Shown piece by piece: positions 1 through 64,000 of a stretch of DNA of 64,000 bases (position 1 is its first letter; every line of letters begins with the position of its first letter). Below the pieces are notes generated by a model. The model searched no databases. It saw only the letters and a list, made by a program, of their open reading frames with translations, and was not told the DNA's origin. Both the position numbers and the translations under genes were made by a program. The DNA is from Acidobacteriota bacterium. GTDB taxonomy: Bacteria > Acidobacteriota > UBA6911 > RPQK01 > JAJDTT01. The stretch is taken from positions 5,792,001 to 5,856,000 of the forward strand of contig CBDCJH010000002.1 in NCBI GenBank assembly GCA_965217775.1, read 5' to 3'.

Positions 1-1348
1 GGGTCCGAGACAGTTCTTCTACTGGTCGGCTCCACCGATTCCCATCGTAAACGGCCACCCGTATGGTCCGTTCGTCCAGAAAGGTCTGCCGCGACCGGTC
101 GACCCAGAAGCCCGAATCCTTACCCCAGTTGGGGCCGGATTCGTTCCAGGCGATCCAGACCCGATCCCGGTCGTCACAGGCGACATCGGCATAGGCCTCG
201 AAGTTTCCGGAGCGAGCCACCGGGACGATTTCCTCCATTCCCTGAGTACCCACCTGGCGCAGGAGAAGGTCGTAGTCGCCCCGTTCGTAGGTATCCCAGA
301 CGACGTGGACACCGCCCCGGGAATCGACGGCGAGAACGGGTTTCCAATCGTTGGCCATCGACTGACTCACTCTTCGTTCCGGACCCCAGACGCCGGATTG
401 CATGGATTTGATAAAGATGTCCGATTGGCCCCGGCGAAATCCCTGCCAAACCAGGTGGACCTCTTCTCCGGGCCCGGGTGCGGATCGAGGGTAGAGGTCG
501 GGATGGGGATCCTCGGTGAGGCGCGTCACCGGGCCCAACACGCCGTCCTGCTCGGAGCGGGCAAAGAGGTCCCAGTTCCCGTCCAGTTGTTGCGACCAGA
601 TCCACGAGAGGCTGCCGTCGCCGGCTCTCACCATCTGAAGGCCGGAGAGGTCCTGACCCCTTGCGATCTCCAGAGAGGGAGACCAGGCTCCGTCGGCCAG
701 AACGCGGCTCAGGATCCGTTGCGCGCCGTCCTTGAATTCGATCCAACCGATCCGGCAACCTCCCTCCGCTACGACCAAGGCGGGGAAATCATCGTAGGTC
801 TGTTCCTGCGTCAGGACCTGGAACAAAGGAACCTGGCTGGCGGCCGCCCGTCCTGCCATGAGGCGGTTTCTCACACCCGGCAACAAGGTGCGGGTGTCGA
901 CCTTGAAGCGACCTTCAATGGTGGACAGAGTCAGTTCCTGCGGTCGATCCGTCATCGCCAGCAGACCTGGCCACTCCAGCCGCGAATAGGCGCTCGTGCT
1001 ACGGAGAGAGTTCCCTCCAACGAACATCTGGTTGCCGGTCGGCTCTTCCCAATAGAGCGGGGTGCGAGGATCATATTTCCGGGTTCGTGCGGTCCAGGAG
1101 AATCCTGGACCCACCGAGGTGTCCCCGCCGGTTCGCCAAGGCAGGATTCGGACCGACCCCGGCTCCGCTTCCAGGCGTCCACTCCAATCGGATGGCCTGG
1201 GATCGTCGAGTCCCAACTCGATCAGGAAGCACTGCTTCCGCGAGGTCAGATCGGACGGCAGCGTCCGGTCTCCTGCCGGCCCGGTTCCGCAGCCGGACAA
1301 GAGGAGGGCTGCGATCAGGAAACCGGCTTTAAGTGTCGTGTGCTTCAA
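1..1348 (-). CDS. Secreted lipoprotein with beta-propeller/BNR-like repeats, 3' end runs off the window
   Basis: Not in the ORF track (no stop in window). Hand translation from TTG at 1348 gives MKHTTLKAGFLIAALLLSGCG (lipobox LSGC), then repeated 'VHLVWQGFRRGQSDIF' and 'VHVVWDTYERGDYDL' blades; frame open to the window edge. Confidence 0.75.
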   Translation of the reverse strand, partial: MKHTTLKAGFLIAALLLSGCGTGPAGDRTLPSDLTSRKQCFLIELGLDDPRPSDWSGRLEAEPGSVRILPWRTGGDTSVGPGFSWTARTRKYDPRTPLYWEEPTGNQMFVGGNSLRSTSAYSRLEWPGLLAMTDRPQELTLSTIEGRFKVDTRTLLPGVRNRLMAGRAAASQVPLFQVLTQEQTYDDFPALVVAEGGCRIGWIEFKDGAQRILSRVLADGAWSPSLEIARGQDLSGLQMVRAGDGSLSWIWSQQLDGNWDLFARSEQDGVLGPVTRLTEDPHPDLYPRSAPGPGEEVHLVWQGFRRGQSDIFIKSMQSGVWGPERRVSQSMANDWKPVLAVDSRGGVHVVWDTYERGDYDLLLRQVGTQGMEEIVPVARSGNFEAYADVACDDRDRVWIAWNESGPNWGKDSGFWVDRSRQTFLDERTIRVAVYDGNRWSRPVEELSRT

Positions 1349-1553
1349 TGGACGAATCTGATTCGACTCCGGGATTCGGGTTCAAAAAGAGCGTAGGCTC
1401 GGTTCCAAGCGCCGGAGAATTGCGTGGCCGCCGCCGAATTATGGCGGGGTACGAGATCTCCGACAGAAAGGTACCACAGGCTCGAAACGTTTTTCGGGCT
1501 GACCTTGGAAGAATAAACGATTAAAATGCTCTGATCCGGGGAGAGCGATTTCC

Positions 1554-2684
1554 GTGAAGAGGCTTTTCGTCGTCCTGATTCTGGGTGCTCTTTTGGCGTG
1601 GGTAGGGCTGCGCCTTTATCGCGAGTTGGCGGTGGAGTCTATGGACGCTCCACAGCGAGGGCCCGCCCTTCTGGTCGAGACCGCCACTGTACGGTCACAC
1701 GCGTTCGAGACCAATCTGGACCTTCTGGGCGAGTTGAGGCCCCAGGCCGTGGTCGAGGTCATGTCCCGGATCAGTGGACGGCTTCAGCAAGTTCTGGCCG
1801 ATCGGGGCGATCCTGTCACCAAAGGGCAGTTGCTGGCCGTCGTCGACGACGTGGATCTCCTGCAGCAGATCCACCGGGCCGAGGCGGCCGTGTCGGTGGC
1901 ATCGGCCGCAGTCACTCGGGAAGAAGCGACCTACCAGAACCTGAAGGTCCAGGTCGCGCGCTACCGTGAGCTCCACGAAGAAAACCTCATCTCGACCCAG
2001 GATCTGGAGGATCTGGTCAGCCGGATGCGGGTTTCGCAGGCGCAGCTGGAACTGGTCAAGGCACAGGTCAGACAGGCGGAGGCCGCGCTGAGCGAGTATA
2101 CGATTCAGCATGACCAGACTCGCATCTACTCTCCGCTGGACGGGTTCGTCGGAGTCCGGCACTTGGAACCGGGGGCATTGGTGAACCCCAGCGTCACCAT
2201 CGTCTCGGTGCTGGAGCTGGAGCGGGTCAAGACGGTGGTTCCGGTCTCGGAAAGCGGGATCAGCAGCATTCGGGTGGGTCTGCCCGCCCGAGTCGTCGTC
2301 GACGTCTATCCCGACCGGGTCTACCAGGGGACCGTCACCCGGATCAGCCCCTTCCTCAATCCGGAGACGCGGAGCGCCGACGTCGAGATCGAGATCATGA
2401 ATCGTGACGGGATGCTGAAGCCGGGGATGTTTGCCCACGCGAGGATCGACGCCAAAATCTCCGAGACGGCGCTCAGCATCCCCCGCTCGGCGTTGCTGAC
2501 CCGCGGCGAGCAGCACGGCGTCTATTTTCTGACCCGGGAACGGACCACGGTGTTTCGGGAGATCGAGATCGGGCGCATCGTGGGCGATGTGGTGGAGGTT
2601 CTGGCCGGCCTGCACGATGGCGCCGAGGTGGTCGCCTCCGGAGCCCAGAACTTGAACGAAGGGGATGCGGTGAGGTCCGAATGA
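1554..2684 (+). CDS. RND efflux periplasmic adaptor (membrane fusion protein)
   Basis: N-terminal TM, lipoyl-like 'VMSRISGRL...GDPVTKGQLLA', coiled coil, 'LKPGMFA'; stop overlaps next ATG. Confidence 0.93.
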   Translation: MKRLFVVLILGALLAWVGLRLYRELAVESMDAPQRGPALLVETATVRSHAFETNLDLLGELRPQAVVEVMSRISGRLQQVLADRGDPVTKGQLLAVVDDVDLLQQIHRAEAAVSVASAAVTREEATYQNLKVQVARYRELHEENLISTQDLEDLVSRMRVSQAQLELVKAQVRQAEAALSEYTIQHDQTRIYSPLDGFVGVRHLEPGALVNPSVTIVSVLELERVKTVVPVSESGISSIRVGLPARVVVDVYPDRVYQGTVTRISPFLNPETRSADVEIEIMNRDGMLKPGMFAHARIDAKISETALSIPRSALLTRGEQHGVYFLTRERTTVFREIEIGRIVGDVVEVLAGLHDGAEVVASGAQNLNEGDAVRSE

Positions 2685-5600
2685 GTCTTCCCGACCTGGC
2701 GATCCGGCGTCCCGTCTTCATCATCGTCGTCTTCCTCATCGTCGCCCTCATGGGCGGGATCTCCTTTCTCAATCTCCCCGTCGACCTGATGCCGGACGTC
2801 ACTTTTCCCACCATCAGCGTGACCACCACCTATCAGGGCGTGGGGCCACGGGAGATCGAGGAACTGATCACCATTCCTCTGGAACGGACCCTGGCCTCCA
2901 CTCCCGGCATCAAGGAAATGACCTCCCGGTCCTCCGAGGGGACCAGCCGCGTGCGGGTCTCGTTCGAGTGGGGAGTGGACCTGGAGGCAGGCGCCGAAGA
3001 ACTCCGCGCCCGGATCGACCGCATTCGTGGACAGTTGCCCGAGGATGCCGATCCTCCGACCTTGTACAAGTACGATCTGAGCATCTTCCCCATCATGTTT
3101 CTGGGAATCTCCAGCGAGTTGCCCCCCAGGGAGTTGCGTGAATTCGCGGAAAAGCAGATCCAGTACCGGTTCGAGAGGATTCCCGGCGTGGCCCAGGCCG
3201 ATATCTGGGGAGGCCTGGAGCGTGAGATCCACGTGGTGATGGACCGGGCCAAGATGCATACCCTCCGCATCAGCCCGGCCCAGGTCATGGCCGCACTGCG
3301 CCGCGAGAATCTGAACGAGCCTGCCGGACACGTCATCGAGGACACGTTCGAAGTGCTGATGCGAACCGAGGGCGAGTACGCCTCGATGGACGAGATCCGG
3401 CGAACCATGGTGACCATCCGGCAGGGTACCCCCATCTACATCGAGGACATCGCCACGGTCGAGGACAGCCATCAGGAAATTCGGCATATGGTGCGGGTCA
3501 ACGACGTCCCGGGCATCAGGATGGGCGTCCGCAAGCAGTCCGGTGCCAACACCGTGCTGGTGGCACGAGAGGTAGACAGGGCCATCGAGAGGATCAATCG
3601 GGACTATCCGCAGGTCCGGGTCTACTCCCTTTACGACACCTCCAAGTTCATCAGCCGGGCGGTGGCCAACGTGCGGGACGCTGCCTTCTATGGTTCGCTC
3701 CTCGCCGTCTTCATTCTCCTGGTGTTCCTGCGCAACTTCCGCAGTGTGCTGGTGGTGGCCATCTCCATCCCCATTTCAGTGCTGGCCGCCTTCGGTTTGA
3801 TGTACTTCAGCGGGTTTACGTTGAACGTGATCACCTTCGGAGGTCTTGCACTGGGGGTCGGCGTGCTCGTGGACAACGCCATCGTCGTGCTGGAGAACAT
3901 CTTCCGGCACCGGCAGGATGGCGAGGAGAAGAAGGCGGCGGCCCGCAACGCAACCAAAGAAGTCGCTCTCGCCATCACTGCGTCGACCCTCACCACCATT
4001 GCCGTATTCCTGCCGGTCGTCTTCATGAGCGGCATGTCCGGTCTCATGTTCCAGCAACTGGCCTGGGTGGTCTCCTTCTCGCTGTTCAGCTCCCTCCTGG
4101 TGTCGCTCACTCTGGTTCCCTTTCTCTCCAGCCGCTTCATTCGCGTCAGGGCACCCGAACGCAAAGGGTGGATCCATGCGATCTCCCGGAAAGGCGAACA
4201 GTGGATGGAAGGATTGGACCGGAGCTATGAGGGCGTTCTCCGCTGGTCCCTGCGGCACCCGATTCTGATCGTTTCCTCCAGCGCCGTGCTGGTTCTGGGC
4301 GGGTTTCTGCTGTTGCCCTTCATCGGTCTCGAGCTGCAGCCGGAGGCGGACGAGGGTCAGGTCCGGGTCCGTCTGGAACTGGCCGAAGGGACCCGCCTGG
4401 AGGTGACGGACCAGTTCGCGCACAAGGCGGAGAGACTGGTGCGGGAGCTGGTTCCAGAACTCGACAACCTCCTGGTGGAGGTCGGTTCGCGCGGAGGTTG
4501 GCGAACGGCCAACACCAATACCGTGACTCTCCGGGTGTACCTGGTTCCGCTGGCGGAGCGGGAGCGGAGCAGCCAGCAGATCGCCGACGCCCTGCGTCCG
4601 GTGTTCGCCAACTTCACGGGAGTCGTCCCCCGTGTCCGCACCAGCGGCGGCAACTATGCCATGCGCTGGGCCACCGAGAGTGAAGGCGATCGCCTCTCCA
4701 TCGACATTCGCGGTCACGACATGAACGAATGTTTCAACCTTGCCGTGCGGATCAAACGGATCATGGAGTCGCTGGAGGGAGTTTCCGACGCCGCCATCAG
4801 CAGGAGCCCGGGCCGGCCCGAAAGTCACATCCGGATCGATCGGGCCAAGGCCGCTACCATGGGTCTCACCGTCTCCAATGTTGCCACCACGGTGCGCGCC
4901 AGCATCGGGGGCAGCGTGGCCGGCTACTTCCGGGAGGGAGGAGACGAGTACGAGATTCTGGTGCGCTATCGGGAAGAGGATCGGCTGAGCAGCGAGGACG
5001 TCCTGGCGATTCCGATCCAGACTCCGGCGGGTTCCGTGTTGCCGCTACGCTCACTGGTGGCTCTGGACCGGAGTGAAGGCCCCAATTCCATCTCCCGGAA
5101 GGATCAGCAGAGAATCGTCTCGGTCTCGGGCAACCTCTCCGGAACCCGCGACATGGGGTCGGTGGTACGCGAGCTGCAACAAGAGGTGCGGCCGCTGGCG
5201 ATGTCTCCGGACATCGCGCTGGTCTTCTCGGGCGAGTGGGAGGAACAGGAGGAGGCCCGATTCCTGTTGCAGATCAGCTTCCTGCTGGCGGTGATCCTGG
5301 TCTATCTGGTGATGGCGGCCCAGTTCGAGTCGTTCAAGTACCCGTTTCTGATCATGTTCTCCATTCCGCTCGCCTTCATCGGAGTGATCCTGGCGTTGTT
5401 TCTGACTCAGACGAACTTCAATCTCCAAGGCTTCATCGGCCTGATCATGTTGGTCGGGATCGTGGTGAACAACGCCATCGTCCTGGTCGACTACGTCCTG
5501 CAGCTCCAACGCCGACACGGTCTGGCGCTGATGGACGCCCTGGTGACGGGAGGCCGCCGCCGGCTTCGTCCGATCCTGATGACCACCCTGACCACGGTCC

Positions 5601-5812
5601 TGGGACTCACTCCCATGGCGATAGGCATCGGCGAAGGCGCCGAGCTTCAGGTCCCGATGGCCCGCGTCCTCATCGGCGGCTTGATCTCTTCCACCTTCAT
5701 GACCCTCTTTCTGATCCCCACCCTGTTTCTCATCCTGGAGCGGCTGTGGAGCTTCCGCCGCCGGGAGACGCCGGATCTGGCCCTGAGCCAACCGTCGAGG
5801 GTGACGGGTTAA
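2681..5812 (+). CDS. RND efflux permease, AcrB/AcrD/AcrF family
   Basis: 1043 aa; 'AIRRPV', '[14 protein letters not shown]', '[12 protein letters not shown]', '[12 protein letters not shown]'. Confidence 0.96.
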
Positions 5813-5814
5813 TC

Positions 5815-6867
5815 TCACCCGCTCCGAGTTCTCCTCGCCAGTCTGCGGATGGCGGCGGCGGCCTCGTCTACGTCCGACTCGCTGATGTCGAGATAGGTGA
5901 CGGCCCTCAAGAAGGTTCCGGGCGTACTGACCCGGACTCCCTCCTCCTCTTCGAGGCGCCGGGCGAACTCCGTGTGGGAGAGGTCCAGTCCCGAAATCTC
6001 GAACCGCACGATGTTGGTCTCCACGGAGGCCAAGTCGATTTCGAGGCCGGGGATCTCCGCGATCTGCAAGGCCAGCCGGCGGGCATTTTCGTGGTCCTCG
6101 GCCAGACGGGTGACATGGTGGCGAAGCGCATGGATCCCGGCTGCCGCAATGATGCCGGCTTGGCGCATGGCCCCGCCGATACGCTGCTTCCACTGCCACG
6201 CTTCCTCGATGAACTCCCGGCTTCCGGCCAGGACGGCGCCTACCGGAGCGCCCAGACCCTTGCTCAGGTCGATCCAGACGGAATCCAGGGTGGCGGCGTA
6301 GTCGGCGACGTCGATCCCGCTGGCCACCGAGGCGTTGAAGAGCCGGGCGCCGTCCATGTGGGTTCGCAATCCCCACTCGTGAGCGATCCGGCAGACCTCC
6401 CGCAACTGCTCCAGAGGCCAGATGCGCCCGCCCGGGGCGTTGACCGTCTGTTCGATGGAGACGGTCCGCATGGTCGGACGATACCGGCTGGGCGGAGCCA
6501 TCAGGGCTCTCACCTGATCCGGTGTGAACATTCCATTCGGCCCGTCAATGGGATACGCCGTGGCCGCCGCCAGCACCGCCGTCCCTCCCGACTCGGCGAT
6601 GAGAGGGTGGGCGGTCCGGTCCAGAAGGATCACGTCTCCAGGCCGGCAGTGGACCGCCAGGGAAATCTGGTTGCACATGGTTCCCGAAGGGAGAAAGACC
6701 GCATCCTCCTTTCCCAGCATCTCCGCCACCATTGCCTGGAGTTCGTTGACCGAAGGGTCCTCTCCCTTCTGCTCGTCCCCGACCGGGGCGAAACAGGCGA
6801 AACGCCGCATTTCCGGAGTGGGCAGGCTCAAAGTGTCGCTGTAAAGGTCGATCCTGATTTCGGGCAT
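5815..6867 (-). CDS. ltaE: Low-specificity L-threonine aldolase family (PLP-dependent)
   Basis: 'IDLYSDT', 'PSGTMCN', 'HMDGARLFNA', PLP lysine 'LSKGLGAPVG', 'GGAMRQAG'. Confidence 0.88.
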   Translation of the reverse strand: MPEIRIDLYSDTLSLPTPEMRRFACFAPVGDEQKGEDPSVNELQAMVAEMLGKEDAVFLPSGTMCNQISLAVHCRPGDVILLDRTAHPLIAESGGTAVLAAATAYPIDGPNGMFTPDQVRALMAPPSRYRPTMRTVSIEQTVNAPGGRIWPLEQLREVCRIAHEWGLRTHMDGARLFNASVASGIDVADYAATLDSVWIDLSKGLGAPVGAVLAGSREFIEEAWQWKQRIGGAMRQAGIIAAAGIHALRHHVTRLAEDHENARRLALQIAEIPGLEIDLASVETNIVRFEISGLDLSHTEFARRLEEEEGVRVSTPGTFLRAVTYLDISESDVDEAAAAIRRLARRTRSG

Positions 6868-6871
6868 CGGT

Positions 6872-7612
6872 TTACTCCTGATCTTGGTTAATTCCCGTGG
6901 GTATCAGCATTGGCACCCTCTTCCGGTACCGGCGGTAGTCGTCCCCGTGCCGAGTCACCAGATCCCGCTCCTCCAGTGGAATGGCCAGGAGAATGTAGCC
7001 GGTGGCGGCCGCGGAGAACATCAGGTGTCCGGCACTCATCACCGGTGTGGCCCAGAAGGCGATGACCAGGCCCAACATCAGAGGGTGGCGGACGAATCGG
7101 TAGAACCCCGGCGTTCGAAAGCGGTCGGGCCGAGAATCCCGCCGTTTGAATCGAAGGTAGGTCTGGCGCAGGCCGAACAGATCGAAGTGGTCGATCATGG
7201 CGGCGGACAGCACCACGATTCCCCACCCCAACCAGAAAAATCCGGTCAGAAACAGGACTCCGGCTCCATGCTCCACCTGCCAGACCGGCTCGGGAACGGA
7301 CCGCCATTGCCAGAACAACAACAGCAGGACGCCGCTGGTAAAGAGAACGTAGGTGCTTCGCTCCACCGGCTTGGGCACAATCCTGGTCCAGATGGTCTTG
7401 AATCCAGGACGGGCCATGATGCTGTGCTGAAGGGCAAAGAGACCCAGCAGCCCGGCATTGACCGGAACCGCATCGGCCCAGGGAAATGGTGTCCCGGAGT
7501 CGATGCTCTTGGGGACGATCACGTTTCCCAGGAATCCGACGGTGTAGAGAACGGTGGCGAGGGAAACGGCGTAGGCTGCGGCCCCGTAGACAAGCGCTGC
7601 AATTCCGCTCAT
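6872..7612 (-). CDS. mddA: Methanethiol S-methyltransferase (membrane, ICMT-like)
   Basis: 'FALQHSIMARPGFK', 'VERSTYVL', 'HFDLFGLRQ', 'YRFVRHPLMLG', 'EERDL' are typical MddA motifs. Confidence 0.85.
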   Translation of the reverse strand: MSGIAALVYGAAAYAVSLATVLYTVGFLGNVIVPKSIDSGTPFPWADAVPVNAGLLGLFALQHSIMARPGFKTIWTRIVPKPVERSTYVLFTSGVLLLLFWQWRSVPEPVWQVEHGAGVLFLTGFFWLGWGIVVLSAAMIDHFDLFGLRQTYLRFKRRDSRPDRFRTPGFYRFVRHPLMLGLVIAFWATPVMSAGHLMFSAAATGYILLAIPLEERDLVTRHGDDYRRYRKRVPMLIPTGINQDQE

Positions 7613-7738
7613 GAGTGCGCCATTCTACTCTGTGCCGGAATCGAGGGTCATCCGGGGCTGACCAGTCGCTTGACTCGGGTTTGCAAATGCCTCAACGTCG
7701 GCGACGATTCGACTGCTGAACCAATTGGAGATTTAGAC

Positions 7739-9214
7739 ATGCGCGCAGATTCCGGAATCCGGATCAAATTGTTTTCGTGGATTGTCCATGCTGCCCTGCT
7801 TTCCGCTATTGGGCTTCATGCGGAAGTTCAGCGAGATGGGGGCCGGGTGGTTCAGGTCGGGCCGGAATACAATCTGGAAGAGTTGTTCCTTCACGACGAC
7901 TGGATCGTGGAGCGGACTCAGGGCTTGGTGCTGACTCCGGCGAAGGTGCGAAAACATCCGGGGAATCCAATCCTGGTCAAGGATCGCCCCTGGGAAGTGG
8001 GAATCATCAATTACACGTGTGTGCTCCAGGACCGGGAAGAGGGTCTCTTCAAGATGTGGTACCAGATCATCCGGCCCAAGGCGGGGGGCGGCGGAAACGA
8101 GAGCTGGTGCCTCTACGCCACCTCTCCCGACGGGCTGGTCTGGGAAAAGCCGGAACTGGGGATCGTGGAGCACGACGGTTCCACCCGCAACAATATCCTC
8201 TTCTACGAGCATGAGGGAATCCGCGGAACGCCGTCCTACTGGGTGGAGAAGGACTATGCCGCCTCCGATCCTTCCCGCCGCTACAAGATGATGTTGCAGC
8301 GGTGGGACTTTCGTGGGCGCTCCGCCGCCATGGCCCATTCCCCCGACGGCATCCGTTGGACCATTCCCCGCTACGGCAACCGGCTGGGTCCCTTCGATAC
8401 CCGGAACATCTTTTTCTGGGACGACATCGCCGGAGCCTACGTGGGTTACTTTCGGAGTCATGTGGGTGGGCGGCGTTCGATTTCCCGGGCGACCAGTCCC
8501 GACGGCTACCACTGGTCTCGGCCAGTCACGATTCACACACCCGACGAACAGGATTCTCCCACCTGGCACCTTTACACCCCGGGCATCTTCAAGTACGCGG
8601 GGGCGCGTCACGCCTACTTCATGCTCACCGCGGGCTTCGACGAGGTGTCCCACGCCATGTACGGAGAGCTGGGAGTGAGCCGGGACGGTATCGAGTGGCA
8701 TCGTTTCCGCCAGCCCTTTCTGGGAACTGCCCGTAAGGGTGAGTGGGACGGCGGGCACGTCATGCCCATTCCCGCCGATGCGTCCATGGCAGGCGAGACC
8801 GCTCTGTTCTATCAGGGAAGTACCAAGCCTGCCCACGACTCCACGGGGAAACGCGGCATCGGCGTGGCCTTCCTGGGACGCGGCGCTTTCGTCGGCTGGA
8901 GGGCGGCTTCCCAAGGGCAGCTTGTCACTCACCGTCTACGGATTCGGGACAACCGGAGCCGTTTCTACATCAACGCCGATGCCGGGGAAGGATCCATCCG
9001 GGCCGAGCTGCTGGACGATTCGGGGCAGGTCCTGGAGGGGTTCTCGCGAGAAGACTGTCGGCCCATCCAGGGCCGGGGAAGCCGGCTTCCGGTTCATTGG
9101 ACCGGACAGGAGACGCTGAAGCAGCACCTGCGCCGCGGGGCGGTTCGGCTCAAGCTCTACCTGGACCAGGCGACGGTCTACGGCTTCTACTGCAGGCGTC
9201 CGCCGCGCCGGTGA
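7739..9214 (+). CDS. Secreted five-bladed beta-propeller glycoside-hydrolase-like protein (GH32/GH43 clan-like)
   Basis: Start trimmed to ATG 7739 (GGAG upstream, signal peptide follows); 'KHPGNPIL', 'YATSPDGLVWEKP', 'SRDGIEW' blades; C-terminal 'GSIRAELLD' sandwich. Confidence 0.75.
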   Translation: MRADSGIRIKLFSWIVHAALLSAIGLHAEVQRDGGRVVQVGPEYNLEELFLHDDWIVERTQGLVLTPAKVRKHPGNPILVKDRPWEVGIINYTCVLQDREEGLFKMWYQIIRPKAGGGGNESWCLYATSPDGLVWEKPELGIVEHDGSTRNNILFYEHEGIRGTPSYWVEKDYAASDPSRRYKMMLQRWDFRGRSAAMAHSPDGIRWTIPRYGNRLGPFDTRNIFFWDDIAGAYVGYFRSHVGGRRSISRATSPDGYHWSRPVTIHTPDEQDSPTWHLYTPGIFKYAGARHAYFMLTAGFDEVSHAMYGELGVSRDGIEWHRFRQPFLGTARKGEWDGGHVMPIPADASMAGETALFYQGSTKPAHDSTGKRGIGVAFLGRGAFVGWRAASQGQLVTHRLRIRDNRSRFYINADAGEGSIRAELLDDSGQVLEGFSREDCRPIQGRGSRLPVHWTGQETLKQHLRRGAVRLKLYLDQATVYGFYCRRPPRR

Positions 9215-9236
9215 CGGGCGGGGCCGGTACATCCCG

Positions 9237-9400
9237 TAGCAGTCCGTGGTGAAAGTCCCGCGAGCACCGAGACCGTTCCTGCGCCCGCCGGACAAGGCGC
9301 GATTCGGGTGCATACCGGGAGTATGTGCCCGAATCGCAACGCCGTCCGCCGGGATGCAGGGACGGTCGAATGCCGTGATGACTTTTGCCACGGGCTGGTA
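9237..9400 (+). repeat. ~165-bp MITE-like palindromic element, copy 1
   Basis: Ends TAGCAGTCCGTGG...CCACGGGCTGGTA are inverted; internal hairpin GCGATTCGGG-TGCATAC-CGGGA-GTATGTG-CCCGAATCGC; homologous to 21146-21310 and 24091-24256. Confidence 0.85.
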
Positions 9401-9412
9401 GAGGATAGATTC

Positions 9413-11164
9413 ATGAATCGTCGGCGCAAGTGTCTTCTGATCCTGTCGGTCGTGCTTCTGCCCGTGGTTTCCTGCCAGGCTCCAACGGGAACTGAGACGA
9501 CCCTGAGACCGGCGCCCAACTGGCCGCCCCGGATCATCTACAACACCGACGGCAACTGGGCCTTCAACTACTTGACCAACCGCGACACCCGGGACCTGAC
9601 GGTGATTCTGGCCGCACTCCAGGGGACCGCCGTGGACATCGTCACGGTCCTGGTGGGCATCGACGACGATCTCTCCTGGCGCGGGAGTCCACACGGCCAG
9701 CTCTGGGGAGACAACATCGAGGATTGGGACCCGGACGACGACACCGCCGTGGCCTCAGTCGGCGGCATGAGCATGTCCGACGTGGAGCGTCTGCACCAGA
9801 ACCTGGCCGCGGTGGTCGACGACGGCCACGATCTCTTGAAGATCTACATCGACCGGGCTCGGGAATTGGAACTGGGAATGTTCGCTTCCTTCCGCATGAA
9901 CGACGCCCACGTCAATCTCGAGGACCGGGGCTGGTACGGCCGGTCCGCCCAGAAGCTGGAGAGGACCGACCTGCTCCTGGGCCACCCGGTCTGGTGGGGA
10001 GCCGGCCAGGCCGACAAGTGGAACTTTTCCTGGCAGTGGAACTACGCCAAGAAAGAGGTGCGAGACCGCTTTCTGGGCCTTTTCGAGGAAGTTTTGACCC
10101 GCTACGACTTCGATGGATTGGAGTTGGATTTCAGCCGGGGCTATCTCCTGTTTCGAACCGGTGAACGGTTCAAGAACATCCCGACGCTGACCCAATTCAT
10201 GCGCAACGCCAGGGAAATCGTGCGCCGGAAGCAGTTGGAAAAGGGCCGGGAGATCAAGCTCATTACTCGTGTTCCCGTCAGCATCGACGCCGCTCTGGAA
10301 CTGGGTTTCGATCTCGAAACCTGGATCCGGGAAGGGCTCGCGGACGCGGTGATCCTGGGCTCTCCTTCCTATTGCATGCAGCGCATCGACGTCGAAAGGG
10401 CCGTCAAGGCCGCTTCCGAGAGTAGGGTTCTGGTCTACGCCGGATTCGATTCCTCGACCCACGCGACCTCGCCCCAGGGGGGGTACGAGCGAAATCCCGT
10501 GACGGTATTGAGGGCATCGGCATTGAACGGATACAAGCAGGGTGCCGCCGGGGTCCATCTTTTCAACTACGACTATCGAGGTCATCGCCAGCGGCCCGTT
10601 CCGGAAGGCACCGAAGTGGTGGCCAAGTCGGCGGGCACCGGCATGAGGGGCCATTTCACCGCGTCGGATCTTCAGGACCTGAAAGACTTAGGGGATGCCA
10701 TGGCCTTGGAGCGGCTGGACCGCTGCTACTATGCCGAGACTCGCGCCAGGAACTTCCCGGGGGACTACCCGCCGCAGGTGCCGCAGCAATTGTCTCTGGT
10801 GGGCCGGGGTGCCGGATCGGCTCACGCCATTCGGATCCGCGTGGACGACGACATCGGCTCCGGTCGGGCGGATGGGAGAATCCGAAGGACCGAGTTGCGG
10901 CTGCGTCTGACCCACGTGGAGAAGTCGTTCGGCCGTGTCCGCTGCGAAGTCAACGGGAATCGAGTCGATCTGTCCACGGCCGGACGTATCCGGAACCGGA
11001 AGGGAGAAGAGTGGCTGGTGGTGGAGAACCCGCCGGTCCGAAGGGGAGTCAACAGCGTCCTCGTGGTCCTGGAAGGGAAGAAGACCCCGGAGGAGCACAC
11101 CGATCGGTACGCGCCCTGGCCCACCCTCGAGAGCTGCGAGATCATCATCAAGACTGAGTCGTGA
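9413..11164 (+). CDS. Lipoprotein, GHL10-like TIM-barrel glycosyl hydrolase
   Basis: ATG 9413 after GAGG; 'LLPVVSC' lipobox; 'RIIYNTDG', 'SFRMNDAH', 'YDFDGLELDF'. Confidence 0.75.
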   Translation: MNRRRKCLLILSVVLLPVVSCQAPTGTETTLRPAPNWPPRIIYNTDGNWAFNYLTNRDTRDLTVILAALQGTAVDIVTVLVGIDDDLSWRGSPHGQLWGDNIEDWDPDDDTAVASVGGMSMSDVERLHQNLAAVVDDGHDLLKIYIDRARELELGMFASFRMNDAHVNLEDRGWYGRSAQKLERTDLLLGHPVWWGAGQADKWNFSWQWNYAKKEVRDRFLGLFEEVLTRYDFDGLELDFSRGYLLFRTGERFKNIPTLTQFMRNAREIVRRKQLEKGREIKLITRVPVSIDAALELGFDLETWIREGLADAVILGSPSYCMQRIDVERAVKAASESRVLVYAGFDSSTHATSPQGGYERNPVTVLRASALNGYKQGAAGVHLFNYDYRGHRQRPVPEGTEVVAKSAGTGMRGHFTASDLQDLKDLGDAMALERLDRCYYAETRARNFPGDYPPQVPQQLSLVGRGAGSAHAIRIRVDDDIGSGRADGRIRRTELRLRLTHVEKSFGRVRCEVNGNRVDLSTAGRIRNRKGEEWLVVENPPVRRGVNSVLVVLEGKKTPEEHTDRYAPWPTLESCEIIIKTES

Positions 11165-11165
11165 C

Positions 11166-12758
11166 ATGCGCTACGTCACGCTTCAAGTCTTGTCGGTACT
11201 TCTTGGAATCGGATCCTCCGCCTTTGCGCTTACTGGAATGTCAGCGCCGGAAGACCTGTCCCCGGCCCTGCTGAACCGGCCCGCGTGTCCGGACATCGGT
11301 TCCCGGTTGGAGATCTTCGTCGACTACTTCCTGATCGATCGGCTGCAGGGAGCGCGCCTCAAACTGAATCATCCCCGGCCGGCGGAGGTGGTGATTCGGA
11401 AGGACCGCCCTTGGGAGGGCGAGCACGGTTTCGGCCAGGACGTGATCCGGGATGGCGGCCGCTACCTGATGTACTACTTTTCGGACGGTCGCATGAGTTA
11501 TGCGGAGAGCCGGGACGGTGTCCGATGGACCAAGCCGTCGCTGGGCCTCATCGAAGTCGACGGTAGCCGTGAGAACAATCTGGTGGGGACGGCGGATGGC
11601 CGGGAACTGTACGAACACAAGACCGAACCCTCCGCCCGCTTCTTCCTCGACCGGCGACCGGGCGTGCCCGCCGGGGAGCGGTTCAAGGCCTTGAAGTTGA
11701 ACGAGGGGTGGCGGGCCCACCCCACACCGGAGGACGAGGCCCGGAAGTTCACGCTGGACGATCGAGGGCTCTGGCTGGGCAGTCCCACCGACGTGATCGC
11801 CTTCGTCTCCGGTGACGGCAAGCTCTGGACCAGGCTCCGGGAGGAGCCGATTCTGAGGGACAGCACCTACGGGAAGTTCGACGGCGACTACTCGCTGTTC
11901 TGGTCGGAGTCCGAGAACCAGTACCTGATCTACACCCGCTTCTACACCTCGCCGACTCGTCCGGCCGGAAGGCGCTCCATCGGAAGGCTCACCTCTCCCG
12001 ACCTGTTCAACTGGTCCCGGCTGGAGCCCATGACCTTCGGCGACGGGGGCGCCATTCCCGAGAATCAGCTCTATATCAACAAGACCCAGCCCTATTACCG
12101 GACCCCCCACATCTATCTCGCCTTTCCCGCGCGCCTGATGGAAGGGCGCCAGGCCCTCAGCGACGAACAGGCCCAGGCGGCGTCCCGCCAGCAAGGAGTC
12201 CCGGTGGAGCGCTGGCAGGACTGTTCGGAAACGATCCTCATGAGCACCCGCGGAGGCACTCGGTACGACACCACTTTTCGCGAGGGTTTCATCCGGCCGG
12301 GCAGGGGGGCGCTGAATTGGAAGACCCGGACCACCTACGCCCTCCAGGGCGTCGTTCCCACCGGCAAGGAGGAGATGTCGATCTATGTCACCCGGGCGGC
12401 CGGAACACCCTCCTGGCACGTCCGCAGGTATGTCCTGCGGGTGGACGGTTTCGCGTCGGTGCACGCTCCCTACGCGGGTGGGGAGATGGTCACGAGGCTC
12501 TTCACGTTTTCGGGACGCGAACTGGTCCTCAATTACTCCACCTCGGCGGCGGGGAGCGTCCGGGTCGAAATCCAGGATGCTGCGGGAAATCCGGTTTCCG
12601 GCTATTCCCTGATCGACTCCATCGAGATCATCGGGGATCAGGTTCAAAGGGTGGCGTCCTGGACCGGAGGCAGCGACGTCTCCTCCTTGGAGGGCCGGCC
12701 GGTCCGGCTTCGGTTCGCCATGAAGGACGCCGATCTCTATTCCATTCGCTTTCGGTAG
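11166..12758 (+). CDS. Secreted beta-propeller glycoside-hydrolase-like protein
   Basis: ATG 11166 right after previous stop; signal peptide; 'YAESRDGVRWTKPSLG', 'LRVDGFASV', C-terminal 'RLRFAMKDADLYSIRF'. Confidence 0.75.
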   Translation: MRYVTLQVLSVLLGIGSSAFALTGMSAPEDLSPALLNRPACPDIGSRLEIFVDYFLIDRLQGARLKLNHPRPAEVVIRKDRPWEGEHGFGQDVIRDGGRYLMYYFSDGRMSYAESRDGVRWTKPSLGLIEVDGSRENNLVGTADGRELYEHKTEPSARFFLDRRPGVPAGERFKALKLNEGWRAHPTPEDEARKFTLDDRGLWLGSPTDVIAFVSGDGKLWTRLREEPILRDSTYGKFDGDYSLFWSESENQYLIYTRFYTSPTRPAGRRSIGRLTSPDLFNWSRLEPMTFGDGGAIPENQLYINKTQPYYRTPHIYLAFPARLMEGRQALSDEQAQAASRQQGVPVERWQDCSETILMSTRGGTRYDTTFREGFIRPGRGALNWKTRTTYALQGVVPTGKEEMSIYVTRAAGTPSWHVRRYVLRVDGFASVHAPYAGGEMVTRLFTFSGRELVLNYSTSAAGSVRVEIQDAAGNPVSGYSLIDSIEIIGDQVQRVASWTGGSDVSSLEGRPVRLRFAMKDADLYSIRFR

Positions 12759-12806
12759 GGCGAATGGGTCGTCCGGAGCGAGTCCGGGCGGCCCCTGGCT
12801 CCGCCG

Positions 12807-14342
12807 TCACAACGGAGGTTCGGAGACGCCGTAGAGTGATCGCAGGCGTTTGAGTTCGGCCTGTAGTTCAGCGGTGACCTGTTCCATGCCGTTTCTCCCA
12901 AACAGGCTCTGCAGTTCCTGCGGGTCCCGCTCCAGGTCGAAAAGCTCCCACTCGCCGCTCTCGTAGAAGCGGATCAGTTTGTAACGCTCGGTCCGCACCC
13001 CTTCATGCGCCGGGACGCCGTGAGCCAACTGGCTCTCGTAGTAGTGGTAGTAGAAGGACCGGCGCCAATCCTGGGGCACCGTGCCCTTGAGGATGGGAAC
13101 CAGGCTGCGGCCCTGCATCCGGGGAGGGATCCGGACACCGGCCATCTCCAGAAAGGTGGCGGCGTAGTCCAGGTTGGAGACCAAATCGCGGCTGGCGGAG
13201 CCGGGCTCGACCGCACCGGGCCACCGTATCACCAAGGGAGTCCGCAACGACTCGCGGTACATCCAGCGCTTGTCGAACCAGCCGTGCTCCCCCAGATAGA
13301 AGCCCTGATCGGAGCTGTAGACCACGATGGTGTTCCGGGACAGACCGGTGGCGTCCAGGTAACGGAGCAGGCGCCCGACGTTGTCGTCGACGGAAGCGAT
13401 GCAGCGCAAATAGTCCTTGATGTAGCGTTGGTACTTCCAACGGAGGAGTTCCTTCCCCTGCAGATCGGCCGCCTGAAAGGCCTTGTTCTTGGGTTCGTAA
13501 ATGGCATCCCAGACGGCTTTCTGCTCCGGATTCATCCTTCCGTAGGTTCGTCTCCACCGGATCAGGAACGGGTCGTCCCCGGCGGTTCCCGGAAGCGGCC
13601 GGAACTTCAGATCGTGGGGGGTCATGTGCCGTCCGATCTCCATCCGGTTCCGGGACGCCGGCGATGCCCGTCCGGCGTAGTCGTCGAACAGAGTCGGCGG
13701 TTCCCACATCTGCTCGTCGTCGTAGAGGGTCAAGTGCTCCGGTCCGGACATCCAGTGGCGATGCGGCGCCTTGTGCTGGCTCATGAGCAGGAAGGGCTGG
13801 TCCGGGTTCCGGTTCCGGAGCCACTCCAGTGAGAGATCCGTGATGATGTCCGTCGTGTAACCGGTATGCCGGCGGCGCGTGTCGTCCGGGCCGACCCGCA
13901 TGTCCGGGTTGTAGTAGGCCCCCTGTCCCGGCAGCACTTCCCAATCGTCGAAGCCGGTGGGCGCCGACTTCAAATGCCACTTCCCGAAGATGGCCGTCTG
14001 GTACCCGGCCTCCCGCAGCAGCTTGGGAAAGGTCTGCTTCGAGCCGTCGAACGGCAGGCGATTGTCCAGGACTCCGTTGAGGTGACTGTACTTGCCGGTG
14101 AGGATCACGGCCCGGCTGGGGGCGCAGATGGAATTCGTGACCAGCGCCCGGTCGAACCGCATTCCCTCGCGGGCGATCCGGTCGAGGTTGGGGGTTCGGT
14201 TCAGCTTCGAGCCATACGCGCCGACCGCCTGGTAGGCGTGGTCGTCGGTGAAGATGAAGAGGATGTTGGGCGGTTTGGCGGGGGCGGGCCGGTACCAGGC
14301 CAACAGCAGCAACAGCGGCGTCGAAGCAGCGATCAGGCGCAT
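12807..14342 (-). CDS. Formylglycine-dependent sulfatase (GlcNAc-6-sulfatase-like)
   Basis: '[11 protein letters not shown]', Cys-type signature '[11 protein letters not shown]', 'GKWHL', '[21 protein letters not shown]'. Confidence 0.93.
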
Positions 14343-14406
14343 ACCCAGGGGAATTCTACTACCGTCGCCGGGTGTCCCGCACCCATGGGCGTTCTCAGAG
14401 GTTGAT

Positions 14407-14442
14407 ATACATAGAACTACAATGCATTATTGTTCTATGTAT
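14407..14442. promoter_or_regulatory. Probable PadR operator (inverted repeat)
   Basis: ATACATAGAAC-N14-GTTCTATGTAT, perfect 11-bp inverted repeat in an AT-rich patch 45 bp upstream of the padR start. Confidence 0.65.
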
Positions 14443-14486
14443 CGATCCATGATTCCTGTTGCCGCCGTCGTGGGAGATGGGAAGAC

Positions 14487-14855
14487 ATGAACTTCGGCAA
14501 GGATCTGGTGGCGGCTTCGGCGACGCCGCTGGTGCTGGCGATACTGGCCGAGGGAGACAGCTACGGTTACGCGATCCTGAAACGCGTCCGCGAGCTCTCC
14601 GGGGGCCGGTTGCAGTGGACGGACGGAATGCTCTATCCGGTGCTGCACCGGCTGGACCGGCTCGGGTACGTCGAGACCCGGTGGGAGACCTCCCGGAGCG
14701 GCCGCAGGCGCAAGTACTATCGAATCAGTCGGCGGGGACGGGAGCAACTGGAGGATCAACGTCGGCAGTGGCAGGTGGTGGACGCCACGTTGCGAGCCGT
14801 CTGGCTGGAGAGGTCCACAGCGGCGTCTGGACCACCGCTGATGCAGGAGAGTTGA
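14487..14855 (+). CDS. PadR family transcriptional regulator
   Basis: 'SYGYAILKRVRELSGG', 'GMLYPVLHRL', 'RRRKYYRI'. Confidence 0.92.
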   Translation: MNFGKDLVAASATPLVLAILAEGDSYGYAILKRVRELSGGRLQWTDGMLYPVLHRLDRLGYVETRWETSRSGRRRKYYRISRRGREQLEDQRRQWQVVDATLRAVWLERSTAASGPPLMQES

Positions 14856-14860
14856 CGAAG

Positions 14861-16237
14861 ATGGCCGTATCCGGAAGACAACGGGAGACCCTGGAGGGGC
14901 AGATCGCCGAGTGGCGGGTTTACCTGCGCCGTCGCCGGGCAATACTCGACCCTGATGTGGAAGAGCTGGAAATTCACCTGCGGGAACAGGTCAACGAGCT
15001 GGTCGACGCCGGCCTGGCGTCGGACGAAGCCTTTCTGGTGGGAGTCAAGCGGATGGGCCGCCTGGACGCTCTTTCCCGAGAGTTCGCGCGGGAGCATTCG
15101 GAGCGCCTTTGGAAACAACTGGTCCTGGCGCCGGACGAGGACAGCGGCCAAAGTCGGGGCTCTACGGTGGAGGTGGCCGTGGCTGTCTGTCTGGCCGCCG
15201 CCGCCGCGATGGCCGTCAAGGTGCCCGAGCTCGTCGGCCACTCCCACATCGGCTACGGCGACGGATTCTATCCCCGGAACATCAGCCTCTTGGTTCTGCC
15301 TCTGCTCACCGGCTACTTCGTCTGGAAACGGCGCACTCTCGATCTCCGCTGTCTCTGGTTGGCACTTCCGTTCGTTGTGGCTGCCCTATTCATGAATCTT
15401 CTTCCCTTCAAGCTGCGCGGGCACACGGAGGTGCTCGCGGTGCTTCACCTGCCGATTGCGCTCTGGCTGGCCGTGGGCGTCGCCTATGCGGGCGGACGTT
15501 GGCGCCACGGAGGCGGGCGCATGGACTTCGTCCGTTTCTCCGGCGAGTTGTTCATCTACTACGTGCTGATCGCTCTGGGCGGCGGCGTGCTGACGGCCTT
15601 CACGGGGGTCATGTTCAAGGCCATCGGCCTGGACGTGGAGTGGCTGGCCGAGAAATGGCTGCTGCCCTGCGGCGCCGCGGGGGCCGCCATCATCGGGGCC
15701 TGGCTGGTGGAGGCCAAGCAGAGCGTCATCGAAAACATGGCGCCGGTCCTGACCCGTCTTTTCACGCCTCTGTTCACCGTGGTCCTCCTGGCCTTTCTGG
15801 CGACCATGGTCTGGACCGGCAGCGGCATCGACGTGAAGCGGGAAGTGCTCATCGGGTTCGACCTGTTGTTGGCGCTGGTCCTGGGATTGCTGCTCTACGC
15901 CGTTTCGGCCCGCGACCCCTTGTCGCCGCCCGATGCCTTCGACGTGCTGCAGTTCGTGCTGGTGGTCAGCGCTCTGGTCGTCGACCTTCTGGCTCTGGCG
16001 GCCATCGCGACTCGCATCTCCGAGTTCGGATTCAGCCCCAACCGGGTGGCGGCGCTGGGCGAGAACCTGATCCTGCTGGTCAATCTGGGGTGGTCGGCCT
16101 GCCTCTACGCCCGCTTCCTGCTGGGCAGAGGTTCGTTTGTCGCCCTGGAGCGCTGGCAGACCATGTACCTTCCCGTCTATGCCGTATGGGCCGGCTTCGT
16201 CGTCGTGGGCTTCCCCCCGCTGTTCGGCTACGTCTGA
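14861..16237 (+). CDS. Permease-prefix-domain-1-containing membrane protein
   Basis: ATG 14861 after GGAG; 'ELEIHLREQV...GLASDEAFLVGVKRMG' prefix, then many TM helices; usual PadR partner. Confidence 0.8.
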   Translation: MAVSGRQRETLEGQIAEWRVYLRRRRAILDPDVEELEIHLREQVNELVDAGLASDEAFLVGVKRMGRLDALSREFAREHSERLWKQLVLAPDEDSGQSRGSTVEVAVAVCLAAAAAMAVKVPELVGHSHIGYGDGFYPRNISLLVLPLLTGYFVWKRRTLDLRCLWLALPFVVAALFMNLLPFKLRGHTEVLAVLHLPIALWLAVGVAYAGGRWRHGGGRMDFVRFSGELFIYYVLIALGGGVLTAFTGVMFKAIGLDVEWLAEKWLLPCGAAGAAIIGAWLVEAKQSVIENMAPVLTRLFTPLFTVVLLAFLATMVWTGSGIDVKREVLIGFDLLLALVLGLLLYAVSARDPLSPPDAFDVLQFVLVVSALVVDLLALAAIATRISEFGFSPNRVAALGENLILLVNLGWSACLYARFLLGRGSFVALERWQTMYLPVYAVWAGFVVVGFPPLFGYV

Positions 16238-16271
16238 ATTCAATTGGGTCGGACCGCTCGATTCTCATTTC

Positions 16272-17588
16272 CTATTCGGCGGCAGGACCCTCGTTACGCC
16301 ACCAGCGGAATTCGTTGCTTCCGATCTCGGCGACGGCGGCCACGTCCAGGTCCCCGTCTCCATCCAGATCGGCCAGAATGACCATGTTGGCGCGTGGCCA
16401 CGAGGTCTTCAGGGAATGGGCCGGCCATCGCGAACGGGAAGTCCCGGGATTCTCGAGCCAGAGTATCTGCCCGGCGGTACCCCACGCCGTAGCCGCAACA
16501 TCCGGGTCGCCGTCGCCGTCCAGATCACCGGCCACGGCCTCAAAGGCGCCCGGAAGGGATTCGAGGATGGTGTGGCGGGGCCAAGGGCCGTCTCCCGGTG
16601 TGCCGTCGTTCTCGTACCAGACGACTCCGGAGTGGTCCTCCCCGCCCGGACTCGCTCCCATTCCCAGGGCCAGCACCAGATCCGGGTCGCCGTCGTTATC
16701 CATGTCCACCGGATTCCCGTGCATGGGCCGGCGTGCATCGGCGTCGATGAGGTGACGCTTCCAAGGCTGTGAGAGCGGATCGCCGCTGTTTTCGTACCAG
16801 AGGACCAGCCCGTCGCCGGCTGCCGTTCCCAAGAGGTCCTCGTCGCCGTCTCCATCCACGTCGGCCACGCGGATGCATCGAGTCTCCGCCACGTTCACGT
16901 CAATCAGGTGTTTGGGCCACTCCCGTCCCTCTTCATAGCAGAGCTGGGTCGGAGGACCGATGCACACGGTTCCCGGGTTCTCGAACCAGGCGAACTGGTT
17001 CCCCATCCTCCAGGAGGAGGCGGCCACGTCCGGGTCGCCGTCGGCGTCCAAATCCGAGATCGCGACGCTGTAGGCTCCCGCCAGGTTGGTGGTGATGACG
17101 TGCCGCTTCCACAGTTCCCGGCTCTCCGGATTCCCGGGGTTCTGGAACCAGAGAAGGTGGCCGTACAGATTTTTGACGATCACCACATCCGGGTGGGTAT
17201 CCTGGTTGACGTCGCCCACCATGTGCCGCTCCAACCGCTCCGGATCGTCCTTCTGGATGAAGCGCCGGCTGAAGGTCCCCGACCCGTCGTTCTCGAACCA
17301 GTAGAGGTCGTTGGCGGGAGTGTAATCGGCACTGGTCAGGTCCAGATCGCCGTCCTTGTCCAGGTCGGCGGCCCAGATGCCGTAGGGATAGGCGTAGCCG
17401 TCCATGATCAGGTGCTCGGTAAATCGAACCGGAGCCGGAGAGGAGGTGTCAACCGGGCCAACGCCTTTGGGAGCCTCCTCCGGCTGACAGGCCGCCAGGA
17501 CGCCGGACAAGACCAGCAGGCATCCAAGTCGGCGCCGGCTCTTGGCGCCGGTCCTGGGAACTCGAATCGGAATCGGGACGGATCTCAC
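16272..17588 (-). CDS. FG-GAP/VCBS repeat lipoprotein
   Basis: 'VLAAC' lipobox; repeated 'DLDxDGDxDV...WFENPG' calcium blades. Confidence 0.88.
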   Translation of the reverse strand: MRSVPIPIRVPRTGAKSRRRLGCLLVLSGVLAACQPEEAPKGVGPVDTSSPAPVRFTEHLIMDGYAYPYGIWAADLDKDGDLDLTSADYTPANDLYWFENDGSGTFSRRFIQKDDPERLERHMVGDVNQDTHPDVVIVKNLYGHLLWFQNPGNPESRELWKRHVITTNLAGAYSVAISDLDADGDPDVAASSWRMGNQFAWFENPGTVCIGPPTQLCYEEGREWPKHLIDVNVAETRCIRVADVDGDGDEDLLGTAAGDGLVLWYENSGDPLSQPWKRHLIDADARRPMHGNPVDMDNDGDPDLVLALGMGASPGGEDHSGVVWYENDGTPGDGPWPRHTILESLPGAFEAVAGDLDGDGDPDVAATAWGTAGQILWLENPGTSRSRWPAHSLKTSWPRANMVILADLDGDGDLDVAAVAEIGSNEFRWWRNEGPAAE

Positions 17589-17670
17589 TGTGTGCCCTCC
17601 CGGGGTGGTCCGTGGAGACGATCGCCACGGACGGTCTGGTCAGGATAGCGCCCGGACGAGCCATTACCAA

Positions 17671-17767
17671 GTAGGGGCGGCCCTTGTGGCCGCCCTCCCT
17701 TGTGGCCGCCCTCCCCGGGGCCGAACAGTGAGGAGCGACAGAGGGCACCCACAAGGGGCGCCCCTGC
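17671..17767. repeat. GTAG-type REP doublet
   Basis: GTAGGGGCGGCCCTTGTGGCCGCCC with an internal CCCTTGTGGCCGCCC duplication, and an inverted copy GGGCACCCACAAGGGGCGCCCCTGC. Confidence 0.75.
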
Positions 17768-17846
17768 GTCGCGAGCCTCGTTCAAACCTGCTTCCCCTGT
17801 TCTACCGAACCCCAAGACAAATGGGGAAAGTCCTGTTCCGGGCTGA

Positions 17847-17875
17847 TTGTGATCCGGTCACGGCTTTGCTATGAT
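17847..17875 (+). promoter_or_regulatory. Putative sigma70 promoter of the first STAS gene
   Basis: TTGTGA-N17-TATGAT with TGn extended -10; GTGA-TCCGG-TCAC palindrome overlaps the -35. Confidence 0.45.
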
Positions 17876-17943
17876 GCCGTGCGGTTGCCATATTCCCACT
17901 GCAGAATTTAAAATCCGACCGGAGTTTTCAAGGAGTCATTTCG

Positions 17944-18282
17944 ATGGAAGTTCACACGGAGCGGAAAGGCGGCGCCATGATCGCCAGGGCGGTGGGTCGT
18001 ATCGACGGCGCCAACGCGCGTGAGTTCGAAAATGCCCTCCATGCGACACTCGGCGAAAATGACAAGGCCTTGATTCTGGACATGCAGTCGCTCTCCTACG
18101 TCAGCAGCGCGGGCCTTCGTGTCATCCTGATGGCTGCAAAGATGCTCCAAAGGCGGGGCGGAAAATTCGTGGTCTGCTCACTCTCGGATTCCATAAACGA
18201 GGTCTTCGAGATCAGTGGCTTCAACCGGATCATCCCGACCCACGCGACCCGTTCCGAAGCGCTCGCCGCCCTCGGCGAGTAG
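17944..18282 (+). CDS. STAS-domain anti-sigma factor antagonist (RsbV-like), copy 1
   Basis: 'GRIDGANAREFE', phospho-Ser motif 'LSYVSSAGLRV', 'EVFEISGF'. Confidence 0.93.
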   Translation: MEVHTERKGGAMIARAVGRIDGANAREFENALHATLGENDKALILDMQSLSYVSSAGLRVILMAAKMLQRRGGKFVVCSLSDSINEVFEISGFNRIIPTHATRSEALAALGE

Positions 18283-18476
18283 GAAACCCTTGCGTAGACT
18301 GGATTCCGGAGACCCATCCGTCGGACAGGTGGCGACGACGTTGAATTACGAGTATATCTGACCCACATTCGTGCCCACTGCCGGGAGGTCGTCGCAGCTT
18401 ACGCTGCTGGGTCCCGGCGCGAGCAATGGATCATCGGAAATGGTAGGCGTACGGCAAAGTCTACGGGAGACCTGAC

Positions 18477-19667
18477 GTGGAACCGACGAAATTGGACCTG
18501 ATGAACCGTCCCTGCAAGATCCTGGTGGTGGACGACGAACCGGATCTTGAGCCGCTCATGCTTCAGCGCATGCGGCGGGCCATCCGCGCGGGCCAGTACA
18601 CCTTCGTGTTCGCCCGTAACGGTGTCGAAGCCCTGGATCGGCTGAACGAGGAACAGGACATCGACATGGTGCTGTCGGACATCAACATGCCTCAGATGGA
18701 CGGCCTCACCTTGTTGCAGCAGATCCCCAAGGTCGACCCCAACATCCGTTCCGTCATCATTTCGGCGTACGGCGACATGAAGAACATCCGTACGGCCATG
18801 AATCGGGGCGCCTTCGACTTCGTCACCAAGCCGCTGGATTTCAAGGACCTGCGAATCACCATCGAGCGGACGGTGCAACACATGTTGGAGTGGCGCGAGG
18901 CCCTGGCGTCGCGCGACAAGCTGGTAGCGCTGCAGAACGAGCTCAACGTTGCCAACCAGATGCAGCAATCCATTCTTCCCAGCCATTTCCCCAAGACCGC
19001 CGAATACGAAGTCTCCGCCAGCATGGAGGCGGCGCGGAATGTGGGCGGCGATTTCTTCGATGTCATCTACCTTCACGCAGGCCGGATCGGTCTGGCCATT
19101 GCAGACGTTTCGGACAAGGGCGTGCCCGCCGCTCTCTTCATGATGTCCAGCCGGACTCTGCTCAAGGGTGCCGCCATCGGAACTCTGTCACCGGGCCCGG
19201 TACTGCGGGAGGTCAATAACCTGCTGGACGAGGACAATGACGCCGGCATGTTCGTCACCGTTCTGTATGCGGTGTACGATCCAGCCACCGGGGAACTCAC
19301 CTATGCCAATGGTGGGCACAACTCCCCGCTCGTCGTCCATGCCGATGGCAGTTCGTCCCTGCTTCCCCTCACTGAGGGGATCGCCCTGGGCGTGATCCCC
19401 AATCTCGATTTCCTCGAGAACACCGTGGTCCTCTCACCCGGAGACACCGTGGTTTTCTACACGGACGGCGTCACCGAGGCGATGGACGACGACGGCCAGG
19501 AGTTCGGTACGAAGCGCCTTTTCAACATCTTCGCGGATGGCTCCCCCAATGATTCCCAAGAGGCCACCGAAGCCGTCTTCAAGGCAGTGAGAGACTTTGT
19601 CGGAGATACGCCGCAATCGGACGACATTACTTGCATGACGCTCTATCGCGGGGAGAGGGATCGTTGA
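18477..19667 (+). CDS. Receiver domain + PP2C (SpoIIE/RsbU-like) phosphatase
   Basis: 'KILVVDDE...SDINMPQMDG...KP' receiver; 'VGGDFFD', 'IADVSDKG', 'YTDGVTEA', 'QSDDIT'. Start may be ATG 18501. Confidence 0.93.
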   Translation: MEPTKLDLMNRPCKILVVDDEPDLEPLMLQRMRRAIRAGQYTFVFARNGVEALDRLNEEQDIDMVLSDINMPQMDGLTLLQQIPKVDPNIRSVIISAYGDMKNIRTAMNRGAFDFVTKPLDFKDLRITIERTVQHMLEWREALASRDKLVALQNELNVANQMQQSILPSHFPKTAEYEVSASMEAARNVGGDFFDVIYLHAGRIGLAIADVSDKGVPAALFMMSSRTLLKGAAIGTLSPGPVLREVNNLLDEDNDAGMFVTVLYAVYDPATGELTYANGGHNSPLVVHADGSSSLLPLTEGIALGVIPNLDFLENTVVLSPGDTVVFYTDGVTEAMDDDGQEFGTKRLFNIFADGSPNDSQEATEAVFKAVRDFVGDTPQSDDITCMTLYRGERDR

Positions 19668-20083
19668 GTGGGAAACTATCCCTGAAGGTCGAACCCAGAG
19701 CCGAAGAATTGGATACGATCACCGCCGCCGTGGAGGAATTCGGCGACGCCGAACAATGGCCTCCCGACCTGATCTTTCGGGTCAACCTGGTTATCGAGGA
19801 GGTGGGACTCAACATCATCAATCACGGGAGGACCGACGATCTTCATGAGATCGAGATCACTGTGACCTCGAAGCCGGAATCCCTCACCATCGAGATCGTG
19901 GACAATGGTCTCCCCTTCGATCCGCGAAAAGACGCGCCCGAGCCCGATGTCGACGCCGGGGTCGCGGAACGTCCCATAGGCGGTCTGGGTGTCTATCTGG
20001 TGCGCACCATGATGGACGAGTTGCGCTATCGCCGCGAGGGGGACAGAAACTATCTGACGCTGGTCAAAGGGCGAGTCGAGTGA
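19664..20083 (+). CDS. RsbW-like anti-sigma factor / serine kinase, copy 1
   Basis: TTG 19664 overlaps upstream TGA; 'LVIEEVGLNIINHG', 'DNGLPFDP', 'GGLGVYLV'. Confidence 0.92.
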   Translation: MSGKLSLKVEPRAEELDTITAAVEEFGDAEQWPPDLIFRVNLVIEEVGLNIINHGRTDDLHEIEITVTSKPESLTIEIVDNGLPFDPRKDAPEPDVDAGVAERPIGGLGVYLVRTMMDELRYRREGDRNYLTLVKGRVE

Positions 20084-20260
20084 AGCGGAGGTCCGACTCG
20101 ACCACCAGGCTCCAAGCTGCCGGCTTCCAGTGTTCCACGGCGGCGCGACGGGTGGAACGGGCGGTCACCTTCGCGATAGCCTGAGGTCGTCAGCCCCGGC
20201 GAGAAACGCCCGCTGCTACGGGACACGCGAACGATCCGCTCGGTCGCGTATGGGTTTGCG

Positions 20261-21238
20261 ATGGACAGGGCCGCTGCCATGGAAACGCCGTCCGGCAAGG
20301 CCGCGACGGATGAGAACTTCCCCGTCGGCTCCTGGTTGTTGCCGGCGCACCTGCGACCCCATATCGCGACCTTCTATGCCTATGCCCGGGCGATCGACGA
20401 TATCGCCGACAATCCTGACCTGGGTCCGGACGAAAAGGTCGAGCGACTGCTCGGCTTCGCCAAAGCGGTGAGTGGCGTCGAAACAGCAGATCCCGCCTTT
20501 CGAAAAGCACACGAGATCCGCCGGAGCCTGGTTGCGACGCAGATAACGCATCGTCATTGCGTCGATCTGACGCGTGCGTTCATACAGGATGCGACCAAAC
20601 TGCGCTACGCCGACTGGAACGATCTGCTCGGCTACTGCGTCCTCTCGGCGGCGCCCGTGGGCCGGTACCTGGTCGATCTGCATGGTGAGTCGAAAGCTGC
20701 GTATCCGGCCAGCGATGCTCTTTGCAACGCTCTCCAGATCCTCAATCACCTGCAGGACTGCGGGGATGACTACAGGGCGTTGAACCGCGTCTATCTGCCC
20801 CAGAACTGGATGGCGGCAGCGGGCGCCGGGGTCGAGGCGCTCGGCCGGAAGCATTCAACGCCGGCACTCAGGCAAGTGTTGGATCGGTGCCTCGATGCAA
20901 CCGATAAGCTGTTGGAGTCGGCTGATCGATTGCCGATCCGGTTTCGCAACCTTCGTTTCGCCATGGAGACGGCCGCGATCTTCGCCATCGCCAAGAAGCT
21001 CGGTGCTGAGCTGCGCGGGCGGGACCCCCTGGCGGAACGAGTCGTGCTGACCAAGGTGCAGTATGCGGCCTGCATCCTACGCGGAGTCGGTCGGGTTCTG
21101 GACCGAAGGGTCTGGCGGCGGCGCCATCCGGCGGCGGCGCGCCCCTTGCAGTCCGTAGTGAAAGTCACGCGAGCACGGAGACCGGTCCTGCGCCCGCCGG
21201 ACAAGGCGCAACGGACGGAGCATACCGGGAGTCTGTGA
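20261..21238 (+). CDS. hpnC: Squalene synthase HpnC (last ~30 codons derive from a repeat element)
   Basis: 'ENFPVGSWLL', 'RAIDDIAD', 'SAAPVGR', 'LQILNHLQD', 'RVYLP'. Start may be ATG 20279. Confidence 0.92.
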   Translation: MDRAAAMETPSGKAATDENFPVGSWLLPAHLRPHIATFYAYARAIDDIADNPDLGPDEKVERLLGFAKAVSGVETADPAFRKAHEIRRSLVATQITHRHCVDLTRAFIQDATKLRYADWNDLLGYCVLSAAPVGRYLVDLHGESKAAYPASDALCNALQILNHLQDCGDDYRALNRVYLPQNWMAAAGAGVEALGRKHSTPALRQVLDRCLDATDKLLESADRLPIRFRNLRFAMETAAIFAIAKKLGAELRGRDPLAERVVLTKVQYAACILRGVGRVLDRRVWRRRHPAAARPLQSVVKVTRARRPVLRPPDKAQRTEHTGSL

Positions 21239-21310
21239 CCGAGTCGCAACGCAGGCCGCCGGGATGCAGGGACGGTCGAATGCCGTGACGACTCGCACCA
21301 CGGGCTGCTA
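21146..21310 (+). repeat. ~165-bp MITE-like element, copy 2 (overlaps hpnC 3' end)
   Basis: TTGCAGTCCGTAG...CCACGGGCTGCTA; shares CCTGCGCCCGCCGGACAAGGCGC and CCGCCGGGATGCAGGGACGGTCGAATGCCGTGA with copy 1. Confidence 0.85.
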
Positions 21311-21341
21311 CCAAACCCATTAGCGCGTTGGCGCCGCATCG

Positions 21342-22271
21342 GTGTTCCGACATGACGAAATCAACCGCGGGAATTCTCTCGACGTGAGCACGGCATCCCG
21401 ATCTCATGCCGGTCCGGGCAGATGGTCGTGCGGTCAGGTCAAGCCCCGGGATCACGTGAATCGCGTCGTGGAACGATCAGGCACGTCGTTCCTGTGGGCC
21501 ATGAGGGCGCTCTCGGCGGAACGGCGCCGTGCAATCTATGCGATCTACGCGTTCTGCCGGGAAGTCGACGACATTGCCGACGAACCGGGAGAAAACGCTG
21601 ACAAGAGGCGAGCATTGGCGGCTTGGCGGGAAGAGATCGACCGACTCTATGCGGGGAAGCCGAAGGGGCCGACGACAAGAGCACTGTTGGAACCGGTTCG
21701 GCGATTCAACTTGCCTCGAGAGGAATTCCTCGCGGTGATCGACGGCATGGAAATCGATGCCAAGGCCACGGTTCGGATGCAGAACCTGGATGATTTGCTG
21801 CACTATTGCCGCAAGGTTGCGGGAGCCGTCGGAATCCTTTCCATCCATGCATTCGGCGTGCCGCGGAACCCGGGATTTCAAATCGCCGAGAAGCTCGGAA
21901 ACGCCCTGCAGCTGACCAACATCCTGCGCGACCTGAAAGAGGATGCGGCATTGCAGCGTCTCTACGTGCCTCTGGAACTGCTCAGCAAGCATGGTGTCGC
22001 CACCACCTCGTTGAACGCGGTTTTGGTCGATCCGGGCTTTAGCGGAGCCTGCGCCGAACTCGCCGGCCTCGCTCGCCGTTACTATTCCGAAACCGAGAGC
22101 CTGATTACGGAATTCGGATGGCGGAGGATTCGGCCTGCCGTTCTCATGATGGCGGTCTATCGAGAATTGCTCGACCGCCTCGAAGAACGGGGATGGACGC
22201 GAATCGATGTATCGATCCGGCTGACGCGGCTCCGGAAGATGCTGCTCGCTCTGCGTTACGGCCTTTGCTGA
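21342..22271 (+). CDS. hpnD: Presqualene diphosphate synthase HpnD
   Basis: 'SGTSFLWAM', 'YAFCREVDDIAD', 'ALQLTNILRD'; true start probably further downstream. Confidence 0.92.
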   Translation: MFRHDEINRGNSLDVSTASRSHAGPGRWSCGQVKPRDHVNRVVERSGTSFLWAMRALSAERRRAIYAIYAFCREVDDIADEPGENADKRRALAAWREEIDRLYAGKPKGPTTRALLEPVRRFNLPREEFLAVIDGMEIDAKATVRMQNLDDLLHYCRKVAGAVGILSIHAFGVPRNPGFQIAEKLGNALQLTNILRDLKEDAALQRLYVPLELLSKHGVATTSLNAVLVDPGFSGACAELAGLARRYYSETESLITEFGWRRIRPAVLMMAVYRELLDRLEERGWTRIDVSIRLTRLRKMLLALRYGLC

Positions 22272-22283
22272 CGGACGTTCACC

Positions 22284-23561
22284 GTGCCCCGAACCCACAT
22301 CGTCGGTGCCGGCTTGGCGGGTCTTGCCGCCGCAGTGTCGTTGGTGCGCCACGGCCGGGAGGTGACGGTCTACGAAGCCAGTGGGCATGCGGGCGGCCGC
22401 TGCCGCTCATTCGTTGACGGCAAGCTCGATCGCACGATAGACAACGGCAACCATCTGCTGCTCAGCGGCAACCGGTCCGCGATGCGCTATCTGGCGGACA
22501 TCAAGGCCGCGGACTCCCTGATCGGCCCGGTCTCGGCCTGCTTTCCATTCCTGGATCTGCGCACGGGTCAGCGATGGCTATTGCGGCCGAACGCCGGGAG
22601 AGTTCCATGGTGGATACTGAATTCCAGGCGGCGCGTGCCGGACACAAAGGTCTGGAATTACCTTTCGGCGCTGCGGTTCGCCATGGCTGGAGCCGATACG
22701 ATTGTGACCGACTGCGTCGGCGACTCCGGAGTTCTGTTCGAGAGATTCTGGAGACCGCTGGCGGTGGGGGCATTGAATACTCCGGCTCGCGCCGGTGCGG
22801 CGCAGCTCTTGTGGTCCGTGTTGCGCGAGACCTTTGCCCAGGGAGAGGCGGCCTGCCGTCCGCGGATCGCGAAGGCGGGACTCTCCGCCGCCTTCGTCGA
22901 GCCGGCGCTGAAATTGCTGCAACAAAAGGGCGCAACGGTTCGGTTTGGCCACCGCTTACGCAGAATCAACTACCGGTGCCGCCGTGCGAGTGGTCTGGAC
23001 TTCGGATCGGAAAGAATAAAATTGCGAGATGGAGAGGCCGTGGTTCTGGCCGTTTCGCCGCCGGCTGCGGCGGAACTGGTGCCGGCGCTGGCCGTCCCCG
23101 AAGAGACCCACGCCATCGTCAACGTTCATTATCGCTTGACGGCACCGGCTGGCCTGCCGCCGGAGCTTCCCCTGCTGGGGCTGATCGGAGGGACCGCGCA
23201 GTGGCTCTTCGTTCGTGGTGACGTTGCTTCCATCACGGTCAGCGCGGCGGATGCCCTGGCGGCCGAGCCGTCCGGAAAGATTGCCCGCAAGGCCTGGAAC
23301 GACGTGGCGACGGCACTGGGCCATCAGCGGGAGAAAGTGCCGCCCTGTCGCATCGTCAAGGAGAAGCGCGCCACCTTTGCCCAGACGCCGGATCAGGTGA
23401 AGCGTCGTCCACAAACCAGAAGCGAGTTTACCAACCTGTATCTGGCGGGGGATTGGATCGATACGGGTCTGCCCGCAACCATCGAGAGCGCCGTTCGGTC
23501 CGGTCAAATGGCGGCTCGGGCCATAGCCGGAAATGGACCGACGACCACCGGTCGACTTTAG
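22284..23561 (+). CDS. hpnE: Hydroxysqualene dehydroxylase HpnE (FAD-dependent)
   Basis: 'VGAGLAGLAAA', 'GGRCRSF', 'IDNGNHLLLSGN', 'KEKRATF', 'LAGDWIDTGLPATIESAVRSG'. Confidence 0.93.
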   Translation: MPRTHIVGAGLAGLAAAVSLVRHGREVTVYEASGHAGGRCRSFVDGKLDRTIDNGNHLLLSGNRSAMRYLADIKAADSLIGPVSACFPFLDLRTGQRWLLRPNAGRVPWWILNSRRRVPDTKVWNYLSALRFAMAGADTIVTDCVGDSGVLFERFWRPLAVGALNTPARAGAAQLLWSVLRETFAQGEAACRPRIAKAGLSAAFVEPALKLLQQKGATVRFGHRLRRINYRCRRASGLDFGSERIKLRDGEAVVLAVSPPAAAELVPALAVPEETHAIVNVHYRLTAPAGLPPELPLLGLIGGTAQWLFVRGDVASITVSAADALAAEPSGKIARKAWNDVATALGHQREKVPPCRIVKEKRATFAQTPDQVKRRPQTRSEFTNLYLAGDWIDTGLPATIESAVRSGQMAARAIAGNGPTTTGRL

Positions 23562-23754
23562 CCTGACCCAAAGTTCTCGCCAAGCCAGAAACGCTGCCTT
23601 CCCCATCAGCAGAATTCGGCGCCGCCCTGGATATCCCGGCGAGGATTTCCATCGGTTGGCGGTGCGGTAGTGGTTTTGCTTGGATGTCCACGGGTGGTAA
23701 TATCCCCGAAAAGTTGTCGGGAGGTTTCGGCCACAATATCCGGGAGTTAGAGCA

Positions 23755-24093
23755 ATGGAGGTTCAAGCCGAGCGGGAAGACGGGACCTTGATCGCACGGG
23801 CGGAGGGTCGTGTCGACGGCAACAATGCCCGCGAGCTCGAGGAGGCGCTCAATGCGGCAATCGGAGAAAACGATCGTCTCCTGATCATGGACTTGCAGGA
23901 TCTCTCCTACATCAGCAGCGCCGGCCTTCGAGTTTTTCTGATGATTGCCAAGAAGTTCCAGAGACGAGACGGGAAATTCGTGGTCTGCTCGCTCGCCGAA
24001 ACCATCAGCGAGGTTTTTGAGATCAGTGGTTTCAATAAGATCATCCCAACTCATACCTCCCGGGCCGACGCACTCGCCAGGCACGGTGGTTAG
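23755..24093 (+). CDS. STAS-domain anti-sigma factor antagonist, copy 2
   Basis: Same length as, and clearly paralogous to, 17944-18282 ('LSYISSAGLRV', 'EVFEISGFNKII'); stop TAG is the first triplet of repeat copy 3. Confidence 0.93.
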   Translation: MEVQAEREDGTLIARAEGRVDGNNARELEEALNAAIGENDRLLIMDLQDLSYISSAGLRVFLMIAKKFQRRDGKFVVCSLAETISEVFEISGFNKIIPTHTSRADALARHGG

Positions 24094-24256
24094 CAGCCCG
24101 TGGCAAAAGTCGTCACGGCATTCGACCGTCCCTGCATCGTGCGCGGACTGCGTTGCTATCGGCTCACATACTCCCGGTATGCTCCCTCCGTTGCGCCTTG
24201 TCCGGCGGGCGCAGGAACGGTCTCGGTGCTCGCGCGACTTTCACCACGGACTGTCA
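24091..24256 (-). repeat. ~165-bp MITE-like element, copy 3 (inverted)
   Basis: TAGCAGCCCGTGG...CCACGGACTGTCA, reverse-complement homolog of copies 1 and 2. Confidence 0.85.
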
Positions 24257-24392
24257 GAATCTCACCGCGGAGACCCGTTTTGGTGCCGGTCGAGTCTTCT
24301 GCATTTCGCCGTCGGGGCACACTTGATGACGAGCAATATTCGAAGCGGAAGGGGATTGCGTTGGTGACAAGGCGCAGTCGTCCGTTTTCTCC

Positions 24393-24428
24393 TGCATGAC
24401 GTTCCTTCGGAGCGAGAGGCATCGTTGA
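24393..24428 (+). pseudogene. 3' remnant of a second REC-PP2C phosphatase gene
   Basis: Encodes CMTFLRSERHR*, versus CMTLYRGERDR* at 19632-19667 (29/36 nt identical by hand count), with the same TTGA overlap onto an rsbW-like gene. Confidence 0.75.
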
Positions 24429-24844
24429 GCCGGAAGCTGTCCCTGGAGATCGAACCCAGCGTCGAAGAACTGAGTACGATTACGGCCGCCGTAGAGCAGT
24501 TCGGGGACGCGGAGCAATGGCCGCCCGACCTGGTCTTTCAAATCAATCTGGTGATCGAAGAGCTGGGACTCAACATCATGACCCACGGGATGAGCGAGGA
24601 TCTCGAGAAGATCGAGATCACGCTGACCGTGGAAGGGGAATCCCTCACCATCGAAATCGTGGACAATGGTCGTCCCTTCGATCCGACCAGCGATGCTCCC
24701 GAGCCCGACCTGGATTCCGGCATAGGGGAACGTAGTATCGGCGGACTCGGTGTCCATATCGTACGCAGCTTGATGGACAGCTTGTGCTACCGGCGTCAGG
24801 GGGGGAGAAATCATGTGACTCTGGTCAAGGAGCGGGTCCGATGA
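24425..24844 (+). CDS. RsbW-like anti-sigma factor, copy 2
   Basis: Paralog of 19664-20083: 'LVIEELGLNIMTHG', 'DNGRPFDP', 'GGLGVHIV'. Confidence 0.92.
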   Translation: MSRKLSLEIEPSVEELSTITAAVEQFGDAEQWPPDLVFQINLVIEELGLNIMTHGMSEDLEKIEITLTVEGESLTIEIVDNGRPFDPTSDAPEPDLDSGIGERSIGGLGVHIVRSLMDSLCYRRQGGRNHVTLVKERVR

Positions 24845-26025
24845 AGCGATCGTCCCGCCGGCTGGCCGCTCTTTTCGTGCTCGTAATTCCTTGGCTATTG
24901 ACGGCAATGCCGGTGCCGGCGCAGCAACCCGGTGTTTCCGACGAACGCATTCTTTTCGGACAGTCCGCCGCCTTCAGCGGTCCTGCCCAAGAGTTGGGGA
25001 AAAGCATGCGCGTCGGGATCGAGGCCGCCTTCCACGAAGTCAACCGGGCGGGCGGCGTCCACGGCCGGCGGTTGGAGTTGAAGTGGCTGGACGACGTCTA
25101 CGAGCCGGAAGCCGCCGTCGCCAATACTCTTGCTCTGATCAGGGAACAAGAGGTTTTCGCTCTCATCGGCGCTGTCGGCACACCGACTTCGCGCGCGGCG
25201 GTTCCGGTTGCCGCGGACGCGGGTGTGCCCTATATCGCCCCGTTCACGGGTGCCGCGTTCCTGCGCGATGCCAAATGGAGCAACGTCATCAACCTCCGAG
25301 CCTCCTACAACCAGGAGACAGAGGAAATGGTGGCCCGGTTGACCGAGGACATGGGCATCAAGCGGATCGCCGTGCTGTACCAGGACGATTCCTTCGGTCG
25401 AGCCGGATACCGCGGAGTGCGGACCGCACTCGACCGGAGAAAGATGACGCCGGTGGCCATCGGACTGTATCCTCGCAATACCCTGGCAGTGAAAATGGCT
25501 CTCCTGGATGTGAACGAGGGGGACCCCAAAGCCGTAATTCTCATCGGAGCGTACAAACCTCTCGCCACGTTCATCTCGTGGGCGCGGTTTTCGGGTCTGC
25601 ATGCCGTATTCATGAACATCTCCTTCGTGGGCAGCAACGCATTGGCGCAAGAGCTTGGATCCGGCGGCGCCGGTGTCTATGTCACTCAGGTCGTTCCCTT
25701 TCCGACCGACAGATCTCTTCCCATCGTCCTCGACTACCATCGCGCCCTGTCCGCCTACGCATCCGGCACGGTTCCCGGGTTTATCTCCTTCGAAGGCTAT
25801 CTGGCCGGACGCCTGGCCATTGCCGGCCTGAAGAGTTGTGGGCGTGAGGTCAGCCGCACCCATTTTCTGGACGGTTTTCGCCAAGCCGGAATGATCGATC
25901 TCGGCGGGTTTCGACTTCGATTCGGGAATCAGGACAACCAGGGGTCGGACGCTGTTTTTCTGACCGTGATCGGTCGTGACGGTCGATATCGTCCGATCAG
26001 CTCACTGCTGGAAGCGGCGCCGTGA
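24841..26025 (+). CDS. Type-1 periplasmic solute-binding protein (LivJ/LivK-like)
   Basis: ATG 24841 overlaps rsbW stop; signal peptide; 'GQSAAFSGPA', 'GGVHGRRLEL', 'GAVGTPT', 'NLRASY'. Confidence 0.9.
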   Translation: MKRSSRRLAALFVLVIPWLLTAMPVPAQQPGVSDERILFGQSAAFSGPAQELGKSMRVGIEAAFHEVNRAGGVHGRRLELKWLDDVYEPEAAVANTLALIREQEVFALIGAVGTPTSRAAVPVAADAGVPYIAPFTGAAFLRDAKWSNVINLRASYNQETEEMVARLTEDMGIKRIAVLYQDDSFGRAGYRGVRTALDRRKMTPVAIGLYPRNTLAVKMALLDVNEGDPKAVILIGAYKPLATFISWARFSGLHAVFMNISFVGSNALAQELGSGGAGVYVTQVVPFPTDRSLPIVLDYHRALSAYASGTVPGFISFEGYLAGRLAIAGLKSCGREVSRTHFLDGFRQAGMIDLGGFRLRFGNQDNQGSDAVFLTVIGRDGRYRPISSLLEAAP

Positions 26026-28202
26026 TCGAACGACTGAACCGTTTGCTCGGAAGTCTGCTGCAGAGTCGCTTTCGGATCTCGACGCAGCTCTACGCCACCA
26101 TCGGGGGCGCCGTCGCCCTGACCATTTCCGCGAGCCTGGTGGGCTGGTTTTCCTTCGATCGCGTGGGCGATCTCCAGAGTCGTGTCAACGAACTCCGCTT
26201 CCCGGAATTGGAGGCCGCGTTCGGCGTTGCCCAGTTCAGTGGAGTCCTGGTCGCGGCCGCACCGCGCCTGACCACGGCCGAAACGCAGGAGGACTTTAAC
26301 CAGGTTGCAGCCGGCATCGCGGAAGCGAATCAGGCGCTTGAGGACCAATTGGCCGTTCTGGAGCGCCAGGATTCGGCGGATGAACGCTTCCAGCGCATAC
26401 GTGCGCAGGCCGATACGCTGATATCCAACATCCGGGCGATTGAAACCGATATGTCCGCGATTTACGAGCTGGCCGATCGGAGTGCGGATCTGCGAACGGA
26501 ACTCTTGGATTTGCAAGGGCGTCTGCAGCGGGTGATTTTTCCGGCCGTCGACGATCAGTTCTTCTACACCATCACGGGGCACCGCACCCTGGGTGAACCT
26601 CCGGCCCCCCGTTGGAAACATTTTTCGGAAGCAGAGTTCGATCGTTTTCGTCATCTGACGGATCTTCTCGCGGACGCCAATACTGCAACCCAACTTCTGG
26701 AGAGCGCATTCACGGTTTCGGATGCCTTCTTGATTGAGCCTTTGAGAGACAAGTTCGAGGCCTCCCGCAACCGCATAGAACGGAGCCTTTCGACCTTGGA
26801 AGGATCCCAATTGGGTGGCCGGATCTCGTCTGATTTACAACGCCTGTTCGAGTTGGGGGCCGGGGAGGAGGGCTGCCTGAATCTGCTGGTCCGTCAACTC
26901 AGACTTACGGCGCGGCAGCGGGGACTCTTGGCGCGGAACCAGGAGATCACCATCGATCTGGTGACCGAAGTCGATGACCTGGTCAAAGCGTCGCAAGCGA
27001 GCGCGGCAGCCGACACTCAAGAATCCACACAGGCCATCCTGGCAGGCCGGACCCTCCTCGTCGCCATCAACGGGCTCAGCATCGTCGGCGCCGTGCTCAT
27101 CGCCTGGCTGATTGTGGGCCGGATATTGCTCCGCCGTCTGGCGCTGTTGTCGCAGCGCATGCGGCGAATGGCCGGCGGAGAACTGGAAGGCAAGGTCGAG
27201 ATCGAAGGGAGGGACGAGGTAGCCGACATGGCTGCGGCCCTTGAGGTGTTTCGCCGTCACGCGCTGGAGGTTCAGCGTCTGAACTTGGTGGAGAAGCTGG
27301 CGGAGGAGTTGCGCGGTAAGAACGCCCAATTGGAGAGCGTGCTCGCGGACTTGCGGAAGGCTCAGGACCAGATCGTCATGCGTGAAAAGCTGGCGGCGCT
27401 CGGTGAGCTCACAGCGGGCGTCGCCCATGAGATCAAGAATCCCTTGAACTTCGTCAAGAACTTCGCGGAGGCGTCGGAGGAACTCCTGGAGGAACTCCAG
27501 GAAATCCTCGAAGCAGAGAGCGAAAAATTTAAAGCGGACGACCGCGAGTTGGTCGAGGAATTGATTCAGGATCTCAACGATAATCTTCGGCGCATCCACT
27601 CACACGGTGAACGGGCCAACCGCATCGTTCACGACATGCTCATGATGGGACGCGGCTCAGGCGAGTGGCAGGTGATCGACGTCAACAATCTGCTCGATGA
27701 ACACACCCGGCTCGCCTACCATAGCGCCAGGGCGACCGATCCTGACTTCCAACTCCACATGCAGATGAGTCTGGATCCGGAGACGGGTCAGTTCGAAGTC
27801 GTTCCGCAGGACATGGGCCGGGTGTTTCTGAACATGGTGGGCAACGCCTGCTACGCGACCGATCAGAAACGGCGCGCGGCTGTCGAGGCGGGGAAAGATT
27901 TTTTCGCCTACATGCCCACTCTGTGGGTCGCCACCCGGCGTCTCGATGACCGGGTCGAGGTCCGGATCAAGGATAATGGGAACGGAATCCCACCCGAGAT
28001 CGTGGACAAGATCTTCAATCCGTTCTTCACGACGAAGCCGACCGACCAGGGAACAGGGCTGGGCCTTGCTCTTTCCAACGACATCGTGCGGGAGCATGGG
28101 GGATCCATTCGAGTGGAAACCGAACCCGGCGAGTTCACCGAAATGATTGTCGAGGTCCCCGCGATGCGGCCCGTTGCCATGGAAGGGGCTCCCGGGCAAT
28201 AG
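26022..28202 (+). CDS. Sensor histidine kinase (long helical periplasmic domain, TorS-like; HAMP; HisKA; HATPase)
   Basis: Two TMs; HAMP 'GRDEVADMAAALEVFR'; H-box 'AGVAHEIKNPLN'; 'DNGNGI', 'PFFTTK', 'GTGLGL'; no receiver domain. Confidence 0.92.
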   Translation: MIERLNRLLGSLLQSRFRISTQLYATIGGAVALTISASLVGWFSFDRVGDLQSRVNELRFPELEAAFGVAQFSGVLVAAAPRLTTAETQEDFNQVAAGIAEANQALEDQLAVLERQDSADERFQRIRAQADTLISNIRAIETDMSAIYELADRSADLRTELLDLQGRLQRVIFPAVDDQFFYTITGHRTLGEPPAPRWKHFSEAEFDRFRHLTDLLADANTATQLLESAFTVSDAFLIEPLRDKFEASRNRIERSLSTLEGSQLGGRISSDLQRLFELGAGEEGCLNLLVRQLRLTARQRGLLARNQEITIDLVTEVDDLVKASQASAAADTQESTQAILAGRTLLVAINGLSIVGAVLIAWLIVGRILLRRLALLSQRMRRMAGGELEGKVEIEGRDEVADMAAALEVFRRHALEVQRLNLVEKLAEELRGKNAQLESVLADLRKAQDQIVMREKLAALGELTAGVAHEIKNPLNFVKNFAEASEELLEELQEILEAESEKFKADDRELVEELIQDLNDNLRRIHSHGERANRIVHDMLMMGRGSGEWQVIDVNNLLDEHTRLAYHSARATDPDFQLHMQMSLDPETGQFEVVPQDMGRVFLNMVGNACYATDQKRRAAVEAGKDFFAYMPTLWVATRRLDDRVEVRIKDNGNGIPPEIVDKIFNPFFTTKPTDQGTGLGLALSNDIVREHGGSIRVETEPGEFTEMIVEVPAMRPVAMEGAPGQ

Positions 28203-28318
28203 CCGAGTTAGTCCCTGACCCGAGACCCTCCGGGTCACCATCGTTGCTGAAGCGGTAGTGGTGCCGGATAGCGAGATGTTCTAATATCGATCGCTATCTC
28301 CCTTCGCGAGTCGGCCAC

Positions 28319-29752
28319 ATGGAATTTCGATCCTACGACCTGGACGTCCAGTACTACGACGAAATGTTCCGTGCGGACGGCACTCCGCGAGAACATAGTC
28401 AATTACTGTACGAAGCCCTGAGCCGACTGTCGGTCGAGGAAGTCGGCAGCATTCAGGAACGCGTGACGAGTTCGTTCTCCCATGAAGGAATCACCTTTAC
28501 CGTTTACGGCGACGAAGAAGCCGAGGAGCGCATCATCCCCATCGACTGCGTTCCCCGAATTCTTTCGGGAGATGAGTGGCGCCAGTTGGAAGCCGGCCTG
28601 ACCCAGCGGCTCACGGCTCTGAACCATTTTCTGCAGGATATATACAACGAGGCTCGCATTATTGCGGACGGGGTCATCCCGTTGGACATGGTGCGGGGTT
28701 GTCCGCAGTACCGTCTGGAAATGCGTGGATTTTCGGCGCCCCATGGCGTCTGGGTCGGCGTCTGCGGAACCGACCTGGTCCGCACCCATGACGGATTCTG
28801 CGTGTTGGAAGACAATCTGCGGGTCCCCTCGGGGGTGTCGTACATGGTCGCCAACCGGAAGGCGGTGAAGGCCAGTCTTCGCCTCCTTTACCGAAACTCC
28901 CGGGTGAGAGAAGTGGAGCACTACGGACGAGTCCTGCTCCGGACCCTGCGAGAGCTGGCGCCCAAAGATCGGTCGGGAGCCTGCATCGTGCTGCTGACAC
29001 CCGGCGTCTACAATTCCGCGTTCTACGAGCACATATTTTTGGCAAACGAGATCGGTGCGGAATTGGTGGAAGGCCGTGACTTGTTGGTCAACGATGGCTA
29101 CGTGTACATGCGAACTACGGCGGGCCTGAAGCGCGTCGACGTGATTTACCGGCGTGTGGACGACGATTTTCTCGATCCTCTGGTATTTCGACCCGACTCT
29201 CTGCTGGGGGTCCCGGGGCTGATCCATGCCTACAAGCAGGGCAATGTTTCCCTGGTGAACGCGCCCGGTACCGGCGTCGCCGATGACAAGAGCGTTTATG
29301 CTTATGTGCCGGACATGGTCCGTTACTACTTGGGTGAAGAGCCGCTTTTGAACAACGTGAAGACTTGGATTTGCCGCCGGCCCGAAGAACTTGAATATGC
29401 GCTCGACAACCTGGAGAACCTGGTGGTGAAACGGGTAGGAGAGTCCGGCGGGTATGGCATGCTGGTCGGTCCGCACTCGACTCGCCAAGAGCGTGTCGAA
29501 TACGCGAAGCAGATGCAGGCCAACCCGGCCGATTTCATTGCGCAACCGGTATTGTCGCTCTCTCGCGCGCCCTGTGTCATCGACGGCCAGGCTGAACCGC
29601 GCCACGTCGATCTGCGTCCATTCGTTCTCAATGGCCGTCGGATTCGCATCGTCCCCGGAGCCTTCTGCCGCGTGGCGCTGCGCCGGGGCAGCCTGGTGGT
29701 GAACTCGAGTCAGGGCGGAGGCGGCAAGGACCTGTGGGTGTTGGAAGACTGA
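28319..29752 (+). CDS. Circularly permuted type-2 ATP-grasp protein
   Basis: 'GITFTVY', 'LEDNLRVPSGVSY', 'LTPGVYNSAFYEH', 'VDVIYRRVDDDFLDP', 'ESGGYGM', 'VVNSSQGGGGKDLWV'. Confidence 0.95.
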   Translation: MEFRSYDLDVQYYDEMFRADGTPREHSQLLYEALSRLSVEEVGSIQERVTSSFSHEGITFTVYGDEEAEERIIPIDCVPRILSGDEWRQLEAGLTQRLTALNHFLQDIYNEARIIADGVIPLDMVRGCPQYRLEMRGFSAPHGVWVGVCGTDLVRTHDGFCVLEDNLRVPSGVSYMVANRKAVKASLRLLYRNSRVREVEHYGRVLLRTLRELAPKDRSGACIVLLTPGVYNSAFYEHIFLANEIGAELVEGRDLLVNDGYVYMRTTAGLKRVDVIYRRVDDDFLDPLVFRPDSLLGVPGLIHAYKQGNVSLVNAPGTGVADDKSVYAYVPDMVRYYLGEEPLLNNVKTWICRRPEELEYALDNLENLVVKRVGESGGYGMLVGPHSTRQERVEYAKQMQANPADFIAQPVLSLSRAPCVIDGQAEPRHVDLRPFVLNGRRIRIVPGAFCRVALRRGSLVVNSSQGGGGKDLWVLED

Positions 29753-29832
29753 GTGGACGGCGTCGGGAGGTGAGTGCGGCGCCCGGCGAATGATCCTGCT
29801 GTGATGACTCGACTGCGACTTGGGAGGGAGCA

Positions 29833-31221
29833 ATGAGAGAAGGAGCGAAGACGCCGCTGCACAGACGGTTGGTGCGGGGCGTGGCAGGGAAACTGTTGCT
29901 GGTGGTGATCTGTCTGCTCTGCGGGACGGCGGCGGCGCAGGCGGCGGTGGACGAAGAGGTGCTGTACGTGTTCAACACCTTCTCGTTCATGATCTGGGGC
30001 GCCATGGTGATGTGGATGTGCGCCGGGTTCACGATGCTGGAGTCGGGATCGGTGCGGACCAAGAACGCCTCCATGATCTGCATGAAGAACATCGGGCTGT
30101 ACTCGATCGCGGGGCTGGCCTACTACGTGATCGGGTACAACCTGATGTACACGGACGTGGGGAGCGTGATCGGGTCGTTCAAATTGCTGTACGGGCCGTC
30201 GGCGGAAGATCTGGCGCTGGTGGCGGGCCAGGACGGGGCGGCGGCCGCGGTGACGGGGGCCGACAGCAAGTACTCGACCATGTCGGACTGGTTTTTCCAG
30301 ATGGTGTTCGTGGCGACGGCGGCGTCGATCGTCTCGGGGGCGCTGGCCGAGCGGGTGAAGATGTGGTCGTTTTTCGTGTTCGTGGCGGTGCTGACGGCGG
30401 TGATCTACCCGGTGGTGGGCGCGTGGACCTGGGGCGGCGGCTGGCTGAACGCGATGGGATTCCAGGATTTCGCCGGTTCCACGATCGTGCACAGTACGGG
30501 CGGCTGGGCCGCGTTGGCGGGGATCCTGATCGTGGGGCCGCGGCTGGGCAAGTACCGGAAGGACGGGACGGTGAAGCCGACGCCGCCGTCGAACGTGATC
30601 CTGGTGACGCTGGGGGTGTTCATCCTCTGGTTCGGGTGGTTCGGATTCAACGGCGGGTCGCAGTTGGCGCTGGGGAGCGCGGCGGACGCGATGGCGATGA
30701 GCCACGTGCTGGTGAACACGAACCTGGCGGCGGCGGCCGGGGTGGTGACGGCCCTGATCGTGTCGCGGCCGATCCTGGGACGCAATGACCTGTTCGCGAC
30801 GTTGAACGGGGCGATAGCGGGCCTGGTGGCGATCACGGCGGGACCGGACATCGTGTCGCACCACTGGTCGATCATCATCGGCGCCATCGGAGCCATCCTG
30901 TGCACGGCGGGGATCAAGTTCCTGGAGAAGTTCAAGATCGACGACGTGGTGGGGGCGGTGCCGGCGCACCTGTTTGCGGGGACCTGGGGAACGATCGCGG
31001 TCTGCATCGCGGCGGGCGGCAACATCGGGGTCCAGTTGCTGGGCATCTTGGCGGTGGGTGCGTTCGTATTCGCGACTTCACTGATCGTGTGGAAGGTACT
31101 GGCGGTGACGATGGGCGTTCGGGTGTCGGCCCAGGTGGAACGGCTGGGACAGGACGTGGGCGAGCTGGGCATGGAAGCCTATCCCGAGTTCGTCCTCATG
31201 CCTGAAGAACTGGACGACTAG
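29833..31221 (+). CDS. amtB: Ammonium transporter (Amt family)
   Basis: 'WFFQMVF', 'SGALAER', 'DFAGSTIVH', 'LWFGWFGFNGGS', 'DDVVGAVPAH' (both pore His present). Confidence 0.96.
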   Translation: MREGAKTPLHRRLVRGVAGKLLLVVICLLCGTAAAQAAVDEEVLYVFNTFSFMIWGAMVMWMCAGFTMLESGSVRTKNASMICMKNIGLYSIAGLAYYVIGYNLMYTDVGSVIGSFKLLYGPSAEDLALVAGQDGAAAAVTGADSKYSTMSDWFFQMVFVATAASIVSGALAERVKMWSFFVFVAVLTAVIYPVVGAWTWGGGWLNAMGFQDFAGSTIVHSTGGWAALAGILIVGPRLGKYRKDGTVKPTPPSNVILVTLGVFILWFGWFGFNGGSQLALGSAADAMAMSHVLVNTNLAAAAGVVTALIVSRPILGRNDLFATLNGAIAGLVAITAGPDIVSHHWSIIIGAIGAILCTAGIKFLEKFKIDDVVGAVPAHLFAGTWGTIAVCIAAGGNIGVQLLGILAVGAFVFATSLIVWKVLAVTMGVRVSAQVERLGQDVGELGMEAYPEFVLMPEELDD

Positions 31222-31323
31222 GAGTCTGCGCGGTAGAAATGATCGTAGCGAGAAAGTGGTCTACCGCTTTCGCAGTAGATCAATTTCTGCGGTGCAGGCT
31301 CCTGGTTCGACGAATAATCGGGG

Positions 31324-32334
31324 TTGATCGGCAGGAGATCCAGGTTGCTTTCGCGCAACGCCCAAGGTCTGTATTGGATGGGCCGTTACCTTGAGAGGGC
31401 GGAGTATCTCTCCCGCCTGTTGCGACTGCAGGTCGAGGCTCTGGTGGATCGGCCGATTCGTGAGATCCACTTTGGGTGGAGCCGTATCTACATCAGTCTG
31501 AACCGGCATCCGCCCGGGGGGCCCCTGGAGCTTCTGGGAGGCGAGGAGGACGATCCTTTAGGCGATTCCTATACGCTGGCCGATTCCTACACCTTGGCCG
31601 ACGATCTCACTTTCGAAAGGTCGAATCCCGATTCGGTATTCAGTTGTTTCGCCATGGGCCGTGAAAACGCCCGCCAGATGCGCAATCGGATCAGTGCCGA
31701 GATGTGGAGTTGTCTGAACCGGGCTTATCTGCGGCTCCAGGACATGACCATCCAGAAGATCTGGAAGGTCTCCCCGGAGAATTTCTACGTGGCAACGGCG
31801 CGTGACATCGACACCTTCAACGGGGTCGCGGAAGTGACCATGTATCGTGATGAAGGCTGGCGTTTCTGGCGGCTGGGGCGCGCCATCGAACGGTCCCAGT
31901 CCTCGGCCGGGTTGTTTCTGGCCCAAATGAACGCCGGCCGTCGGCTCGACTCGTCTTTGGGAGAGGACTGGACCGGTCTTCTGCGCTTCTGTCAGGCGTT
32001 TGACGCCTACAATCGAAAATATAGCGTCGACGTGCAGCCGGATCAGGTTCTGGATTTGCTGGTGACGGACCCGCGTCTGCCCGGCTCCCTCTTTCGATCC
32101 CTCAACGCGGCAGTCATGGAGCTTGACGCCATCGGCCCCGGCCCCATCGCCGAATCGGGTGCACAGGCGCGGCGTCTGGCGGGCCGTCTTCGAGCATTGA
32201 TCCACTATGCCTGGCCGGATCGGGAGGACCACGAGAGTTTGCTCCAGTGGATCGGGGAGAACTGCCGGAAGCTCCACGAACTGGTCATCGCGGCCTATGT
32301 CGACTACCCCATCGAGGACTCCCCGCTACGCTGA
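31324..32334 (+). CDS. Alpha-E domain protein
   Basis: 'LLSRNAQGLYWMGRYLERAE', 'RENARQMRNRISAEMW', 'RLGRAIERS' (conserved ER motifs). Confidence 0.92.
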   Translation: MIGRRSRLLSRNAQGLYWMGRYLERAEYLSRLLRLQVEALVDRPIREIHFGWSRIYISLNRHPPGGPLELLGGEEDDPLGDSYTLADSYTLADDLTFERSNPDSVFSCFAMGRENARQMRNRISAEMWSCLNRAYLRLQDMTIQKIWKVSPENFYVATARDIDTFNGVAEVTMYRDEGWRFWRLGRAIERSQSSAGLFLAQMNAGRRLDSSLGEDWTGLLRFCQAFDAYNRKYSVDVQPDQVLDLLVTDPRLPGSLFRSLNAAVMELDAIGPGPIAESGAQARRLAGRLRALIHYAWPDREDHESLLQWIGENCRKLHELVIAAYVDYPIEDSPLR

Positions 32335-32338
32335 TCCC

Positions 32339-33232
32339 ATGTCCGGATCCGTCCACTATGAGATCGAGCACGTTTCCCGGTACCGGTACGCATTCCCGGC
32401 GCGGGAATGCGTCATGTTGCTCTGCCTGAAGCCACGGAGCGACGGTGGACAGCGGCTCCTTGACTTCGAGATCGGAGCGCGGCCATCCGCTTCCCTGACC
32501 GGTGAAACGGACGGTTTCGGCAACTCCCGGCATGTTCTCTATCTTCACCGGCCGCACGATTGCCTGGATATAATCGCACGGTCGACGGTCGAACCTGCGC
32601 TACCGGTTCCCCTTCCCGGAAATATCGGCGCCGATGCTTGGCGGGAGATTCTCTCCTGGAGTGAATCTTTCGATCATTGGGATTTCACCCATGCCAGCAC
32701 TTTGGCCCGGCCGTCGCCTCTGCTGGACGACTTCGTGGTCAGAAACGGCATCGAGCGCGGAGACGATCCTCTGGAAGGGCTGTTGCAGCTCTGCCATAGC
32801 CTCTACCGGAGCTTCGATTACGTCCCTGGTAGCACCTCGGTTGCGTCTCCCGTCGAGCACATCCTCGAATCGGGCCGGGGTGTATGCCAGGACTACGCCC
32901 ATGTCATGATCGCCATCGCCCGTTCCTGGGGCATTCCGTCGCGGTATGTCTCGGGATATCTGAGCCCGACCGGGCAACCCGGCGAGCAGGCGGCGGGGAA
33001 TGCCACCCACGCCTGGGTCGAATGCCTGTTGCCGGGTCTGGGATGGATCGGCTTCGATCCCACCAACGAGAGTCTGGTCGACCAGCGTCACGTGCGAATC
33101 GCCGTGGGCCGCGACTATCAGGATGTCTCGCCGACCCAAGGTGTTCGCCAGGGAGGCGGAGTGACGAGGCTCGACATCGATGTAAAGGTCCGCCAGAGAG
33201 GCGCCGGGCCAAGTCTTCCGCCAGAAACTTGA
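32339..33232 (+). CDS. Transglutaminase-like protein with bacterial N-terminal domain
   Basis: ATG 32339; 'YEIEHVSRYRY', triad 'GVCQDYAH', 'HAWVE', 'FDPTN', plus 'GRDYQDV'. Confidence 0.93.
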   Translation: MSGSVHYEIEHVSRYRYAFPARECVMLLCLKPRSDGGQRLLDFEIGARPSASLTGETDGFGNSRHVLYLHRPHDCLDIIARSTVEPALPVPLPGNIGADAWREILSWSESFDHWDFTHASTLARPSPLLDDFVVRNGIERGDDPLEGLLQLCHSLYRSFDYVPGSTSVASPVEHILESGRGVCQDYAHVMIAIARSWGIPSRYVSGYLSPTGQPGEQAAGNATHAWVECLLPGLGWIGFDPTNESLVDQRHVRIAVGRDYQDVSPTQGVRQGGGVTRLDIDVKVRQRGAGPSLPPET

Positions 33233-33262
33233 GAAATGGTCATGGCGTTGCCGGTCTGAGAA

Positions 33263-34990
33263 ATGCGCTCAAGGGTCGACCCCATCACTCGTGAAATCGT
33301 TCAGAATGCGCTCTCCTCGGGTGCGGACGAGATGGCGCTGGCTCTTTACCGAACCGCCTACTCCACCATCGTCAGGGACTGCCTGGATTACTCCACCTCC
33401 CTGTGCAACGCACGCGGGGAGATGATCGCCCAAGGCGTCACCATACCGCTGCACCTGGGTTCGGTGCCGCACGCCATGGAAACCCTCCTGGAGAAGTACG
33501 GCCGGAAGATGGAGCCGGGGGACGTCTTCATCATGAACGATCCCTTCGGCGGCGGGATGCACATACCTGACATCTACGTGGTGAAACCTGTTTTCTGGGA
33601 CGGGGAAATCGTCTGCTTCGCCGTGACGACGGCCCACCATCTGGACCTGGGGGGGAGATTGCCGGGGAGCTCGGCCTGCGACAACACGGAGATATTTCAG
33701 GAGGGGCTGCGCATCCCCTGGCTTAAGCTCCATCACCGGGGGGAACCGGACGAAGCAATCTTCGCCCTGCTGCGCACCAACGTCCGGGTGCCCGAGAAGA
33801 CCCTGGGGGATCTCCGGGCACAGGTCGCCGCCTGCAATATCGGAGAGCAGGCAGTGAGGCGACTCATCGTTCGCTATGGCGCCGAGACCCTCTCTGCCTG
33901 CGGCGACGATCTCATCGACTACACGGAAAAACTCATGCGCGCCGAGATCGCGTCCTGGCCCGACGGAACCAGCACCTTCGTGGACTACATGGACAGCGAC
34001 GGCGTCGGCGGGCCCCGGGTTCGTTTCCAGGTCACCGCCAGCATAGAGGACGACACCTTCACCGCTGATTTCAGCGGAACCGACCCTCAGGTCCGGGGCG
34101 CTCTCAATTCCACTCGCTCTTTCACCTGCGGGGCGGTGGCCGTGTGTGTGCGCTGCGCCATGAGCGGGGACGTGCCCAACACGGCCGGGATGTTCCGTCC
34201 TCTGAACATCATCACCGAACCCGGCACCGTCGCGGAGGTCGTGATGCCGGGAGCCTCTTCAATGCGGGGGGTGACCGGATTTCGGATGGTGGACACGATC
34301 TTCGGAGCCATGGCCGGTCTCCTTCCCGATCGCATCCTGGCCGCCGGAGAGGGCGGAAACACCCTGGTCGTTTTCGGTGGCCGGTACCGGGACCGGTCTC
34401 CCTACATCTACTACGAATCGCTCACCGGTACCTGGGGAGGCCGGCCGGGGATGGATGGCAACGATGGTCTCTGCAATCCCATCGTCGTGGCCAGCAACAT
34501 CCCGGTGGAGCAGGCGGAAGCTGAATACCCGGTGCGAATTCGGCGTTACGGGCTGGTGGGCGATACCGGAGGACCTGGAAAATACAGAGGAGGATTGGCC
34601 GTGGAACGGGAGTGGGAACTGCTGGAGGGCGAAACCCATCTCGCGATCCGCTCCGACCGCCGCGATCATCTGCCCTACGGCTTGTGCTCCGGGAAACCGG
34701 GAAAAGGTTCGATCAACGTCATGTACAGAAAGGACGGCAGCCAAGAAGTGCTCCCGGTCATGATCTCGACGACGATGAGAGCGGGCGAAGTTCTTTATCA
34801 TCGGCAGGCTGGAGGCGGAGGATGGGGAGACCCGTTGGAGCGGTCTCCCGAATCCGTGCTGCGGGACGTGAAGAACGAAAAGGTTTCGCTCCGGTCGGCC
34901 CGGGAAGACTACGCCGTCACTTTGGATTCGGAGGACTGCCGGCCCGGCGAGAAGGCTCAGAGTCGAAAACGGCAGCGACGAATGAAGTGA
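33263..34990 (+). CDS. Hydantoinase B / 5-oxoprolinase family protein
   Basis: 'DPITREIV', 'RTAYSTIVRD', 'NDPFGGGMHIPD', 'HHLDLGG', 'EIFQEGLRIP', 'GGGGWGDPLER'. Confidence 0.92.
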   Translation: MRSRVDPITREIVQNALSSGADEMALALYRTAYSTIVRDCLDYSTSLCNARGEMIAQGVTIPLHLGSVPHAMETLLEKYGRKMEPGDVFIMNDPFGGGMHIPDIYVVKPVFWDGEIVCFAVTTAHHLDLGGRLPGSSACDNTEIFQEGLRIPWLKLHHRGEPDEAIFALLRTNVRVPEKTLGDLRAQVAACNIGEQAVRRLIVRYGAETLSACGDDLIDYTEKLMRAEIASWPDGTSTFVDYMDSDGVGGPRVRFQVTASIEDDTFTADFSGTDPQVRGALNSTRSFTCGAVAVCVRCAMSGDVPNTAGMFRPLNIITEPGTVAEVVMPGASSMRGVTGFRMVDTIFGAMAGLLPDRILAAGEGGNTLVVFGGRYRDRSPYIYYESLTGTWGGRPGMDGNDGLCNPIVVASNIPVEQAEAEYPVRIRRYGLVGDTGGPGKYRGGLAVEREWELLEGETHLAIRSDRRDHLPYGLCSGKPGKGSINVMYRKDGSQEVLPVMISTTMRAGEVLYHRQAGGGGWGDPLERSPESVLRDVKNEKVSLRSAREDYAVTLDSEDCRPGEKAQSRKRQRRMK

Positions 34991-35347
34991 AACGGGAGCT
35001 GTCGAACCGGTGCTTGGGTGGCCTCATCCCGCCGGGTAAATGTCGCTGAAAGGGGAGGAAGAGAAGAACTTGATCCGGTATTGTTACGCGGGAGTCTCCT
35101 ACCGGGCGGAGGCCCGGTGAGTTTGTTCACCGGCTGGCGCCAAATGCTGAACGGCGCGCAAGTGGCCATGAAGATTCACGATGATGGAGTTTTCCAAGTT
35201 GCCGGCGGTCTGGCGGAAAAGCCGCGGCGGCGCGCCGATTGCCTGTGGGCAGACGGCTCGGCTTCGAAGCCCCGTAGTGGAGACGATCCGGACGGCGGCC
35301 AAACCTTCGGCACTTTTCCGAACCTCCCGAATTGTTCGTTTCCGGTG

Positions 35348-36679
35348 ATGCGGGCGATGCTGGCCGGCGCCGTCTGGCTGCTGTCGTCGACGGCCGTTCT
35401 CAGCAGTGACGGCGAGGAGAAGGAAACCGCCGAGAAGCCTCCGGTCACGGTCGATCGGGCCTTGGGGAATGACCTGCCAAGCTGGGCCTCCCTTGCCGGC
35501 GAGTTCCGGGTCCGCTACGAAGGCCGGCGGGCATTGGGCTATCGGCAAGGAAGCGACGACGGATACGGTCTGATCCGGACCCGTCTGGATTTGGGGATCA
35601 CCCCTGCCTCCTGGCTGAAGTTCGGGTTTCAGGGACAGGATGCCAGTGCTCCGGGCATCCGTGACGTGCCGAACATCGGAGTCTTCCGTGACGGGTTCGA
35701 CTTGCGGCAGGCATACGCCCGGATTGGGAGTGAAAAATCGCCGGTCACGTTGACTGTGGGGCGCCAGGTGCTGGCCTATGGAGATCAGCGTCTCATAGGC
35801 GCGTTGAATTGGACAAACACCTCCAGAGCCTTCGACGCGGTGAAGCTCCAGTTCCGCGGCGACGGAGCCCGGGTCGACGTCTTCTCGGCGCAAGTGGTGC
35901 AGAACGACCCCGCCGTGCGAATCAACCGGTCGATGGAAGGGAACAACTTGCATGGCGTGTATGGCGCCATCGAAAACGTGATCCCTGGTTCCACCCTGGA
36001 ACCTTATCTTCTACTGCGGTCGACCCGGTCCGTCGTCAACGAGTTGAACCAAAGAGGGGACCTCAACCGCTACACCATGGGCTTGAGAGCCTGGGCGAAG
36101 GGTCTGGGGCCCTGGGACTACAACCTGGCCCTGGTCCGGCAGTGGGGCGACGTAGCCGACGCCGTGATCGACGCCTGGGGCTACTACGCGGAATTGGGCT
36201 ATTCCATCGACGCCGAATCAAGCCCGAGACTCTATGTTCACTACAACTTTGGCTCGGGTGACGAGGACGGCGGCGACGGCCGGGTGGGCGGCTTTGACAA
36301 CCTGTATCCCACCGCCCATTTCCTGTACGGCTACAACGACCTTGTGGGCTGGCGCAATCTGAGAAACATCCGGCTCGGAGCCGAGTTCAAGCCCCATCCG
36401 AAGTTCGGACTGCAATTCGATTTCCACTCCTTCTGGCTGGCCACGGGGAATGACGCCCTCTACAGCGTGGCAGGGGTATTGTCGGTTGCGCCGCCACCCG
36501 GAGGCGCCACCGACCTCAAGGTCGGGAACGAGCTGGACGCCGTGTTCACGGTGCCGTTTTCGAAGGCCGTGAGCCTGAGCGGCGGCATTGGCCACATGTT
36601 CCCGGGACCCTATCTCAAGGCCAATACGCCGGGGGATGGGAACACCTTCACCTACCTGGTCGCGTCGTACAAGTTCTGA
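35348..36679 (+). CDS. Alginate-export-family outer-membrane porin
   Basis: Start trimmed to ATG 35348 (signal peptide follows); 'GEFRVRYE', 'DLRQAY', 'GRQVLAYGDQRLIG', C-terminal YKF. Confidence 0.82.
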   Translation: MRAMLAGAVWLLSSTAVLSSDGEEKETAEKPPVTVDRALGNDLPSWASLAGEFRVRYEGRRALGYRQGSDDGYGLIRTRLDLGITPASWLKFGFQGQDASAPGIRDVPNIGVFRDGFDLRQAYARIGSEKSPVTLTVGRQVLAYGDQRLIGALNWTNTSRAFDAVKLQFRGDGARVDVFSAQVVQNDPAVRINRSMEGNNLHGVYGAIENVIPGSTLEPYLLLRSTRSVVNELNQRGDLNRYTMGLRAWAKGLGPWDYNLALVRQWGDVADAVIDAWGYYAELGYSIDAESSPRLYVHYNFGSGDEDGGDGRVGGFDNLYPTAHFLYGYNDLVGWRNLRNIRLGAEFKPHPKFGLQFDFHSFWLATGNDALYSVAGVLSVAPPPGGATDLKVGNELDAVFTVPFSKAVSLSGGIGHMFPGPYLKANTPGDGNTFTYLVASYKF

Positions 36680-36753
36680 CGCGGGAGTGGATCGGCGGTC
36701 GTGGTTCCCCGGATCACCGCGTTCCCGACCGGTTGTCTGACCGGGCGCGCGGA

Positions 36754-37491
36754 CTATACCCGAGGCCTCTCCAACAGGACGGTGACCCCCATGTCCAGGT
36801 ATTTCCGGCGGGTATCGGGCGTGTAGTTTCGGAAGCAGACCTTGGTCTCGGCCCCTCGAAGCTGCTCGCAGATGTGCCGGACACAGTCGTCGACGCTCTT
36901 GAATGGGTGGTGGGGGTGGCTCTCCAGGCTGAAGGTCAGGTCCATGGGTCCGAAGGAGAGGCAGTCGACGCCCGGCTGAGCCAGTTGCCGGGCCGCGGTC
37001 ACCGCCGCCACCGACTCGATCTGCATCCAGAGGACTCCCGTTTCTCCCCACCAGCGCCGGTACTCCCGGTGATCGTCCTCGAGCTGGAAGTTCAGCCGGT
37101 TGAAGCCGCCCCAACTGCGGACGCCCTCCGGCGCATAGTAGAAGTTGTCCACTGCTTCACGGGCGGTCTCCACGGATTCGACCTGAGGAACCTCGATGCC
37201 GGCCGGGCCCAGGTCCAGAATGTTTCCGATCAGGTAGGTGTGCCGTGTGTGCTTGATGCGGAACTGCACCGGCATGTCCAGCTCGGCGGCCACTTTGCAG
37301 AACCGCACCAGGTTCGACTCGCCGAACGCGTCATGCTGGCTGTCCACCCACAGGAAATCATAGGAGTCGGCTTCGACGATGGAGCGGAGCGTGTCCCCGT
37401 CGCTGTCGGGTGAAGCGGAAACACCGATGATGGTTTCGCCGGCATGGATGCGTTTCTTCAGAGCTACGGCGCGGTCGCTGATTGACGGCAT
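36754..37491 (-). CDS. HpcH/HpaI aldolase family protein
   Basis: 'DFLWVDSQH', 'ILDLGPAGIEVPQVE', 'MQIES', 'FGPMDL'. Confidence 0.88.
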   Translation of the reverse strand: MPSISDRAVALKKRIHAGETIIGVSASPDSDGDTLRSIVEADSYDFLWVDSQHDAFGESNLVRFCKVAAELDMPVQFRIKHTRHTYLIGNILDLGPAGIEVPQVESVETAREAVDNFYYAPEGVRSWGGFNRLNFQLEDDHREYRRWWGETGVLWMQIESVAAVTAARQLAQPGVDCLSFGPMDLTFSLESHPHHPFKSVDDCVRHICEQLRGAETKVCFRNYTPDTRRKYLDMGVTVLLERPRV

Positions 37492-37657
37492 TGGGATCCT
37501 CCTGTCGGGACGGTCAGTCAAGAAAAGGTCAGATTATACACAGCGGAGAAAAAGGAGAAGAGATCATTGAAGGGTGTGCCGGGCTGCTCCGACGCGCCTC
37601 CGCACGGGCTGGTAGACTCTCGCCGATCGAATCCGCCACGGAAGAACGAGGTGAACC

Positions 37658-38539
37658 ATGCGAAGACTTCCTCTGGGTCCTCTCTACTACGAATACAGCC
37701 GGCACAATGAGGTGCGTCTACGGATCGAGCCTGGAGAAAAGGTGCTGGTCGAGGCCGAAGATGCGTTTTCGGGGCAGGTTCGCACCAATGAGGATCGCCG
37801 CGACCGGAAGGCGATCCCCTTCGGCAACCCGCAGACCGGTCCCATTCATGTCAAAGGAGCGCAGCCGGGGGATGCGCTGTCCGTCCATATCCACGAGATT
37901 CGGCCCAGCATCGGCCAGTGCGCCACCCGGACCAGCGATCCCAGGCAGCTCGCCGAGTGGATCGGCGCGGACTGTCCCCACGGCACTCACGTCTGCCCCA
38001 TCCGCGACGGCAAGATCTATTGGAGCGACGAGATCACGATTCCGTATCGACCCATGCTGGGGTGCATCGGGACGGCTCCGGACAAGGGAGTGCCCACCAC
38101 GGGTCCGGCAGGACCCCACGGGGGCAACATGGACATCATCGAGACCGGTCCCGGCAGCACCGTCTATCTCCCGGTCTACATTCCGGGAGCCTACCTCTAT
38201 CTCGGCGACGCCCACGCCGCCATGGGACACGGTGAACTTTCGGCCAGCGGTCTCGAAATGCCCTCGGAGACGATCATTACCGTCGACTTGATGCGCGGAA
38301 AGACAATTCCCGGACCCCGCATCGAGTCGGCGGAAGAGATCATGACCGTGGCCACCGGCTGTCCGATGGAACGGGCTACGGCTCAAGCCTACGCCTGGCT
38401 CATCCTCTGGATGGAAGAGGAGTATGGCTGGAATCGCTGGAAGGCGTACGACCTGCTGACGCACGTGGGACGGATCTCGGTCGGCTATTACGCCATCGGG
38501 ACGGTCGCCGCCAAGATCGCCAAGAAATACCTGGTTTGA
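37658..38539 (+). CDS. Acetamidase/formamidase family protein
   Basis: 'NPQTGPIHVKGAQPGD', 'PHGGNMD', 'GDAHAAMGHGE'. Confidence 0.92.
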   Translation: MRRLPLGPLYYEYSRHNEVRLRIEPGEKVLVEAEDAFSGQVRTNEDRRDRKAIPFGNPQTGPIHVKGAQPGDALSVHIHEIRPSIGQCATRTSDPRQLAEWIGADCPHGTHVCPIRDGKIYWSDEITIPYRPMLGCIGTAPDKGVPTTGPAGPHGGNMDIIETGPGSTVYLPVYIPGAYLYLGDAHAAMGHGELSASGLEMPSETIITVDLMRGKTIPGPRIESAEEIMTVATGCPMERATAQAYAWLILWMEEEYGWNRWKAYDLLTHVGRISVGYYAIGTVAAKIAKKYLV

Positions 38540-38588
38540 GGGGTGGCGAGGGTCCGCACTCGGACCTGCCGGGGCGTTCCGGAGCCAC

Positions 38589-39089
38589 CTACATCACGGA
38601 TTTCAACAGCTTCGGAGTCACGAACCAGACCAGCCTCCCCTCGCCCCAACGGACACTCCCCCACCGGTCCCGCGGCAGTTTGATTCCGGCCATGGCCGCG
38701 GTGGGGAACCTCAACTGGGCTCTCCCGATGAGGCGGCCGGCCAGCGCGGCACAGGTGGGTTGGTGGCCGGCCAGCAGCAGGCATGAATCGGTATCGGAGC
38801 AGCCGCGGATGATCTCCAGCATCTGGTCCGAGGTGGTGTCATAGAGCTCGCGCGTGGCTTCGAGGGGACACGGCCAGTCGCCCGCCTGGGCGGCCAGTTC
38901 CACCGTCCGCCAGGCCCGAACTGCAGAGGAGGAGATCACCCGGTCCGGGACTTGGCCCAACCGGGCCAGATAGCGTCCCATCCGTTTGGCGGCGGCGACG
39001 CCGCGCCGCGCCAGCGGCCGATCATGATCGATGGAATAGGGGGCGTTCCAATCCGATTTGGCGTGCCGAAAGATGAGTAGTTGTTTCAT
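38589..39089 (-). CDS. sixA: SixA-like phosphohistidine phosphatase
   Basis: 'LLIFRHAKSDW', 'DHDRPL', 'SSAVRA', 'GHQP'. Confidence 0.88.
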   Translation of the reverse strand: MKQLLIFRHAKSDWNAPYSIDHDRPLARRGVAAAKRMGRYLARLGQVPDRVISSSAVRAWRTVELAAQAGDWPCPLEATRELYDTTSDQMLEIIRGCSDTDSCLLLAGHQPTCAALAGRLIGRAQLRFPTAAMAGIKLPRDRWGSVRWGEGRLVWFVTPKLLKSVM

Positions 39090-39150
39090 GGCCGACTCAA
39101 TCCTGGCATGATTTTGAGTAAAGCCAGTCTACTACGGTGGAACGTCGATC

Positions 39151-40158
39151 ATGCAAGCGAGGGAAAATGGAAAGCGTTCTTTCAGAATAAACGGCGAGGC
39201 CGGTTCGCCTGCAGATCCGGGAAATCCAGCTCAGGTCCGGGACCCTCTCGTGCGCTACTCTTCAAAACCGGCGCTGGAATTGTCTCCCGCCATGCCGGCC
39301 CATGAGGCTCTCGGAAAGATCCATTTGGCCCTGGTGGGTGCGATCCTCCACAACCAGGAGGGTGTGCTCAAGAGTCGGGACCCGGAGTTCCTTCACGATT
39401 TCCGTGTCGCCGTACGCCGAGCTCGATCGGCCCTGACCCAGATCAAGGGGGTCTTCCCGGCGGTGGACGCCGATCCCATCAGAATCGCGCTCTCGTCGAT
39501 GACCCGGGTGACCGGTCCCGCCCGGGATCTGGATGTCTTTCTGGAGCGGCTGGAGGTCTACGAGTCCGGTCTTCCGAAGCGGATACGGCGAAACCTGATC
39601 CCGGTCAAGGAATCGGCGCGGCGCCGGCGAAGGGAAGAGCAACCTGTCCTGGCAAGAGTCCTGAACTCGGACGCATGGGCTGCGGCGGTGGGACGATGGG
39701 AAACCTTTCTGGGTGCCGGAACCGGGCTCCGGACCCTTCCCAAGAAGGGCCAGAGACCGATCGGGGCCGTGGCCACCAAGCGGATTCGGAAGGCCTATCG
39801 CCGGGTCGCACGCAGAGAGAGTCTCGCCGGATTGGAGATCGAGGCGTTGCATCGGCTTCGGATCGATTGCAAGAAGCTCCGCTACCTGCTCGAGTTCTTT
39901 CGCAGCCTTTATCCGCCCCGGGAGGCCGCTTTCCTGATCAAGAGGCTCAAGTCTCTACAGGGCGTGCTGGGAGACGTCCATGACCTGGCAGTCCATCAGG
40001 AGATGGCACGGCGGATCTGGACGGCCCTTCGTCCTCGACCTGACTTTTCACTGGGTCCGGATGACCTGGACCGCCGCCTGGAGCAGCTTCAGGCCCAGGC
40101 CCAAGACGCGACGGAGGGAAGATTCCAGCGGTTCCGCGCCCAAACCACACCTTGGTGA
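39151..40158 (+). CDS. CHAD domain protein (polyphosphate-binding)
   Basis: 'DPEFLHDFRVAVRRARS', 'RDLDV', 'LHRLRIDCKKLRYLLE', 'LQGVLGDVHD'. Confidence 0.92.
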   Translation: MQARENGKRSFRINGEAGSPADPGNPAQVRDPLVRYSSKPALELSPAMPAHEALGKIHLALVGAILHNQEGVLKSRDPEFLHDFRVAVRRARSALTQIKGVFPAVDADPIRIALSSMTRVTGPARDLDVFLERLEVYESGLPKRIRRNLIPVKESARRRRREEQPVLARVLNSDAWAAAVGRWETFLGAGTGLRTLPKKGQRPIGAVATKRIRKAYRRVARRESLAGLEIEALHRLRIDCKKLRYLLEFFRSLYPPREAAFLIKRLKSLQGVLGDVHDLAVHQEMARRIWTALRPRPDFSLGPDDLDRRLEQLQAQAQDATEGRFQRFRAQTTPW

Positions 40159-40210
40159 CCGGCGCGGAAGGCGCGCGCGAACAATGGTGATGTTTCCGAG
40201 CGGATTCGAA

Positions 40211-41719
40211 TCAGGAACAGCGAAGCGTATAACCGCCTGAACGGAGATATGCCCTCTCTTCATCCAGGTCGGCCCCGGTGAGGGGATGCTGGCGCAGCCA
40301 GCCGGCGGGAAACTCCAGGGTCACTCGCTTCTCCTCGGCTCGGAGCCGAGGTTCGGGCATGGGGATCGAGACCCGGCTGCGATGCAGCAAGGCCGAGAGC
40401 CGAAGCAGGATTGCCAGACGTTCCGCACTGTGAATCTGTTGCGCGGGCAACCGCTTGAACACGGAAATGGGGAACTTCCGCCGGTGCGCTCTGACCAGCG
40501 TGGCCAGGAGCGTCTGCTCCTCCCGTGAGAAGCCCAGCAGGTCGGAGTTGGCGATGACGTACTCGCCGTGCTTGTGGTAGTGATGGTGGGCGATGTCGAG
40601 TCCGATCTCGTGCAGTTGCGCCGCCCAGGAAACCATCAGCCGAGCTTCCCTGTAATCCAATTCCCAGCCTCGATCGGTCTGCTCCAGGAAGTCCAGGGCA
40701 GTCGTCCGAATTCGCTCCGCCTGCGGCCGGTCCACGTGGTAGCGTTCGGACAATGAGTCGACCGTCTGGCCGCGAACGTCCTCCTCACGGATGCGGCCCA
40801 TCAGATCGTAGAGAAGGCCCTCCCGCAGCGCGCCGTCGGCCGAACGCAGGTGCTCGATTCCCAGCGAATCGAATGCCGCCATGAGTACCACCAGTCCACC
40901 GGGGAAGACTCTTCGCCGCGCCGCGCGCAGTCCGTTGAACCGAAGCTTCCTGGTGGTCCCCGTCTTGAGGATCGCATCTCGAAGACGCCTGAGAGCTTCG
41001 GGGGTGATCCCGTCGCGGCTCCAGCCGGCGTTCCGGACCACGGCCTGGATGGCGCGAACGGTGCCCGAAGCGCCCAGGGCCTCTTCCCAAGCGAAATCCC
41101 GATAGCGTGCCTGGACCGATTCGAACTCCTGGTGCGCCGCCAGCTCGGCTCGCTTTCAGCGGCGGGAGGTAATTTCGCCGTCGTTGAAGTAGGTGCGGCT
41201 CATGGAGACACAGCCCAGATAGAGGCTTTCCATGCGGACGGCGTCGAAGGATTCCCCGGCGATCAGTTCGGTACTGCCGCCGCCGATGTCCACCACCAGC
41301 TTGCGTCCGGCCGGACTTGCCAGGCCGTGGACGACTCCCTGGTAGATGAGCCGGGTCTCCTCGATACCGGAGATGGTCTCGATGGGGTGGCCCAGGGCAG
41401 CTTCGGCCTGGACCAGAAATTCCTGAGCGTCGTGAGCACTCCGGAAGGTATTGGTTCCCACGGCACGGACTCTTTCGGGAGCCATGTACATCACCCGCTG
41501 CCCGAAGCGCCTCAGACAGTCGAGAGCACGAAGCTGGGCGTCGCGGGAGAGCCGTCTGGAGGAGTCGAGTCCAGCCGCCAACTGGACCATCTCCCGTAGC
41601 CGATCCAGGACCAGAACGTCCCCCGACCTGGCGCGCGCCACGATCATGTGGAAGCTGTTGGAGCCCAGGTCCACCGCGGCCACGGAATGCCTGTCGAGGG
41701 TTTCGATGTTTCGTTGCAT
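40211..41719 (-). pseudogene. ppx: Exopolyphosphatase Ppx/GppA interrupted by an in-frame TGA at 41156-41158
   Basis: ORFs 41156-41719 and 40211-41041 share one frame; reading through gives EITSRR*KRAELAA...WEEALGASGTVRAI; motifs 'AVDLGSNSFH', 'DIGGGSTE', 'GALREG', 'LHEIG'. Confidence 0.9.
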
Positions 41720-41873
41720 CGGTCAGGGGCGCACTCGGGTCGGCCGGCGGCAAAAGCCGACACGGCATCTCTCGGGAACTTGCATACCTGATTCCGCCCC
41801 ACCTCTCAATACTCGTTGCGGGTTCCCTTGCGGGATCCGGCCTTGATATGGTCAAATTTACGAAATCTTCACA

Positions 41874-44060
41874 ATGTCAGCGGTTTCTGGAACAGCATCT
41901 CCGTCCCTGTCCCGCATCACGTTGGATTCCCCTGAAGCCTATCTCAACCGGGAGTTGAGCTGGCTGGGCTTCGCCAGCCGCGTCGTCGCCCTGGTCGAGA
42001 ATCGTGAACTTCCCCTCCTCGAGCGGGTCAAGTTCGCCGGGATCGCCGGCATGCTTCATGACGAGTTTTTCATGAAGCGGATCAGCGGACTGAAGCGCCA
42101 GATCCGAAATCGCTCCAAGAAAACCACCATCGACGGCCGCTCACCCGAAACCGTGTTCCGGGCCTGTCAGGCCGAACTGCGGAAACAGTCCAGGAGGCTG
42201 GGCGAGACGCTATTGGGGGATCTGGGCCCGGCCATGGCGGCCGAGGGAGTGGGAATTGTCGATTACGATCAGTTGGAGGCGTCGCTGAGACAGCATCTGC
42301 GCGAATATTTCCAGGATTCGGTGATGCCGATCCTGACGCCGCTGGCCGTGGACCCGGAGCATCCCTTCCCCTTCATCAGCAACCTGGGACTCAATCTGGC
42401 GATTCTCTTCCCCGATGACGATGGACGCGAGCGGTTCGTCCGGATCAAGGTGCCGGACAATCGTCCCCGCTGGGTTCCCCTCGCGGACGATTCCGGCTTC
42501 ACGCCCTTGGAGCAGGTCATTGCCGGGAACATCGATCTGCTGTACCCGGAGATCCCTCCTCTGGGAATCTACGCCTTCCGCGTGACCAGAGGCAGCTCGG
42601 GAGACCCGGACCGCTTCCGGGATCTTTTGGAGGACGAGTCCCAGGCACCGGGCAGCATCATTCAGCAAGTGAGCAGCGAACTGAAGGCCAGACGCTTTGC
42701 AGGTGCGGTCCGGCTCCAGGTGAATCGGGACATGCCGGCGAAGCTCGGCGAGTGGCTGGTCCGGCAGTTGGAGATGGATTCCGATGACGTCTATCCCACA
42801 AGGCAGTTGCTCAGACTCAGCGACTTGGCCGAAATCAATCCGGGAGACCACGAGGACCTTCGTTTTCCGCCCCATCGTCCCATGACACATCCCCGCCTGC
42901 GTCCCCTGGAATTTGGCCACCCCACCGCCATCTTCCAAGAGATCGGACGAGGCGACATTCTGCTCCATCATCCGTATTACAGCTTCGATACCTCGGTCCT
43001 GAGGTTCATCGAGGCCGCCGCCATCGATCCGGACGTCCTGGCCATCAAGCTGACCATCTACCGGACCAGCGGCGATTCGCCCATCGTCAAGGCGCTGGCC
43101 GAAGCCGCCCGGAGAGGCAAGCAGGTGGCGGTGCTGGTGGAGGTGACGGCTCGATTCGACGAGGCTCCCAACATCGCGTGGGGGAAGTATCTGGAAAACG
43201 AGGGCGTCCACGTGGCTTACGGCGTGGAGCGGCTCAAGACCCACGTCAAGCTGGCCCTGGTGCTTCGAGAGGAAGGGCAGGGGAGGATCCGCTATTACGC
43301 CCACGTGGGAACGGGCAACTACCATACGGGAACGGCGAAAGTGTACGAGGACGTGGGGATCCTGACCTCCGACCCGGAGGTCTGCCGCGACATCGCGGCG
43401 GTCTTCAACTCGCTGACGGGAAAGACGCCGCACACTCGGTACTCGCAGATGATCGTCGCCCCGGTGGCCATGCGCAAACGATTCAATCAGCTCATCCGCC
43501 GAGAAGCCGAACACGCGGCCGCCGGTAGGCCTTGCGGCATCGACGCCAAGATGAATCAGCTTCAGGACGCGGGAATCATTCGGGAACTCTACCGGGCCGG
43601 ACAGGCCGGAGTACCCATCTCCCTGAACATTCGGGGTCTCTGCTGTCTCAGGCCGGGAGTCCCAGTGCTTTCCGAGAACATTCGGGTGTTCAGTGTCCTG
43701 GGGCGCTTTCTGGAGCACAGCCGGATCTACCGATTCGTCAACGGCGGCGATCCCGAGGTCTTCATCGGCTCTGCGGACTGGATGAAGCGGAACCTGAAGA
43801 AAAGGGTGGAGACCGTGGTGCCGGTTCGGGACCCGGCCTTGAAGCAGGAGCTGGACGAAATCCTGCAGGTCTACGAGCGAGACAATGCGTCGGCCTGGGA
43901 CTGCCGGCCGGATGGAACGTATATGGGCCGGTCGCCTGAACCTGGACAGCCATCGCGCGCGGCCCAGGAAGTCTTCATCGAGCGGGCCGGCAGCACATCG
44001 GATCTCGCCGGCCTGCAATCCGGGCATCGATGGAGCAAGACGACACTCCGGCATTTCTGA
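41874..44060 (+). CDS. ppk1: Polyphosphate kinase 1
   Basis: 'YLNRELSWL', 'HPFPFISN', 'LLHHPYYSF', 'KTHVK', 'GTGNY', 'GRFLEHSRIY', 'SADWMKRN'. Confidence 0.96.
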   Translation: MSAVSGTASPSLSRITLDSPEAYLNRELSWLGFASRVVALVENRELPLLERVKFAGIAGMLHDEFFMKRISGLKRQIRNRSKKTTIDGRSPETVFRACQAELRKQSRRLGETLLGDLGPAMAAEGVGIVDYDQLEASLRQHLREYFQDSVMPILTPLAVDPEHPFPFISNLGLNLAILFPDDDGRERFVRIKVPDNRPRWVPLADDSGFTPLEQVIAGNIDLLYPEIPPLGIYAFRVTRGSSGDPDRFRDLLEDESQAPGSIIQQVSSELKARRFAGAVRLQVNRDMPAKLGEWLVRQLEMDSDDVYPTRQLLRLSDLAEINPGDHEDLRFPPHRPMTHPRLRPLEFGHPTAIFQEIGRGDILLHHPYYSFDTSVLRFIEAAAIDPDVLAIKLTIYRTSGDSPIVKALAEAARRGKQVAVLVEVTARFDEAPNIAWGKYLENEGVHVAYGVERLKTHVKLALVLREEGQGRIRYYAHVGTGNYHTGTAKVYEDVGILTSDPEVCRDIAAVFNSLTGKTPHTRYSQMIVAPVAMRKRFNQLIRREAEHAAAGRPCGIDAKMNQLQDAGIIRELYRAGQAGVPISLNIRGLCCLRPGVPVLSENIRVFSVLGRFLEHSRIYRFVNGGDPEVFIGSADWMKRNLKKRVETVVPVRDPALKQELDEILQVYERDNASAWDCRPDGTYMGRSPEPGQPSRAAQEVFIERAGSTSDLAGLQSGHRWSKTTLRHF

Positions 44061-44214
44061 AGTGCTTCCCCACCGTTGGGACGGCTCGCCACTTCCCTGC
44101 TTCCAAATTTGTTCTGATTTTCTTGGGATCCTCAGCCCGGCATCACGTTGCGTAGGGCATTCTGACGGAACCGGTTGCTACTCTCTGGAGGGTGGCAACG
44201 GGCCGCTGGATGCC

Positions 44215-44821
44215 ATGAGCAATCTGCTGCCGCAAGATCGGCCGACCAGGGTCGACGAGTCGTTGGCTCGACTGGGGGTCCAACCCGGGCGGGTCCGGAC
44301 CTACCCTTTCTCCGAAGGGGACGTTACGGCGGGGTCGGAGACGGAACTCCAGGCCGCCGTCATCGGGACGGCGGAACGAGTCGACCTGCCCCTCACCATA
44401 CGGCAGTCCAACTATTTCGCCAACGTGGTCCGCCGGGCCGCCGCCGGAGACACGTGCCGCCGGGCCATCATCCGGTTGGAGGCCCATCTCGAGAGCGGGT
44501 CTGGACGGCGCCAAGGTGGTTCCGGTTCAAGCCTTGAGCGCCCTGGCCCTGGTCTTGTCCGGTCTGGCGGGAGTGTCTCTCTTCCTGCACTCCCGCTACG
44601 GCGCCGCCGTGCTGGTCACGGCCCTGGTTTCCCAACTATGGCGAGCCTATTCGGAAGGACTCCGGGCCGATTTCCGAGGGGACCATCCGGTCTCCGCCTA
44701 TCGGATTCTGAGCCTGGCGGCGGCGGCCGGCGCCGTGGATGATTTTTCCACGGGCTTTTCACCCCAGCTTCATCCAATCGGAGGCTTCGCATCGGCCCTC
44801 GCTGATAATGTATTTCACGGG
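44215..44821 (+). pseudogene. Deletion scar: N-terminal fragment of a conserved hypothetical protein joined out of frame to a membrane-protein C-terminal fragment
   Basis: From ATG 44215 the frame is protein-like ('PFSEGDVTAGSETELQAAV...VDLPLTIRQSNYFANVVRR') to ~44495; another frame then reads 'GLDGAKVVPVQAL...QLWRAYSEGLRADFRG', recalled as resembling Lgt-like C-termini. Confidence 0.55.
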
Positions 44822-46063
44822 ATGAGTTCACCGCATCGGAGGTCTTCCGGTTCCGAACAGGCTCCCGGCACGCCGGTCGCCGGCTCCAAGCCCGTGGTGC
44901 TGGGCAGATCCGGTCCGTTGCCGAGAACGGCCATATTCACCGACACCCTGGACCAGGTGAATGGCGTGTCCAACACCTACCAGTACCTGGCGGCCTACTG
45001 CCGGCGGCGAAAGATCGACCTGGACTTCTACACCTATGGTTCGCGGACGTCTCTGGAGCAGCAGGGTTCGGTCCGGATCTTTCGCTACCGGCCCCGGCTC
45101 CCTATTCGTTATTACGCCGGCCTGGTCTTCGACCTTTGGACGCCCCGAGGAAACCTCCAGGAAGATTGCCGCGAGGGAGGATACGACCTGATCCACGCGG
45201 CGACCCCGGGGTCCATGGGCCTCAACGCCCTGGCCGCCGCCGCCAAGCTGGGACTTCCCCTGGTGGGCGTGTACCACACGGCTCTGCCCGAGTACGTGGG
45301 AACCCGACGGCGGAGTCTCATGGCGAGGCTGGGGCTTCCCTCCGATCTCCTGGAGCAGTCCACGTTGGAGGGTTGCTGGAAGTTCGTCGAGTGGTACTAC
45401 CGGCATTGCGAGAAGGTCCTGGCTCCGTCCCGCAGCATCGCCCGGACCCTGGGACGGAGGATCCGTGTCCCCATGGATTGCTTCTCCCGGGGCGTCGACA
45501 CGCGGAGATTCAGTCCGGAGCATCGCCGGGAGTCCTCCCGGACCACGGTCCTCTACGTGGGCCGCGTCTCGGTGGAGAAGAACCTTCCGTTGCTGGCGCG
45601 GATCTTTCGACGGCATGGTGACGCCCGCCTGCAGGTGGTGGGAGACGGACCCTTTCGCAATCGTATGGAGCGGGAAGCGCCGGCTGCGAACTTCACCGGA
45701 TTTCTGACCGGACTCGAACTGAGCCGGGCCTACGCGTCGGCGGATCTGTTCGCCTTCCCTTCGGAGACCGACACCTTCGGCAACGTGGTTCTGGAGGCCA
45801 TGAGTTCGGGCCTGCCGGTCGTCGTCACCGACAAGATGGGCCCCAAGGAACTGGTCGAACACGGTTCCAACGGTTTCGTCGCGTCCAATGACCAGGAGTT
45901 CGAACTCTACCTGAATCGATTGATCCAGGACGAGGCGCTACGAGGAGACCTGGGTGCCCGATCCCGGGAGATGGCGCTGGAGCGGACCTGGGACGCGGTC
46001 TTCGAATCGCTGTTCGACTGCTACCGGGAAGTCGTCCAGGGGCATCGGGAACGAGTGGCGTAG
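44822..46063 (+). CDS. GT4 family glycosyltransferase
   Basis: 'AIFTDTLDQVNGVS', 'IHAATPG', 'YHT', 'YVGRVSVEKN', 'TDTFGNVVLEAMSSGLPV'. Start uncertain; ORF is open from 44516. Confidence 0.9.
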   Translation: MSSPHRRSSGSEQAPGTPVAGSKPVVLGRSGPLPRTAIFTDTLDQVNGVSNTYQYLAAYCRRRKIDLDFYTYGSRTSLEQQGSVRIFRYRPRLPIRYYAGLVFDLWTPRGNLQEDCREGGYDLIHAATPGSMGLNALAAAAKLGLPLVGVYHTALPEYVGTRRRSLMARLGLPSDLLEQSTLEGCWKFVEWYYRHCEKVLAPSRSIARTLGRRIRVPMDCFSRGVDTRRFSPEHRRESSRTTVLYVGRVSVEKNLPLLARIFRRHGDARLQVVGDGPFRNRMEREAPAANFTGFLTGLELSRAYASADLFAFPSETDTFGNVVLEAMSSGLPVVVTDKMGPKELVEHGSNGFVASNDQEFELYLNRLIQDEALRGDLGARSREMALERTWDAVFESLFDCYREVVQGHRERVA

Positions 46064-46106
46064 TCCGGATCGGTTCGCCGAATCCAAGACGGAAAGGAGA
46101 TCCAGG

Positions 46107-47141
46107 GTGAGACCATCACTGGGGACAGGTTCGACCGGCGGCGCCTCCGGCTATGGGAAGCGCATGATCTCTTCGCGCAAGGCCCGCCGGCTCGTGGCTC
46201 AAGGATGGAAGGCCGCGGACCTGCACGTCCACACCCGTTTTTCGTATGACGTCATCGCCGACACCTCCGTCGACCCCCGATTCCTCTACCAGAAGGCGAG
46301 GGATGCGGGAATGTCGTTCGTGACCTTCACCGACCACGACACGATGGCGGCTTACGACTGCATCGGCTGGGAACGGTCTGCTCTGGTGCCGGCGGTGGAG
46401 GTCAAGATCCTGGACCTTGCCCGGGTCGGACACACCATCCACATCAACGTCTACCTGCTGGACCACCGCCAATTCCGGGAGATCGAACGGATCGCCCGGC
46501 AGGCGCAGGATCTGGAACTGCTGGTGACCTACCTGAACGACAACGATCTTCCCTATACCTACAATCACCCGTTCTGGTTCGAGTTCGGTGAGCAGCCGAA
46601 CCTCAAGATGGTGCCCCAGCTCTTCGAAATCTTTCCCGTCGTGGAATACAACATGCACCGGGTCCGGAGAATGAACCGTCTGACTCTGGAATTGGCCGAG
46701 AGGTACGGCGTGGGCATGGTGTCGGCGACCGACACCCATACCGGACAGATCGCCCGAGCCTACACCCTGGCTCAGGGAGAGACCTTCCGGGAGTACTTCG
46801 AGAATATCAAGGCCGGGAACTTCTATCTGGTGGCCCGGGATCTGACTGCCGAGATGCTCACCTCGGAGACCTTGGCCTGGCTGGACGCCGCCTTTTGGAA
46901 CTCGGGATACGATTTCGGAATGGGCAAGCGGTTGATCACCGGGGTCGGCCGGATAGACCAGGGAGTGAGGGTGGTCCTGCGAGGAGAACTCAAGCATCGG
47001 CCCCGTCTGCGAGCCCTGATCTGGGGTCTGATCCACTTGGTGTCCGTCACCCGGATTCCGGCGTTCGTCTACGTTTCGACCCAACGGGCCGCCGGCCGCA
47101 GGGTGGTCCGCGAGATGCGCCTGGCAGGGGCGATTTCGTGA
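46107..47141 (+). CDS. PHP domain protein (metal-dependent phosphoesterase-like)
   Basis: GTG 46107 after AAGGAG; 'ADLHVHT', 'TFTDHDT', 'NHPFW', 'TDTH'. Confidence 0.82.
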   Translation: MRPSLGTGSTGGASGYGKRMISSRKARRLVAQGWKAADLHVHTRFSYDVIADTSVDPRFLYQKARDAGMSFVTFTDHDTMAAYDCIGWERSALVPAVEVKILDLARVGHTIHINVYLLDHRQFREIERIARQAQDLELLVTYLNDNDLPYTYNHPFWFEFGEQPNLKMVPQLFEIFPVVEYNMHRVRRMNRLTLELAERYGVGMVSATDTHTGQIARAYTLAQGETFREYFENIKAGNFYLVARDLTAEMLTSETLAWLDAAFWNSGYDFGMGKRLITGVGRIDQGVRVVLRGELKHRPRLRALIWGLIHLVSVTRIPAFVYVSTQRAAGRRVVREMRLAGAIS

Positions 47142-47223
47142 CCATCTGGCCGATACTGGTTCTGGCCTCGGGTCTTCCTTCACGCGGGACAGGCTTCGGT
47201 CCGCGGCAACTGACCAACTCAGG

Positions 47224-48582
47224 TTACACGTCCGAAAGGAGCTCCACCTGCCCGGTGCTGTCGCCGATGCGCTCGACCGGAACTCCCAGTTGGCTCAGAA
47301 CCGTCATATAGAGGTTCGTCAGCGGAGTCCCCTCCTCGAACCCAACGTGACGGCCTCCCTTGATCCGTCCCGCGCCCCCGCCGGCCAACAGAAGGGGCAG
47401 GTTGCGGGGAGTGTGCAGGTCGCTGTCGCTCATGCCGCTTCCGTAGAGGAGGGTCACCTGGTCCAGCAGCGAGCCGTCCCCCTCGGGGGTGGATCGCAGC
47501 TGCTCCAGGAAATAGGCGAACATCCGCATGTGGAGAATGCTGACTCGAGTCAGTTTTTCCAGCTTTTCCGGATCGTTCTGGTGATGGGAGAGGGGATGGT
47601 GGGGATCGGGGACTCCGATCTCGGGATAGGTCCGCTGGCTCAGCTCCCGTCCCATCATGAAGGTGATGACGCGGGTGAGGTCCGACTGGTACGCCAGGAC
47701 CTGGAGGTCGATCATCAGCTTGGCATGCGCTTCGAAGCTGCCGGGGATCCCGGCGGGTCGATCCAGCACCGCCGCCTGCCTGCCGGCTTGGGTTTCCGCG
47801 ATCTGGATCCTCCGCTCCACGTCCCGAACCGCGTCCAGGTATTCGACCAGCTTGTTGCGGTCGCCGGCGCCGATCCGCGATTGCAGCCGGGCCGCTTTCC
47901 GGGTGACCGAATCCAGAATGCTTCGTTTGGTCCGGATTCGGCGGAGCCGCTCGGCCGGGTCGGTGCTCTCCTGGTCGCCGAAGAGGCGTTCGAAGACCGC
48001 CCGGGGGTTGTTCTCCGTGGGCAGGGGAGTGGTGGAGTTCCGCCAGGAGAGCGTGTTGATGTAGGAGCAACTGTAGCCGACGTCGCAGGCTCCCGCCAGG
48101 TCGGTCGCCTCCAGTCCCAATTCCAGCGACGCCAGTTGTGTGTGCCGGCCGTATTGGCCAGCCGCGATCTGGTCGAACGAGACTCCGGCTTCGACCCCGG
48201 CCCCCTCCGTCGGCTTCACGTGTACGCCGGTCAGAAACGCGCCCCCGATCCGTCCATGTCCACCGGCGGGTTCGCCGGGCAGCGCCACGGCCGGCTCGTT
48301 GCTGAGTCCGGTCAAGACCAGAATGCGGTCCTTGAACGGAGTCAACGGGTCCAGGATGGGGGTGAATTCGAACTCGGCTCCCTGGGCTGCAGGGGTCCAA
48401 CTCTCCATCACCGCTCCATGAGGCACATAGACCACTCCCAGACGGTCCGCCGGGGGACTCGTCCCGGCACGTCCGGCGGCCAAGGCCGGCACCATACTGT
48501 CCAACAGGGGCAGTCCGATGGCGGCGCCCAGCCCGCGGAGGAACGTGCGGCGGGGCAGGGAGATCTTGCGGATGATCCTCAT
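47224..48582 (-). CDS. DUF1552 domain protein (Tat-like signal)
   Basis: 'RRTFLRGLGAAIGLPLLDSM', 'NPRAVFERLFG', 'DLTRVITFM', 'EGDGSLLD'. Confidence 0.9.
   Translation of the reverse strand: MRIIRKISLPRRTFLRGLGAAIGLPLLDSMVPALAAGRAGTSPPADRLGVVYVPHGAVMESWTPAAQGAEFEFTPILDPLTPFKDRILVLTGLSNEPAVALPGEPAGGHGRIGGAFLTGVHVKPTEGAGVEAGVSFDQIAAGQYGRHTQLASLELGLEATDLAGACDVGYSCSYINTLSWRNSTTPLPTENNPRAVFERLFGDQESTDPAERLRRIRTKRSILDSVTRKAARLQSRIGAGDRNKLVEYLDAVRDVERRIQIAETQAGRQAAVLDRPAGIPGSFEAHAKLMIDLQVLAYQSDLTRVITFMMGRELSQRTYPEIGVPDPHHPLSHHQNDPEKLEKLTRVSILHMRMFAYFLEQLRSTPEGDGSLLDQVTLLYGSGMSDSDLHTPRNLPLLLAGGGAGRIKGGRHVGFEEGTPLTNLYMTVLSQLGVPVERIGDSTGQVELLSDV

Positions 48583-64000: not shown

Follow-up and report, generated by a model that had tools for sequence, protein, structure and literature searches.

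Gene content of the locus

The window, that is, the whole stretch of 64,000 nt under analysis, comes from an Acidobacteriota bacterium (assembly GCA_965217775.1, contig CBDCJH010000002.1, positions 5,792,001-5,856,000 of the forward strand). It contains a string of ten ORFs on the + strand, all of which carry the domains given below (Pfam profiles), as the sequence-only reading of this locus had named them; HpnC, HpnD and HpnE are all above the NCBIfam equivalog cut-offs (263.6 vs 250.45, 309 vs 278.6 and 400 vs 283.05, respectively). The string and the genes 3' of it are as follows.

17944-18282, +, STAS1: single-domain protein of anti-sigma-antagonist type, 112 aa (PF01740 79.6 bits, TIGR00377 84.2 bits)
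18477-19667, +, REC-PP2C: fusion of a receiver and a SpoIIE-type phosphatase (PF00072 88.5 bits, PF07228 179.7 bits)
19664-20083 (ORF from 19631), +, RsbW1: GHKL serine-kinase type, HATPase_c_2 (PF13581 95.4 bits), 139 aa with the revised start
20261-21238, +, hpnC: hydroxysqualene synthase type, SQS_PSY (TIGR03464 263.6 bits, residues 13-276)
21342-22271, +, hpnD: presqualene diphosphate synthase type, SQS_PSY (TIGR03465 309 bits)
22284-23561, +, hpnE: hydroxysqualene dehydroxylase type, Amino_oxidase (TIGR03467 400 bits)
23755-24093, +, STAS2: lineage-specific duplicate of STAS1 (PF01740 74.6 bits)
24425-24844, +, RsbW2: lineage-specific duplicate of RsbW1, HATPase_c_2 (PF13581 90.1 bits)
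24841-26025 (ORF from 24784), +, SBP: Peripla_BP_6, HAAT type, with signal peptide (PF13458 188.2 bits)
26022-28202, +, HK: sensor kinase with TM1, TorS-like periplasmic domain, TM2, HAMP, HisKA and HATPase_c, without receiver
28319-29752, +, CP_ATPgrasp: circularly permuted ATP-grasp protein (PF14403 521.8 bits)
29833-31221, +, Amt: ammonium transporter (PF00909 332.7 bits)
31324-32334, +, Alpha-E domain protein (PF04168 219.4 bits)
32207-33232, +, transglutaminase-like protein (PF01841 and PF08379)

The ten-gene string was found again in 9/9 loci of eight related genomes and is therefore neither a chance arrangement nor an assembly artefact.

Start codons, promoter-like site and repeats

The start/stop overlaps joining RsbW2, SBP and HK, noticed in the sequence-only reading, amount to four bases each. 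The RsbW2 stop shares ATGA (24841-24844) with the ATG of SBP, so that SBP likely starts at 24841 and not at 24784, and the SBP stop shares GTGA (26022-26025) with the GTG of HK. The most likely start of RsbW1 is the TTG at 19664, which overlaps the PP2C stop (19665-19667); this revision relies on the sequence, on stop codons that close the longer 5' extension in two relatives (L011 and L014) and on the register with RsbW2.

Besides the genes, one promoter-like site and three repeats were located.

17885-17914, +, promoter-like site: 10/12 consensus matches, 30 bp 5' of STAS1
17697-17836, no strand assigned, dispersed repeat of ~140 bp 5' of STAS1
21149-21310, no strand assigned, MITE-like dispersed repeat of ~165 bp: 255 own-genome HSPs, ~90% identical
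24091-24253, no strand assigned, MITE-like repeat directly 3' of STAS2: 268 own-genome HSPs, up to 98% identity

The site upstream of STAS1 is the sole one with 10/12 matches, and promoter-like sites in the region (four vs 3.3 expected from shuffles) are weak evidence; terminator-like sites are not more frequent than in shuffles. A blastn search with 17585-17947 against its own genome gave 60 HSPs, including self, at 72-88% identity. The repeat at 21149-21310 is an inverted copy of that at 24091-24253 (89.6% identical) and encodes the last part of the hpnC ORF, from ~21149 on. Most genes of the string are covered by contigs of four RNA libraries from one study, contigs that may include DNA and that reveal neither strand nor transcript ends; they span STAS1/REC-PP2C, REC-PP2C/RsbW1 and SBP/HK, and their very high summed depth at 24091-24253 is expected of a repeat.

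A five-gene cassette in other phyla

Outside the genus, 79 loci were compared, taken from the best 80 of 537 relatives picked by REC-PP2C similarity; many are related MAGs and are not independent. STAS-REC-PP2C-RsbW-SBP-HK is contiguous in 68/79 of them, and REC-PP2C-RsbW-SBP-HK is found in 73/79. Among these best 80 of 537, the REC-PP2C relatives 64-75% identical to ours belong, by MAG titles, to Dehalococcoidia/Chloroflexota, Acidimicrobiia, Rhodothermales, Latescibacterota, Gemmatimonadota, Bryobacterales, Gamma- and Alphaproteobacteria. Judged by gene order, the sensor and switch genes are one conserved, putative signalling unit of five genes, common to many bacterial phyla, and the cassette has probably spread horizontally.

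Its usual neighbours, on gene content, are ammonium transporters and ATP-grasp/Alpha-E/transglutaminase genes: an Amt gene accompanies 27 of the 79 cassette loci (missing within 10 kb in 52), CP_ATPgrasp 22 (missing within 10 kb in 57), Alpha-E 21 and transglutaminase 11. A second ammonium transporter gene elsewhere in the genome, Amt2, is 99.35% identical to Amt (TIGR03644 532.8 bits vs 514) and has a third STAS gene, STAS3, directly 5' of it; the STAS3-Amt pair, with a spacer of 136-137 bp, was found again in 5/5 genus genomes searched.

Duplication and rearrangement history

The origin of the layout can be followed in G023, a genome of the same order, in which a 2222-bp direct repeat (97.7% identical) containing STAS-REC-PP2C-RsbW flanks a block of ~10 kb. 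The gene order there is STAS-REC-PP2C-RsbW, hpnCDE, MpaB, MMPL, LolA-like and DUF1302-like, then STAS-REC-PP2C-RsbW-SBP-HK, CP_ATPgrasp and Amt. In the window, STAS2 and STAS1 share 68% protein and 75% DNA identity, and DNA homology to the RsbW1 region spans 24393-24848 at 78%. In the RsbW tree, 18/18 copies from the genus and from G023 group in a single clade (100*), within which RsbW1 and RsbW2 are separate subclades, the genus RsbW2 copies being a starred one (100*); in the STAS tree, a branch with support 91 has 19/19 copies on the same side, with STAS2 as its own starred subclade of eight rows (98*). The module of the four genes that follow hpnCDE in G023 sits between hpnE and STAS2 in L011, L013, L015, L016, L018 and L019, is truncated in L017 and is absent in the window and L014, and no copy of it was found in our genome. 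The split layout is kept in eight loci of seven genus genomes.

Comparison of these loci shows the layout to be that of a rearranged cassette, with the hpn block between what are, by sequence, its duplicated first genes. First, duplication placed a direct repeat of the first three genes on either side of a mobile block of ~10 kb, made of hpnCDE, an MpaB/Lcp-like oxygenase, an MMPL/sterol-sensing transporter, a LolA-like gene and a DUF1302-like gene; G023 preserves this duplicated state with the full block. The genus then lost the second REC-PP2C, leaving STAS2-RsbW2 translationally coupled to SBP-HK, the four non-hpn genes were also lost in this genome and in G007, and MITE-like repeats inserted 3' of hpnC and 3' of STAS2. 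Because a mobile squalene block lies between the arms of a lineage-specific partial duplication, squalene is probably carried along with the cassette rather than targeted by it.

Sensor and switch proteins

SBP has one hydrophobic N-terminal segment; among solved relatives, 4kv7_A is the closest to it (E 1.6e-92). The nearby absence of permeases had been noticed before and holds: there is no LivH/M-type permease in the window (5.79-5.86 Mb), and the four BPD_transp_2 (LivH/M-type) genes of the genome all lie at 1.92-2.65 Mb of contig C2. The periplasmic domain of HK (residues ~46-338, model pLDDT 87.7) is predicted to fold like the TorS sensor domain, its best PDB matches being the TorS sensor domains 3o1i_A (E 1.5e-6, TM 0.76/0.82), 3o1j_A, 3o1h_A and 3i9y, so that the analogy with TorT/TorS drawn from the sequence is borne out structurally. 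When SBP was modelled with HK 46-338, the predicted complex reached an ipSAE of 0.66 (median over three runs, the highest of three controls being 0.00), a mark reached by 116/157 solved complexes and 2/215 mismatched pairs, counts that are rough as custom alignments were used; the partners had a pLDDT of at least 92 and contact agreement among the three runs was at least 100%. Likeness to solved TorS-TorT complexes may account for the high ipSAE. In alignments A2 and A3, the predicted interface (HK 162-191 with SBP 211-222 and 246-251) coincides with columns that are invariant. SBP is thus predicted to be the co-sensor of HK, with no transporter partner nearby. In HK, Pfam shows HAMP, HisKA and HATPase_c only, a kinase without receiver, as described earlier.

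REC-PP2C occurs as a single copy in the genome (its next-best match there shares 35% identity over 235 residues); in nine relatives' copies it is 84-95% identical, with invariant acidic receiver residues and PP2C aspartates. Ser55 of STAS1 aligns with the SpoIIAA serine that is replaced by alanine in 1tid_B vs 1th8_B, and there are only two RsbW-type genes in the genome. Against relatives, dN/dS is 0.17-0.40 for STAS1, 0.14-0.50 for RsbW1, and 0.06-0.50 across the 9/9 genes tested, from STAS1 through SBP. By these residues and ratios, the parts of the switch look intact.

Squalene genes and the hopanoid question

Among the three hpn genes, dN/dS against relatives is 0.17-0.26 for hpnC, 0.20-0.23 for hpnD and 0.20-0.35 for hpnE, and hpnE is the genome's only copy above the cut-off. 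A squalene-hopene cyclase, which the sequence-only reading had noted as absent nearby, was found neither in the whole genome (TIGR01507 best 23.2 bits vs a cut-off of 431.1) nor in 5/5 relatives searched, and hopanoid output, suggested in that reading, is therefore excluded on gene content. A 416-aa frame elsewhere in the genome was considered as a cyclase and rejected: it narrowly passes the Pfam C-terminal domain (28.1 vs 26.1 bits) but matches positions 213-315 of 319 alone. The product of hpnCDE would be squalene, not hopanoids, and the genes at most co-transcribed cargo.

Alternative explanations

That the switch is wrapped around squalene synthesis as the purpose of the system, as first read, is not upheld, since just 1/79 loci outside the genus has hpnCDE within 10 kb of its cassette and duplication explains the layout. 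In its explicit form, in which the upstream STAS1-REC-PP2C-RsbW1 was recruited as a dedicated regulator of hpnCDE, and ancestrally also of oxygenase and export genes, by co-transcription or enzyme contact, we regard this explanation as unlikely. It draws on synteny, in so far as hpnC has STAS-REC-PP2C-RsbW directly 5' of it, on its own strand, in 9/9 loci of the genus and G023, but these are probably one evolutionary event, not nine. The only 10/12 promoter-like site lying 5' of STAS1, the terminator-like sites not exceeding shuffles, and the full three-gene repeat kept at 97.7% identity in G023 agree with it, as does purifying selection on both switch copies, which fits cargo equally. HpnE is above cut-off somewhere in 28/41 cassette-bearing genomes searched, and one locus outside the genus, L077 (Dehalococcoidia), has a distantly related ispH-hpnC-hpnD-hpnE and an MpaB-like gene 3.4 kb from the cassette. 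Against it, G021, of the same order, has an intact cassette without hpnCDE and no HpnE; in the gammaproteobacterial G451, an hpnCDE block sharing 69-72% identity with that of the window has no switch genes adjoining and stands next to an SDR gene, an IS110 transposase and a DUF1302-like fragment; and in L097 (Latescibacterota) STAS-RsbW was duplicated independently at this position of the cassette, with a nucleobase permease enclosed instead.

A classical partner switch, with RsbW1 and/or RsbW2 as anti-sigma for a sigma factor encoded elsewhere in the genome, whose regulon might include hpnCDE, appears equally improbable. It has a precedent in Mycobacterium smegmatis, where, according to passages of PMC10950880, RsfS/RsfR, a kinase paired with a REC-PP2C, acts on SigF by way of a STAS protein, and where the text states that loss of sigF abolishes carotenoid pigmentation. 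The genome has 15 Sigma70_r2 matches, but none is in the window, in line with the earlier remark that no sigma factor is nearby, and no SigB/F/G-type factor was found in the genome (the best hit, in a frame of 597 aa, has 127.8 bits vs a cut-off of 234.35); the RsbW-type HATPase_c_2 proteins match the RsbW and SpoIIAB models weakly, at 33 bits, far under the equivalog cut-offs of 135-155. Least of all do we expect the split cassette to be a decaying leftover, non-working after rearrangement, with its gene order a neutral scar: deletion has removed one copy of REC-PP2C and four cargo genes, and MITE-like repeats lie within the string, one at the hpnC tail, but 10/10 ORFs are open, the nine genes tested show the low dN/dS given above, the RsbW2/SBP and SBP/HK coupling overlaps are retained, the eight loci in seven genus genomes keep the split layout and most genes are covered by RNA-library contigs.

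Proposed mechanism and significance

We consider it probable, instead, that the locus is a horizontally spread five-gene cassette, rearranged here, with the squalene genes as cargo; phosphotransfer, activities, ligand and target are inferred. The pathway from ligand through SBP, HK and REC-PP2C to STAS/RsbW, already outlined from the sequence, is supported by the contiguity in 68/79 loci and the predicted SBP-HK complex. SBP would be loaded with a ligand from the periplasm, probably a solute of amino-acid or amide type, and would dock onto the TorS-like sensor domain of HK; HK would phosphorylate the single REC-PP2C, and the balance between this phosphatase and the two RsbW kinases would decide whether Ser55 is phosphorylated in STAS1, STAS2 and probably STAS3. 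A target would then be acted on, through protein contact, by the STAS proteins or RsbW. With no SigB/F-type sigma factor as target, and from the recurrent neighbours, ammonium transport and the ATP-grasp/Alpha-E/transglutaminase genes would be the likelier output.

The proposed search for synteny between hpnCDE and the switch was positive in 9/9 loci of the genus and G023 and negative outside the genus except for 1/79. In this lineage, the upstream switch copy may have been co-opted for the squalene genes. What is new in this locus is the duplication that encloses the squalene genes.

Gene content and junctions of the locus

The + strand between 17944 and 28202 carries ten open reading frames, which encode in order STAS1, a receiver-phosphatase protein (REC-PP2C), RsbW1, HpnC, HpnD, HpnE, STAS2, RsbW2, a solute-binding protein (SBP) and a sensor histidine kinase (HK). 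Their Pfam domains are exactly those named in the sequence-only reading: two STAS, one receiver-PP2C, two HATPase_c_2 (RsbW-type), two SQS_PSY, one amine-oxidase fold, Peripla_BP_6 and a HAMP-HisKA-HATPase kinase. PF01740 (STAS) matches STAS1 and STAS2, and PF07228 (PP2C/SpoIIE-type phosphatase) scores 179.7 bits on REC-PP2C. The two RsbW-type proteins score 95.4 and 90.1 bits with PF13581, fall far under the cut-offs of the RsbW and SpoIIAB equivalog models, and both contain boxes of the Asn, DxG and GxG types. The assignment of the squalene genes is also borne out, since all three, adjacent at 20261-23561, pass their NCBIfam equivalog cut-offs (HpnC 263.6 against 250.45 bits, HpnD 309 against 278.6, HpnE 400 against 283.05), and the HpnCDE squalene pathway is predicted to be complete.

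The overlaps of start and stop codons claimed for the last three genes can be read directly: the ATG of SBP at 24841, which is followed by a signal-peptide-like segment, overlaps the RsbW2 stop as ATGA, and the GTG start of HK overlaps the SBP stop as GTGA. The start of RsbW1 is most likely the TTG at 19664, overlapping the PP2C stop; a longer 5' extension is closed by a stop codon in two relatives, and it is the shorter form that lines up with RsbW2.

What had been reported as missing is indeed missing. The four LivH/M-type permease genes of the genome lie more than 3 Mb from the window, none of its 15 sigma-70-family matches falls in the window, HK contains HAMP, HisKA and HATPase_c only (Pfam), and no squalene-hopene cyclase is found near the string or in the whole genome (TIGR01507 not passed). 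Of a partner switch, the STAS proteins, the RsbW/SpoIIAB-type GHKL kinases and the PP2C phosphatase are present in the window; a cognate sigma factor was not found, as the window has no sigma gene and the genome none of the SigB/F/G type. Further genes needed below are the following.

28319-33232: ATP-grasp, Amt, Alpha-E and transglutaminase genes, downstream of HK (Pfam)
33263-34990: hydantoinase B/oxoprolinase gene, downstream of the transglutaminase gene
35018-36679: gene of an Alginate_exp-type outer-membrane protein, downstream of the transglutaminase gene
37658-38539: acetamidase/formamidase-family gene, downstream of the transglutaminase gene
L102:7852-9878 (G000:C2:5979860-5981877): STAS3-Amt2 pair, same genome, outside the window

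The amide- and nitrogen-related neighbours at 33263-38539 would fit an amide-type ligand of SBP.

A signalling cassette shared by many phyla

An alignment of REC-PP2C from the genus and from the same-order genome G023 was used to search a collection of species-level genomes; it found at least 537 relatives, of which the best 80 were kept. One of these, L020, is a record of the genus relative G004 (titled Acidobacteriota); the other 79 are the loci counted here. Their titles name Dehalococcoidia or Chloroflexota, Acidimicrobiia, Rhodothermales, Latescibacterota, Gemmatimonadota, Bryobacterales, Gammaproteobacteria and Alphaproteobacteria. Identity to the window is 64-75% for REC-PP2C, 48-74% for SBP, 49-65% for HK, 42-62% for STAS and 40-61% for RsbW, and the five components of the window are orthologous to those of the loci in other phyla. 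As the loci were picked by similarity, close kin included, the following counts describe the sample and not independent events.

Genes found at the 79 loci
STAS-REC-PP2C-RsbW-SBP-HK, contiguous and in that order: 68/79 (tblastn, 10 kb)
REC-PP2C-RsbW-SBP-HK: 73/79 (tblastn, 10 kb)
Circularly permuted ATP-grasp gene: 22/79 (within 10 kb)
Alpha-E gene: 21/79 (within 10 kb)
Transglutaminase gene: 11/79 (within 10 kb)
Any Amt gene: 27/79 (within 10 kb)
Amt at 60% identity or more: 13/79 (within 10 kb)
Distant Amt paralogue directly upstream, same strand: 14/79
hpnC, hpnD or hpnE: 1/79 (within 10 kb)

Judged by this comparison, the genes for STAS, REC-PP2C, RsbW, SBP and HK form one widespread cassette. 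The genes downstream of HK in the window belong to the ATP-grasp, Amt, Alpha-E and transglutaminase set that neighbours the cassette at other loci. The window's copy is interrupted, RsbW1 and SBP being separated by hpnCDE, STAS2 and RsbW2 (about 4.7 kb). All five genes stand together in the second copy of G023, in a further same-order genome, G021, and in the 68 loci.

Origin of the split layout

In an order-level survey of 41 genomes, the window's own included, HpnE exceeds the cut-off in that genome, in 7 of the 8 other genomes of the genus, in none of the 6 sister-genus genomes and in 1 of 26 from other families, which is G023. REC-PP2C has the same distribution, with the addition of G021, where the cassette is uninterrupted and HpnE absent. 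The expected synteny of hpnCDE with the partner-switch genes thus holds in one respect and fails in another: STAS-REC-PP2C-RsbW-hpnC-hpnD-hpnE is contiguous in all nine loci of the eight HpnE-positive relatives, but an hpn gene accompanies only one of the 79 loci outside the genus.

The fullest state is that of G023, where STAS-REC-PP2C-RsbW is followed by hpnCDE, a PF09995 oxygenase gene, MMPL, LolA_like and DUF1302-like genes, and then by a second STAS-REC-PP2C-RsbW that continues directly with SBP-HK, ATP-grasp and Amt. As DNA, the three-gene copies form a direct repeat of 2222 bp with an identity of 97.7%. A direct repeat flanking foreign DNA would be the expected trace either of single-crossover integration or of a tandem duplication into which DNA was then inserted. 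The RsbW tree puts the 18 copies from the genus and G023 into a single clade (100*), which contains RsbW1 and RsbW2 subclades and joins the two copies of G023 as sisters, and the STAS tree agrees with it (support 91). Because both trees group all copies of the lineage, the duplication happened inside this lineage.

The second REC-PP2C has been lost in the genus, about 30 bp of homology being left upstream of RsbW2. A REC-PP2C remnant between STAS2 and RsbW2 was sought and rejected: nothing there matches the REC-PP2C query at E 1e-6, and a MITE-like repeat fills the gap. This repeat of about 165 bp has more than 250 matches in the genome; one copy lies directly after STAS2 (24091-24253) and another after hpnC (21149-21310), where it supplies the last 30 or so codons of the hpnC frame. 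The oxygenase (MpaB/Lcp-like), MMPL, LolA-like and DUF1302-like genes, here called the cargo module, sit between hpnE and STAS2 in six loci of relatives (L011, L013, L015, L016, L018 and L019), are truncated in L017 and are absent from the window and from L014; no copy exists anywhere else in the window's genome.

Two side observations were made. In G004 the whole string occurs twice on one contig, in opposite orientation and about 420 kb apart (L018 and L019; G004:C1:530000-549500 and 105500-125000), together with the flanking sulfatase and FG-GAP genes, which may be a real inverted duplication of large size or may have come from assembly or binning as an artefact (contamination estimate of the genome 8%). 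In the window, the 86-bp stretch at 31219-31304, in the Amt/Alpha-E gap, is skipped in contigs of all four RNA libraries from a related strain, with high summed depth around it; it is probably another small dispersed insertion.

Mobility of the hpn block and its companions

The hpn block is mobile by itself. A gammaproteobacterial genome (G451, record titled Candidatus Azotimanducaceae) has HpnC, HpnD and HpnE 71%, 72% and 69% identical to those of the window, with an SDR gene upstream, an IS110 transposase gene between hpnC and hpnD (L104:12690-13907) and a DUF1302-like fragment beside hpnE; no switch genes lie at this block, and the genome's own cassette is about 0.7 Mb away. When 41 cassette-bearing genomes were searched, HpnE passed the cut-off in 28, and in none of these 41 loci was it within 10 kb of the cassette. 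At the Dehalococcoidia locus L077, ispH-hpnC-hpnD-hpnE and an MpaB-like gene (L077:4937-6232) lie 3.4 kb upstream of the cassette; the Hpn proteins there are only 27-34% identical to those of the window. This is a weak second case of co-localisation. Close HpnE relatives, at E 1e-50, were found in the genus (5/5) and G023 only among 401 genomes of the phylum, a count in which four candidates were scored per genome and distant HpnE falls below the threshold, so that it is no evidence that the phylum is without HpnE.

The four genes that follow hpnCDE in relatives encode the PF09995 oxygenase, an MMPL protein with a sterol-sensing domain, and the LolA_like and DUF1302-like proteins (L016:10911-16472, L012:2979-8700, L011:10888-15265). 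A Latescibacterota locus, L097, has a STAS-RsbW duplication at the same position of the cassette; its two RsbW copies are sisters (99*), and the duplication is independent of the one in this lineage. An NCS2 nucleobase permease gene lies between the copies on the opposite strand (L097:11640-13391), so that in another phylum this position of the cassette is occupied by different cargo.

Selection and expression

Purifying selection acts on all nine genes tested, STAS1 through SBP including hpnCDE (pairwise dN/dS 0.06-0.50), and is also found between the two genomes that lost the export genes. Contigs of four RNA libraries (X1-X4, one study labelled sponge metagenome) are 95-99% identical to the window and cover STAS1, REC-PP2C, RsbW1, hpnC, hpnD, STAS2, RsbW2, SBP, HK and the downstream genes; DNA carry-over is possible in them, and they do not show strand or transcript ends. 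They bridge the STAS1/REC-PP2C, REC-PP2C/RsbW1 and SBP/HK junctions. Among the contigs listed none bridges RsbW1/hpnC or hpnE/STAS2, and the hpnE bins have next to no cover, which, these being contigs, is no evidence of absence. One contig of low depth, in which 18833 is joined to 28366 through 22 foreign letters, was set aside as apparently chimeric. A scan for promoters and terminators gave counts not above those of shuffled sequences, a weak hint.

The sensor

HK has two hydrophobic segments around some 290 residues. The model of this periplasmic domain (pLDDT 87.7, pTM 0.75, 25 sequences) has as its best PDB match 3o1i_A, TorS of the TorS-TorT complex (E 1.5e-6, TM 0.76/0.82, 16% identity), and TorS sensor domains take the top six places (E 1.5e-6 to 1.8e-4). 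The analogy to TorT/TorS drawn earlier stands for the sensor domain. The hybrid receiver/HPt layout with a DNA-binding regulator is absent, and the TorS equivalog model gives 138.9 bits against a cut-off of 676.5.

Complex prediction of mature SBP with the HK sensor domain gave a median ipSAE of 0.66 over three runs, the best of three controls giving 0.00; the 0.66 mark is reached by 116 of 157 solved complexes and by 2 of 215 mismatched pairs. The partner pLDDT is at least 92, the three runs agree in at least 100% of contacts, and the predicted contact residues (HK 162-191; SBP 211-222 and 246-251) are invariant columns of both alignments. Since a similar complex has been solved and our own alignments were supplied, this pass speaks for likeness to TorS-TorT and is not proof of binding. 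The nearest solved relative of SBP is 4kv7_A, an uncharacterised 'probable Leu/Ile/Val-binding protein' (E 1.6e-92).

Relay, switch and output

REC-PP2C bears the only receiver of the string; across ten sequences there is no change in the acidic pocket of this receiver, in Asp68 or Lys118, or in the PP2C aspartates. By analogy with the mycobacterial RsfS/RsfR pair, HK would set the activity of the REC-PP2C phosphatase, with either sign. Ser55 of STAS1 falls on the serine of SpoIIAA, the phosphosite of that protein, which one crystal construct replaces by alanine (chain 1tid_B, compared with 1th8_B); STAS2 has the same local motif. The proposed path from SBP through HK and REC-PP2C to STAS/RsbW remains a sound reading, with five genes contiguous in 68 of 79 loci; the link with the squalene genes is specific to this lineage.

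Counted over the genome, there are exactly two RsbW-type genes, a single REC-PP2C of this kind and four STAS genes. No SigB/F/G-type sigma factor is present (best score 127.8 bits against a cut-off of 234.35), which favours action on a target by protein contact over a classical anti-sigma role. STAS3, which is 63% identical to STAS1, lies directly upstream of Amt2, itself 99.35% identical to the Amt of the window, and a STAS-Amt pair with a spacer of 136-137 bp occurs in all five genomes of the genus that were searched. Because of this pair and of the Amt and amidoligase neighbours elsewhere, nitrogen-related control is our best guess for the output of the cassette, a tentative one to which we would give somewhat less than an even chance.

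Squalene and its fate

Of the possible link to squalene or hopanoid output proposed earlier, the hopanoid part is excluded, since TIGR01507 (squalene-hopene cyclase) is passed neither in the window's genome nor in any of the five relatives searched; squalene as the purpose of the system is not supported, hpn genes occurring at a single one of the 79 cassette loci. In the window's genome, a 416-aa frame matches in part the C-terminal Pfam domain of the cyclase only, and no CrtN/CrtI desaturase of the C30 carotenoid route passes its cut-off (crtI_fam best 105.4 bits against 238.1, in a frame of 739 aa). The genome's only carotenoid-type oxidoreductase candidate is this CrtO-like/CrtI-family frame (L009:58-2277; G000:C2:4152702-4154921), with 320 bits against a cut-off of 1000 and an N-terminal extension of about 220 residues before the CrtO-like domain. 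A frame considered as a second HpnE-type enzyme (L003) was identified as protoporphyrinogen oxidase.

Of the hpn block this genome keeps only the synthesis genes; it has no MpaB-like gene and no MMPL, LolA-like or DUF1302-like homologue of the module. In the relatives, the oxygenase, MMPL, LolA-like and DUF1302-like genes suggest handling and export of squalene or of a product cleaved from it, and together with hpnCDE they make a candidate route of squalene oxidation and export in cyclase-less bacteria. Subdivision 6 Acidobacteria are reported to make squalene without shc (PMC5462960), and the searched text of PMC7306690 held no phrase on HpnCDE without cyclase. We found no relevant paper on squalene or hopanoids in Acidobacteria sponge symbionts, and no paper among the matches listed joins latex clearing protein with squalene or hpnC.

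Comparison with known systems

The kind of system, a partner switch fed by a two-component system, is already known; this variant is set apart by its TorS-like sensor with SBP, by the missing sigma factor and by a layout that is both split and duplicated. In Mycobacterium smegmatis (PMC10950880), the membrane kinase RsfS phosphorylates the REC-PP2C protein RsfR, which dephosphorylates a phospho-STAS protein; the logic proposed here for HK, REC-PP2C and STAS is the same. By sequence, the mycobacterial STAS protein RsfB (8ih8_A) can be recognised as related to STAS1 (E 8.7e-5). RsfS senses by CHASE3, whereas HK would sense by its TorS-like domain and SBP; the output there is SigF, and the window's genome is without a SigB/F-type sigma factor; and the mycobacterial genes do not stand in a five-gene cassette with SBP.

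With TorT/TorS (3o1h, 3o1i, 3o1j) the locus shares a periplasmic binding protein, here the predicted co-sensor of the kinase, and a long helical-bundle periplasmic domain (fold TM 0.74-0.82); the predicted SBP-sensor contact passes its controls. The sequences are only 14-16% identical, however, SBP is of the Peripla_BP_6/HAAT type, and the kinase has no receiver or HPt and is paired with a phosphatase as its regulator instead of the DNA-binding TorR.

HsbR of Pseudomonas is a single fused protein, whereas REC-PP2C and RsbW of the window are separate, translationally coupled genes. The HptB-HsbR-HsbA system (PMC6482189, PMC5085249) resembles the window in that a phosphorelay feeds a REC-PP2C and an RsbW-type kinase, which set STAS phosphorylation, and in that the STAS protein has targets other than SigB/F. 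Input arrives there via HptB from hybrid kinases, and here would come through an SBP-loaded kinase. SypE of Vibrio fischeri has kinase, receiver and phosphatase fused in one protein. Its syp locus (PMC4517449, PMC10120452) likewise places a STAS protein with kinase and phosphatase inside a biosynthesis and export cluster without a sigma factor; the product of that cluster is a polysaccharide, and the switch belongs to the locus across Vibrio species, whereas the window's link to hpnCDE is confined to one lineage.

Subdivision 6 Acidobacteria (PMC5462960) have HpnCDE without a cyclase, as do the window's genome and the five relatives; the passages on them mention neither signalling genes nor an MpaB-like oxygenase nor an MMPL module next to hpnCDE. 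Literature searches gave no description of the cassette or of a partner switch adjacent to hpnCDE, no paper combining partner-switching, PP2C and TorS, none linking partner-switching to squalene, and no relevant paper on an anti-sigma factor antagonist with an ammonium transporter in symbionts.

Meaning of the squalene link

The squalene link arose by a rearrangement, specific to this lineage, that put a mobile cassette around mobile cargo. A functional reading can be set beside this one, in which the upstream copy STAS1-REC-PP2C-RsbW1 would have been co-opted to control a mobile squalene island of HpnCDE and the cargo module, whose DUF1302-like product would be an outer-membrane protein; the island would make and export squalene or an oxidatively cleaved product in cyclase-less bacteria, a phosphorylation switch would couple triterpenoid output to the solute that SBP and its kinase sense, perhaps a nitrogen-related one, and the cassette would repeatedly gain outputs by duplicating its 5' part around incoming cargo. 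We regard this chain as unlikely, and a secondary recruitment of the upstream switch copy to control squalene, taken for itself, as improbable too.

Read as a rearrangement, the locus shows how a cassette found across many phyla, which joins a binding-protein-loaded TorS-like kinase to a sigma-less partner switch, gains new neighbours by direct-repeat duplication of one of its parts around incoming cargo, and the neighbours of such a mobile cassette are not safely read as its targets. The small parts list (one phosphatase, two kinases and three STAS proteins) makes the question of its output testable. The squalene genes, which travel with an oxygenase and an MMPL/LolA-like/DUF1302-like set, are a candidate for a squalene-handling route in bacteria that have no cyclase.
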